Below are positions 1-64,000 of a stretch of DNA of 64,000 nt, in pieces. Each line of letters begins with the position of its first letter. Within the stretch, counting starts at the first letter, position 1. The stretch comes from an uncultured Clostridia bacterium. Its GTDB lineage: Bacteria > Bacillota > Clostridia > Christensenellales > CAG-1252. Made by a program: the position numbers and the translations under genes. The stretch is taken from NCBI GenBank assembly GCA_945482995.1, contig CALYRM010000001.1, positions 1,413 to 65,412 on the forward strand. The letters run 5' to 3'. A model generated the notes under the pieces. It searched no databases. It was not told where the DNA came from and worked only from the letters and a program-made list of their open reading frames with translations.

Positions 1-122
1 TTTTAAATAAATATCTCTATAATTTATTTTATTTTTTTTTACGATTTTTTATTCGCAGAAAAATCTTCCTTATATATCGGGAACGGACGCTATTTATCTT
101 CGGCGAGTTCGTCGTCGTAATT

Positions 123-1496
123 TTACTTTGCGTTTTCCATTCGAATTACTCTCCCCCACGGGGGCGTGCGTTTTTTGTTATTCAAAAGCCATAATACGGG
201 TACTCCTAACGCAATGCTCTCGTCGGGATACTTGCTTGCTCCGTCGGTTATTACTATAATACAAGTCAAATCGCCCTCAAACTTTTCTTTCGCTTTTTCA
301 AATACGGCGGTAAAATTCGTTCCGCCTAAACCTATCGGTTTTTGCTTCGAAACGTCCGATAAGTTTTCGAACGGCGCGGGATCGCTGACGACGAAATCGA
401 AATATGAAATCCAGCCGTTGAATTTGTCGTTAAACTGGTCTATAGCGCCTTTTATTTCGTTCAAAGCAAGCGACAATTCTTTATTATTAATACTGCCCGA
501 AGCGTCTACCGCGATATAAACGTTTTCTATTTTGTCAACCGCGTCGTTGAAGTCGGGAAGAAAAAAGTCGCTTTCCGAAAAACGTTTGTCGGGCGGAGAA
601 AACGAGTAGTCGTTTACTTCTTTTTGAATAAAATCGTTCAGCGCGGATTTCCAATCTATAGGCGGATTTTGTACTTGTTCAACGATTCTTTGCGCCATAT
701 TCGGAATAGAACCGAAGCGGTCGGTATCTTTTAGTTCGAGATAAACTTCGTACACGCGTTGTTTTATTCGCAATTCGTTATACGTCGGATTTTCGAGAGT
801 TCCCCACTTCGAATGGTCGTCGAAAAAGCCGTCCGCGTATATATCGGGAACGCCGTCCGAAGAACCGACTACGGTTTCGTCCTTGTTATCTTCTGATATT
901 CTATCGTTCGATAAAGCGGAATTCTTATCGCCGTTCGGCGGGTTTTTTCCGTCTTCGGATAGATTTTTTCTATCGTTTCCGCCGCTTCTTTTTTCGGATT
1001 CTTCGCATTCGCTCCCTTTGGATTTGCTTGAGTTTACGTCAACGTGGTCGACGATCATATCGTATACTTGTTCGGCTGTATACAAACGCCCTTCTTTTCC
1101 GTTCGGAGCGTAGTGCATGACTTCGGAACCGTCCACGTCAAGTTCGGGAACTCCGAGTTCGTCCAAAATTATACTGTTGACCACTACGTCTGCCGCGATA
1201 TTGTATAAAAAGTTATCGTAACCGTTCGATCTGAAACAATGCCCCGCAACGACGTGCATAATTTCGTGCATAATAATGAAACTCAATTCTTCGGTATTCA
1301 GTCTGTCCGAAAATTTTTCACCGAAATAAATCGTTTTACCGTCGGTACAAGCCGTTTCGCAATCGGTATCGATTGCAAGGTCGAGTTTTGAACAAAGCAA
1401 ACCGAAAAAAGGATGTTCGGATAACATCTTCATTTTTACGATCGATATTTTTTTTGCCAACGCAATATCCTTTTGAGCGCGTTCGAGAGAGTTCAT
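123..1496 (-). CDS. vWA-domain protein with N-terminal HExxH metallopeptidase-like domain (DUF2201/COG3864-like partner of MoxR ATPases)
   Basis: ORF 123..1535. I prefer the ATG at 1496 (MNSLERAQ..., 2 nt after the stop of the upstream gene) over the TTG at 1535. HEIMHVVAGH zinc-binding motif in the N-terminal half. The C-terminal half has a MIDAS-like YIAVDASGSI plus ...VITDG, typical of vWA folds. Confidence 0.7.
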   Translation of the reverse strand: MNSLERAQKDIALAKKISIVKMKMLSEHPFFGLLCSKLDLAIDTDCETACTDGKTIYFGEKFSDRLNTEELSFIIMHEIMHVVAGHCFRSNGYDNFLYNIAADVVVNSIILDELGVPELDVDGSEVMHYAPNGKEGRLYTAEQVYDMIVDHVDVNSSKSKGSECEESEKRSGGNDRKNLSEDGKNPPNGDKNSALSNDRISEDNKDETVVGSSDGVPDIYADGFFDDHSKWGTLENPTYNELRIKQRVYEVYLELKDTDRFGSIPNMAQRIVEQVQNPPIDWKSALNDFIQKEVNDYSFSPPDKRFSESDFFLPDFNDAVDKIENVYIAVDASGSINNKELSLALNEIKGAIDQFNDKFNGWISYFDFVVSDPAPFENLSDVSKQKPIGLGGTNFTAVFEKAKEKFEGDLTCIIVITDGASKYPDESIALGVPVLWLLNNKKRTPPWGRVIRMENAK

Positions 1497-1498
1497 AA

Positions 1499-2611
1499 CT
1501 AACCGAAGAAATAACGAGAATGGGTTTTTAACCAATCCGAAACGGATCTTCTCATAAGTATATTTTTATCCTTATACGCGAGTTCTTTGAAGAACGACGC
1601 AGTTATATCGGGTTGAAACCTTTTTGAATATTCTATACAGTTTTCCAAGCCGTTTTCGTCGTAACGATGCGAGGTTATATAGTGAAGCATAAGTTGAACG
1701 GTTGCGTACAGTCCGTCTGTCGTTTTCGGTACTACGGTAGCCCTTCCTTTTACTATATCGTCTATATCGGGGACGAAAGCGTTGGTTTTGCACCAAGCGA
1801 CGAATTCGGTTGCGATGCCGCTACCGACCAAACCCGCGATTAACGGGAAACAGCGTTCGAGATCTGAAAAATTGCCTGCCGAAAGAATATTCGAAACCAT
1901 TTCCCACGAACGAGGAGTCGCGAAAGCAACGTCGTCGTTCGAAGCGTCGAAATTGGTCAACAAGTCGCGGCGTTTACTCAAAAATTCCACCACTCTATAA
2001 TCTATATTCTTGCTTTTAGCCCATTTTTGCCAACTTACGAAGTCCGACTCTACCACGAAATGACACAGACGGTTCGCAAGGGCTTTCGGCATTTTGTACG
2101 CCACCGAGCGGTCAGTGGTACGGTTACCTGCGCAAATAACGTAGCAGTTGTCGGGTAATTTATGTTCGCCGATTACTCTGTCGAGCGTAATTTGATACGC
2201 CGCAGACTGCACGGAAGGAGGCGCTGCCGATATTTCGTCGAGAAACAAGAAATTAACGACGTCCGACGACGGATCCATATCGAATAGTTTAGGTTTCAGC
2301 CAAATCGCAAACGATTTCGTTACGTCCGCAACGGGGATTCCGCGAAGGTCTATCGGATTGAACAGCAAAAGACGCACGTCTACCACGCGAGTATTTTTGC
2401 GTGTTTTTTGAGAAACGCGGTCGGCTATCGCCCTAACTGCCTGAGATTTTCCTACGCCCGGCATACCCCACAACATTATAGCGGGCAGATCTTTGAACGG
2501 AACGGAATTGTCTAACGCGTTCACGAGTAAATCGCTTATCGAATCGACAATTCCAGAAACCGATAACGAGCATAAATTTGAATTATCAATCGGTATTTGT
2601 TGTTTAGTCAT
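1499..2611 (-). CDS. MoxR-like AAA+ ATPase (AAA_5 type, single module)
   Basis: Walker A GMPGVGKS and Walker B NFLFLDEIS, ~370 aa. The start ATG overlaps the stop of the SNF2 gene (8-nt overlap). The stop lies 2 nt before the vWA gene ATG. Confidence 0.75.
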   Translation of the reverse strand: MTKQQIPIDNSNLCSLSVSGIVDSISDLLVNALDNSVPFKDLPAIMLWGMPGVGKSQAVRAIADRVSQKTRKNTRVVDVRLLLFNPIDLRGIPVADVTKSFAIWLKPKLFDMDPSSDVVNFLFLDEISAAPPSVQSAAYQITLDRVIGEHKLPDNCYVICAGNRTTDRSVAYKMPKALANRLCHFVVESDFVSWQKWAKSKNIDYRVVEFLSKRRDLLTNFDASNDDVAFATPRSWEMVSNILSAGNFSDLERCFPLIAGLVGSGIATEFVAWCKTNAFVPDIDDIVKGRATVVPKTTDGLYATVQLMLHYITSHRYDENGLENCIEYSKRFQPDITASFFKELAYKDKNILMRRSVSDWLKTHSRYFFG

Positions 2612-5600
2612 CGTCGTAAACTCCTAATTCTGTTTCGATTTGTTCGAGTTTTTCGGTCAGCATAGTAATTCTTTCGTCGATATTTTCGCCTTCGGTCAAT
2701 TCTTCGTTCGCTTGTTTGATATTGCGTTCGAGACGCAACTCTTTTTTGCGGACTTCTGTCAAAACGTCGGTTAGATTCGATAAATATCTATCGATTTGTT
2801 TCGCGACCTCGACGTTAGAATACGGCGCGCCCTTATCGTTGTATAATCCGAAAGATTTTTCGTAGTTCGCTTTTAGATAGAATATCGGGTAATCTTTCGA
2901 ACAAACGGTGGGAACGAGAATTTTGAAACCGAATATCTCGGATAGTTCAACGGGGTTTTCTCTTATTTTGTCTTGACTGCATTCGGCGATAATCTCATCT
3001 CCCAACTCTTTATACGAAAATTTTTCGCTTTTGTTTTTTATATACGAGCGATAGTCTTTTTCGAGAAGTTTGTATTGCTGTTTTGCGGTTTCGAGTTCTT
3101 TTTTATACGCTTCCAAATTTGCTTCCACGGCGTTTTTTCGAGATATTCCGTGCGTTTTCAAAAGTTTCATTCTCGAAAGTTCGTTGTACGTTTGCACTCG
3201 TTCTTTGATTTTCGGATTGCCTATCGCAAGAGCCTTTATATCTGCGTACTGCAAGACCAAACCGTCTACTTCGTCGCCGTCGCGTCTGTCGAGACTGCCC
3301 GATAAAAGTTGACTGATGAAGCGTTGCTTGCTTTCGAGTAACTGCCACGAATACGCGTCGAAACTTCCTTCGGTAACGTATCGATATATTTCGACGACGT
3401 GATTTTCGTTTCCTTGTCGTATCATTCTGCCTTCTCTTTGAATCATATCCGAAGGTCTCCAAGGCACGTCGAGATGATGAACGGCGAAAAGGTATTTTTG
3501 AACGTTAACGCCCGTACCGAGCATAGGCGTCGAACCTACGAGTACTTTCGTTTTACCGTTGTTCAAGGCGTCGGTAATGGTTTGTCGTTTTTTCGAACTC
3601 GATCCCGCGTCTTGAATAAAAGAAATCAAATATCGCGGAAGTCCCATTTTCGCAAGTTCGTCGGCAAGAGCGTCGTAGACGTTGAACGAGTCTTTCGGCG
3701 TCGATACGTCGCAAAAAACGAGTTGAGTTACCGAAGGTTCTTCTTCGTATATGCGATAAACTTGTTCGGCGCACGCCGTTATTTTAGTTTTCACGACGGG
3801 GTTCGCCGTCGGATCGACGAGTCGTATGTCGAGAGCCATTTTCCTTCCGTCAGTGGTTACTTTCAATAGATTGTCCGCTATCGGTTTGCGTTGAGTTTTA
3901 TTGTTTTTATCTTTGTCTTTATCTTCTTTCGGCGCGGTTTTCTTGCGAATAACGTCGGTTCTTTCGGATAAAGACGAAAGGTACTTACGTTGTTCTCTCG
4001 ACAACGGAACTTCGATAGTGTTACGCTTGATATTCGTAAACAGCGAATCGTCGTCTTCGACGTGAAAATCCGCCACCGACGATAAAATGTTGGAAAGTTC
4101 GGGTAAATTGTGAAATTTATTGAATCTTTCGACTATTCTGAAATTACACGAGTCGACGTCCATCTCGAAGTTTTCGGTTTTCTCTCCGAACATCAACGCC
4201 CACTTGTCGAAAGTATCTATTCCGTAGAACTTGAGTTCGAGCGGTTGTAGATACGTTTGCATAACGAATAAGTCTGTCAAACTGTTCGTTATCGGAGTAC
4301 CCGTAGCGAAAACTATGCTCTTTGCTCCGTTCATACGAAGTAAATTAACCTTCGTCAGCATATCGTCGGCGATATGGCTCGTTCGACGAGTAAATCCGAG
4401 CAATTCGCTATCCGACGCTATCGTTACGTTTTTGAAATTATGCGCTTCGTCCACGAAAAGTGAAGTTATTCCCAAATCGTCGAAATAAATCGTTTGAGAA
4501 CCCTTTTTCTTTTCTTCCGATATTTTATTGTCGAGTTCTACTATTTGAACCGATAAATCGCTCAAAAGTTTGCGATACCGTTTCGCTTTGTCGAGTGCGC
4601 TTATTTCTTTGAAAGTTTTTTCTAATTTCCGTCTTTTGTATTTCAAACTTACGGGAATGGATTTGAACGAATTGTACGATATGATTACGGCGTCGAAATC
4701 CCCGTCGCGAATTTTCGCCAAGGTCCGTTCTTTCGTTTTCGGCGAAGTGTTTTTGTGGTCTACGACGAAAACGTTAGAGTTCGGATATAAATATTCGAAG
4801 TCCTTTTGCCATTGTTCGATTATTGCGTTCGGGACGACGTACATATTCTTTTTACTCGTTCCGATTCTTCTCATTTCCATACCGCCTGCGATCATGACGT
4901 ACGTTTTGCCCGTTCCGACCGAGTGCGACAATAAACACGACGACGTCAGAATAATACGAGCGATAGCCGAGCGTTGGTGCGGAAATAACGAAACGACGGG
5001 ATTTATTCCGTCGAGTTTCAAAAAGTTACCGTCGAATTTACGCGCGGTAACGCAACCGTATTTTTCGAAATAGATTTTTTCGAGAAATCCTTTTCGAGCG
5101 GGATTGTCGAATATCCAGCCGCGAAATTCGGCTATCATTTGCCTTTGTCGTTCAATTCCCGCGAGAGTTCTCGCTTGGTTAAGTACGGGAGTTTCTATTC
5201 CGTTGATAATTCGTTTATCGAAAATTTTAATGGGCGTATTGTTTAGAGTTCTTTCGAAGATCTCTACGGCTGTCATACCGAGTACGTCGAAACGAGAGTT
5301 AATATCTCTCGCGCTGTAATTAACTTTCCAGCGTTTCAAAACGTCGTCGTAAGTTACGCCCGCCGCGATCTTTCGTATTTTCAAAAGATGAACCAAAAAA
5401 TCGTTGTAAAATCTTGCGGGAATCCAGGGAGAACCTATAGTCGCGTATATTTTATCGCTTAAAACTCGCTCGGGCGAAATTGCCGCCAACGCGGATAGAT
5501 TACGCGAAAAAACTTCGGGATAATCTTTTGCCGCTTCTTCGGCTTGCCTGTATTTCAGTATAACGTTACCCGACAAATATTCGTCGGCGGTTTCCCAACC

Positions 5601-6107
5601 TTTATAAAACAGCTTTCCGCAGGTTTTCGGATTTTGATAAATCGCGTTTTTACTTTCGAGATCCGCGATAACGACTCTCGGTTCTTTTTCGGTAAGCGCG
5701 GAAATATATTCGATATCCACTTTGCCGAGTTCTTCCAAACAAATGACGAGAGCGTCCGAAACGTCGGCAATTTTCGAGTGGTCTTTGACGAGTTCGGCGT
5801 AGGCGTTGACGTAATCGACGGGTAAAGTACGCGTTCTTCTTTTTTCTTTTTCTTTTTCTTCGTTGTCTTTGACGATTTCGCTTGCCGATTTATTGGATAA
5901 AAACGAATCGACGAGTTTTTGATATTGTTCGTCGGTCAACGCGTCCGAAAGTTCTTTTGCGTCTGATTCGACCTGTTTGCGAAGTTCGTCCGGAGAAAGT
6001 CGAGTTTCTACCGAATCGACAACGGAAAAAACGCCGTTTTGCGGTAGCGGCTCAAAATCGGGCTTGTCCGATTTATTATTTTCGTTTCGAACGGTTTCGT
6101 CTGTCAT
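2604..6107 (-). CDS. SNF2/DEAD-like superfamily-2 helicase of the kind carried by conjugative elements and phages (no methylase domain seen)
   Basis: 1167-aa ORF with ATG at 6107 preceded by GGAG. Motif I SVGTGKTYVM, motif II LFVDEAHNFKN, motif III FATGTPITNS, motif V/VI LVGSTPMLGTGVNVQ and QREGRMIRQGN. Long coiled-coil-like C-terminal tail. Confidence 0.8.
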   Translation of the reverse strand: MTDETVRNENNKSDKPDFEPLPQNGVFSVVDSVETRLSPDELRKQVESDAKELSDALTDEQYQKLVDSFLSNKSASEIVKDNEEKEKEKRRTRTLPVDYVNAYAELVKDHSKIADVSDALVICLEELGKVDIEYISALTEKEPRVVIADLESKNAIYQNPKTCGKLFYKGWETADEYLSGNVILKYRQAEEAAKDYPEVFSRNLSALAAISPERVLSDKIYATIGSPWIPARFYNDFLVHLLKIRKIAAGVTYDDVLKRWKVNYSARDINSRFDVLGMTAVEIFERTLNNTPIKIFDKRIINGIETPVLNQARTLAGIERQRQMIAEFRGWIFDNPARKGFLEKIYFEKYGCVTARKFDGNFLKLDGINPVVSLFPHQRSAIARIILTSSCLLSHSVGTGKTYVMIAGGMEMRRIGTSKKNMYVVPNAIIEQWQKDFEYLYPNSNVFVVDHKNTSPKTKERTLAKIRDGDFDAVIISYNSFKSIPVSLKYKRRKLEKTFKEISALDKAKRYRKLLSDLSVQIVELDNKISEEKKKGSQTIYFDDLGITSLFVDEAHNFKNVTIASDSELLGFTRRTSHIADDMLTKVNLLRMNGAKSIVFATGTPITNSLTDLFVMQTYLQPLELKFYGIDTFDKWALMFGEKTENFEMDVDSCNFRIVERFNKFHNLPELSNILSSVADFHVEDDDSLFTNIKRNTIEVPLSREQRKYLSSLSERTDVIRKKTAPKEDKDKDKNNKTQRKPIADNLLKVTTDGRKMALDIRLVDPTANPVVKTKITACAEQVYRIYEEEPSVTQLVFCDVSTPKDSFNVYDALADELAKMGLPRYLISFIQDAGSSSKKRQTITDALNNGKTKVLVGSTPMLGTGVNVQKYLFAVHHLDVPWRPSDMIQREGRMIRQGNENHVVEIYRYVTEGSFDAYSWQLLESKQRFISQLLSGSLDRRDGDEVDGLVLQYADIKALAIGNPKIKERVQTYNELSRMKLLKTHGISRKNAVEANLEAYKKELETAKQQYKLLEKDYRSYIKNKSEKFSYKELGDEIIAECSQDKIRENPVELSEIFGFKILVPTVCSKDYPIFYLKANYEKSFGLYNDKGAPYSNVEVAKQIDRYLSNLTDVLTEVRKKELRLERNIKQANEELTEGENIDERITMLTEKLEQIETELGVYDDD

Positions 6108-6607
6108 ACCAGTGCTCCGAAAAAGGTCTTTTTAATAATATACGCGAATAATTGCGAAATTTCAACATAAGTATATAAAAACGGAGAAACAAATCTTATT
6201 ATCGCAACGAGACTAAACGTCGTACGCTTTTACGATCATTAAAAAACGTCAATAACCGCAATAGCGTAAAATTTCGAGTTTTCGCACAAAAAAGAACGAA
6301 CCCGAAAATCGAGTTCGTCTTTTATAACGCCGCAAGCGTCATGGAGCAGAAAAAATACGCCTGCGTGATTATTTTTGTTTTAACGATGAAATTATACGAA
6401 AAATACGGAATATTTTTCAAGCATAATTCGTATTTCTTCTATGCTTAACATACCCTTTCCTATTCCGCCGATTTCTAATAAGACGGAATGCCATACGAAT
6501 TGACGCGGATTAGATTTAAATCGATTTCGTTACATAAGTCGGATTTTATTTTTCGGATACCATAACTAAAATAATTTCACGAACGATTTGTTTTTTATTC
6601 GTATATA

Positions 6608-6635
6608 TTGATTTTATTTTGCAAAGTGGTATAAT
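6608..6635 (+). promoter_or_regulatory. sigma-70/sigma-A type promoter of the barnase-barstar pair, probably producing a leaderless mRNA
   Basis: TTGATT (6608-6613), 16-nt spacer, TGgTATAAT extended -10 (TG 6627-6628, TATAAT 6630-6635). The ATG at 6643 lies 7 nt after the -10 with no Shine-Dalgarno in between. Confidence 0.5.
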
Positions 6636-6642
6636 AGATTTT

Positions 6643-7341
6643 ATGAGAAAGTTTTCTAAATATCTTATTATCGTTTGCGCGTTGCTTTTGACTCTTTGCG
6701 TGTTCGTAGGATGCGCTTATAATTTAGGCAATAACGTCAACGGCAATAATACTAACGCAAGCGACGTCATCAATCCGTCCGATGATTATGACGAACCTAT
6801 TATCGACGATCGTCCGGGACAAGAAGAAGACGATCCGATCATTGACGATAGACAGGGGCAAGAAGAAGACGATCCGATAATTGACGATAGACAGGGGCAA
6901 GAAGAAGACGATCCGATAATCGAACCCGAGCCTACGCCCGAACCCGAACCTGAACCCGAACCTGCATTCGAAGATTACGGGCTGAACGTAATAACGATCA
7001 GTTTGTCGGAAGTTAACGTTTCGAAGGGCGGACGGTATACGTCTATGAAAGAAGTCGGTGCGTATTTGTATCTATATCACGAGTTACCTGTAAACTACGT
7101 TACGAAAAGCGCTTTCAAAAAGAGTAATTATACTTCGGAAAATAAGTTGAGCGTCGGAGGCGACCGTTTCGGAAATTACGAAGGTTTGTTGCCGAAAGGA
7201 AAATCGTATACCGAATGCGATATTAATTATCGCGGCGGAAAGAGAAATAAATACAGAATAGTATTCAGTTCTACCGATTGGACGATCTTCTATACCGACG
7301 ATCATTACGATAGTTTTTCAATATTAAAATTTGTCAAATAG
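6643..7341 (+). CDS. secreted lipoprotein ribonuclease, barnase family (N1/T1/barnase fold) with an acidic repeat linker
   Basis: MRKFSKYLIIVCALLLTLCVFVGC carries a lipobox (VFVG/C). The C-terminal ~115 aa align by eye with barnase: YLYLYHELPVNYVTKSAF / GGDRFGNYEGLLP / YTECDINYRGGKRNKYRIVFSS..IFYTDDHYDSF. Equivalents of barnase E73, R83, R87 and H102 are retained. The ORF-track start (TTG 6619) lies inside the promoter, so ATG 6643 is preferred. Confidence 0.85.
   Translation: MRKFSKYLIIVCALLLTLCVFVGCAYNLGNNVNGNNTNASDVINPSDDYDEPIIDDRPGQEEDDPIIDDRQGQEEDDPIIDDRQGQEEDDPIIEPEPTPEPEPEPEPAFEDYGLNVITISLSEVNVSKGGRYTSMKEVGAYLYLYHELPVNYVTKSAFKKSNYTSENKLSVGGDRFGNYEGLLPKGKSYTECDINYRGGKRNKYRIVFSSTDWTIFYTDDHYDSFSILKFVK
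6797..6965 (+). repeat. in-gene tandem repeat: ~3 copies of a 39-nt unit (EEDDPIIDDRQGQ) followed by a (EP)n tract
   Basis: gaagaagacgatccgat[ca]attgacgatagacaggggcaa recurs back to back (6822-6900 are two near-identical copies, flanked by partial copies). It is followed by gaacccgag/cctacgccc/gaacccgaacctgaacccgaacct. Confidence 0.85.
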
Positions 7342-7344
7342 CGT

Positions 7345-7584
7345 ATGAAAATCGATTTAGCGATATATAAAACGAAGAAACAACTCTTGGATTTGTTCGC
7401 CGACACCCTACCCGAGATGTACGGCAAAAATTACGACGCGCTTGCGGACGCGCTTACGGCGATCGAAGAACCTTTCGCTATAGAATTCGTGAATTCGGAC
7501 AAATACGAGCAGAAAGATATGCTCGTTCAAATACTTACGGACGTAAAATCGTATAACGATAATTTGAACGTTACAATCGATTAA
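7345..7584 (+). CDS. barstar-like ribonuclease inhibitor (immunity protein for the upstream barnase)
   Basis: 79 aa, starts 3 nt after the barnase stop. LPEMYGKNYDALADALT matches the barstar LPEYYGENLDALWDCLT inhibitory helix region. Size and position are classic for barstar. Confidence 0.8.
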   Translation: MKIDLAIYKTKKQLLDLFADTLPEMYGKNYDALADALTAIEEPFAIEFVNSDKYEQKDMLVQILTDVKSYNDNLNVTID

Positions 7585-7591
7585 AAAATCT

Positions 7592-7621
7592 AACCGCTCG
7601 AAAAAAGCGGTTATTTTTTTG
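7592..7621. terminator. rho-independent terminator, apparently bidirectional
   Basis: AACCGCT (7592-7598) / AGCGGTT (7606-7612) stem followed by ATTTTTTT. An A-run precedes the stem, so it can also serve the minus-strand frame ending at 7650. Confidence 0.7.
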
Positions 7622-7649
7622 CGTATTTCGCGACTACCGCAAATACGCT

Positions 7650-7994
7650 TTATTTATTTTTCAAATCGTAGATCGCCGCTTCGATTCGTCCGATAAGATA
7701 TTTATCCAAATATCCGAAATGATCTGCCACGTATTTTTTGCTACACTCGGACAGTTGCGATTTCGCACGTTCCAACGCGGTGTTCAACGCTTTTTTTTGC
7801 GCTTCTTCATTCCATAAATCCGTGCCTTTTACGTTGTCTACGTAGGTCTGATACGTTGCTTGTCCGATCGTACGCGAAAAATCGTTCGCGTTAATTTGCG
7901 GTACGATAGAATAATCGGATAAACGAATTTTTTGTTTATTTAAATCCGTTAATGATAACGAAAAAGACTCTTTTTTATGATATAATGCTTGTAA
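7650..7994 (-). pseudogene. 114-codon open frame with protein-like composition but no ATG/GTG/TTG start in its first ~68 codons
   Basis: My translation of the minus strand: ...SLTDLNKQKIRLSDYSIVPQINANDFSRTIGQATYQTYVDNVKGTDLWNEEAQKKALNTALERAKSQLSECSKKYVADHFGYLDKYLIGRIEAAIYDLKNK*. Bounded by in-frame TAG (7995-7997) and TAA (7650-7652). It is absent from the ORF track because the first canonical start leaves only 45 aa. Confidence 0.3.
7978..7986 (+). promoter_or_regulatory. extended -10 element (TGaTATAAT) upstream of the glycyl-radical enzyme gene
   Basis: TG at 7978-7979 and TATAAT at 7981-7986. GGAGA RBS about 9 nt before the ATG at 8022. No convincing -35. Confidence 0.35.
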
Positions 7995-8021
7995 CTACGT
8001 TATTTATGGAGAATTTCAAAA

Positions 8022-9542
8022 ATGGAAAAAACCGAAGTAATGAAAATAATTTCAGACGAAACTTTAACGTACGCTCAACAAGTTTTGGCGTTGGCTCGTT
8101 TGGCAGAATCGTACGACGATACTCTCAAACGAAATCCGCTTTGGATTAAGGCGTTAAAAGAAGGGAAGGTTTGCGATTTGAACGAAGGACTCGCGCCCTA
8201 TCGCCCGCGCTATATTTTGCCGGATTATTCGATTCTTTTGGAAAAAGGTTGCTCCTTTCTCGAAATAGAGAAACCGAAAAATCTTACCGAACTGTGTTTC
8301 GATTTATTGATTTTCTATAGACACGTTCCGTCTATTACGTCGTACCCCGTATATTTGGGGAACTTTACCGAATTGTTTATGCCGTTCGAAGACGAAGCCG
8401 ATAATCCGTCTACGAAAGAAGTATTGCGACTTTTTTTGAAAAGTATCGATAAAACGCTTTGCGATTCGTTCGTTCACGCAAACGTAGGTCCGAATAGAAG
8501 CAAATTAACCGATATTATTTTGGATTTGACGAAAGAAATGCAACTTGCGGTTCCGAATATTACGTTGTTGTACGACGAGGACGTTACGCCGCGCGACCTG
8601 GCCATTCACGCCGTTGACGTTATGCTCGCCACTTCGAAACCGTCGTTTGCCAATCACAAAAAGTATTCGTCCGAACATTCGAATTGCCCATACGCCATCG
8701 CAAGTTGCTACAACGCGCTGAACGTAGGCGGGGGCGGATACACGTTACCGCGTTTACGTCTTTACAAAATCAGTACCGAAGCCAAAGACGCGGATGATTT
8801 TATGAATAACGTGTTGCCGCGTTACGTCGATTTAATCTTGGAAAATATCGATCAACGAATAAAATTTATAGTCGAAGAATCGAGTTTTTTCAAATCCTCC
8901 TTTTTGGTAAAAGAAGGGTTTGTCGAACGCGAAAAGTTTACGGGGATGGTCGGAGTCGTAGGAGTTGCCGAGTGCGTGAACAATTTGCTCGGAATCGAAA
9001 ATAAAGCGTTTGGATTCGGTCATAACGAAAAAGCGGAAAAGCTCGCATATGAAATCCTATCGAAAATCGAAAAAATCGTCAACGAACACAAGGGTTTGTA
9101 CTGTTCGAAATGCGACGATAAATACCAAATGCACGCGCAAGTCGGTATCGATACCGACGGTTTGGACGACGCTCCCGGTTGCAGAGTTCCCGTCGGATTC
9201 GAACCGCCGTTGTTCGAACATCTTACGCTCGAATCGACGCTTCACGGGTTTTTCCCGTGCGGCGTAGGCGATATATTCAAATTCGATCAAACTTGGTCAA
9301 AATCGAAGGACGCGGTTCTCGACGTAATCAACGGCGCGTTCCGCAAAGGTTTGAGATATTTTACCGCGTATAGCGAAGATAACGACGTCGTGAGAGTAAC
9401 TGGATATCTCGTCAAAAAAAGCGAAATCGACAAATTGACGAACGGAGAACAGTCTATCAATAATTGTACGGTTTTCGGTAAGGGCGCAAAAGAAAAAGGC
9501 CGCGCGCTCGATCGTAAAGTATATGGAAAAAATTCCGATTAA
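8022..9542 (+). CDS. yjjI: YjjI-family glycine (glycyl) radical enzyme
   Basis: 506 aa, the size of the E. coli YjjI family. C-terminal glycyl-radical fingerprint VVRVTGYLV (RVxGY). Followed by, and overlapping, a cognate radical-SAM activase gene, as in yjjI-yjjW. Confidence 0.7.
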   Translation: MEKTEVMKIISDETLTYAQQVLALARLAESYDDTLKRNPLWIKALKEGKVCDLNEGLAPYRPRYILPDYSILLEKGCSFLEIEKPKNLTELCFDLLIFYRHVPSITSYPVYLGNFTELFMPFEDEADNPSTKEVLRLFLKSIDKTLCDSFVHANVGPNRSKLTDIILDLTKEMQLAVPNITLLYDEDVTPRDLAIHAVDVMLATSKPSFANHKKYSSEHSNCPYAIASCYNALNVGGGGYTLPRLRLYKISTEAKDADDFMNNVLPRYVDLILENIDQRIKFIVEESSFFKSSFLVKEGFVEREKFTGMVGVVGVAECVNNLLGIENKAFGFGHNEKAEKLAYEILSKIEKIVNEHKGLYCSKCDDKYQMHAQVGIDTDGLDDAPGCRVPVGFEPPLFEHLTLESTLHGFFPCGVGDIFKFDQTWSKSKDAVLDVINGAFRKGLRYFTAYSEDNDVVRVTGYLVKKSEIDKLTNGEQSINNCTVFGKGAKEKGRALDRKVYGKNSD

Positions 9543-10362
9543 TCGATTAATAGATTTTTCGCCCGTGGACGGAACGGGCAACAGGTTTGCGATTTTCGTT
9601 CAGAAGTGTCCCTTTCGATGTTTGTATTGCCACAATCCCGAAACGATCAACGAATGTTCGGCTTGCGGCGTTTGCGTCGAAGCCTGTCCTAAAGGAGCGT
9701 TGAAAAAAGAAAGCGGCGCGATTATTTACGACGAAAGCAAATGCGTCGGTTGCGATACGTGTTTGAGAGTATGCCCGAATTTGTCGTCGCCAAAAACTCG
9801 ATATATGAGCGTTGAAGAAATCGAATCGAGAATAACGCGGGTTCGTCCGTTTATTCGCGGAATAACCGTTTCGGGAGGGGAATGCGCGCTCTATCCGTCT
9901 TTTTTGGAAGAATTGTTTATTCGCGTAAAACGTATGGGGTTAACTTGCCTTATCGACTCGAACGGAGCAAAACCGTTCAAGGACTTAGAATATCTCGTCG
10001 ATTTGTGCGACGGCGTCATGTTGGACGTCAAAGCGTACGACGACGATTTTCATAGAAAACTTACGTCTAAAAGCAACGCCGTCGTAATCGAAAATCTCGA
10101 CTATCTTTTGAGTAAAAACAAACTCGAAGAAGTTCGGACGGTAATTCTTCCGAAATACGACGACCAAAATCGTAACACCGTCGACAACGTATCGCGAATA
10201 ATCGGAAATAAATCGAGATATAAACTGATAAGATATCGTTATTACGGCGTTCGCGAGGAAGGACTAAAAGAATTCGGCAAAGTAATCGTCGACGAATCGT
10301 ACGCGCAAGCGTTAGCTGAACTCGCTCGCAAAAACGGTTGCGTCGACGTCGTTATATCGTAG
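9523..10362 (+). CDS. yjjW: YjjW-type glycyl-radical enzyme activase (radical SAM with two ferredoxin-type clusters)
   Basis: CPFRCLYCHNPE (CX3CX2C radical-SAM cluster) plus CSACGVCVEACP and CVGCDTCLRVCP. 279 aa, 20-nt overlap with the upstream gene. Confidence 0.8.
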   Translation: MEKIPINRLIDFSPVDGTGNRFAIFVQKCPFRCLYCHNPETINECSACGVCVEACPKGALKKESGAIIYDESKCVGCDTCLRVCPNLSSPKTRYMSVEEIESRITRVRPFIRGITVSGGECALYPSFLEELFIRVKRMGLTCLIDSNGAKPFKDLEYLVDLCDGVMLDVKAYDDDFHRKLTSKSNAVVIENLDYLLSKNKLEEVRTVILPKYDDQNRNTVDNVSRIIGNKSRYKLIRYRYYGVREEGLKEFGKVIVDESYAQALAELARKNGCVDVVIS

Positions 10363-10926
10363 TTTTTGTTGAACGCTTTGACCGTATTTTTTTCTTTTGT
10401 GACAAACGATAAGCGGCATAATAATAGAAACGCGCGATTATTTCAAAATTAAAAGATACATGGGGTAAGAATACGCGAAAAAACGAGCGTATTGTTGCTC
10501 TAACGACGGGAATTCGTTGAACCCATCATTTCGTCATTATGAATGCGGTTAGTGATTATAAAATAACTTAGCTATACTTTGGAAAAACGTTTATTTCGCG
10601 CGTAGAAAACATGTGATCGAAGCGCGAACGCTATGATTTTTTTGTAGTCGATTATAGACCAACGCTTCAATAAAAAACAAATAAATAGCTATTGGCATTT
10701 GCGTTAATTAGGCGAGTTTTGTGAAAAACGTGAAAGAATACGCAAAGTATGTTAAGGTTTTGAAAAAAAATAAATTAAAATCTTGCTTTTTTATATATAT
10801 TTATATATAATGAGTACGAAATTGCTTAGATTTTTCTTGAAAATCTGGGTAATCGGCTTGCAAAAAACGATTTGTCTCATAGACGAGTCGGGCGAAATAT
10901 TTTGTTGAATACGATAGGTTTCGTAG

Positions 10927-11271
10927 TCCGAAGTAATAGATCGCTATTTTAAATTAACAAAAGAAATAGTTTATATCAACTCTATCGACAACAACATTCT
11001 GAACAGGTTGTCCGGAGCAGATATGGATAGTGATACGATGTTGATTACGGATAACGAATTTTTGATTGCTACGGCGAAAAGAAACTACAGCAATTATAAA
11101 GTTCCGACGAATTGCGTCGAATCAAAGAAAACCGCTCGAACCGCTATCGCGAGAGAAAAATCCGTCGAAGAAAGGATCCATCCAATCCAAAGCACTGTTA
11201 TTTTTATTAATCAAATAGTTACTCATAATACTAATCTCCTTAAAATTATTATTTCAATCGAAAGACGATAG
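10927..11271 (+). pseudogene. probable gene relic: ~60 codons with an LSGADMDSD(x)M(x)I(x)D motif, then degenerate AT-rich sequence
   Basis: Frame open from the TAG at 10924-10926: SEVIDRYFKLTKEIVYINSIDNNILNRLSGADMDSDTMLITDNEFLIATAKRNY... The rest (…IFINQIVTHNTNLLKIIISIERR*) is low complexity. It sits in a 1.2-kb non-coding AT-rich stretch. Confidence 0.25.
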
Positions 11272-11470
11272 TTTTATTATTAACTCCGATTAAGTTTTGT
11301 AAACGGGTTAACAACCGAATTACTTTGGCAATTGTCTAACCACTTTGCTAGCACTCTTATCTCTCGATTGCTAATTATATTATAGTACCGAATTAGCACT
11401 CTGTCGACAGGTTTGCTAATTTTTTTTTCGATTTTTTTAATTTTCGACGGTCGATACCGAACCGAATATA

Positions 11471-11503
11471 CAAAAAAGGTCTCGACAAATAGCCGAAACC
11501 TTT
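11471..11503 (-). terminator. rho-independent terminator closing the giant-protein operon
   Basis: On the minus strand: AAAGGTTTCG-gctatttgt-CGAGACCTTT followed by TTTTG, a 10-bp stem with one mismatch. It lies 43 nt downstream of the TGA at 11546-11548. Confidence 0.65.
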
Positions 11504-11545
11504 CGCAATTCATATAAATAATCGTTATCGGATCGTTTTCGTTTA

Positions 11546-14080
11546 TCAGGTATTGATTATACTTGCTTTCGGACACTCGGTAACCATACCGTCGTTGCCG
11601 AAAGTTATATTCAGTCCGCTCGGACAATAAATGCGTTCCAAATTGTCGAGATAATAGAAAGCGGACGTTTGTATGCTTTTAATTTTGTCGTGCAATACTA
11701 TCTCTTTTAACGCGCTGTCGTACATAAACGCGCCGATCGAAATGTTTTCGACGAAATCGGGAACAACGTATCTTTCGTATCCGAGTCCTATCGGGTGATA
11801 AATCAAAGTTTTCAAATCTTTTGAAAACAGAACCCCGCCGTTCGACGCGTATACGGTATTGTTCTCGCTGACTTGGATTACGTTTAGACGTTTGTTGAAC
11901 AAGAACGCGCCTAATTCTATTTTGGTTACGTTTTCGTCGATATTGACGGTTTGTTTGTTGCAAGCGCAAACAATAAACGTTTTTCCGTCTTTACTGTATA
12001 ACGAACCGTCTATCGCGCTAAACGTTTCGCTGGTCGCGTCTACCGTAAATTCGTTCATTTTTTCCGCATTTTCGATGACAAACAACGGGAACGACTTTAA
12101 CGAAGCTCGAATATTTATTCTTGTTAAATCGGAGCAATCGGCAAGAGCGTAATCCATAATGGTTTCGACCTTATTGGTATCGAATACTCGAAGTCCCGTT
12201 TTTTCAAACGCATGATACCATATAGTTTTTACCGAACTCGGAACCGAAACCGAAACGAGAGATCTGCAATTCGAGAAAGTATACTCCAAAATTTCTTTCG
12301 CTTGGGCAAACTCCATAAGGATCGAAGATAACTCGACGCAGTTACAAAACGCGCTTTTCCCTATGGAAACGACGTATGAAATATCTACGCTTTCCAACAA
12401 AATACAGTTTTCAAACGCGCTCTCGCCTATATCGGTAACCTGCATGGCAACGACTTCGCGCAAGCTCGCGCACTCATAAAAGGCATTTGCCGAAATAACG
12501 GTCATACCTTCTATGGTAACGGTTTCCAAATCGGGACAACGCGCAAACGCTTCTTCGCCGATAAACGTAACTCCCGCGGGAATTATAAGCGATTTGATAG
12601 TCGCTCTTTCGAACGCTCGCTCGCTTATCGTTTGGACGTTTTTGCCGATCGTAACCGATTCGATCAGTCGTCCCGAAAAAACGTCGGGAGCAATCACCCT
12701 TACGGGCAATCCGTTAAAGGTATCGGCAATTACCACATGCGTTGCGTTTAAGTCGATTTCGCCGACTACTTCGTAATAAGTCGCGTCTTCGGATAATCTG
12801 TACATCAATTTGCCGTCTTGATAACCGTTTCTGTTTATCCACTTAGCGTATAAAGTCAAACCCGTATACGCCGTATAATCGGCGTCGTTAAATTCGATGG
12901 TAAACTCTTGGTCGAGATACCATTTGTCGAAAATATACCCGTCTCTTTCGGGCGTCCACAGTTCGACTTTTGCGCCTAAATCGTACGTCCGTATTTCTTG
13001 ATGATCTTCGTACAATACGTAGGTAACTTCCGCAGTCGTTACGATAGTCGAAGTGTAACTCAAATAGAAAATATAATCGGTAGAGATAAAGAACGGGAAC
13101 GTCGCGATTTGAGAAAAACGGTCGTCGATATAAATACCGTTAAAATAATAATCTTCGATTGCGGGAGTCGGAATATCTCTTTGCTGAATCAAAGCGTCGT
13201 ATTCGTATTCTTGAACGTAATCTTGACGCAAGTTATTGGGAAATCTTACGGTGATCGTAAATATCGAATCGTTTCTTAACCATTTTGCATACAGTATAAC
13301 CGATTTTGTAACCAAAACGTTGGCGTCGACCGCGTATTTCAATTCTTCGTCGCTGAACCATCCGTCGAATACGTAACCGACTCTATGCGGTTTAAGCGCA
13401 GTTAAAGGATCGCCCAATTTTTGCGAAATCGTCTCCATAGAATCGCCCCCGTTAGTGTTGAAAATAACGCTGACGGTTGCGTCGAAATCAATATCTTTCG
13501 GTATCCATTTCGCATACAAAACCAAATCTTCGTTTACTACAAACTCGTTGGGGAAATACATTGACAGGCATTGTTGATCGAAACACCAACCCAAAAAATA
13601 AAAGCCTTCTCTTGTAGTTTGTAACGACGCGTTACCCGAAAATCCGCGAGGCACGATAAGAGCGTCGACCGGTTCTCCGCCCTGCGCGTCGAAAGAAATA
13701 GTAACCGGATCGATAATTCTCCACACGTCGTGTAGAACAATATCTTCCAAATAGTCGTAATTTATAAAGAAATCGTCGTCGACCTTTACGTTCTCGCGCG
13801 TATACCAACCCAAAAATTCACAACCTTCTTTTTCGAGAGTCGGGAGAGTCGGAATTTCGCCTTTCTTTACCGTTATGCTTTTGAGTTCCGCTTCGTCGCT
13901 TTCAAACGAAATCGTTATGGTTCTCTGTTTAACCGACAAAAAGTATGCGGACAAACCGACGCTGAGCGAAACGGCAAGCACGAATGCCACGCCTATCACG
14001 ATACAAACGATCATAGTTTTGCGCGACATTGCGTTTTTTGTTTGATTTTCTTTGGTGTTTTCAGTATTCTTTTTACTCAT
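11546..14080 (-). CDS. N-terminally anchored surface protein: Flg_new (Listeria-Bacteroides) repeats plus BspA-type leucine-rich repeats
   Basis: 844 aa. TM/signal TMIVCIVIGVAFVLAVSLSVGLSAYF. Repeated G(Y/F)xFxGW motifs (EGCEFLGWY, EGFYFLGWC, VGYVFDGWF, DGYIFDKWY). The C-terminal half has LRR_5-like units (IGESAFENCILLESVDI..IGKSAFCNCVELSSI...). AGGA RBS, 6 nt after the upstream stop. Confidence 0.8.
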   Translation of the reverse strand: MSKKNTENTKENQTKNAMSRKTMIVCIVIGVAFVLAVSLSVGLSAYFLSVKQRTITISFESDEAELKSITVKKGEIPTLPTLEKEGCEFLGWYTRENVKVDDDFFINYDYLEDIVLHDVWRIIDPVTISFDAQGGEPVDALIVPRGFSGNASLQTTREGFYFLGWCFDQQCLSMYFPNEFVVNEDLVLYAKWIPKDIDFDATVSVIFNTNGGDSMETISQKLGDPLTALKPHRVGYVFDGWFSDEELKYAVDANVLVTKSVILYAKWLRNDSIFTITVRFPNNLRQDYVQEYEYDALIQQRDIPTPAIEDYYFNGIYIDDRFSQIATFPFFISTDYIFYLSYTSTIVTTAEVTYVLYEDHQEIRTYDLGAKVELWTPERDGYIFDKWYLDQEFTIEFNDADYTAYTGLTLYAKWINRNGYQDGKLMYRLSEDATYYEVVGEIDLNATHVVIADTFNGLPVRVIAPDVFSGRLIESVTIGKNVQTISERAFERATIKSLIIPAGVTFIGEEAFARCPDLETVTIEGMTVISANAFYECASLREVVAMQVTDIGESAFENCILLESVDISYVVSIGKSAFCNCVELSSILMEFAQAKEILEYTFSNCRSLVSVSVPSSVKTIWYHAFEKTGLRVFDTNKVETIMDYALADCSDLTRINIRASLKSFPLFVIENAEKMNEFTVDATSETFSAIDGSLYSKDGKTFIVCACNKQTVNIDENVTKIELGAFLFNKRLNVIQVSENNTVYASNGGVLFSKDLKTLIYHPIGLGYERYVVPDFVENISIGAFMYDSALKEIVLHDKIKSIQTSAFYYLDNLERIYCPSGLNITFGNDGMVTECPKASIINT

Positions 14081-14086
14081 AATGTC

Positions 14087-14776
14087 CTAACCGTCAAGAC
14101 TTCCGTAATACGCTAAACTCGGGTTACAATCGGGATAAAGAGTTCTGTCGTTGGAGACGTTCTTCAGAGATGAACATCCGCCGAAACAATACGGATATAA
14201 ATATATCGACTTGGAAGATTCGGGGAAAGAAACCGTCTCCAAATCCGCCATCCCGTAAAACGCGCCCGTACAAATTTCGACCACGTTTTTGCCGACTATG
14301 ATTTTTTGAATAGTCGTGTTTGTACCGCCAAAACCGTAATCGCCGTAGTCGGATTCGACTAGCACGCGAACGACGGGTTTGGTAACTTTTTGTCCGTTGA
14401 TCGTTACCGTAACTTCATCGGGAATCTGCATATATTCGAGAGTAACTCCGCCATACCAACCGGCAAGCGAAAAGCCTACTATATCGTCGGCGGATATCGT
14501 TTCGGCGGTAGTATACGAATATTCCATTTTTTTCACCGAGAACGTACCGCTTATACGCTTGTACGCGCTCGTTTCGGCGGTAGTTTCGTCGCCCGATAAA
14601 ACAACAGGAACGTACATCTGATACCTAAGCGACGGATTTTCGTCCAACACGTCGGTATCGACATATAACGACGAGTGTTCGTTTTTTCTCCATATTGCCA
14701 AAGAAACCGAAGTGATTGCAACGGCTAAAACGACCACGCTAACAATTATTATCAAAATTAACGAACTTTTTTTCAT
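14087..14776 (-). CDS. small N-terminally anchored protein with a single BspA-type LRR-like segment
   Basis: 229 aa. MKKSSLILIIIVSVVVLAVAITSVSLAIW anchor. C-terminal IVGKNVVEICTGAFYGMADLETVSFPESSKSIYLYPYCFGGCSSLKNV. Start 5 nt after the upstream stop. Confidence 0.65.
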   Translation of the reverse strand: MKKSSLILIIIVSVVVLAVAITSVSLAIWRKNEHSSLYVDTDVLDENPSLRYQMYVPVVLSGDETTAETSAYKRISGTFSVKKMEYSYTTAETISADDIVGFSLAGWYGGVTLEYMQIPDEVTVTINGQKVTKPVVRVLVESDYGDYGFGGTNTTIQKIIVGKNVVEICTGAFYGMADLETVSFPESSKSIYLYPYCFGGCSSLKNVSNDRTLYPDCNPSLAYYGSLDG

Positions 14777-14781
14777 AGCGA

Positions 14782-15822
14782 TTAAGGATTATATTGACTT
14801 ACTTCGACGCTGACGGATACAGTCATATACACGTTACGTCCTCTGATTTCGGGATCCAACAATTGATCGGGTTGCGCCAAATACACTTCGGCGTGAAGAT
14901 AGTATTCGCTAGAACCGAACATTTCAAAAGACGACGTGGTTTTATCGTCGGACTGATTGTCGAAAGGCACGCCCGAATTGCCGTATACTTTGCCTAATTG
15001 AGTTCCTTCGGGGATATCTTCGTTTTCCGTCGTCAAATAGAGTCTGCGAATAACGAAAGAAGAAGAATCAAAGTAGTCGTTAAGCGAAGCGTCGGCAGAC
15101 GCCTTGAAAGCCACGTGAATGGTTACCTTACAGGATTTCGAATTATCGCGAAGAACGGACTTTTTTTCCCAACCCGTACAAGCGGTTTGTATCGGCGGAC
15201 ATTCGCCATTTTTACAATAGTCGTCGTAACTGGTAAACTTGCTCCAAACCACTCTGCCGTTTTCGTCGACCAACGGTTCGTAGTAGGTATTTTTGCTCCA
15301 CGCCGTTACGTTGCCGTCATCGTCGAACGAATCCGGAATTCGTTGAGTCTTATAGCCTTTGCTGTGATCCGAGTCGTCGATCCAAACGATATAACCGTAA
15401 TCGTCCAAAACGGGAGCCAAGGTATAACCGTTCTCATCCTTTCCGAGCGCGACGGGATCGTATACGTAACCTTCGTTGAATACGGTGAAATTACCTTTGA
15501 TTTGAGTAATGCTGGCGGCTTTTTCCACATAACTGGGGTTAGGCGAGGCGGGATCGTATTCGGTGAGTACGTCGATATATCTGCCCGCCGAAACCGCGCC
15601 GGGCATTGCTACGGCGGGAATCAACGGTTGTTCGTTTGCAACCACTTCCGAATCCATATAAACGTACAAAACGCCGTTTGCGTTTATAACAAAAGAATAC
15701 GGAGTAACGACCTTCTCCTGAAACCACGCGACCGAAAAGGCTATCAGCGATACCGCTAGGGTTATCGCCAATACGCCCATAATTATCAACTTTTTGGTTT
15801 TTTCGCCGTTCATACCTTTCAT
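14782..15822 (-). CDS. N-terminally anchored/secreted protein of unknown function
   Basis: 346 aa. KTKKLIIMGVLAITLAVSLIAFSVAWFQEK N-terminus. No recognisable domain in the remainder, apart from a Cys-containing stretch CKNGECPPIQTACTGW. Start choice (15822 or 15813) is uncertain. Confidence 0.6.
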   Translation of the reverse strand: MKGMNGEKTKKLIIMGVLAITLAVSLIAFSVAWFQEKVVTPYSFVINANGVLYVYMDSEVVANEQPLIPAVAMPGAVSAGRYIDVLTEYDPASPNPSYVEKAASITQIKGNFTVFNEGYVYDPVALGKDENGYTLAPVLDDYGYIVWIDDSDHSKGYKTQRIPDSFDDDGNVTAWSKNTYYEPLVDENGRVVWSKFTSYDDYCKNGECPPIQTACTGWEKKSVLRDNSKSCKVTIHVAFKASADASLNDYFDSSSFVIRRLYLTTENEDIPEGTQLGKVYGNSGVPFDNQSDDKTTSSFEMFGSSEYYLHAEVYLAQPDQLLDPEIRGRNVYMTVSVSVEVSQYNP

Positions 15823-15874
15823 TATATCACATCTAGTCTATGCTTACCAATAATTTTTATTAATAGAACGTTCG

Positions 15875-18004
15875 TTAGGTCGACAATTTACTCTTTATAC
15901 GCATGTACAACTTGATGTCGGAGTCGATATAGGAATTTACGTCGTAAACGGTTCCGTTGTCGTCGCCCCAATTACCCAAAACCGACTTATCGTTGTCGGC
16001 ATTTAAGTACCAATTATCGAATTTGTAAGTGTTCGCTTCGGTCAAGCCCGAATACGGAGTGATTTCTATACTCAATTCGGATAACTTGGTTCCTTCTTGA
16101 ACGGTCAAAACGACGTCGTTGCCTTCTTGACTACCGAACGTTCCCGTTGCCGAACCGTCAATAAGTACGGTAAAGTGATCCAAATTGATAGGTTCGTTTA
16201 TAGTAAACTTACCGTAGCACGGGATCGTGCCGTCCATAAAGATGTCCAACTTTACCGAAATCTTGGTACGTTCTTTCCAAACGGGATACAACGTAATATC
16301 GTCGATCAAATCAAAGTCTTTCGTGACTTTGACATACTGTCTCGATGCTTCGTCGTAATAGGTCCAATAATCCAATGTCAATCCGCGATTTTCGCCCGTG
16401 GCGTTAATCAACGCCGTTGCCGTCGCGGTAATTGTCGTCAAATCCGTGTGTTTGGCGATCTCGATAGGAGCGTTGTCCGATCCGATCGTAAACGTTTCGC
16501 CGAATACAGTAACCGTTCCACCGCTTACGGTTGCGTAATCCAGTCCCCAAGTTTCGTTTACGGCAAACGTTACGTTTACGCCGATTTCTTTCCAAACCGC
16601 GTATAATACCGTGTCTTGAGATAATTTGTACGTATAACCGTTAGTCTCGGTAAACGCGTAATCGGCGTTATTTCCGACTATGGTACCCAATTTTTTCTCG
16701 CTCCACCCCATAAAGTGATAGCCTTCTCTGGTCGGCGCGTTAATCGTATAAGCCAACGCAAAACCGTCGGTCGTAGGATTATATATTTTGACGGATTTCG
16801 TAGTAGGATCGTAAACCGCATAGCCCTCGCCCTGATAATAATCGGTATCGGGACGAACATAAGCGGTTATATCTTCGGCGTCGGTTTGCGAATCGAAAAT
16901 CAAAGATCTGCTTATTTTCCACTTCGAATTAAGCGTTTCGTTTTGTTTGCGAAGGGGAAACATCTGAAGAGTAACAACGTTATCGTCGGTATTTTCACCT
17001 TTTTCGCTACGATAAATATACGGCGTAACGGATTCGTTCTCGCCTTTCAGCATATAAGCCCAATCGCAAAAATAATAAGAATAATCTACTACCGAGTTGT
17101 TTCCGCTTTCGTAAATTTCGGGAACGGGAAGCGATTGCGCGTTTCCGTAGGGATCCAAAAGAGAAAATCCCGTAAACGCGATTTTTTCGACGGAAACCGA
17201 TTTTCTGGAAGAAATATCTTCATAATTTTCATCGAGCGGAGTGGTCGAAAAATAAAGAGAGTTCTGCTCTATCGTTTGGAACACCGCGTTCAAATGAAAA
17301 ATCGAGAACATATACGATTCGTCGGAAAATTCGAAAGTGTAACGTTCTGGGATATCCGCCTGAGTTTCTTGCAACAAGTGGTACCCTACGTCGCCTTGGA
17401 AGTATATTCTCAACTTAAACAAGTTCAGTCCTTTGTCCAGTTTCAAAAGTTCGCCCGTTCGAGAATTACGGAAAAAGCCGTTTTCTCCCCAATACTCTTC
17501 TCCCGTTTCGGCGTAAACAGAATTGCCTTCGTCGTCGACGGCGGGGTCTCCCGTTTCGGCGTCGGTAACGGGTTCGATGGTTATCAGGTTCATTACGAAA
17601 TTAGTCCATAACGACGCTTCGCCTATCAAGTCAACGCTACCTTCGCCGAAACGTTGTACGCCCGACGTTTCGGTGTCGAAGTAATAGCGAAGGAATTGAT
17701 CTTCGTCTTTGCCCGAAGAATACGTAAATTTTGCGGGAGAGTATTCGATATAATAAGGGGCGTCGTCTCCCTGATATTGAATACCCGTTTGTCCCAAGTA
17801 TTTATCGAACGTATCGAGAACGTCGTCGATTTCGACGGTCAACGAATTGTCTTCCGCCGCCTTAAAATGTCCGTCGTTCGCTTCTATTTCTTTGGGAATA
17901 TCGAACCAAGCGATTGACGCCGAGAGAATCGCAACGATTAACGCTACGCTCGATATACAGATAAAACATATTTTTGCATTAAATTTTCCGTTTTTCTTTC
18001 TCAT
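15875..18004 (-). CDS. N-terminally anchored/secreted protein: unknown N-terminal half, Flg_new-like repeats in the C-terminal half
   Basis: 709 aa. KFNAKICFICISSVALIVAILSASIAWFDIPKE N-terminus. REGYHFMGWSE, LTLDYWTYYD and YKFDNWYLN motifs. The ATG at 18004 is preceded by AGGAGA, which contains the TAG stop of the giant gene (10-nt gap). Confidence 0.7.
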   Translation of the reverse strand: MRKKNGKFNAKICFICISSVALIVAILSASIAWFDIPKEIEANDGHFKAAEDNSLTVEIDDVLDTFDKYLGQTGIQYQGDDAPYYIEYSPAKFTYSSGKDEDQFLRYYFDTETSGVQRFGEGSVDLIGEASLWTNFVMNLITIEPVTDAETGDPAVDDEGNSVYAETGEEYWGENGFFRNSRTGELLKLDKGLNLFKLRIYFQGDVGYHLLQETQADIPERYTFEFSDESYMFSIFHLNAVFQTIEQNSLYFSTTPLDENYEDISSRKSVSVEKIAFTGFSLLDPYGNAQSLPVPEIYESGNNSVVDYSYYFCDWAYMLKGENESVTPYIYRSEKGENTDDNVVTLQMFPLRKQNETLNSKWKISRSLIFDSQTDAEDITAYVRPDTDYYQGEGYAVYDPTTKSVKIYNPTTDGFALAYTINAPTREGYHFMGWSEKKLGTIVGNNADYAFTETNGYTYKLSQDTVLYAVWKEIGVNVTFAVNETWGLDYATVSGGTVTVFGETFTIGSDNAPIEIAKHTDLTTITATATALINATGENRGLTLDYWTYYDEASRQYVKVTKDFDLIDDITLYPVWKERTKISVKLDIFMDGTIPCYGKFTINEPINLDHFTVLIDGSATGTFGSQEGNDVVLTVQEGTKLSELSIEITPYSGLTEANTYKFDNWYLNADNDKSVLGNWGDDNGTVYDVNSYIDSDIKLYMRIKSKLST

Positions 18005-18014
18005 TGCGATTCTC

Positions 18015-21000
18015 CTACTCGTCGATTGTCAAAACGTAGACGAATATTGTTTTTATCTCTCCGGACGTGTTTTTGTTAGAGTTAAACTTAATCCGATACG
18101 CGCCGTTGTCGGTCGAATAGGTCATCGACGTTTTTATCGAATTGACCACAAAGTCGACGTTTTTCGCGCAACTATACGGAATGTAAGTAAACTCTGTCAT
18201 CTCGTAATTCAACCACGGCATTAATTCGAACAAACTGATTTGTCGGTAATTATTGACAGATATTCTATTATCCTTTGTTCCGAGTCCGTCCGAACTCCTT
18301 TCGGTTAAACTATAGTCGTTCGTCGACAAATACCAATCTCTGTGCATATAGTTACGAACTGTCGTGTACAAGGCTTGTTTGAACGAATCGTCGCGCGATA
18401 CAAACGTTTCGTAATCGGTACCGCCGTCGTCGGTGTCGTCGTTGCCTATCGCCAGACTTCCGAATGTACGAGTCGTTCCGCTTTCGGTAGTTCTAATCAA
18501 CGAAGTGGCGTTTGCCAGATAATCGAAACTTCCCGAGATCGAAGCGAAAGCGTAAGGACTATCCAGTTTACCGATCAACGAACCTACCGTACCCGTACCC
18601 GCTTCGCCTAGCGCCAAACGAACGGTCGCGAACGAATACGCGTTTTTGATTAAAACATTTTCGGCGGTTACCGTCATAGTTCCAGCCAACGCGCCGACTG
18701 CGGTTTGTCTGTCTTCGGCTTCGTTCGCTTTTGCCGTAACTCTACCTACAAAGCCTACGCCGATTATTTCGGTATCGGTCGCGTCTCCGACTATTCCGCC
18801 GACGCTTGTCGCGTTGTGCGAGCCGTAAACGTATCCGCTGACCGTGACGTTGCTTATCGTACCGCCGTCGGAAACGGATGCGACAACGCCCATCGCGGTT
18901 TGATTTCTGCTGACCGCTACCGCGTTCTTAACGGTAAGATTTCTTACTATACCACCGCCCGAGCTACCGTCCAAAACCGCAAACAATCCGCCTTCGGTCA
19001 AAATAATATCCGAAACGGTGTAGTTTTGACCGTCGTACGTTCCTTCGAGCAATCCGCCTTCTCCCAATACGACGTAACCGACCGACGATATACCGCTGAT
19101 GTCGTTTTGTTGCAAAATCGTCGGCAGTTTTCCGATAGGAGCAAAATCGTCGTGTCTTGCTTCGTACAATCCGCGCAAGTCGTCGCCCATTTTTTGCAAG
19201 TCTTTTGCGTTAAACGTCATCAATACGTAGTTAATCGAATCGCGAACTCTCAAGTAAACTATCTGCAATACGGGCAAGTTGATTTGATAGTTATAACGAT
19301 TTCGATCGTTGACGATGTTGACGTATAGTTTTGCGTTCGGTTCGTCTTGAGATCCGACTATCTTGTTATATTCGTCGCGTATACCCATATCGTTAGCCCA
19401 GTTGTTGACTATACGAATTACGGTATTGGGTATTACTCCGTCGACCAACATACCGTTCGAAATCAACAAATCGTTAAACTCTTTTGCGGTTAAGTCTTGA
19501 GCTTCGGTACCGAAGAGCGGATCGTAAACCTTGTTGATTTCTATTTCTTTGGGTTCTTCTTGCCAACTTTGGAGCAAGTTATCGTATTCCAACTCTAGTT
19601 GACGCTCGAGAATGGTGTATTCCACTCTTGAGTTTTCGGTCAAAGCGGGTACGTACGTCGAACCGTCGTCGGTTTCCGAAAGGATTTGATTGGATTCCTC
19701 CAATATTAGCCTTACTTCGTAGTTACTGTAACCGTACTCGTCTACCGTCTTGATATAGTAGTTCTCGCCGTTTTCGTCCTTGCTTACCCTTATTACGAAG
19801 AAGTGGGGATTGTTCTTGGACGCGTCTTTTACGTGAGCGACGGTTTCGCCTTTGTAATTGTAACCTGCAATGGTTATGTAGCCGAGCAAGTAATTGCCTT
19901 CGACGAGCGTGGTCAACGCAGAGTTATAATTTTCGCCCGCGCTGTTGAACATTTGGATGATATTTGCGATACCCCTGCTCCAAGCGTCGCTTTCGGCAGT
20001 ACCTGCGGACGTATAAACCTTGTTGTCGTCGTTCATATCGAAGATAACGGTGGTATCGTCGTAGTATTGACTTCTTTCGGGCGTGCCTACGTATATTTCG
20101 ATAGGCATAGGTCTGATATTCGCCTTGATGTTCGACGAACCTGTCGTACCCGTCGTTTCGTCGGTTTCGAGCGTGTAGTTATCGTTGATTATGTTCGACC
20201 AAACGATATCCGCGTTGGAAACCGATACGTTTCCTGTTTGATTGCCGTCGTCGTCTCTGAACGTGATACTCTTAGGTTTCAAGTCGATGTTTTCTCCGTC
20301 GGCAATGAAACGATTTTTCTTGGTGATCGCGTCGTCGCGGATAAACTCGCATAACTCGTCGTATTTGTCGGTGATAAACGTTATCTGTTCGTCGGTAAAC
20401 ATTTTTGACAGATAACCCAAACCGTCGGTATACGACAATCCGAAACCTGCGAACGACAACACCGCTCTCGCATTACTGATCGCGGTTGCCGAAACATATC
20501 CGACTACGGCGTTTTGTTCCAAAATGCTGTAATACGAATCGGAACAATATTTTGCATTTTCAACCAACTTGTCGAGATAAGTTATCAATTCGGCGTCGGT
20601 TTCCGCGTCGAACGTTATGCCGTTAGTGTCGAGATAAGCCAACAACGCGACGACCTGTTCGAACAATCTCAAAGGAGATTGCGTCGACAACGTTTCGATA
20701 TTTGCGTATAGAGTACGAATCGTTTGTTCGTAATTCGATATTACCGACGATTGCAATTCGTTATAAGCCGTTATAAACGAATCGTAAACGTTGGAGTCGA
20801 CTCTCGATCTTACGTTTTCGCTCAAACCGTCAAGCATCGTCTTTACGTACTCGAATTGCAAGTATGCGGTTACGTCGTTCGTACCGATGACCGATTGCAT
20901 ACGCATAGTTACTACGTCGGCTTGGACTTGATATAACAGATTTGCGATAAAGCCGACTTCGGCTTGCGTGCTGTTGCTCAACGAATAGAATCTCGTCATT

Positions 21001-24000
21001 GCCGAACGTAATTGCATTTCGGTATCGGCAATAGTCATTTGTATGTTAGTACCGAACACGCTGTAGTATTGAGAGTATTTTCTGTTGACTTGGCTTGCCA
21101 ATTCTTGCTTTTGCTTATCGGCGAGCATATCGTACCAATACTTGAGTTTCGCTATGTTATGAACGTCGTTGCGATCGAATACGGGTTTATTCAATTCGTC
21201 GGTATCGATGTATGCCAACGGGAAGTTGACGATAAGTTGTTGTTCGATATTCGCGAAGTTGCTGTATATCGGTATGTTGGGATCGCCCATCTTGGAAACA
21301 TACAAGTCATAAAGTATTCTGGTACCCGCGATTCCTATCAAACTGTCCGCAACCGTCGTATTGTAAACGGTGTTTTGAAGAATGATAGTCAAACGATGCT
21401 CGGTCAACAGCGAACTGTCCGCATTGTCGGGAACGACAACCGAATCTATAATTCCGTTGATATATTCCACGTTGTCGGCAATCGTGTTGAGCGTTTCTTC
21501 GTAGACCGTATTGCTTACGTACTTACCCAGAGCCTTGCATTGATTTAGTAATTCCGCGAGATAGCGTGTTTCCACCACCACTTCCATCAATTTCGGTTGA
21601 TTGGAAACGGGAACGTCGTAGGCGTCGGCGAATAATTGCGCCAAAGTATCTCCGTACAATTCGATTACTCCGATTCCCATTTTTTCCAACAGGTTATCGA
21701 GTCTGTTTTCGATTATCATGGTTTGCGCCTTGAACAAGTACAAAGCCATATCCGAAATAGTATCCAAACCGTACTCTTTCAACGCTTCGAAGTTGACGTT
21801 TGCGGCTCTTACGTTATCTTCGGAGAATTTCATTTCGGGATCCGAATCGACGTTGAACAAATCGACGAACAGTTGAGCGTCCGAATTATATTTATTTTCC
21901 GATGCGCTACTCAAGTAATTCATCATATATTGCTTGGCGTCCGCTCCGTACAATTCGCGCATCAAGTAGTACATCTTGTTGTAATAATGCTTGATTTGAG
22001 AACGAGTATATATGTCGTTGATCATTGAGTAACTCATCAGATCCGACGAGAACTCCAATTCGTTAATCATAGCCGAAAGGGTGTTACCCAAAACGTTGAC
22101 GTTCGCTTCGACGTAAGGTACGATCGCCTTTATACCGACGTTGTTCTTTTGAGTCGCAGACATTCTTTGATAGAGATAGTACAACGATAGCACGTGGTCT
22201 ATGTCTACGATAGAAGCGGCTTTAAGACTGTTGTCGATAAATCTGGTAACGTACATTTCGTCGGTATCGTCGAGTTTCATCAAGTCGTAAATGTCGTCTA
22301 ACAACGCGCCTAGATTGAAACGATAAATCAATTCGTCGATTTCGTTATACTCTACCGAACCTTCGGCGTATTGATTTCTCAAAGTCGTTACTTCGTCCTC
22401 GTACGAATCGCAAACACTCTTTAATTCGATATATTTTGCAACGTAACGATAGAGCGGATAACTTCCCGATTTCGAATCGGCATTCATAGTTTCGATTTCG
22501 GTTTGCAATTCGTTAATCAACGCGTCTAACGTGTCGGCAAGTTTGGTTATTAATTCGACACCGCTTACTTTGGCAATCTTACGAGTGTTGATTTCTAATT
22601 GCATATAGACGTCGAACGCCGCGCTCAAGAAGTTGAATTGAGTATCCAATGCGGACGATTTAGCCACTTCGTCGTATAACGCGTCGACCATTTGAGCCGA
22701 TCTGATAAAGCCGATGTTGGACAACATATCGGTCGCCTTGAATTGCAATTCTTCCAAACTGCGAATAATTTGCGCAACTCTGTCCGCAGCGATTTCTTTA
22801 CAAGAAGGACATTCGAAGTTATTTTCGATTTCCGACCATTTTGTTTCGTTCGGGATAATAACGTTTATAACTTCGCCCGAGTCTCCGTCGTATGAATAAC
22901 TGTTGGACATCGTGGTGTAATAGATGTATCCGCATTTGTCGCACCTAAATCTTCCGCCGATATCGTTTTCCAATACGCCTCTGATGATGTAACTTATCTT
23001 GTTGCTTCCGTCGATGAAACCGCTGACGATAGCCGTACCGATTTGGTCGTAAACGTGAACGATTTGACCGCCACGACTGATAACCACGGGGTTATCGTCG
23101 GCGTCGAGTTGTTGACGGAATACCGATTCTATACTGCCGTCGGTCGAACTGAATTCGAAATACGATTCGCCGTCGTAATACTTTTCGAGAGCGTTTGCGT
23201 CGCTGTCGATGTCGACGGACAATATACGCTTCAAGATAGACCAGTTCAACGTATCGTCGTATTCTGCCAATTCGTAGTTATAACCGTAAGAACAGTAATC
23301 GTAGGTTACTTTGGTACCGTCGGCTTTGTAGTACGAAATTCTTTCGCGAGAAGTTTGCGAAATACCGAGTATCTTACAAGTAAAGCCCGTACCTGCTTCG
23401 GTATGAGACCAAACGCCACCCTTACCTTCGTCGGTTTCTACCGAAATATAACTATAGGTATATTGTTGTTGACCGTTTGCGAAACCGCCGGGATACAAAA
23501 CGCCTCTGCCCAATGCCGAAATGACGTGTTCCATACTGTCGTAAACGGGGGGATTAAGCGGATCGTATACGTGCGCCGACGTATTTCCGTTCAAGTACCA
23601 AACGATAGAAATGTTAAACTTATTCATGGTCGCCGAACCTACTACGTTAGCGATGTTGTAGTTACGAACGATTCTTACCGAACTCGATATGGATTGATCG
23701 TCGAAAGATACGTTGAGTTCGTAATCGCCTGCCAAACGGAATTCGTTCGCCCTACCGTTGTTAGCCTTGTAACCGTTTACGAAGTCTGCGGTCGGGTTGG
23801 TCGAAACGAGCAAGGATATCGCGCCTTGCGACGTAGCGTCGCGTATCAATAATTGGATACTTGCGCGGATCTTGTCTATTTGATCTATTCCGTTGTAGGT
23901 ATAGCGAACTTGCGACAAACTCAACCAAGTTTCTTGATCGTCGTCGTAACCTTGCCATACTACCGACGTATCGTATTTGACGATACGCAAAATCGCGGTT

Positions 24001-27000
24001 CTTTGCCAATCCTCGTAGTTACGTTCGTCCGAAACGGTAGCGATTATCATATAGATACCCACTTCGTCGTAACCTGCCTCGTCGATAGCGAACGCTTCGG
24101 AACCCGTCATCGGAACGGGATTGCCGTTTTGATCTACAACCCAAGTAACTCTGTTGTTTTTGGCGTTGTCGTAAGTCAAATCTCCCGTCACTTGAAGTTG
24201 TATCAAACGATAGGTGATGTTAGCGACGGACGAGTCGGGATAACGCGGGAAATTATTAACCACGTCGTAACCTTGAGATCCTTCTTTGACGTAGATGTAA
24301 TAATCTTGACCGCTGTACACCAACGGATTGCCGTCGTCGTCGACCAAACGATCGCCATAGGTCAAGTTGTCTATAACGCCCTTGTCGATGATAATGTCGA
24401 TACTTCCGTGCCAACCGAGATAGTTTTCTTGTTCCATAACGTCGGCGACTATACTGTAAACGCCTGCGTCGCGTACGCCGTTCGGTCCCGACGCGAACGT
24501 CGTCGAAGCGTTATGCGCGCTGTGTTGCGCTCCGCCGTAGATGATATGTATGGGCATATCTTGATCGTACGGATAATAGAGTTCCAATTCCGATCCCGCG
24601 GAGTCGTCGCTATACGAGAAGTTATTGCCCGAATCCGTTACGTAGAAGTAACGAGTAAATCCGCGATAATAAGTGTAATGTTGAACTTTGCTCAAAACAT
24701 AGTATTGCACGCCCGAAACGAAGGACGAGATATTCGCTATTTCGTAAGTTTCGGTTGCGCTGTCGTAAACGAAGTATAATTCTTTCGGGTTGAAAGTTCC
24801 GTTCGCTTCGACCATAATGTTTTTGAAACTGAAGTATTTGTCGATAGGCGCTTTTTCGACGGTTGCGTTCTTGGTAGCGTCGTTGAGATCGTAGTTATTT
24901 CCCAAAACGACTTCGTTATCGTCGTCGTAAGCGTTCAATACGGCGTTAATCTCGTATACGCCTGCGTTACGGAATTCCGACGTCAATTCGCCGTTGCGTT
25001 TGAGAACCAATCCGTTCGAGTCGTAAATCCTAGCGACGTCGACGATACTCAAATACAGATAGTTACCCGACGAAGCGAACTTATCGGCGTCGTCGCCGAC
25101 TAACGATACTCTCGCCGTCAAAGTGAACGAGTTTCCGTTGTATTGCAATACGCCGTCGGTGAGTTCAAAATCGGCGCCTATGGTTATCCATTCGATTTCT
25201 ACCGACAACTTGGAGATCTCGGCGCGAACGCTGAAAGCGTCGGACGATATGCGATAGTTACCTTCGAGATAGTAGTAAGAACCTACCTGTTCGAATTTTC
25301 CGCTGTCGACTCGAATTTCGTATTTGCCCGCGTTACGATACGCTCTTACTGGACCGACGGTTCCGTCGTCCAAAATAGCGTAGTAAATCAAATCGAGCAA
25401 CAATTCGCTTCCGCCGTACTTTTCGATATCGTCGCCAAGCAACGATATGGTTGCGAAAGTATTGTCGAAATTCGATCCGATGTTTTCACGCAACGTGCCG
25501 TTGTAAATCAATCTAGTGTTGTACCAGGCGACGTCGACGTCTTTGACGGTAATCAAATCGGTTTCGACGATATCGTCCATATAGTAGTTGATACTGTCGC
25601 TTACCACGAAAACGATACGAGTAACTTCTCTTACGTTTTTACTGTCGAAGCTTGCGCCGATAGTAACGTCGTCGCCGTCGCAAATTTCGTAACCCGCTTT
25701 GAGATAATCGGTCAAATCGGTAACGATTACTCCGTTTACTTTCGCTATAACGTTGGTCGTTCCGTCGTACTCTTTTTGCCAAGTCAACGAATCGGACAAC
25801 ATAAGTTGTTTTTTGAATATATACGCGTTGGTAACGTTGTCCCAAGTGTAGTTACGATATACGCTTTCGCTTTCCGATATTCCGTCGGCGTCGGACAAAA
25901 CGAAGTAAATAGTTTTGTTGTCGCCCGCGTTGATACTGTCGTAATCGGCGGAAATTCTGATCTTGCTTTGGTCGTCTCCCTGCCAACCGTCGACGATATA
26001 AGCGGGAGCGGAAGTCAAACGATCGTACACTTTGTTCCACGAAACGTCTTGACCGCACACGTCGCAAATACCGTCGTGATTGACGTCCGCGTGAACGTCG
26101 CAAGCGTTATCGGGGATTTTCTTTGCGCATACGTCGCAAACGCCGTCGCCGTTTACGTCCGAGTGGATTCTGCAATCGGTCGGATCGTTAAGTACGGGCG
26201 AGATAACCAACAATTTCTTGTCGATAACCAATTCGGCGGTTTCTTCCCAATCGTAGTAGTCGTTAATCGACTCGTCGGACGGCGTAATCTTGGCGGTAAT
26301 CGTATACGTTCCCGAATCTTTCGCGCCGTTCTTTACGCCCGAAACAAGTCTGCCGTCTGCGGTCGAAATGGTATAAACCAACGAAGCGTAGTCGTTACCG
26401 AGCAAGCTAATGATCGCGTCTTCGTCGAACTTATCGGAAGATTCGTCGACGAGAGAAACGGCGATATAGTGCATTGTCGAATCGTAAGTGAAATGCGCGC
26501 CTACGAAATAACGAGAGATAGTCGCTTTTTCGATAACGAATGACTGTATCAATTCGTTGCTGTTGACGACTTCGTAGTTGGTATCCGAGAACAAAGCGAC
26601 CAAGACGTAATTTTCGGCGTGGAACAATTCTTTTTCGATCAATCCGATCAATTCGTCGGTAACCGTTTCGTCGACCGTAATTCTGTCCGCGCTCGTCAAG
26701 AAAGTATTGCTCGACGTATATCCGGAATAATCTTTCAACGCGTCTTTTTGGAATACTTTGACGGTGAGCGAAACCAAACCTTCGAGTTCGGTAAGTTGTA
26801 TGGACGCTCTCGCGTAATTGACGGATCCGTTATAAACGATGCTTCCGTCGTCGTTCGGCAAACTCCATTCGACGCGAGTTTGGAACTTGTGGATATCGAC
26901 GTAACGGATCATTTCTTTGGTTTCGTAGTTACCGCTACCGTCACCTATGGTCGCTTTCAAAACGTACTTACCCGCGTTGAACATACCGTCGGCGTAGTCC

Positions 27001-30000
27001 ACGACGTTTCCGTTATATGTTAATTCGTAAACAACAGGAACTACCAACGTGTCGTTTTCTGACAACGAATAAGTCAACGAAGTAACGTATTCGTCTACCC
27101 AACCAGCGCGTTTGGTTACGGCGATATAGTGAGCCATACTGTCGAAAACTCTATCGATATATCCGTCCGCGTCGGTATCTTCGCCGTCGAAGTCGAAATA
27201 AATCGAACCTAATTTACCGTTTTCTATAGAACCGTCTTCGAACGTCAACATTTTGATGGTCAACGTACTCGTACCGCGCCAACCTTCACAATTTTGGCTT
27301 TCGGCGATGCTCGCTTCGATATAGTAAACGCCTACGTTCTCCGCGCCGTCGAACAAGTCCGAATATCCGAAGTCGTGTCCGGAAGTATTGTATCTGTATA
27401 CGACGTCGAAAGTAAGCGTACCGCCGTTCAATACGGCGTTTATCGTAAGTACGATTTCGTCCGCCCATTCGTTTTGACGGCTTACGCCGACGTAGTGACG
27501 ATGCATATCGTAATAACGTTCGCAATCTTCGGCGATAAACAGTTCGCCCAAGTTACCGTCCGAATCGTTCCATTGCAAACGGTCGATTTCGACGATAGTG
27601 TAACCCTCGTAAGATTCGATGTTGTCGTTACCGCCGATCGTGATCTTGATATAATATTTGCCCGCATTGACCGCGTAACCGAACGTTTCGGTATAAACCG
27701 AACCGCCGTTGACGTTGTATTGCCAAGTGATAGGCAACGCAAACGCGTTTTCGGATTCCGAACAGAAATAATCGGTACCCGACGGGCTTACTTTGAACAA
27801 AGCGGACGTCGATCTGCTGTCGAACGTTCCCAATACTCCGCCGTCCGCGTTTGCATATTCGAACGAAGCGTATTGCGCAGTCATATCGTAAACTCTCTTG
27901 ACGTTTACGGGGTCTATGACGGGGAAGTTATGATCTTCGCCGTTCCATTTGATCTTGTTGATCGTCAAATCGCAGAACGATTCGAAACCTTCGTAATTAT
28001 CGCCTTCTTCGATATAAGCGCGAATATGATATACTCCGCTGTCGACTGCGCCGTCGAATACGTTGGAATAATCTCCGCTGAACCCTACGTAATAGGTATA
28101 AATAACTTCGATGTCGAACGTTTCGTTTCCGATCGTATAAATCAACGACGAGATCTTGTTGGGATTGTAAGAATCTACGTTGGTCAAACCGACGTTGTGA
28201 GTCGCCGTATCGTAGGTCAAGGTAGTGCCGACCAATTGATAACGATCGAAGTTACCTTGTTCGCCGTTCCAACGTATCTTTTCGATTTCGATAACGGTTT
28301 CGTCGCTCCAACCGTTCCAGTTGATGCCTTCGGCAATAGTCGCTTTGACGTGATATTCGCCCGCGTTGTACGCATACTCGAAAGTATCTGCGTATGCGCC
28401 CGAACCTTGCGCGCCTACGTAGTAACGATATTCTACGGGAACGCTTATGTTACCGCCCGTCAAAGACAAAATCAACGAAGCGTTGAGTTCGTCCGCCGAA
28501 CCGCTTTCGTAAGCAACCGAAACGAAGTGTTTGTAACCGTCGAATACAAGAGACGTTCCGCCGTTAAGGAACAGCGATCTCGCTCCGCTCCAGTCGACTT
28601 TGTTTATAACGATAGTCGTTTCGTCGTTCCAATCGTCCCAGTTATCGCTACCTTCGATATGCGCTTTGATCTGATAGATACCCGCGTTCAACGCATATAC
28701 GAACGAACCGTTGTCGCCGTAGTTTCCGCTACCCGCTTCGCCCAAGTAATAAGTATAAACAACGGGCAAATTCAAACTAATTCCCGAAGACAAAGAGATA
28801 ACCCATTCTTCGAGCATCGTTTCGGGCATAACGTCTTTTTCCGCTCCGACCGACACTATGTGACGGTTGTTATCGAATACGAGCGTCGTTCCGCCGTTGA
28901 GATAGATAGGATCCATAGGATCGTCGTCTTTATCCCAAGTAAGTTTCTTGATAGTCAACGTAACCGTTTCTTCCCAAGCGTCCCAGTTATCGCTACCTTC
29001 GATATACGCTTTAACTTGGTATTTACCCGAATTGATAGCGCGTTCGAAGGGAGATAATTCGTAGTTACCGTCGGCGATTTCGCCCAAGTGATACGAATAA
29101 ACGACGTTTAGATAAATAATGTTATCGGGAGCCAATTCTATTTCGAGAACCGTGATCTGCGAAGTAGGAATTGCGCCGTCCGTCGAACCGATCGAAACGT
29201 AGTGATGTTCGCCGTCGTACGACAATGTACGTCCGCCGTTGAGATAGATAGGATCCAAAGGATCGTCGTCTTGTTCCCAAGTAAGTTTTTTGATAGTCAA
29301 CGTAGCGGTCATTTCCCAAGCGTCCCAGTTCACGCTACCTTCGATAAAGGTTCTGATCTGATAAACGCCCGCGTTGATCGCGCTGACAAAGAAACCGCTG
29401 TCGCCGTAGTTACCGCTACCCAAGTCGCCCATGTAGTAGGTATAACTTACGGGCAAGTTCAATTCGACGCCCGAAGCCAACGTGATCTTCAAGTTGGTGA
29501 TTTGACCGTCGGGATCTTCTTCGGCGGTATAACCGACCGTAACGTAGTGAATTTTGCCGTCGTAACAAATGGTCTTTGCGCCGTTTAAGTACAACGGGTT
29601 CAACGCGTCGTCGTCTTGTTCCCAAGTGAGCTTTTTGATAGTCAAAGTAACCGTGTCTTCCCAAGTGTCCCAGTTATCGCTGCCTTCGATATACGCTTTG
29701 ATTTGGTAAACGCCCGAATCTATCGCGTTTACGAAAGTCGCGTCGTAATCTCCGCTACCCAAGTCGCCCAAGTAGTAGACGTATTTGACGGTAAAGTCGA
29801 TTTGTCTGCCCGACGACAATTCGACCGACCACGAAGTAATCTGCGAAGTAGGAATTACGCCGACCTTCGAGCCTATCGAAACGTAGTGATATTCGCCGTC
29901 GTACGACAAAGTACGTCCGCCGTTGAGATAGATGGGATCCAAAGGATCGTCGTCTTGTTCCCAAGTAAGTTTATTGATTCTTATCCAAGTATCCGTTTGC

Positions 30001-33000
30001 CAAGCGTCCCAGTTATAACCTTCGCCGCCTGCGATAGAAACTCTGATACTGTACAAGCCCGAGTTGAGAGCGTACGCAAAATCGTATTCGTAGTTACCGC
30101 TACCCGATTCGCCCATATGATATTTGTAACTTACGTCGAAATAAAGGGTTACGCCGTTCGACAACGTTTTGCTAATTCTGTTAAGAGCCGAGTCGGGCGT
30201 TCCTTGTTGGCTACGACTGATAGAAACGTAGTGTTGCAAGTCGTCGAAAGAAATATCGAGTTCTCCTCCGATAAGGTAGAGCGAACCCAAGTTGCCTTCG
30301 TCGTCGTTCCATTTCAGACGAGTGATGCTCAATATCGCTTCGGCAACGAACGCGTCGTAATTGGTCGTAGCGTCGATATGAGCGGTTACGTAATAAACGT
30401 TTGCGTTTTGCGCGCCGTTAAACTCGAATTCTTCTCCGTTCGACAAGTGATATGTATAACGAATGGGAACTCTCAACGTTCCGCCCGCCAATACTACTGT
30501 GAATTCGCTCATAATCGAAGCGTCGTCCACATACGAACCGCCCAACGTGATGTTCATATAGTGGGTATTGGTATCGTAAGGCAAGGATGCCGAGTGGAGT
30601 TGCCATTCGCCCATTTCGCCCGAAACGTAAGCGAGTTTTTGAATTGTCAAAGTAGCGTCTGCGCTCCATTGCTCGTAATTGACTGCGTTATCGCCGTCCA
30701 AAACCACGCTTGCGCGGAAGAAGTAGATACCCGCGTCTATCATTGAAGGCGTTTCTACAGTGGTATAAACCGAAGCGTATTCGGTTCTGTAAGAATATTC
30801 GATTTCGGCAAATCCGTCGCCGTCGAGTAACGCCACGCGAGTCAAAGGAGACGTACCGTTATAGGTATCTGCGGTATTTGCGTAAATGGCGTGAGCCAAC
30901 ATATCGAACTTGACGGTAGTTCCGTGGAAGAACAACGCCGATAATTGACCTTCGCCGAAGCGCGCTTTGTCGATTTGTAACAATACGGTCTCGTTAAATT
31001 CGGCGTAATTGCCGTATTCGTCGCCGTCAATCTTTGCTGTTACGTAATAATAACCCGTGTTCTTTGCTCCCGTAAACGTCGCGCTGTCGCTCTCTACTCC
31101 GTCTGCCGATTGCTTGTAAACGAAGGTATAAACGACGTTCAAACTCAACGTACCGCCCGCCAATTCGATAATTACCGAACTTAATTCCGAGCCGTTCCAT
31201 TCGTTTGCGCGGTTGACGAAACATCCGTGTAACGTCGTGTCGTAAGTAAACGAGTTACCCACAAAGAATAGGTTGCCTAGATGTCCTTCGTCGTCGATCC
31301 ACTTCAGTTGCATGATTTCCAACGTTGCGGTCGCGCTCCAGCCGTCGTAATTTTCGGTTTCTTCGATAGTCGCCATTACGTAGTAGACGCCGACGTTCGT
31401 CGCGCCGTTAAACGTTTGATCGTAGAGAAATTTGTCGCCGTGTCCGTAAATATTGAACGAATAGTATACTGGAATTTCCAAACTGTCGCCGAAGAACAAC
31501 AACTTGTCTACTTGAGCGTCGTTGGGTTCGGTTCCGTTCTTTACGCCCAAGAAGTGAGCGTTCATATCGTAATTGACCGCGTTATCGGAAAGATACAGGT
31601 TGCCCAAATGTCCGGGGGTGGACGTCCACGTCAATTTTTGTATCTTCAGTACGGCAACCGCTTCCCAACCTACGTAGTTCGTCGATTCGCTGATAGTCGC
31701 TTTGACGTAATACGTACCCGCCGCGCTCGCTCCGTCGAACAGATCCGTAAATTCCGCGTTTTCTCCTATCTTGTTAAAGGTGTAAACGACGGGAATGGTC
31801 AAGCCCAAATCGCTGTAATAAAGGGTGTTGATCAACGTATCGTTGGCTTCTTGCGTTTTGCTTACGCTGAGATAGTGGATACGAGTATCGTAAGGAAGAG
31901 TGTTGTTTTCCAGATAGATTTCGCCCAAGTGTCCGACCTGATTGACGAATTGCAAAGGCAAAATCGTCAATTTGACCGTTTGAGACCAAGGCATATAGTT
32001 ATCTACTGCGTCTACGCTCAAACTGGTGCTTACTTTTACGTAATAAGTACCTGCGTTTACCACGCCGTTGAACGTATTGAATACGCCGTCGATACTAGCG
32101 CTGTATTCGTATACCAAGTTGACGTAACCGTCCGCGCTCAACAAAGGAGCGGTAAGTATCATGGTATCCAAGTAACGCGCGCTACCGTTTACGACTGCGC
32201 CGACGTAATGGGGCAAGCCGTTATACAAGATAGAATCGTTACCCGTCAACGACAACGTGGTAAATCCGTTCGGATGATTTTCGTGATCTGCATCGAACGA
32301 CAACGGAACGATTATCAACTCGCCGTCTAACGAAAGCGAATTGTAGTTATTGTCGGGATCGGACAATACCGCGCGAATGACGTAAGTACCCGCGTTGCGC
32401 GCGCCGTCGAAATCGTGTCCCGCAACCGAATACGTAATGATCGCGGTATCGGTCAGACCGTATTGTTCGGCAATAGCCAAAGTCAAACCGTTAGGACGAA
32501 TAGGCATCGAAACCGCTTTTTCCTTGCTACCGACAACGAATATATCGGCAGGAAGAACAACGCCGTTTGCCGACACTATTACGTTTACGAAATAGGTATT
32601 TGCGTCGTAGAACTGCGTCAAAGTTTCGGACAAGAAACTAAACGCCGTCAGACTTTCGTCGTCTACTCTCGCCCACATATCAGCGGGATTGATAGTCAAA
32701 GTCGCTTGATTGGTGAACGTGGTATAGTTTTTGTGTTCGACCAGTACGGTGATCGTATACGTTCCCGCGTTGCGCGCGCCGTCGAAACTATCCGAACCCA
32801 CAAAGTAAGATACCTTAGCGAGATCGTCCAAACTCAAACCGATAGGACTTACCGATACGGTCGAAGCGGGAGCGACGCGAACTACGGCGTCGTCTGCGTT
32901 CTCGTACAAAGTCAAGTAGTATTTTGCTCCGTCGTAGGTAACGGTGCGATCCGAGAAATTCAAGTTACCGATAGTCGCTTTTCCGATATTCAAAGTCGCT

Positions 33001-36000
33001 CTCATCTCTTCCGATACGAGATAGTTTGGATTATAAGCGATTTCGTTATCTACGCTGTTTTCGTTGATATATGCAACGACTTTATATTCGCCCGCGTTGG
33101 TTGCCGAAACGCCGTTCAGCGAGTCGCACGTATAGTCGGACGCGCTGTTTGTGGTGGTAACCTGATAACGAACGTTTACTACGTCGCCGTATTGAGTGGT
33201 ATTACCCGAAACCGCAATCGTCTTTTGTTGACCGTCGTAAACTACGTCCAGTCCGTCGAAGTCGATACCCGTTATCGATACTCTCGCGACAATAACGTCT
33301 ACGGTGAGATCGGTTGAGAGATAATCGTACGTCGACGCGCCGTCGGCGACGATCGTTGCCGTTATGCGATAAGTACCCGCGTTATAAATCGTGTTGTTGC
33401 TAAACGCCTTGCCGATAAGCGACGCGTCGAGAGCGTCGGGAGCGAAATAGTCGTAGGTATAAGTAATGGTCGCAATATCCGAAGTGCTTGCTCCGTTAAC
33501 CGTAAGCGCGATACTGTTGACCATAGCGGTTACCGCGACGTTCGCTTCACGACTTACGCCGATACTGTAGTAACTTGCCGTATAACTGTAATGATATTGA
33601 TTAGGCGTTTCGCCTTTTAGTTCGGGAGCGTTGAGATAAACGTTTTCGATTGCTATGGCGTTGACAACCACCGTTTGCGCCGAGATAACTACGTCTTCGT
33701 AGTTGTTGTGGCTGATGGTAGCCGAAACGGTATAAGTACCGCCGTGTAAGATACTGCCGACCTTACCGTGATTATAGGTATAGGTGTAAGTAACGGTAGC
33801 GATGTCGAAACCGTTTGCGTCGCTATCGATAGGCGAAACCGAAACGGCGTTGAGTTGAGCCGTTTGCAACAAGGTTTCGTTAATCGTATTTACGTTGAGA
33901 TAGTATTCGCGAGCGTCGTAATCGCGTTCCGTTCCCTTGAGATAGAACGTACCGTAATTATCTGCGTTACGCATCGTCGCTTTGGTGATTACCAAAACAC
34001 CGCTCAATTCGGTATCGACGTAGTTTTCGTTGACCACGCCGTTACTCTTTGCGGTAACGATTGCCACGATAACGTATTCGCCTACGTCGGTCGCTCCGTT
34101 GCCCGCATTACCGTTGATGGTATACGTTACCGACATTACGGCGTTATCTTTGTCGTAGTATTGCATATGCGCGCCGTCTACCGCGTTGACCGAAATCGTA
34201 TGCGTCAGACGATCGTAAACCACGGTTACTCTGTCGCTCATTGAGAGTTCTTTGCCGTCGCTACCCAACAACTTCGCCTTTTCGATAGTCAACTCTACCG
34301 TGTCCGTCCAAGTATTATAGTTAGCGTTATCCGCGCCGACCGTAACCGTTATCGAATATCTGCCGACGATCTTTGCTCCGTTATAAACGCCGTCGATAAG
34401 TTTTCCGCCGTCGATTACCGTTATGCCGTAAACCACGCTTACTTCGTCGCCGTATTGGGTTTTTGCAACCGAACCCAAAACAAGATCGCTACCTTGTTTG
34501 AGATAGATATATTGAATATCGGCATTATAAGTCACCGTCGCTTTGTCGATCGAAATATTGGATATGTCGATTGACTTGATGTTCATAACGGCGTTCTTTT
34601 TGGTAGGATCGTCGCTGTTCGCCACTACGAGCGTGTTGTAGTTTGCGTGAGTCGCCGTTGCGGTAATCACGTATCTGCCGACGTTGGTCGCGCTGTGACT
34701 GTCGTCTCCGCTCGGCGAAATAGTATATTGAATATTGAGCAAAATACCGTGTTGGCTATACGCTTGGTTGACCGACAAAGTGTGAGTATAACCGTTGTAG
34801 AGATATTCCGCGTCGGTCAAAGTCACGCCCGTTATGTCGGCTTTGGTAATGCTCCAATTCATAGTCGCGCCCGAAACGATGGTATAGTTGGTGTTGGTAA
34901 TCGAATAGGTAGCGACGTACTCGTCGACGTTTACGCCTTTGGTTCCCGATACCGAGAAACCGAGATCGGATTCGCCTTGACCTATCGCAATATTGTTTAT
35001 TTCGTAAGTAACGTTGACCATAACGTTATCGAACACTTTGGTGTATTCGGTAACCTTGGTTGCTCCGACGTACCAGTCTATCGTCAAAGGTCTTTGAGCG
35101 ATGCTCCAGTTATACGTTGCGTTCGACAATATCGAATAGTTGGGGTTGCTTACAGTTATGGTTTGCGAATAGTTACCCGCGTCGCTGTTTTCGAAAGAAT
35201 AAGCGTAGCGTTGTAACTTCAATCCCGACGACTCGTAGGACGACGCGGTGTAACCCGTCAATCCCAAATCGTCGCCGTCGATAATGTTGTCGATAACCAA
35301 AGTACAAGCGTGTACGTTGCCGTCGTAGACGTTGTTACTCGAATTAAACGACCAGTTCAAATCCAAAATTCTGCTGTTGATAATACCGTTTCCGAACGAC
35401 ATCGTAGATTGACTGAAGTCGTCGGCTGTACCGTCCGCGCCGAACTTGTAGTTATCGGTATCGCCCGACGAACTTACCATCGTATACGTAATGGTTTTGC
35501 CTACGCCCACGTTTTTGTCGTCGTACGTTGCCGAAACTTCGATCGTATCGCCTTCGAGAATGGACGAACTGCGGAACACTACGTTTGCGTTCACCGTACC
35601 GTCGTAGATCTTGGTATGATCGAAACTGACGATTTCGATACCTTTCTTGTATATTGTACAAGCGACGGTCGAAGTCTTGACGTCGTTGACGTACAGCACG
35701 TAGTTTGCCACGTGAACGGAATCTCCGCTCAGCGAGAATATAACGCTTCTGTCGCCGATCGAAGCCGAAGCCGAAATCGACGAATAGACCGCGCTGATAG
35801 ATACGGGAGCGACTCCCAGTATACTGTCGTCCGAAACCGTAAAGTCGGTAAACGCGAGTTTTTTGTTATATACCTTATCGGCAGAATTTTCTCCGATGGT
35901 TATGGATATGCGTTTAGGCAAAACGTAACCTTGAACGGTATCTTTTTCTTCGCTTTCTATATTCAATATATAATTGGACTTATCCGAACCGTTGATGACG

Positions 36001-39000
36001 AAGGTGATCGTCTTGCTTGTTTCACTGCTGTTCGCGTCGTCGAAACTTGCGGTAATGGTAGCGTCCGTTCCGTCTACGATACCCGAATGAACGTCGTCGT
36101 TATCTACCGATTGCAAAATTTCGAAGTACGTATATTTAGCGTCGGTATCGTAGATTTTGCTCCAAGAACCGACCGTCGAACTATCTTTGACATAAACGGT
36201 GCGAACGCCGATTTCGACGTGCCACAAAACAGTGTCGTACGCGCCTTCGACCAAGTTACAAGGAATTTCGCCTCCCGTTGCCCCCGGCGTTGCGAATACG
36301 ATGTCGTACTTGCCTACGTTACGGATAATCTTGTTGTTTTGATATTGAGCGTAGCTGTATTGAACTTCGTTAATCAAAACGATGATTTCGTTGACGTTTA
36401 CTCCTTCGACGACGGGTATAGCGTTACGGAAGTAAGATCCGTCGAAAACTTGTTGGAAAGTTTGGTCGGGATCGTCTACGTCGAACGCGCTCGCCGCTTG
36501 GTTGACGGTATAGGTCAAAACGTACAAATCTTCGTCCGACGATACTCTACCGCCCCAAGAGCAAAGCGAATTGTTGTCGACGGGGCTGATCAAAGTCGCT
36601 CCGCCCGTCTTGGTGCTTCCCGACTTGAAGTAACTGTTGTCCGAATAACCGTCGTCGTTGTTGTCGAATACGAAATTCGCTCTATCGTCGCCAACCAATG
36701 TCAATTCGGTCCAATAACGACCTGCGTTTGCAGAACCGTACGCGCTGTCGTACAACGGATTATAAATTCTGTCGGCAGACGCGTCGCTAGGCAACCATTG
36801 ATGTTCCTTGTGGAACGCTCCGCTCGTCGCTTGGTTAACTCCGCAGAAGCAAAGTCCGTAGTAGATTTGCGAGAAGGATATAGCCGAAGCCGTCAAAACG
36901 TCGCTACCCGACGTAGCGATTAAACTGTGATGTTGATAGTCGCCCGTATACGAAATCGTATCGCCCCAAACGTAATCTACGCTAGAACGCAAGGTATACG
37001 ACGAATTTTGATAATTATAAATGTTGTGCAACCAACGAATATCGGCAAGACCGATCGCGTAAGGCGTGATACCGAATTCTGCGGTTGCGTTTTCCAATAC
37101 GTAGTTCGGCATATCCGTCAAAGTAGCGGTTACGGTATATCTACCCACGTTACGCGCGCCGAGTTCGGCCATATCGGTAGTATAAGATATGGTTTCGCCG
37201 GCGACTTGATTGTCGAAATAAATACCGAGTTCGCTTTGCAATCTCGCGGTTGCGTTGTAAACCAACGAATCGTAGGTGATACGGATCGAGATGTTTCTCG
37301 GGCTGATCTTCCAAGACTCCAGAGCGGTTTGCTCGGGTAACGTATAGTCGTTGTTGCTCAAACCGATCGCTACGGCGTCGGTATAAACGCCCGCGTTGAT
37401 TTGCGTAGCGTTTTCGACTATTATCGTACAAACGTCGTTCGACGCCAAATTATTGGCGCGAGCCGAAACGGTATGACGCAATCCGTCGTAAACGGTATCG
37501 AGCGTCGTACTGCCGTCCAACAACCATTCGAACGAAATAGTTTTGCGTGTGATCGCATAACTGCCTTCCGCCTGAGTTTCGGGCAATTGATAGTTATCGT
37601 TGTTGAGTTTGACGATACTTGCGGTGTAGAACAGATTGTCGCCGTTGACGTGTACCGAAGTAAAGTTACACGATTTAACGTCGCCCAAACCAGTAGACGT
37701 CATAGTCCAAGAACTCGAAGTAGGCATTTCGCCCGTAGTCGAGATAGTGAACGTAACGCTGTCGCCCGCAACCACGTTGGAAACGTCGAACGAAATACCG
37801 TGCGCCGTTCCGTCGTATACGTAGGTCGAGCCGTTGGCGGTGATGCCTATGGTAACGGTACGCTTCGAAATGCTCCACGAAGCAAATCTGTTATCCGACG
37901 GCAATTTGTAGTTATTGTCTGGATTGGTCGCGATCGACGAAACGGTTGCGTCGTAACCCGACGAGATGTAATTGACGGCGGTAAAGTCGTAAGTGATTTT
38001 GTATAACTTGACGTAATACGTAACTCCGCTTTCAAATCCGTCCGCGCTGACTTCTACGTAACTTCCGCCGTTTAGAACATAATAGGTATACGCCGAATTA
38101 TAAACGGTAGCGACTTCGTAGTATTCGACTGCCGACGATCTTACGGGAACGTTGCTTCCGTTGTGAGTATAACCCACTGCAAGAGCGTCTTTGTTTGCTT
38201 CCAAGATGTTGCCCACGGTCAAAGTAACGCCGTGCGCCGTTCCGTCGTAAGTCCAAGTCGAACCGTCGTTTGCCCATTCGAGAGTCAACGAGCGTTGTCC
38301 TATCGAATAAGACGTTACGCCCGACGTCGAGAGAACGTAGTTGTCGGCAGACGCGTATCTGCTATAAGCGTGCGTCGCGCTGACCGTTTCGATACCGCTT
38401 ACGGTAACGTCGTAGATACCGCAATTAATCGAAGTAAAGTCGTAAGTACCGTTAATTACGGCGGTAGTTCCGCCTACGATACCTTGATACTCGTAGTTAT
38501 TGGCGGTGGTAGTCAATACGATGGCTTCGTCGTCGACGATATTCGAAACCGTCAATCTTACGCCTTGAGCGATTCCGTCGTAAATACCCGAGTTTGTGGA
38601 TATGTAACTAAACGCCAAGTCTACCGTGCGCTCGATAATATCCCACGAGCCTTTCGTTTTGGTAGGCAACGAGTAGTTCTTGCCGTCGTATTCGTCGGAA
38701 ATCGACAAAACGTTGGCGGTATATTTGCCTTTTGCAACGCCCGTAAACGTAAGCGACAATGAACCGTTGCCGTTGCTGTTGTACGTACCCGAAACGTTGC
38801 CCTCGATACCGTCGGATTCGAAGTTGAATACGACTTTATCGGTTGCGACCATTCCGCTGACGGTAACGCTTATACCTTGGGCGTCGCCGTTATAGACAAA
38901 CGAAGCCGAAGTCCAAGCGACGTTCAAAATTCTCGGAACGATCTCCCAATCGGTTTGAAGTTCGCCTTCCGACGAATCCAATTGATAGTTGTCGTTATCT

Positions 39001-42000
39001 ATACCTACGATCAAAGCGACGTATTCGCCAACCTTGTCTGCGGTATTGACCACGTTCGCGCCGTCGTTTGCATACGTAATATTGATAACGTCACCGCTAC
39101 AACGATTGAGAATTGTAGCGTATACGCTTAGATAATTACCGTTTCCTACGTATTGCAACGTTGTAGCCGACCAACTTATATCGTTTTTGGTAATGGCGCG
39201 TTTATAGATCGTCCATTCGGTCGAACAGATTTGGCTGTCGGACTCGAAAGTATAATTCTTAAACGCTTCGGCGTCTAATTGAACTCTCGCGATATACGTA
39301 CCCGCGTTGACCGCGCTGTTACAAACTTTGGCGGACGTATCCGCTATATATTCGAAGCCCAATCGACAAGTAACGTTTGCTCCGTTATTGCCGTTGACCG
39401 TATAACCCGTTACCGTAGCCGTTACGGTTTGAGTAGACGCGTTATACACGATCCTAGCGTTCGCCAACTCGGTATCGCCGTATTTCCACTCGGGTTCGGC
39501 GATTATTTGCTTGGTGATTTGCCACGTGTTAGAAATAACGTCGGGCAAGATATAATCGTTATAACCGCGACTGTCTATAACTTTGCTGATAGTCGAAACG
39601 TAAATGCCCGCATCCGTACCTACGTCGCCTGTTCCCGACAATACGAACGAAATGTACGCGCTGTCGCTTGCCAAAACGCCCGAATCTCCGTCGACCGTAC
39701 CGACCGTCGCGCTGACCGATCTTTGCAAACCGCTGTAGACGGTAGAAGAACCGTTCCATGCAAGCAAAGAATTATTAAGCGTTTGAGCCAAATTGTCGTA
39801 TACCCACAAGATAGACGCGACGCGTTGCGAAACGGTATAAGCCTTTTCGCCCGCTATTTGATAGTTTGCGCTGTCTACCGCGTCGCCCATACCGACGAGT
39901 TTAACCGCATAGTTACCCGCGTGGATCGAAGCCGTAAAGGTATAGACGTAGGTGTCGAAGCCCGAAGCGGACGTCAGAGAATCTCTGGTAAAGTTGTTGA
40001 CTCCCGTGACCGAGCCAGAACTCAATTCGGTTACGTTCGCGTTGAAGTTTACCGAATCTCCCGCGATGATATTCGATATAGTAACCGTTACGCCCTGACC
40101 TTGACCGTTATAAATCAAAGAAGGATCGTTCCAATCAACTACCAAGATACGTTTGTTGATATACCAAACTAACGAACGGGTACTTTCCGCGCCCAAAATG
40201 TAGTTGAGATATCTATCGTCGTCTCCGCCGATTTCGATAACCGTCGTGGTATATTTCCCCGCTTTGATAGCCGAGTTACCGCTATTCGAATCGGTTTGAT
40301 ACGACAAAATCAACGTTGCGCCGTCAACTATACCCGTAGGCGTTGCCGAAACGGTCTTTGCCGTTTTGTCGTAGGTATAAGCCGTCGAGTAATCCCAACT
40401 GAAACCGATTTGTTTTTGCTTAATCGCAAACGAACCTTGATTTTCGGGTAACGAATAGTTCTTGTTACCGTTGTTCGACGCGTCTATCGAAACGATTTTC
40501 GCGGTATAACTACCCGCCGAAATGCGATTGACGGCAAATACTATCGAAGTCGCCGAAGTAACGGTGTTAAGCGTGGAACTAAACGTATCGAAAGCATTTG
40601 AATAATCTACCGCGCCGTCGGTGGTATAACGGAAACCGTCGATGATATAACCGAAAGTAACGTTGTCCGAAGCGATCAGATTTCCTATAGTTACCGAAAT
40701 ACCTTGAGCGTTGTTGTTGAAAATCAAGTTGGTCGAAGTACCCCAAGAGATCGTCAAAACGCGTTTTTGGATCGTCCAAGAAATACTTAACTTTTGATAT
40801 TCTTCGTTTTCGCTCGAATTGTTGACGGGCAGACGATAATTGTTCGACGGCGAACAACCGTTGATGGTCGCCGTATAATCGCCCGCGTCGGTAGCCGAAG
40901 TCGTACCGCTATAAGTAAACGTAACCAAATAACCGTCGACGACGTTTCCTGCGGTTGCTTTTATGCTCTTTTCGGTACCGTCGTAAGCAAACGGCGAAGA
41001 ATAATTCCAAGTTATCGTCAACATACGTTTTTCGATAACGAACGTTACGCCGTCTACCGACATCTTGTAGTTAGATGCCGAAACGCAAGCCGAGTTTTCA
41101 CTATCCGCGCTGGGCAACGCGCTTGCCACGCTTATGCCGTCTACCGAGAACGAGCCTGCCGAAATCGAATAGAAAACGTAATCTCCGTTGACGACTTCGG
41201 TCGTACCGCTGATAATTCCCTTGACGGCGAAGTTATTGGTAACGACGTTGAGTTTAAGTTTTTCGTTGTTTTGAATACCGCCCAGAGTAGCGGTAACGCC
41301 GTGTTGTGCGCCGTCGAATACGGCAACGTTTCCTTGATCGGTAGCCGACCAAGTTACTTTGACTTCGCGCGGACTTAGGGTAAATTCCGAAGAACTGCCT
41401 TGCATCGTATAGTTATCGTTGACGGGATAACCGACCAAATCGTCGGACATAACCGCGCTTACGGTATAATTACCCGCCTTGACCACGCTGAGCGAAACGG
41501 TGAATACGCCTACGCCCGCTTTGTTTTCGACGTTTGCGGTGGTATAGGCGGTATCGGTTATCAAGGCGTCGCCCGTCGACGTAAATCTTGCGCCGAGATT
41601 AGCGATAGTCGTGTTGGTGCTTACGTCTTTTGCCGACAAACCGATTACGTACGCGATACTGTCGTACGCTCCGCTTTGATCGGCGCAAATACCCGTAATC
41701 GTTATGGTAACCGTTTGTTGAGCAAGACCGTTATAGATGCGAGTGTTGTTGACGTTGATAGCCAACGTCAAAGGACGCGCGCTTATTTGCCAATCTTTTG
41801 TCAAAGTAGCGTTATTGGGGAGTTTATAATCGTCGTTGGGATTAGAAATAAATCCGACGACTTTCGCTCTGTAATTGCCTTTTTTGACGCCCGTATTACC
41901 CGTAACGTCCAAGATAACTTCGTCGTTGCCGACCGCATTGGATACCGTCGCGAATATCGAACGGGTTGTTCCCGTATAGGGCGAATAAGGAGTGGAAAAA

Positions 42001-45000
42001 TCACCCGACCAGGCGTCTAGTTCGTCGGTTGTCCACTCGATGACTACCGTGCGTTGACCGATATCGAAACTACGATCGGTAGACGACGGATAGGTATAAT
42101 TGTTGCTGTCGATTCCTGTATAGAAATCGCCTTGTTTAGTTTTGTCGAAAACTACTTGATAGGTGCCGTAGTGAGTTGCCTCGAAACTCAACGTAAGGCT
42201 TCCGTTCACGACAGCGGTATGCGAAGCGTTCGAAGGACTTACTCCGACAGAGTTACCGCAAACGTACGAGTAACTTACCGATACCGACTGACCGTCCAAA
42301 ACGTTGGATATGGTCAAATCCAGACCCTTGAGCAGATTGCCGTCGTAGTTAAGTCCCGAATAAGCCGTGTAGAAGAACGACAATTCTCTGGGATTGATCG
42401 TATAACTACTGCTACCGCTCGTCGTAATCGCATAGTTGCAAGCGTATTTGTCGTAGTCGGACGTCGTACCGCCTACTCTAGCCACCGTAACCGCGCCTAT
42501 CGAGTACGCCGAAACGTAATTGCCCGATCTCAAAACGTCGATTGCGCTAAAGTCGTACGAAAGGTTGCTCACGCCGACGAGCGACGTGGTTACGTTGCCC
42601 GCGTACAAGTTGTTTGCGATCGAGAGCGTAACGTTACTCAAATCGGCGGTTGCGATACCGCTCAAATTCATCTTGACGCCTTGGAGTTCGCCGTTATAAA
42701 TCGCTTTCGCGCTCGAACCCGTGTACGATACGTTGATAGTCGCTTGACCTACCGTAATCGTCAACGTCAAAATACCCGACGCGCCGACGTAATAGTTGTC
42801 GCTGTTGCTCTTAAGCGCAACGGTATATTTACCTACGTCTTTTACGCCGAACGCCACGTTACGCGTCGCGCTACCCGTCGCGGTAACTATAAGGTTATTG
42901 CTTACGGACGGCGTTGTCGCATAAAGAACGTCATCGAAAGTAAGGTTGTTGCCGACGATGTTATTCGTGCCGTACGAAACGCTGTGAATTAATTCGAAAT
43001 CGTCGTTGTCGATAAGTTTGCTAAGAGTCAACAACGCGTCTTGTCTTGCGCCGTTGTACGTCAGCGATACGCTCGAAGAAGTACCGAAAGATACTTCGAC
43101 TTGTTTGGGCGTAATAGTATATTCGGTGGCGTTGCCGAGATTGGATTTAAGTACGTAGTTCGCCGAGTCACCGCCGATTATTTGAACCAAAGTAACTTCG
43201 GTAACGCTGTACGCCGTAATCGCGCCGTCGACTTTTCTTACGTTTTTGGAAGTAAACGAATAGCCCGACGTCGAAGTATTGCCTACGCCGTTAGCGTTTA
43301 CCAAGGTATTGCCCGTATAAGACGTTACCACTGCGAATACCGCTTTTTCACTGCCGACCAATCCTTTTACGGTTACCGTTACGCCGTGGTTTGCGCCGTC
43401 GTAGACGCAAGATCCCGTTCCCGACCACTCCAACGTAATCGTGCGAACGGTTATTTCGTACTTACAGTTATCCGAAATGTTTGCGACCAATTCGTAATTT
43501 TCGACGTTCGCGTTACCGCCCTTGATAGCCGACAGCGAAACGTCGGTAACGGTATAGATACCCACGTTGACAGAACGGAACAAATATCCGTTGGAAGTAT
43601 CGTTCGAAACGCCGTCTGCATTGGCCAAAGTGTTGGTAGCGTAGTTTGAAATTACTTCGAACACCGCTCTTTCACCGCCGGCAAGACCGCTCACTTTTAC
43701 GTTTACGCCGTGAACGTTACCGTCGTATGCGACGCTACCGCTACCCGTCCAAGTAAGTATGATTTTCGCTTTGCCGATAACGTACTTACAGTTATCGTCC
43801 GAGACGTTGGTTACGAGTTCGTAATTCGACGCTTTTGCCTGACCGCCCTTGATAGCCGACAAGGTAATCGAAGATACGTTATAAGTTCCCGCGTTCGTCG
43901 CGCCGAACATATACGAAGCGTTGCTTACGCCGTTTGCGTTTACCAAAGTATTGATTGCGTAATCGTTATCTACGACGAACACCGCTTTTTCGTTGCCGTT
44001 CAAACCGCTTACGGTAACGGTAACGCCTTGTACGTTGCCGTTATACGCGCCGCTACCCGAACCCGACCAAGTCAAAGTTATGGTAGCCTTGCCTATCGTA
44101 TACTTGCAGTTAGCGTCCGAAACGTTGCTCGTCAACGAATAGTTGTCGGCTTTGTTTTGACCGCCCTTGATACTCGCAAGCGAAACGCTCGTAACGGTAT
44201 AAGTACCTACGTCGATATCCAAAAATCTGTAGTTCCCGTCCGAAACGCCGTCCGCGTTGACTAGGGTATTGCTCGTATAATTGTTTACCGAATCGAATAC
44301 CGCTTTTTCACCGCTTACCAAACCTTCGAGCGTAACGGTTATACCTTGGTTTGCGCCCGTATAACCTTTGCTACCGCTACCCGACCACGTGAGCGTCAAA
44401 ACTTTCTTGTCGATGACGTATTTCGTATTTGCGTTCGACGAACCCAAATTGGCGACCACGATATAGTTGCTTGCCAATCCGTTACCGCCGATAATCGAAT
44501 CTATCGAAACGGCGTTCGCGATATAAGAGCCGGCGTTAATGGCGCGTAGATAATACGTACCGTCGGCAACGCCGTTTGTAGTATCTCTCAAGGTGTTGCC
44601 CGTATAATTGCCGTCGACGTTAAATACCGCTCTTTCGCCGACAATCAAACCGTTTACCTTGACGGTTACGCCGTGATTTTTTCCGTCGTACGTACAACTA
44701 CCCGATCCCGACCAAGTCAAAGTAACTTCCTTGGCGTTTATCGTAAACTTACAATTCTGATCGCTTACGTTAGATACGAAGTCGTAGTTATTTACGTTAG
44801 CCTGACCGCCCTTGATAGCCGACAAGGTAATCAAAGAAATATTATAAGTTCCCGCGTTCGTCGCGCCGAAACCGTAATCGCCGTTGGCGACTCCTACCGA
44901 CGCGCATAGCGAATCGGTAGCGAAAGTTCCGTTCGAAACGAACACCGCTTTTTCGTTGCCTTTCAAACCGCTTACCGTAACGATAACGGTTTGAGAATTG

Positions 45001-48000
45001 CCGTTATAGACAGCCGAACCACTGTTATTCCAAGTCAAAGTTATGGTCGCTTTGTTTATGGTATACTTGCAGTTCGCGTCCGAAACGTTGCTTGTAAACG
45101 TATAATTCGAAGTTTTTGCCTGACCGCCCTTGATAGCCGACAAAGTGACCGAAGTTACGTTGTAAGTTCCCGCGTTGATAGCGTTCAAACCGTACGAACC
45201 GTTAGCGACGCCGTTTGCCGTATTGACCAAGTTGTTAGATGCAAAAGTCGAAGTCAAAGCGAATACCGCCTTTTCGTCGCCGACCAAACCGCTGACGATA
45301 GCGATAATTCCTTGATTTGCGCCCGTATAAACGCCCGACGTCGCGTTCGTCCAAGTTATCGTAAGAGCGCGCGCGGTGATTTGGTACTTGGTGTTGGCGT
45401 TTGACGTGCCGAAGTTGGCGCTTAGGGTGTAGTTAGAAGGCTTTGCCATACCGCTGACGCTACTGCTTTGTAACGTTATTGCGCTAACGGTATAAGCGCC
45501 TACGTTGACGGCGTAGAAATTAAACGTGCCGTCCGTAACGCCGTTTTCGTGATAAAGCGTATTGCTCGTATAATTGCTTGTAATCGCAAATAACGCTCTT
45601 TCGCTACCTGCCAAACCCGAAACGGTAACGCTTACGCCGTAAGAATTGCCGTCGTATACGTGACTGCCCGTACCCGACCAAGTAAGCGTCAGAGTTTTGG
45701 GCGTTATGGTCGACTTGCAGTTAGCGTCGGTCAGATTATTATTAAACGTATAGTTAGAAACCTTTGCGGATCCGCCCGTAATTGCCGACAATACCACGTC
45801 GGTAACCGTGCTTTCGCCCGCGTTCACGCTTGTGACAAACGTATACGCGCCGTTTCCTTTGCCCGAACCGTTGAGCGTGTTGCTTGCGTAAGTGCTTTTT
45901 ACGCTAAACGTTGCTTTTTCGCTACCTACCAAACCCGAAACGGTTGCGGTAAGCGTTATAGCCGAGCCGTCGTAAATCTTGGCGATCGCTCCGCTCCAAG
46001 TTATCGTAAGACCGCGAGCGGTGATTTGATACTTGGTATTGGCGTTACTCGAGCCTAGATTGACGATCAAATTATAGTTTGACGGTTTTGCCGTTCCGCT
46101 GACGCTACTCGAAATCAAAGTAACCGCGCTGACGGTATACGTACCCGCGTTAACCGAACCGAACGAATAAGTGCCGTTCGACACGCCCGCGGTCGTGTTG
46201 ACCAACGTGTTGGTTGCGTAATCGGTAGTTACGCCGAATATCGCTTTTTCGCTACCCACAAGACCTGCGACCGTAACGCTTACGCCGTAATAATTACCGT
46301 CGTATACGTGACTGCCCGTACCCGACCAAGTAAGCGTCAAGTCTTTTTTGTCGATAGTATATTTTGTGTTGGCGTTGTTTGTTCCTAGATTGACGGTAAG
46401 CGAATAGTTCGACGCCGATGCGTTTCCGCCTGTTATACCGACGATCGAAACGCCCGTAACCGCGTAACTGCCCGCGTTGACCGACCATAGACCGTAAGAA
46501 CCGTTGCCCACGCCCGACGAATTAACGAGATCGTTAGCCGAATAAGTACCGTTTATGCCGAATATCGCCTTTTCGCCGTTGACCAAACCGCTTACTGTCA
46601 CGGTAACGCCGTGGTTTGCTCCGTCGTACACGTGACTGCCCGTACCCGACCAAGTCAAAACTACTTCTTTCTTACTGACGGTAACGTCTGCCGTTACTCC
46701 CGACGAAGGAGCGTCGGCGTTGTTGTATTTGAGTTTGTAGTTAGACATATTGTCCAACTTGATTATAAAGCTATACGTACCCGCAAACACGCCTTGGAAC
46801 GTCGCTTGTCTCGACGTCGATCCGCTTGCCACCGTCAAAATCTTCGACGTAGAATTATACGAAACGCCCGTCGCCGACAGCAATTTGGCGTTTGCGCCCG
46901 CTTCCGCGCTACTGCCGATTCTACCCGAAACGTACAAGGTCAAAGTATCTTTTGCGACCATGTTGCTTATGTTCAAGGTCAAGATGCTTAGGTTAGAACC
47001 GTTATAAATATTGCTTACGGGCGTCAACGTCAACGTCAGTTCTCTCGGAACTATTTGCCAGTTAACGTGTTTTGAATGGTCCGAAGTATAGGACGTTTTG
47101 GGATTATAGGTAGAGCTTGCGCTGTTTATCGTACCCGAATAGCTCCCCGGCAAACAGTAATTGCCCGCCGACGCTCCGCCCAAAGCGGTTATCCAAGTGA
47201 CGTAGTTACCTACGTTCACCGCCGACGATGTTACCGTTCTTCCCGAACAGCTCGAACAAGAAAGTCCCGACGCCAAAGTCAGCGTCAAAACGTCGCCCGA
47301 TTCCACGCCCGACGCGGTTGCGGTCGGACTCAAAGTATTTCCGTTGTAGGTTTGATTTCCTATACCCGTCCAATTAACCGTAATTTCTTTACGGCGAATT
47401 GTATACGTTAGCGAAGGATTGCTCGCCAACTTATAGTTATTGTTGTTCGTACCGTTGATAGTAACGGTATAAGAGCCTGCGTTTACGTTGGAGAACACGA
47501 AGTTTCCGTTGCTGTTTCCTACGCCCGTGCTTCCGTTGGTCAAGGTAAGACCGCTCAAGCCGTAAACGTAATTCGCCGCCAAGGTAGGACGTAGCGCGTT
47601 CTCTTGGCTCGACGTCGAAACCGCATATGTGGTTTGTTTGAGATGCATAACCAAGCCGAACGTCTTTTTCGCGTATACGTAGGTTTGATCGGTCGATATA
47701 GTAGATCCGCCTACCGTACCGCCGTTATAAGCGCGCCAGTCGTTCAGCGTGATCGTAGCCTTGTTAATCAACCATTTTTGCGTTTTGACGTCCAAGGTGT
47801 AGTTAGGCGAACCCGTGGCGACGGTACATGTGTAATTACCTGCGTCCAAAGCCGAATTGCCCGAATATGTAGGAGCGATATCGCTCCAATAGTTTTCGTT
47901 CCACGCCATACCCGACGTGATAGCGACGTTACATTTATATACTTTTCCGTTGTACGTAACGTAACTGCCTACGTCGTAGGTTGCGCTTGCGCTGTACGTC

Positions 48001-51000
48001 GACGGGGTGTATGCTTCCCACTTCGACAAATTCCACGTTTCGCCCGACGTGATAGCCGTCTTGCACTTATAATAACTCGAGCCGTAATAAACGACGTAGC
48101 CCACGGAGTACGCTCTGGTAGGTTTGTAGTACGCGCCGAAGATTTCGTCGAATTCGTCCGTGCCGAAAGTAACCGTACCTTGAACCGTACCGTTAGATAA
48201 CTTTTGCGCCTCATAAGGCAAAATCATCCAAGTTTGCGCTATGTAGTTGAGCGAAATATCGTTCGCGCTACGCGCCACTTGATAAAACGCGTTGCCGTAT
48301 ACGTTGTTTGTCCCCGGAACGAATATCCACTTGGTAACGTTGACCGTTTTGATAGTGATTTCGAAATATCTGCTAGACAACGTCAAACTGTAATTTTGGT
48401 TGGTTTGTATGCTTACGTTACACGTATAAACTACGCCCGCGTTACGGGCCTTAAAATAACTGTTTTCGCTTATTTCCACCGCCGACGTATTTTTGCTCTT
48501 GGTATACGTTTTGTTGGCTTTACCCGTCATACTGTATACGAGAACTACGTCGTAAGCGTCGTTAGAAACAAAGTTGTTTACCTTAAGCACGATACCCAAT
48601 TCGTTTCCGTTGTACTCGAACGCCTTAGGACTAGACGACGAGTTTGCCCCGAGAACCGTACCGTCGGACAAGTACCAACCCGCGTTCAATTCGCGCTTTT
48701 TGATTTCATATGTCGCTTCTTGAGAAATAGAATAGTTACGTCCGGTACTTGTTCCGTACGCTTTTTCTTTGTTTGCTTCGGATTTTGTAGAATTGACAAA
48801 ATCGTTCAGTCCGCTTACCGCTTGGGTGAGCGACGCGAATTTTACCGCGTAACTTCCCGAGTTTATCGACTTAAATTCCCCGCCCGATTCTGCCGCGAAA
48901 CTTCCGCTCGGCGCGCTTTCAAACGACAAATAACTGCCTTGAGCGTTTGCTTTGCCGTTTTCGAACGATATCGTTACTCCTTGGTTGGAGCCGACTAAAC
49001 CCGATATCGAGATCTTATAACCTTTGTAACCGCCGATGTATTCCGAACCCGAACTTCCGCCGATATCGGTTGTCGATACCGAAAGAGCCTTGGGCGTGAT
49101 AGTCCAATTGAGAGTTTGCAAATACTTGCCGTCAAGCGTGTAATTGGTCAAATACGTCGTAGCGGTTAAGTCGGGACGCAACAATTCCTTGTTATTTACG
49201 TCAAAAACTTTGACTACGTATTGATAACTGCCCGCGTCCTTCATCGTAATGCTTACGTTTCCGTTCGCGCTGATTTCTCTATAGTTATAGGTAGTTCCGT
49301 TGACGGCTACCGTTCCGCTTCTTATCGTGGTTCTTACGCCGATCAATCTTACGCTTGCGTTGCTTACCGACTTTATTCCGCCGAAAACCAACGTGTAACC
49401 GTGATCGTTACCGTCGTAAGTAGAAGACGAATTAGCGTTGGATATATCTTTGCCCGCCGTATCCTTGATTGTCAAAGGAGCGGGGATTATGTCGTATACG
49501 TGGGGAACGGTGTATAAGTTACCGCTCAAAGTCGCCTCGTAACCGTTACCGTAGTATCTGTTGATCGGGTTATTGTTTGCGTCGACCATTTTGCTATTGG
49601 CTATGGTCGCGTAGTTACAATATCCGCTAACGTCGAATTCGTAGTTGTTTCTGACGCGCGGAGATACGACCGATAGATTAAACGTAAGCGCATAACAGCC
49701 TACGTTCACGTCGCTCGATTTACCTATCGCGCTTGCTATCGAACCCGTTTGGTTCGAGTCGCTTTTGTCCGACGCGATAAATCCCGACACGTCGAAACAC
49801 CACTTCGAGCCGTCGTATTGCGACGCGCCGTTGTGAGTTTGTTGATAATTACTGTCGTCGTAGATTATATATTTGGTTTTGTCGGTCGTTACGCCGAATT
49901 CCTTATAGTAGGTCAACAACGTTATCGAGAGCGATCTCGGTCTTATCGTGTATTGCAAAGAGTTATTGGTGGTCAAACAACACTTATCGCTGTTTGTCGT
50001 GTTTGACCAACAATAGTTTCTGTTAGCGTCCGACGCCGTAAAGTTGCCCGACGCGCTGTTTTTGAGTATCCAACAACTTTCTACCTGATAGGTTCCCGCG
50101 TCTCTTACCAAGTTTGCGTTATATCCGTCCGATCCCGTGGTATATCCCGAATCTCTTGCGGTAAAGGTCGCTACTGCCGAGCTTAATTTTACTCCGCCGT
50201 AAAAACCGCTTCCGTACCAGTTGGAATTACTGCCTTTTTCGAGTTCGTATACGGTTTTCAAACGACCGTCGGGAGCCGAAACCGTGTACAAATCGTCAAA
50301 GTTCAAACTACCGCCGTCGTAATCGCTGTATTGACTCTTAAACGTCAACGACAATTCGATAGGATTGATGATAGGTTCGCAACGGTTTTTGTCGGTAGAA
50401 CTGGTATCGGTACAACTGATCAACCAAGTACCCGCTACGTTGGCGATACTGTAACCTATGCAATAATAATGTATGTTGTTGTTATAGTAGCTTGCCGAAA
50501 CGTCGTAAATACGGTTGTATTCGGGGCTAAACGTATAACCCGATCCGCTGTACGAATAGTAGTTGGAGTTATTGAACCAGAAGTTATTGTCTTTTTTTGA
50601 CGGAACCCAAACCTTTTCGGTCAACACCGTTACGATCGAGTTTGCGTCGCTCATAGACAGGGTGATGTAATCGTCTAGGTCGTGATAACCGCCGTTCGCT
50701 TGACCGTAGGTTACCGCGGACGGATTTTTAACCAATCCCGACAAGACGGGCGTGTCCAATTCCCACTTTAGATAATATACCGACGCAGTTCCCGTCAAAC
50801 CGGTGACCTGCGTGTTTGCTGCGCTGGTACAACTTGAGTTGGTATACCAACCTTGTTGAGTAAAGTTATCGTCCGAATTCGGATTGTTGATTTTATCGTC
50901 TTTGGTATTATATATTCCGTCAGCCGTATCGTAGTAGTTTGCCAAATTAAGAGTTGCGCCGTACTCTACCGTCATAGGCGCTCTGCATAGCGAAACCGAA

Positions 51001-53951: not shown

Positions 53952-54165
53952 CTCTATTCTCCTTACGTCTTTGCCTGCGATCGACAAAGAACACTTATAT
54001 ATAATATAATCTAACGCGCGAACGCACGATAATATGCGGGCGGTCAGTTTCTCACAATATATTATCGCATATCCGCCGTGTTTTGTCAATAATATGCGCG
54101 CTTAATTTTTAATTAAAATAGTGAAAAGTGTGTGAAACTATGTGAAAGTGTGTTACAATATCGTT
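53952..54165. promoter_or_regulatory. divergent control region between the giant gene and the signal peptidase gene, with repeated motifs
   Basis: SD AAGGAGA (53958-53964, minus). ATAATATGCG direct repeat at 54029-54038 and 54089-54098, with an inverted CGCATAT at 54066-54072. (T)GTGAAA x3 in 10-nt phase at 54121, 54131 and 54141. TGtTACAAT extended -10 (54151-54159) lies 6 nt before the ATG at 54166. AT-rich TATATATAATATAAT block at 53996-54010. Confidence 0.45.
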
Positions 54166-54852
54166 ATGAAACAAAAATCTCCCGCCGTTAAGTTCATAAT
54201 AGTAGCCATAGTTTGTTGCTTACTTGCGATACCCGTTGTTTTCTTCGGGATAACGCTGGTGAGATTTTTTTGGTTTAGACCTTTCGTCGTTGACGGCAAA
54301 AGTATGAGTCCGACCTTGAGCGACGGAGAACTTCGCTACTACGACGCGGTTGCCGAAATAGATTTTTACGACGTGTGCGTATTTTACCGTTCGTCCGACC
54401 CCGACTTTGTTCCGCCTGCAAAATTCGGCGCGAACCAATTTTTACGCAGTATGCCTTGGGGAACAAAAATCGCGCCGACGTCGAGCGAAACGCTATACGT
54501 CAAGCGCGTGGTAGGACTATCGGGCGATACCGTAGAATTACGAGCCGAAACCGTAGACGGCGTAAGTCGAATATTTTTGTATCGCAACCGAGAAAAAGTG
54601 GCGGAAGATTTTGTAATGATTGACGAAACGCAACTCGCCGACGACGTACGCACACCCGAAACCGAGCGTTTTATCGCCGACTTTATCGCCGAATACGGCG
54701 AGAACGCTTTGCACGTTATCGCGCCCCAACCCGCCGTCGTAGTCCCCGACGACTGTTATTACGTCTTGGGCGATAACCGCGATCACAGCGTAGATAGTCG
54801 TATATGGGGTGCTGTTAGCCGCAACAATTTTATCGGCAAAGTGCGTTTATAA
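54166..54852 (+). CDS. lepB: type I signal peptidase (S26, bacterial P-type Ser/Lys)
   Basis: N-terminal TM FIIVAIVCCLLAIPVVFFGI. Box B VDGKSMSPTL (catalytic Ser), box D YVKRVVGLSGD (catalytic Lys), box E GDNRDHSVDSRIWG. ATG 54166 is preferred to GTG 54142 from the ORF track. Neither has an SD. Confidence 0.85.
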   Translation: MKQKSPAVKFIIVAIVCCLLAIPVVFFGITLVRFFWFRPFVVDGKSMSPTLSDGELRYYDAVAEIDFYDVCVFYRSSDPDFVPPAKFGANQFLRSMPWGTKIAPTSSETLYVKRVVGLSGDTVELRAETVDGVSRIFLYRNREKVAEDFVMIDETQLADDVRTPETERFIADFIAEYGENALHVIAPQPAVVVPDDCYYVLGDNRDHSVDSRIWGAVSRNNFIGKVRL

Positions 54853-54860
54853 TCCCCCTA

Positions 54861-54940
54861 CACCCCGTCATTTCGACCAACATGGAAAAATCTCAACCAT
54901 CACCTTGTCATTTCGACAGAAGTGGAGAAATCCAATCCTT
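54861..54940. repeat. two tandem copies of a 40-nt unit containing GTCATTTCGAC...TGGA(A/G)AAATC
   Basis: 54861-54900 caccccgtcatttcgaccaacatggaaaaatctcaaccat versus 54901-54940 caccttgtcatttcgacagaagtggagaaatccaatcctt, about three quarters identical. Intergenic, between convergent genes. Confidence 0.6.
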
Positions 54941-54946
54941 ACAAAA

Positions 54947-54980
54947 TAAAAAGGGAACTGCTTTGCAATTCCCTTTTTTG
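54947..54980. terminator. bidirectional rho-independent terminator between the convergent lepB and clp fragment
   Basis: AAAAAGGGAA-ctgctttgca-(a)TTCCCTTTTTT: 7-bp GC-containing stem (54951-54957 / 54969-54975) with an A-run upstream and a T-run downstream. Confidence 0.7.
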
Positions 54981-54995
54981 CAATCTTGCAATATT

Positions 54996-55904
54996 TTACT
55001 CTATCGCCAATTGATTATCTCTAACTATCAACGTTACCTTGCTAAACGGTTTGGGATTGTTTTCGATAATATATTTTGCGATAAGCGTTTCAACCGTCGT
55101 TTCTATATACCTTCTCATAGGTCTTGCGCCGTATTCGGCGTTATAACCTTCTTTTTTGATTTTTTCAAACGCCATATCGGTTACCACAAGTTCGAGATTC
55201 ATTTCTTTTAATCTCAATTTTAGATTATCGAGCATCAAGCGACCGATTTTGGTTATTTCTTCTTCGCCCAACGGGTTGAAGTATATTATTTCGTCGAGTC
55301 TGTTCAAAAATTCGGGACGGAATTTTTCTTTCAGAAGCATATTCATATTGTCGTTCAATTCTTTTTGGTTGCGATAGTTGAGCATATACTCCGAGCCTAA
55401 ATTGGACGTCATAATAATTATCGTGTTTTTGAAATCTACCGTTTTGCCCAAACTGTCGGTTACTCTGCCGTCGTCCAAAATTTGCAGCATTAGGTTGAAG
55501 ACGTCCGGGTTCGCTTTTTCGATTTCGTCGAACAGTACTACCGAATAAGGTTTTCTGCGGACTGCTTCCGTCAAAACGCCGCCTTCTTCGTAACCCACGT
55601 ATCCCGGAGGCGCGCCGATCAAACGAGATACCGAGAATCTTTCCATATATTCGGACATATCGATTCTGATAATGTTTTTATCGTCGTCGAAAAGTATTTG
55701 AGCCAAAGCCTTCGCCAGTTCTGTTTTGCCTACGCCCGTAGGCCCCAAAAACATAAAACTACCGATAGGTTTGTTAGGGTTTTGAATACCTGCTCTCGCC
55801 CTTAATATCGCGTCGCTAACCTTTTTGACCGCTTCTTTTTGACCTATAACTCTCTTTGACAATTCGTCTTCGAGATGCAAAACTTTTTCTCTTTCGCCGA
55901 CCAT
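54996..55904 (-). pseudogene. 3' fragment (second AAA+ module, D2) of a clpB/clpC-type chaperone gene, with the 5' two thirds missing
   Basis: ...GEREKVLHLEDELSKRVIGQKEAVKKVSDAILRARAGIQNPNKPIGSFMFLGPTGVGKTELAKALA...SRLIGAPPGYVGYEEGG.LTEAVRRKPYSVVLFDEIEKANPDVFN..LQILDDGR.TD..G..VDF.NT.IIMTSN is the canonical ClpB/ClpC D2 sequence. Only 302 codons are present, with no D1 or N-domain. Host-like CpG-rich composition. Confidence 0.8.
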
Positions 55905-57862
55905 TGCAGAATAAAGTTGTTGAGTGAAGAGAACTCGCTGTAAATATTCGCTTTCGTATAGTCGATGATGCTTTCTTGCCGCAAGAGCTTTCCGTCCGTA
56001 TCGTATACCGCGACCATTTTCTGCAAAATAGAAACTTTACAGCCCCTGCTATCTACCACGTATTTGTGTTTTGGTTCTGTAGGCGGAGGAGGCATTATAA
56101 CCGTATCGCCGCCCGCTGGAGCTTTTGGTTCGACATGGCGAAATTCTTCATCCTGTTCAATCGGTCCGTCCCAATCAGGATCTGCGAATAGACGAGTAAC
56201 GCCGCGAAAATCCATAATGGTGAAATGCGTTTTCCCGTCATCCCAACGAAGTCTTGTGCCACGACCGATGATTTGTTTGAACTCGGTCATAGAACCGATC
56301 ATTTCATCGATTACGATCAACTTAACCATTTTGCAATCGGCACCGGTAGAGAGAAGTTTCGACGTTGTCGCTATTACCGGATATTTTGCAGAAACAGAAA
56401 TGAAATAGTCCAACTTGCTCTTGCCGTAATCGTCGCTTCCGGTGATACGAACAATATAGTCCGGATCTTTTGCGCACATATCGGCGTTCAATTTGGTCAA
56501 TGCAACGCGCATACGCTCCGCCGCATCTTCCGTAGCACAGAATACAATAGTCTTTGCCATCCTATCGGTTGCTTTGAGATAATTGGTTATCTCGTTTGCA
56601 ACCATGTCGATTCGGTCCTGAATGATGATATTGTAATCATAATCACTGTTATTATAAATACGATCTTCGATTTCGTAGCCGAAAATATCCCGCTGACCTT
56701 TACGAGGACGCCATTCATCGTCGATATCGGTTTTTATGCGTATCACCTTAAACGGCGCAAGAAAGCCGTCGTCAATTCCTTCTTTCAAGCTGTATTTATA
56801 AATCGGCTCGCCGAAATAATCGATATTGGAAATATAACTCGTTTCTTTCGGCGTTGCTGTCATACCGATTTGGGTTGCAGAAGAAAAATATTCCAGCACC
56901 TTACGCCAGCGACTTTCCTCTTTGGCGCTGCCACGGTGACACTCGTCCACAATGACGAGGTCAAAGAAATCTTTATCGAACAGTTGCTTATAGTGGGCAA
57001 GCGTTTCTTCGTCCGTCTCTTCTTCCGTTGTTTTATTCCCAACTAATTGTTGGTAGAGGGAGAAGTAGACCTGATGCGAAGTGATCGTCGTTCTGTCGTC
57101 TTTTGCAAAATTGATTTTATGTATTACCTTTTCAAGAGGCTTAAAATCTCCGCTGATGGTTTGATCGACGAGGTTGTTCCGATCGGCAAGATAGAGAATT
57201 TTCTGTTTCATACCGCTTTGCAATAAGCGATAGACGATTTGAAAAGCCGTATAAGTTTTTCCCGTGCCCGTTGCCATAACAAGAAGAATACGTTGCTGTC
57301 CTTTTGCTATCACCTCTATGCTGCGATTAACAGCAACTTGCTGATAATATCTCGGCGGATATGTGTTTTGGCTGGTGTAATAAGGTTGATTGATAAGTGC
57401 AAATTCAGTTTCAGATAAACCTTGTCCGCCGTTGATTTCACTTTGATAGCGGGCGAAAAGCTCTTCGGGAGAAGGAAAACTATCTAATGTAATTTCTCTC
57501 TCGATTCCGGTAAGAAAGTCAAACTCTTGAAAGGCGTCTCCGTTCGAACTGTATGCAAAAGGAACGTCCAGCATTTGAGCATAAACTTTTGCCTGCTGCA
57601 TACCGAAAGATACGCTGTGGTTATTGTCTTTGGCTTCTACGATAGCGATAGGATAATTCTTATTGAGGAAGAGTATATAGTCCGCTTTTTTCGGAGATTC
57701 ACGGCTGACCAAATTACCACGGAGATTTATTTTGCCGTCTGTAAACTGAACCTTGGTCTCCATAGTGATTTTATCTTTCCAGCCTTTTGCCAGAATAGCG
57801 GGCGTGATATAGTTTAACTTAATATCTTCCTCAGTCATTTGTTTTTTATCGAGTATGCTCAT
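55844..57862 (-). CDS. HsdR-like (COG4096/EcoEI-type) nuclease-helicase, apparently 3'-truncated and running into clp sequence
   Basis: N-terminal PD-(D/E)xK region ADYILFLNKNYPIAIVEAKD. SF2 motifs VMATGTGKTYT, IVDECHRG, GMTATP, QIIGRGTRL. GGGAGG RBS. The last ~20 codons (…WSAKEKKFCISKTNCQREL*) are read from the clp fragment in another frame. No hsdM or hsdS in the window. Confidence 0.7.
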   Translation of the reverse strand: MSILDKKQMTEEDIKLNYITPAILAKGWKDKITMETKVQFTDGKINLRGNLVSRESPKKADYILFLNKNYPIAIVEAKDNNHSVSFGMQQAKVYAQMLDVPFAYSSNGDAFQEFDFLTGIEREITLDSFPSPEELFARYQSEINGGQGLSETEFALINQPYYTSQNTYPPRYYQQVAVNRSIEVIAKGQQRILLVMATGTGKTYTAFQIVYRLLQSGMKQKILYLADRNNLVDQTISGDFKPLEKVIHKINFAKDDRTTITSHQVYFSLYQQLVGNKTTEEETDEETLAHYKQLFDKDFFDLVIVDECHRGSAKEESRWRKVLEYFSSATQIGMTATPKETSYISNIDYFGEPIYKYSLKEGIDDGFLAPFKVIRIKTDIDDEWRPRKGQRDIFGYEIEDRIYNNSDYDYNIIIQDRIDMVANEITNYLKATDRMAKTIVFCATEDAAERMRVALTKLNADMCAKDPDYIVRITGSDDYGKSKLDYFISVSAKYPVIATTSKLLSTGADCKMVKLIVIDEMIGSMTEFKQIIGRGTRLRWDDGKTHFTIMDFRGVTRLFADPDWDGPIEQDEEFRHVEPKAPAGGDTVIMPPPPTEPKHKYVVDSRGCKVSILQKMVAVYDTDGKLLRQESIIDYTKANIYSEFSSLNNFILQWSAKEKKFCISKTNCQREL

Positions 57863-57930
57863 AGTTAAGCCTCCCGTGATTTGTTTATGTTCCGATAATT
57901 TTTTATTATCGGAAGTTGTAGGGTAAAAAA

Positions 57931-59283
57931 TTATTTTTGTGACTTAAACGGTGTTATTACCATAGCTTCTTCCGTTTCAATTTGTCGTTTTCTATCAAAA
58001 GAAGCAACCACAATAAAAGAAACTGTATCTCCAACTTTAAGTAAGTCACTTTTCCCAAAGAAATTTTTAAATTGAAAGTAGTATGATTTATCTGCCTGTA
58101 TAAAACCACCTATTTTATTGGGAAATAACTTATTGACTTTCCCTTGTTTACTGCCCACTAATTGATATAGTTTGTGAATCCAATTTTTCCTTATTTCTTT
58201 AAAAGCGACATCTCTTTCATCAGTAATCTTTCGATTTAGCCGATCTTGTACGGACCAATCATTGTTCAGCCGAATTTGTCGTGCGAATAAAAAGTTATCC
58301 TGTGCAAAAGATTTATCACCGAGCTCGTTAAGTAAATCTCCAATCGATTCTATTAAAGATACTTTCATTTTCTCGGGATCTTTAGTACAAGCAGCTCGCA
58401 ACATATACACTAAAGCAGTTTTGGGTTGATTTAGTTGACTATAAAACTTTCCTATTTCATAGAGCAAAAACCATTTGTCACTAACAACGATTAACTTTTC
58501 AAGTTTTTTAATTGCATCTTCAATGTTGCCTAATGCGCCCAAAGCAATTGCTATTTTTCTTGAAAACCATACCTCGTTACTATAATGAAAGGATTCAAGT
58601 GTTTCTATTGCTTCATTACAACATATAATGCATTCCTCATATTGTTTATTTTTAATTAAAAAATCTGATTTTAGTTTATAGAAATCTTCTTTTTGAGAAG
58701 ATAGCTCTCTTGCTTTTCCTGCTGGATCAGTGTAATGACGTGGTTCGGAAGATAAAAGCGACGGATTAATCTTATTAATTAGAAATAGGCTTTTACCGTA
58801 ATCAACAGATTCGCTGATTTTACTTAACTGGTTTAGAACGTTTAACACACAATACGAAAAAGAAGGTGCGTGGGACTCATTTTGATTGAGCAATTCGTCT
58901 AACAAAATTAGCTTATCTAAAACTATCCCCGAATACTGATAATTTGGCTGTCGTATGGTTTTGACATATTTGTCGCTTATAATCCACGCCAAAAGATTTT
59001 TAATATATGAAAATGGACGATCTGATTCTTGAGATAAATCTTTATCTTTGAATTCAGAATAGATGTTTTCACATATAAGCTCGGCTTCATCAAGTTTATT
59101 GAGCTTTTTTAAACAATTAGCATATTGGTGAACATCCCATAATTCATGAGTTTCTGGGAATGCCTCATATAATTCTTTACATAAAGGCAATGCTTCTTCA
59201 TATTGCTGCAAAGAAGGTGCGCCTTCACGCAAAAGTCTTTTTGTTGTATTCCGAATTTCTAAATATGTCATATCGTTACTCAA
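57931..59283 (-). CDS. TPR-like helical-repeat protein with a C-terminal cold-shock/OB-fold-like domain
   Basis: ~450 aa. Helical repeat content (…YEEALPLCKELYEAF…, KQYEECIICCNEAIETL, NIEDAIKKLEKLIVV, YEIGKFYSQLNQPKTALVYMLRA). C-terminus GKVNKLFPNKIGGFIQADKSYYFQFKNFF....LKVGDTVSFIVV resembles CSD (G.V.....GFI......(V/Y)F.H......L..G..V.F). Start is either TTG 59283 (abutting the TIR-like stop) or ATG 59271. Confidence 0.6.
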   Translation of the reverse strand: MSNDMTYLEIRNTTKRLLREGAPSLQQYEEALPLCKELYEAFPETHELWDVHQYANCLKKLNKLDEAELICENIYSEFKDKDLSQESDRPFSYIKNLLAWIISDKYVKTIRQPNYQYSGIVLDKLILLDELLNQNESHAPSFSYCVLNVLNQLSKISESVDYGKSLFLINKINPSLLSSEPRHYTDPAGKARELSSQKEDFYKLKSDFLIKNKQYEECIICCNEAIETLESFHYSNEVWFSRKIAIALGALGNIEDAIKKLEKLIVVSDKWFLLYEIGKFYSQLNQPKTALVYMLRAACTKDPEKMKVSLIESIGDLLNELGDKSFAQDNFLFARQIRLNNDWSVQDRLNRKITDERDVAFKEIRKNWIHKLYQLVGSKQGKVNKLFPNKIGGFIQADKSYYFQFKNFFGKSDLLKVGDTVSFIVVASFDRKRQIETEEAMVITPFKSQK

Positions 59284-59931
59284 TTAAAGTTTTTTATTGT
59301 CAATATTATAACCTTGATTCGAGAGTTCTTTTACTAAACTGACTGTAACATCATCAACTCTATTACTAAACGGGATGTATATTAATCCCTGAATATCTGA
59401 TGGCTTTTCAAAGTCTCTATCTTCTTTCAATAATATAGCAACCTTATCTCTGCCTAATTTAGATAAAAACATTCCAAGTTCTAAAACAACATTTTGCCGT
59501 ACTCTTTTTTTAGTCGATGGTTCAGATACTGACTTGCCTTCATCGTCAGGAGTTGCGAGAACAATAGCATATTGTACTTCTTTTGAATACTCTTCTAATT
59601 TTTCTATGATAGTTTGACCAGCAGATACCTGTTGGTCAAGGATTATAGGCTCAAGATCCCAACGTCTAAGCATAGCTTCTAATTGAGTTCTTGCTATATC
59701 ATCATGTCCATAAACAACAAAAATTTTTCTCTTTACTGAATTGCATATTTTACCATCTAACAAATCCTTTACTTCTTGCGCATTCTTACCTTGAACATTA
59801 TGATTTCCATTATTAAAGCAGTTGATTATAGCACCATTATTTAGTCTTAAACAAACACCTGTCGCTTTAGTTTCTTCGCTAATAACTGTATACTTCCTGT
59901 CGATAATTTTCAAAATTTGCTCTTTATTCAT
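59284..59931 (-). CDS. CAP12/PCTIR-type TIR-like domain protein (predicted nucleotide-binding/NADase-type effector)
   Basis: RKIFVVYGHDDIARTQLEAMLRRWDLEPIILDQQVSAGQTIIEKLEEYSKEVQYAIVLATPDDEG...RVRQNVVLELGMFLSKLGRDKVAILLKE..EKPSDIQGLIYIPF. This matches the pattern I know for the 'predicted nucleotide-binding protein containing TIR-like domain' family (kVFIVHGhd...fAvvLlTpDD...RaRQNVifElGyf.gkLGr.rV..l....e.PSD..G). An unassigned N-terminal domain of ~65 aa precedes it. Confidence 0.7.
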   Translation of the reverse strand: MNKEQILKIIDRKYTVISEETKATGVCLRLNNGAIINCFNNGNHNVQGKNAQEVKDLLDGKICNSVKRKIFVVYGHDDIARTQLEAMLRRWDLEPIILDQQVSAGQTIIEKLEEYSKEVQYAIVLATPDDEGKSVSEPSTKKRVRQNVVLELGMFLSKLGRDKVAILLKEDRDFEKPSDIQGLIYIPFSNRVDDVTVSLVKELSNQGYNIDNKKL

Positions 59932-59945
59932 TTTATAACTCCTTT

Positions 59946-60776
59946 TTATTTTCTAAAAATATCATCCAACGTCTTTCCGTCTTTATTTTTCCATTCAGTC
60001 CAACCGTTTGTTGAGCCGCCGAGAACAAAATCGCTCCCCCCGCTCGGCGTATTAAATTCCAACGTGGTTTTCAGGATATAAATGCCGTTCTCCAAGGCAA
60101 TATCGCCGTTAGAATGCAATTCCGTTCTTTGTTTATTGTATTTTTCAAGGCTTGTCGGTTTCGTTATATTGATTTGAGAGCCTTCCAAAACCTGAAATTT
60201 GTCCCCGTCATAAACACCGTAAGCAAGAATACCGTTTCTCGTTGTATGGAATATCTCGCGATTATCGTTACTCTGTTTTGCATCGTCCATTTTATATCCG
60301 AGAGTAGCCATTACGAATTGAATTTCGTCATAGACTTCTTCGATAGAGGGAAGGTCATATTCGTCGATTTCATATTTGGGACGAACAGAGTTTTCTACTT
60401 TATATCGCTTTGATTCGTGTGCTTTGATGATAGCATATTCTTCAAGACCGCTTATCATATCGAGAGAAAAAGTCTTATTATCGGCAAGGAACATAATAGC
60501 CTTATTCCAAAAATCTTTGGAACGATTGTGATCGTCGAGGCGAGTAACGCCGTTTCTGGTCTGTCCAATGTAAATCTGAGCAATTTTATTTTCGTCGTTT
60601 TCGTGAATCAAATAGTATATGCCCGGTCTGGTAATCCCTGAAATTTTCTTTGCTTCAGACAGTAAGGGGCGAGGGATAACATATGTAGTTATAGTGGACA
60701 AATGACGACGGATAGAACGAATGCCGTCGGGTTGTCCGTTATAATAAATCGTTTCGAGTTTCTTGCTAGTAGACAT
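59946..60776 (-). CDS. GIY-YIG nuclease-like protein with C-terminal DUF4357-type domain
   Basis: PGIYYLIHE...IYIGQTRNGVTRLDDH...FW...E.Y (GIY / YIG / R / E motifs). The C-terminal GILAYGVYDGDKFQVLEGSQI...SGGSDFVLGGSTNGWTEWKNKDGKTLDDI is typical of the DUF4357 domain often found next to type I R-M genes. Confidence 0.65.
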   Translation of the reverse strand: MSTSKKLETIYYNGQPDGIRSIRRHLSTITTYVIPRPLLSEAKKISGITRPGIYYLIHENDENKIAQIYIGQTRNGVTRLDDHNRSKDFWNKAIMFLADNKTFSLDMISGLEEYAIIKAHESKRYKVENSVRPKYEIDEYDLPSIEEVYDEIQFVMATLGYKMDDAKQSNDNREIFHTTRNGILAYGVYDGDKFQVLEGSQINITKPTSLEKYNKQRTELHSNGDIALENGIYILKTTLEFNTPSGGSDFVLGGSTNGWTEWKNKDGKTLDDIFRK

Positions 60777-60788
60777 ATCTTTTCCCCC

Positions 60789-60980
60789 TTAATCGTCAAA
60801 CTTAATGCCTTTACTTTCGCAAAATGCGTAAAATTTGCCTTGGGAAACGATTTGCGGTTCGCGGTTTTCCTTTTCCCAACGGCAAATGGTGGCGTAGGAA
60901 ACGCCGAGTTCTTTTGCGAGCGCTTCCTGTGTCAGAAGCAGTTTCATTCTTGCATATTTCACTTTTTCGGAAAATTTCAT
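60789..60980 (-). CDS. XRE-family helix-turn-helix transcriptional regulator
   Basis: MKFSEKVKYARMKLLLTQEALAKELGVSYATICRWEKENREP. The ATG at 60980 is preceded by GAGGTG. The ORF-track start at 60992 lacks an RBS. Confidence 0.8.
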   Translation of the reverse strand: MKFSEKVKYARMKLLLTQEALAKELGVSYATICRWEKENREPQIVSQGKFYAFCESKGIKFDD

Positions 60981-61117
60981 TTTACACCTCATTAAGCGTC
61001 CGAATTTTAATCAGTTTTAGAATGTTCCCACAATCTTTCAGGGGCGAATAATCGCCTGATTTAAGCAATTCAACGTGTTTATCACAGTTTTTGTAACCTG
61101 CTGATATACTTTATTGT

Positions 61118-61146
61118 ATTATAACATATTTTGACAGAATAATCAA
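61118..61146 (-). promoter_or_regulatory. near-consensus sigma-70/sigma-A promoter driving the XRE-led five-gene operon
   Basis: Minus strand reads TTGATT - 17 nt - TATAAT (-35 = 61141-61146, -10 = 61118-61123). About 130 nt upstream of the XRE start codon. Confidence 0.55.
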
Positions 61147-61334
61147 GAGAAAAGTCGGCAGATACGCCGACCTTCTCAAAAAGAAGTACTTACTTCGAAA
61201 AACTATCGTTTTTTGTGTTTTTTTGTAATGAAAAATAGAGTCATTATTCTCAACAGAGAGGCAAAGCCAATAGATATTTTGCCTCTTTGTTAAAGGCGTA
61301 CAGTTCGACATCGCACGATTCATTCCCGCCAAGT

Positions 61335-61381
61335 GGTACTCAACTGAACCCGTAAAGGTTCGGTTAGGTACTATTTTTTTT
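61335..61381 (+). terminator. strong plus-strand rho-independent terminator with no annotated plus-strand gene upstream
   Basis: GGTACTCAACTGAACC-cgtaaa-GGTTCGGTTAGGTAC: a 15-bp stem (one mismatch, two G-U pairs) followed by TATTTTTTTT. Confidence 0.55.
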
Positions 61382-61407
61382 GCTATTTTTCCATATTTTT
61401 ACCTTAA

Positions 61408-62915
61408 TCATATATACAACTCCACTTTTACACTGTATTCTGTTGGTGTACTCTTGAAAGTATGATTATCCACAATATAAGTTTTGTTTGTCGTATAATA
61501 GCAAAAGTCCCAACGATTATCTTCGTCGGGACCTTTTTTGTCTGTATATTTGAAATCTATTTGTATTTTCTCGTTTTTCATCCGAACTTCTTTTACAAGC
61601 AAGTTTATCATTTGCAATGGTTTCTTGCGTATCGCCGAAGTTATTCGCTCGTGTATGTCTTCTTTGGTTAGTTGCAACTGTGTCTGTGCTTTCAGCAATA
61701 GTATTTGTTGAATGAACAAATACTTCTTATTCTCCAAAGTTTGAAGTCTTTCTTTGGTGGATTCCGTTGCAATTCCTTGTTCCATACAATCAAGGATGTT
61801 AGATATTGCATTCTTAGTCTTTTTGTATTCGCTTGTTAATAGGCTAAGTGTAGCGTTTTCTCGTTGTCTTGCTTTGGATAACTCAAATATCTTGTCTTCC
61901 AACATTTGCAAATTCTTTGGTGAGTTAATTGTTTCCATTACTGTTTCCAAAACAATATTTTCTAACGTTCTTTTCGTATGGGAGTTAATGGGCAATTCTT
62001 GTTTGTACGTTTGCCGGAACACTTGTAATACCTCATTACCGAACCGTTTCTTGCCGTTCCTGCATCAGAGTTTACAGGCTTGCCGCAATATCCGCACTTG
62101 ACTTTATTCTTGAGAATATAGCATATCTCGGGCTTATGTTTTCCGTACTTATTGAGTTCTATTTTTGCTTTTACTGCGTTAAATATTTCGTCCGAGATAA
62201 TTTTGGGGGAGGTATTGGTAAACACTCCATCTCCATGTCGATATATGCCATTATATTTTTCATTCGCAAGTGTGTGGTAAACAGTATTCCTTGCAAAAGT
62301 TTTACCTCTGCACATTATGCCTTTTTCTCTGATAGTTTTAATAATATCTACTACAAGAGTGCCCGCAGCGCACTCGGCGAACATCCACCGCACAACTTCC
62401 GCTTCATCTTCGTTAATAATTACTTTGTGGTTTTCTACCCTATAACCAAACAATACATATCCACCTGTAAAATTCCCTTTATGACGTGTTTCGTTCATAC
62501 CAAGTCTAACTTTTTGTGAAAGTTCTGCCGAATAGTATTCTGCCATACCTTCAAGTAAACTTTCTAAAATTATACCTTCTGGTGTATCCGGAATGTTTTC
62601 CATAGCGGAAACAAGTTTGATGCCATTATCTCGCAGGGTTTTCTTGTGCATAGCCATTTCGTATTTATTGCGACTAAATCTATCTAACTTGTACACAAGC
62701 ACGATATCCCAAGCCTTTTTGTTGCTGTCCTTTAACATTCGTTGAAAGTCCGACCGTTTATCGTTCGTTCCCGTCATAGCACGGTCTATGTATGTATCAA
62801 CGATTACGATATTGTTCCTTTCGGCGTAATCTCTGCACACACGCAGTTGTCCTTCAATACTTTGTTCGGTTTGTGTATCCGAACTGTATCTCGCATAAAT
62901 TACCGCTGTTCTCAT
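61408..62915 (-). pseudogene. large serine recombinase split by a single-nucleotide frameshift near 61962-61985
   Basis: N-terminal ORF (61962..62915): MRTAVIYARYSSDTQ (catalytic Ser), resolvase domain, recombinase domain, zinc ribbon CGYCGKP...YYKCSG. It ends ...CPLTPIRKER*. The +1 frame continues HTKRTLENIVLETVMETI... into the coiled-coil C-terminal ORF (61408..62022). Restoring one T in cgt-t(t)a-gaa rejoins them into a product of ~500 aa. Confidence 0.8.
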
Positions 62916-63278
62916 TTTGAAATCCTCCTTTTTTCTTCAAGTACATTCTAAAATCCAAACTCGCAACTTTATTGCGACTTTGAAAAACTTTTTATACTTT
63001 TTTTACTTTGTCTTTCGACAACCACTTACCATCGGGAAAATGTGGTAGCAGTCAAGCGGTATTTGACATTAGATTTTTACAGTAAAAAAATATTGTCCTG
63101 TCAGTTTTCACAATAAAAATTTTAAGCTATATTTTTTTTAACTTGACTGCGAGCCTTTTTCTGATACACGAAATAACGAAAGACAAGTTAAAAACTAACT
63201 GAAAAATACTATTGCTATTGAGAATTTATAAATAATATGTTATACTTGAACTATCTCTTAAACAGGACACATAAACAA

Positions 63279-64000
63279 ATGGCTAAAACAACGGACACTT
63301 CCATTAAATTACTTGTTTTATACGATATACTCTCTAAAATGACAGACGAAAGTCATGCACTTTCAACCAATGAAATAATTGCCGAACTTACTAAACGTGG
63401 CATTGCAGTATCTCGTAAAGTATTACCTTCGGATATTGAATTACTGAATAAATACGGTTATGAAGTGTTGTCTTACACAAAAAAGGCAAGATATTACTAT
63501 GTTGTTCAACATGTATTCGATACTGCCGAAATTACAATGCTTGCAGATGTCATAATGGCATCCAAACTTACCGAGCAAAGAAAAAACAATTTTATCAATA
63601 AACTGTATTCAACAATAGGTGTACATAAAAACCCAAAGAATTTGGATAAAGTAATTTCTCTTGAAACTGCAAAATACGGAAATTCAAGCATTATATACAA
63701 TATAGACGCAATAGAAAGATCCATTGAAGAAAACAAAAAAGTATCGTTTCTTTATTATTCGTTAGATGAGCATAAAAAGAAAATATATCATTCAAATAAA
63801 AAAAGATATGTCTTCAACCCATTGGCATTGATATGGAATAAAGACAATTACTATCTGCTATGCTATGACGATAAACACGATGGAGTTTCACGTTACAGAA
63901 TAGATAAAATGTAAGATGTTGAAGTAGAGAAAACCCCGAGACTTATTAAAAAAGAATTTGAGAATTTCGATTCGGAAATTTATAGAAAACAAATATTTTC
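63279..64000 (+). pseudogene. HTH + WYL-domain transcriptional regulator interrupted by an in-frame TAA; continues past the window end
   Basis: MAKTTDTSIKLLVLYDILSKMTDESHALSTNEIIAELTKRGIAVSRKV (wHTH) ... NPLALIWNKDNYYLLCYDDKHDGVSRYRIDKM (WYL core). TAA at 63912-63914. The same frame continues DVEVEKTPRLIKKEFENFDSEIYRKQIF, which is where family members continue. An alternative start is ATG 63237. Confidence 0.7.

Follow-up and report, generated by a model that had tools for sequence, protein, structure and literature searches.

Why should a rubredoxin-type metal knuckle lie inside a protein that appears to be built for the cell surface? In textbooks, Fe/Zn(Cys)4 sites of this type belong to the cytoplasm. 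In the window (the whole stretch of DNA analysed, 64,000 nucleotides from an uncultured Clostridia bacterium), a preliminary description had placed such a motif at 22797-22949, inside an exported repeat protein. The questions are whether the motif is a genuine relative of rubredoxin, on which side of the membrane it would lie, and what it might do there.

The motif belongs to a very large gene read from the minus strand.

18015..53951, minus strand: gene of the giant putative surface protein, 11,978 aa counted from the ATG at 53951 and ending before the stop codon, 18015-18017
54061..54089, minus strand: promoter-like site TTGACA-17-(TG)GATAAT ahead of this gene, with 11 of 12 matches and an extended -10 TG

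Residue numbers below follow the mechanical open reading frame (ORF) from TTG 54089 (18015..54089, minus strand, 12,024 codons). We rejected this TTG as the start codon. It is part of the -35 hexamer of the promoter-like site, and a Shine-Dalgarno sequence, AAGGAG, lies 8 nt upstream of ATG 53951; therefore, ATG 53951 was taken as the true start. The C-terminus of the protein reads ...IFVYVLTIDE.

Translation of 22500-23300 of the window on the minus strand gave ...GGRFRCDKCGYIYYTTMSNSYSYDGDSGEVINVIIPNETKWSEIENNFECPSCKEIAADRV..., with four cysteines (C10383, C10386, C10427 and C10430) arranged as two CxxC, the double knuckle of the rubredoxin type.

22932..22943, minus strand: knuckle 1, C10383-D-K-C10386, followed by GYIY; both Cys invariant in 7/7 family members
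22800..22811, minus strand: knuckle 2, C10427-P-S-C10430, followed by Lys; all seven members share this Lys, the Pro and both Cys
22785..22955, minus strand: rubredoxin-like domain, aa 10379-10435, supported by PF00301, PDB sequence matches and hhalign

The stretch RFRC...CKE spans 22794-22952, within one codon of the position first given. The spacer of 33 residues first reported has to be corrected: from 'YY' to 'W' there are 26 residues, and the two CxxC knuckles are 40 residues apart. The knuckle was also considered as a repeat element of the stalk and rejected, as it occurs in a single copy within the giant protein.

The earlier assignment to a rubredoxin-type signature was borne out by three comparisons. 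With the Pfam Rubredoxin profile (PF00301, gathering cut-off 23 bits), an excised piece of 127 aa scored 28.9 bits (E 1.2e-6) over profile positions 2-41 of 47, and a 139-aa piece scored 28.6 bits. The score drops below the cut-off inside sequences of several thousand residues (19.3-21.7 bits; for example, 19.3 bits, E 0.0012, in a 4,024-aa piece). One homologue, L001, scored 28.0 bits, and all five family members tested matched PF00301 at E <= 0.01 (best E 1.7e-10). In a PDB sequence search with the knuckle domain, almost all matches were rubredoxins or flavorubredoxin, with alignments covering both knuckles. In the profile-profile comparison by hhalign, the family profile matched genuine rubredoxin domains with a probability of 98.7% and E 1.6e-16. 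A metagenome scan with the family alignment also retrieved ordinary N-terminal rubredoxin proteins (28-40% identity).

The hhalign alignment relates individual residues. Invariant Y10390, T10416 and P10428 correspond to rubredoxin Tyr13, Thr28 and Pro40. Y/F10388, Y10390, W10418 and F/Y10425 align to Tyr11, Tyr13, Phe30 and Trp37 of Clostridium pasteurianum rubredoxin; at the Phe30 position (invariant W10418) and the Trp37 position, the residue has changed and the aromatic character is retained. Insertions relative to rubredoxin fall at loop positions. The Phe49 region, outside the matched profile positions, is unmatched, and a helix is predicted there by low-confidence AlphaFold. A generic zinc ribbon was rejected, all zinc-ribbon models being below their family thresholds: Zn_ribbon_RPB9 scored 19.1 bits against a cut-off of 25.2, NCBIfam TFS_arch 23.5 against 64.75, and the others lower. 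We concluded from these sequence comparisons that the knuckle domain is a true but divergent rubredoxin relative; the homology is confirmed, and the fold itself is predicted. AlphaFold2 models of the region (pLDDT 42.4 with the single sequence, 43.3 with a four-sequence alignment) were too poor for Cys geometry, and a Foldseek search of PDB with the weak model (pLDDT ~43) found no match at E <= 0.001.

The family is very rare, with four representatives among 1.84 billion proteins and seven sequences in total. All come from Clostridia/Christensenellaceae metagenome-assembled genomes (MAGs) and metagenome contigs, among them gut MAGs, one from a roe-deer caecum; the N-terminus is present in the window copy alone. 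A word-indexed search for homologues, with the 434 aa that surround the knuckle as query, gave no matches, and one with a five-sequence knuckle profile (E <= 10) gave 44 candidates, none of them scoring. Scans for the locus (a first genome scan with single-protein patterns, viral contigs and plasmid megablast) found nothing.

Members are 30-58% identical, and yet all four Cys are invariant (7/7), together with seven further positions, whereas each of the three remaining Cys of this 530-aa alignment is shared by just 14-71% of the sequences. The residue after knuckle 1 is Gly in five members and Asp in two, and that after knuckle 2 is Lys in all seven. Six members have 39-41 residues between the knuckles; the seventh (P0003/L013) has 146, and keeps the four Cys despite this insertion of ~105 aa.

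The knuckle domain always lies between a YDG-like beta domain and a helical head across the family. In the window copy its neighbours are as follows.

22956..23243, minus strand: last beta domain of the stalk (YDG-like, 'KYYDG'), aa 10283-10378, directly preceding the knuckle; conserved in 7/7
20250..22799, minus strand: predicted helical region of the C-terminal head, aa 10431 to ~11280, starting directly at the second knuckle
18018..20249, minus strand: remaining, C-terminal part of the head, aa 11281-12024, rich in beta structure and containing a GLUG-like stretch rich in Gly and Val

The stalk consists of ~10,300 aa of beta repeats. It matched YDG (38.4 bits) and CBM_5_12 (31.8 bits) above the Pfam cut-offs and MBG_3 (18.7 bits) below, and also carries conserved C-x2-H-x8-C-x2-C knuckles. 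Its last domain has the invariant residues W10283, K10303, Y10305, G10307, E10374 and D10376, and strands are predicted in it at low confidence. The conserved head, ~1,600 aa, opens with a predicted helix: helix-former composition peaks in the helical region, and low-confidence AlphaFold predicts helices from the residue after C10430. The location at the junction of beta-repeat stalk and helical region, as first described, thus agrees with composition and with low-confidence AlphaFold secondary structure. Both parts of the head are conserved in three family members (P0001, P0002 and P0003). In the window copy the head had no Pfam or NCBIfam match, and a PDB sequence search with its helical and C-terminal regions was empty. 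The knuckle domain marks where this conserved and so far uncharacterised head of ~1,600 aa begins on its N-terminal side, in a very rare family of Christensenellaceae-like gut bacteria.

The N-terminus points to export.

53850..53951, minus strand: MKRTASIKKIALALAVVFVFLASSLSLLTIFTLR, predicted N-terminal signal peptide or anchor of the Sec type, judged by eye from sequence and hydropathy

From ATG 53951 the protein begins MKRTASIKK, followed by a hydrophobic stretch of 24 residues. This is the sole strong hydrophobic segment in 12,024 aa (aa 56-74, mean hydropathy 2.65); a second window, aa 7168-7186, barely exceeds the threshold of 1.8, at 1.86. In the C-terminal part the hydropathy scan found no hydrophobic segment, and no hydrophobic tail of the sortase (LPXTG) type. 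In homologues, starch-binding CBM26, Big_3 and GLUG modules lie C-terminal to the knuckle (Pfam); the Pfam threshold was reached by GLUG in L011 and by CBM26 and Big_3 in L010. An internal BLAST/phmmer search found no repeats of the stalk type on the C-terminal side of the knuckle, its sole match being an artefact of query/target overlap, and therefore the argument for the compartment rests on CBM26, Big_3 and GLUG in the homologues. Because these modules lie downstream, and because there is no second strong hydrophobic segment, both flanks of the knuckle should be extracellular. The protein thus combines the features of giant YDG/MBG surface proteins, namely an export signal (judged by eye), repeats and extracellular binding modules. 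We infer that the giant protein is exported, and its earlier description as an exported repeat protein is plausible from the sequence. The knuckle domain most likely lies outside the cell, which would not fit a stopper in the cytoplasm.

Cysteines are less odd in such a protein than the preliminary description implied. The share of Cys-free exported proteins is 33% in strictly anaerobic Firmicutes and 70% in aerobic Firmicutes (PMC2823432), which softens the oddness for strict anaerobes.

What might the domain do? We favour, with moderate confidence, the reading that it is a divergent rubredoxin-fold domain serving as a structural metal clamp at the stalk-head junction and not as a soluble electron carrier. 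A rubredoxin-fold domain would have been recruited as a structural module joining the beta-repeat stalk to the C-terminal head in these rare giant surface proteins, whose hosts are Christensenellaceae-like gut Clostridia and strict anaerobes. The unfolded chain would leave the cell via Sec, and the four invariant Cys would then, most likely, bind one metal ion outside the cell, either Zn2+ or Fe2+/3+. The metal would cross-link both knuckles and so hold in place the loop of ~40 residues together with the last domain of the stalk and the first helix of the head; the joint would be compact, rigid and resistant to mechanical force. This reading builds on the rubredoxin homology, the invariant Cys4, the fixed place in the architecture, the tolerance of a large loop insertion and the extracellular-type modules on both sides; metal binding, the identity of the metal and the clamp role are inferred. 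The clamp role is mechanically plausible because the FeS4 centre of rubredoxin withstands about 211 pN and conceals about 13 nm of chain (PMC4491811). Extracellular Cys4 sites are prone to oxidation, and this counts against the clamp. The hinge named in the preliminary description is possible.

The same site might act as a redox- or oxygen-sensitive latch, which we consider unlikely. The site would be intact only in the anoxic, reducing gut; oxygen would oxidise it and cause metal loss, so that the junction unfolds or forms disulfides and the head changes its orientation or its activity. A YjjI glycyl-radical enzyme with its activase in the window suggests a host of the obligate-anaerobe type, and the gut origin of family members, including the roe-deer caecum, and the strict conservation of Cys4 fit as well. 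Wittwer et al. reportedly found in 2016 that mycobacterial PknG is regulated by oxidative unfolding of its rubredoxin domain. However, a purely structural site accounts for the same conservation, and Pfam and PDB sequence searches of the giant protein recognised no partner or output domain. In a broader and likewise speculative form, to which we give a low chance, an extracellular metal(Cys)4 centre of rubredoxin fold would be a latch that responds to force, to oxygen or to both, placed where stalk and head of a giant surface fibre meet in strictly anaerobic gut Clostridia: the intact centre would clamp the joint and hide 40-150 residues, and its rupture by oxidation or high tension would leave a polysaccharide-binding head extended or re-oriented.

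It is quite unlikely that the four Cys form two extracellular disulfides stapling the loop, with no metal. Outside the cell, Cys pairs usually end up as disulfides, the number of conserved Cys is even, and the protein is predicted to be exported. However, the Cys of a rubredoxin CxxC knuckle are positioned for metal coordination, and CxxCG[YF]xY ... CPxCK is a metal-knuckle signature homologous to rubredoxin. The habitat is anoxic, and anaerobic Gram-positives are the one group without a bias to even Cys numbers in exported proteins (PMC2823432).

A functional Fe-rubredoxin at the cell surface, working in extracellular electron transfer or in the detoxification of oxygen or reactive oxygen species (ROS), would be consistent with the true homology and the aromatic core positions that are kept. 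Fe2+ is available in anoxic habitats. We consider it very unlikely in view of the single copy, separated from the membrane anchor by ~10,300 residues, the replacement of Gly after the second knuckle, the apparent loss of the C-terminal strand, and the lack of a redox partner domain in the giant protein or neighbouring genes.

Rubredoxin-type knuckles fold quickly around metal and are normally cytoplasmic. A knuckle that binds metal inside the cell might therefore fail to pass SecYEG and retain or delay the head, the stopper or cytoplasmic folding checkpoint of the preliminary description. Its place exactly at the stalk/head boundary would suit such a plug. However, a jammed Sec translocon would be toxic, the homologues carry modules of extracellular type (CBM26, Big_3, GLUG) beyond the knuckle, and the second strongly hydrophobic segment is absent; this reading is highly improbable. 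A chance motif or a functionless decaying relic, which the near-threshold Pfam score in full-length context might suggest, has next to no probability and is effectively refuted by the conservation of Cys4 and seven more positions in seven divergent sequences and by the hhalign result.

Returning to the clamp, an exported, conserved Cys4 site would mean that strict anaerobes are able to build extracellular structures with metal-thiolate knuckles, which aerobes mostly could not do because oxygen destroys such sites. It would raise the questions of how the site is metallated after Sec export, which metal is chosen, and whether the joint acts as a mechanical or oxygen-sensitive fuse. If the site were a latch, metal-thiolate knuckles, together with the C-x2-H-x8-C-x2-C units of the stalk, would form an unrecognised extracellular structural class of anoxic habitats. 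If it were merely structural zinc, it would be a modest addition to known domain architectures.

Compared with rubredoxin (PF00301; Clostridium pasteurianum, Pyrococcus furiosus), the domain has in common the double knuckle CxxCG[YF]xY ... GTxW/F ... [FYW]xCPxC and four of the aromatic core positions. Rubredoxin is a cytoplasmic electron carrier of ~54 aa, whereas the domain in the window is embedded at residue ~10,380 of a predicted exported protein of 11,978 aa. The 39-41 residues between its knuckles (146 in one member) include two 5-aa insertions, compared with 29 residues in rubredoxin. It departs from the electron-carrier rubredoxins because the Gly after the knuckles is not kept throughout, the second being invariant Lys and the first Asp in 2/7, and because a long helix is predicted where rubredoxin has its C-terminal strand (profile positions 42-47).

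The rubredoxin fold is likewise a module of a larger protein in flavorubredoxin NorV, in rubredoxin-helical fusions (L002-L006), in PknG and in LapB/YciM. In PknG and LapB the rubredoxin-like domain is structural or regulatory, with no electron-carrier role. Four of the fusions (L002, L004, L005 and L006) have T or K instead of Gly after the second knuckle, as in the giant-protein family. However, all of these proteins are cytoplasmic, and in none does the domain lie between Ig-like repeats and the helical head of a giant surface protein. In the literature covered, no relevant report of a rubredoxin domain in an extracellular, surface or giant protein came to light.

With the giant MBG/YDG-repeat adhesins of Firmicutes, the window protein shares the predicted N-terminal Sec signal, beta-sandwich repeats that run over thousands of residues and contain 'YDG' motifs, modules that bind carbohydrate, and a C-terminal region of the GLUG type. 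It differs from them in lacking a C-terminal hydrophobic sorting signal, in its conserved ~1,600-aa head, whose predicted helical region of ~850 aa has no Pfam or PDB relatives, and in the addition of the conserved Cys4 and the C-x2-H-x8-C-x2-C knuckles. The domain is, then, best seen as a new version of the rubredoxin fold, predicted in a protein where such a domain is unusual.

The giant surface-protein gene that carries the rubredoxin-like knuckle domain was delimited as follows.

18015..54089, minus strand: giant ORF, a single uninterrupted frame (12,024 codons in the mechanical listing, the source of our amino acid numbering)
53951, minus strand: ATG, the real start codon, with an AAGGAG Shine-Dalgarno sequence upstream, giving an 11,978-aa protein
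54061-54089, minus strand: near-consensus promoter TTGACA-17-(TG)GATAAT, upstream of the giant gene

The TTG at 54089 was spurious as a start codon; it belongs to the -35 hexamer of this promoter. The N-terminus reads MKRTASIKK-IALALAVVFVFLASSLSLLTIFTL-RADK and holds the only strong hydrophobic segment of the protein; one other hydrophobic window, at aa 7168-7186, was barely above threshold. Pfam identified YDG (38.4 bits), CBM_5_12 (31.8 bits) and, weakly, MBG_3 domains in the beta-repeat stalk. The N-terminal part of the stalk (aa ~500-1500; about 49590-52590, minus strand) was relatively Cys-rich, with 22 Cys per 1,000 residues versus 0.72% overall.

The minus-strand translation of the knuckle region is ...ENDIGGRFRCDKCGYIYYTTMSNSYSYDGDSGEVINVIIPNETKWSEIENNFECPSCKEIAADRVAQ..., and its four Cys are C10383, C10386, C10427 and C10430. 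The segment RFRC...CKE lies at 22794-22952, at most one codon from the range in the preliminary description, which had also counted 33 aa between 'YY' and 'W' where we count 26.

In an excised 127-aa piece, the Pfam Rubredoxin model PF00301 scored 28.9 bits (cut-off, 23 bits; E 1.2e-6) over profile positions 2-41 of 47. The second-best Pfam model, a zinc ribbon, was sub-threshold, as were all NCBIfam matches to the knuckle (zinc ribbon and rubredoxin). Nearly all phmmer matches among PDB sequences were rubredoxins and flavorubredoxin, with both knuckles aligned across a gap of about 10 residues. All five family members tested singly matched PF00301 (best E 1.7e-10). When a profile of five family knuckles was compared by hhalign with eight genuine rubredoxin domains (five from the rubredoxin-helical fusion loci L002-L006 and three classical sequences), the probability was 98.7% and E was 1.6e-16; the inter-knuckle loop carried two 5-residue insertions relative to rubredoxins. 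The sequence evidence thus gives good support for homology to the rubredoxin fold, and the rubredoxin-like identity proposed earlier was borne out by the Pfam score, the PDB matches and hhalign. Structure predictions of the region were of low confidence (pLDDT 42.4 from a single sequence, 43.3 from a 4-sequence alignment), and Foldseek with such a model (pLDDT ~43) returned no significant match.

The score and the four Cys agree with PF00301 membership, whereas the knuckle Gly residues and the spacing do not. Of the two knuckle Gly of electron-carrier rubredoxins, the second is Lys here and the first is Asp in two of seven family members; their C-terminal strand is lost and their shorter loop is replaced by a longer one. 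The domain is thus best called a divergent rubredoxin-like domain.

The giant-protein family is extremely rare: four proteins came up when 1.84 billion representative proteins were scanned exhaustively by HMMER with aa 10290-11290. Of these, P0001, P0003 and P0004 cover the knuckle, and P0002 covers the head (the conserved C-terminal part) only. Contig scans of metagenomes and genomes with the family alignment added three members at loci L001 (frame of 5,124 aa or more, 56% identical to the window copy), L010 and L011 (from a roe-deer caecum MAG). Locus L012 is P0004, whose record already carried an automatic PF00301 annotation, and L013 is P0003 and carries the label uncultured Christensenellaceae. 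Every named record of the family is a Clostridia MAG.

All four knuckle Cys were kept in the homologues (7 of 7 aligned sequences), as the preliminary description had asked to be checked. Y10390, S10397, Y10398, T10416, W10418, P10428 and K10431 were likewise invariant; the remaining three Cys of the alignment were conserved in only 14-71% of sequences. P0003 keeps all four Cys even though about 105 extra aa separate its knuckles; these are inserted precisely at one of the loop insertion points. Together, these observations argue strongly that the Cys4 site is under purifying selection and that the loop between the knuckles is surface-exposed. The same protein has several insertions (e.g. aa 1740-1845 and several more) of a ~35-aa module, 'G-DTIPAGTVL-x-QY-x-L-x-D-(K/R)-x-F', and two of the copies sit within the loop of the rubredoxin-like domain. 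The module behaves as one that proliferates by insertion and either tolerates surface loops or targets them.

The knuckle lies at the transition from stalk to helical region, as first described, and does so in every family member. Directly upstream is a conserved YDG-like beta domain (...KYYDG...ISY-I-G-LE-D...), and downstream, without a linker, is a region (CPxCK-xxAAxxAxxIxxL...) predicted to be helical from low-confidence models and residue composition. The complete members all have about 1,600-1,900 residues between the knuckle and the C-terminus. The head is the part common to the family (P0002 is 36% identical in this part), and that of the window copy had no relatives in Pfam, NCBIfam or PDB searches. 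C-terminal to the knuckle, Pfam found CBM26 (59.4 bits) and Big_3 in L010 and a GLUG motif in L011. These are extracellular module types; because of them and of the single strong hydrophobic segment, the protein is expected to lie outside the membrane on either side of the knuckle. Close to CBM26 and Big_3, near the C-terminus of L010 (frame aa 5359-5383), there is an extra zinc-ribbon-like motif, C-x2-C-x17-C-x2-C, absent in the window copy.

A putative second type of metal knuckle occurs in the extracellular stalk.

26055-26174 (aa 9306-9345), minus strand: two tandem C-x2-H-x8-C-x2-C units, CRIHSDVNGDGVCDVC and CDVHADVNHDGICDVC

Each unit includes a calcium-loop-like D-x-N-x-D-G motif. No Pfam family matched them, and every Cys and His is kept in L001, the closest relative (frame aa 2354-2393).

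The host genome is that of an anaerobic Firmicute. Neighbours of the giant gene encode BspA-LRR/Flg_new surface proteins, a YjjI glycyl-radical enzyme with its activase, and defence proteins. Synteny is kept 3' of the giant gene (11546-18004, minus strand), with counterparts in L001 (15641-18274) and in loci L008 (11400-13028) and L009 (11669-13528). A 709-aa downstream product matches L009 (35% identity, E 1e-100) and L008, and an 844-aa LRR_5/Flg_new product matches L001 (36% identity, E 1e-170). Several downstream products begin with a hydrophobic helix ending in AWF, AWY or GGTFAWY, which we take to resemble SipW/TasA-type signal peptides. Further gene groups lie on either side of the giant gene.

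54996-63914: defence or mobile island, with a 302-aa protein having AAA_2 and ClpB_D2-small domains only; a ResIII/HSDR helicase, a TPR protein and a CAP12/Pycsar-type TIR protein; and a GIY-YIG + DUF4357 protein, a serine recombinase and a WYL protein
123-6107, minus strand: three-gene same-strand set, possibly another defence-type module, of a SNF2-family helicase (1,167 aa), an AAA_3/MoxR-like ATPase and a DUF2201 putative metallopeptidase with a VWA-like domain

We consider it rather likely that the knuckle domain serves as a structural metal(Cys)4 clamp. On this view, Sec would export the chain unfolded, the four thiolates would capture Zn or Fe in anoxic, reducing surroundings, and the resulting compact rubredoxin-like knot would form a rigid joint between the last domain of the stalk and the first helix of the head. 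The FeS4 centre of rubredoxin bears about 211 pN and hides about 13 nm of chain (PMC4491811), so that by analogy a clamp or mechanical fuse within a tensioned fibre would be physically reasonable.

An oxygen- or redox-sensitive latch seems unlikely. Metal-free disulfides among the knuckle Cys are less probable still: the habitat is anoxic, and it is in anaerobic Gram-positive bacteria that exported proteins show no bias towards even numbers of Cys (PMC2823432). We give very little credence to a working Fe-rubredoxin, since the departures from electron-carrier rubredoxins and the absence of a redox partner for the knuckle domain speak for a structural role rather than electron transfer. Equally improbable is the cytoplasmic stopper or checkpoint of the preliminary description, which is disfavoured by the homologues' CBM26, Big_3 and GLUG modules C-terminal to the knuckle and by the hydrophobicity profile, with its one strong segment. 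A chance motif or relic is effectively excluded by the hhalign E value and the invariant Cys4.

The domain would work like rubredoxin-type knuckles, to which it is homologous. Rubredoxin-like modules are familiar parts of larger proteins (NorV, PknG, LapB), and to our knowledge all of these are cytoplasmic. The rubredoxin-helical fusions found here (L002-L006) also place the module in a larger protein and are counted as cytoplasmic, whereas the knuckle domain is probably extracellular. In the literature searched, we found no report of a rubredoxin-like module in an exported giant surface protein. Exported proteins without Cys make up 33% in anaerobic versus 70% in aerobic Firmicutes (PMC2823432); Cys is thus less unusual in such exported proteins, which tempers the surprise at an exported Cys4 site. 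The knuckle domain is probably a divergent version of a known fold, rubredoxin, in the unusual and probably extracellular context of a very rare protein family.
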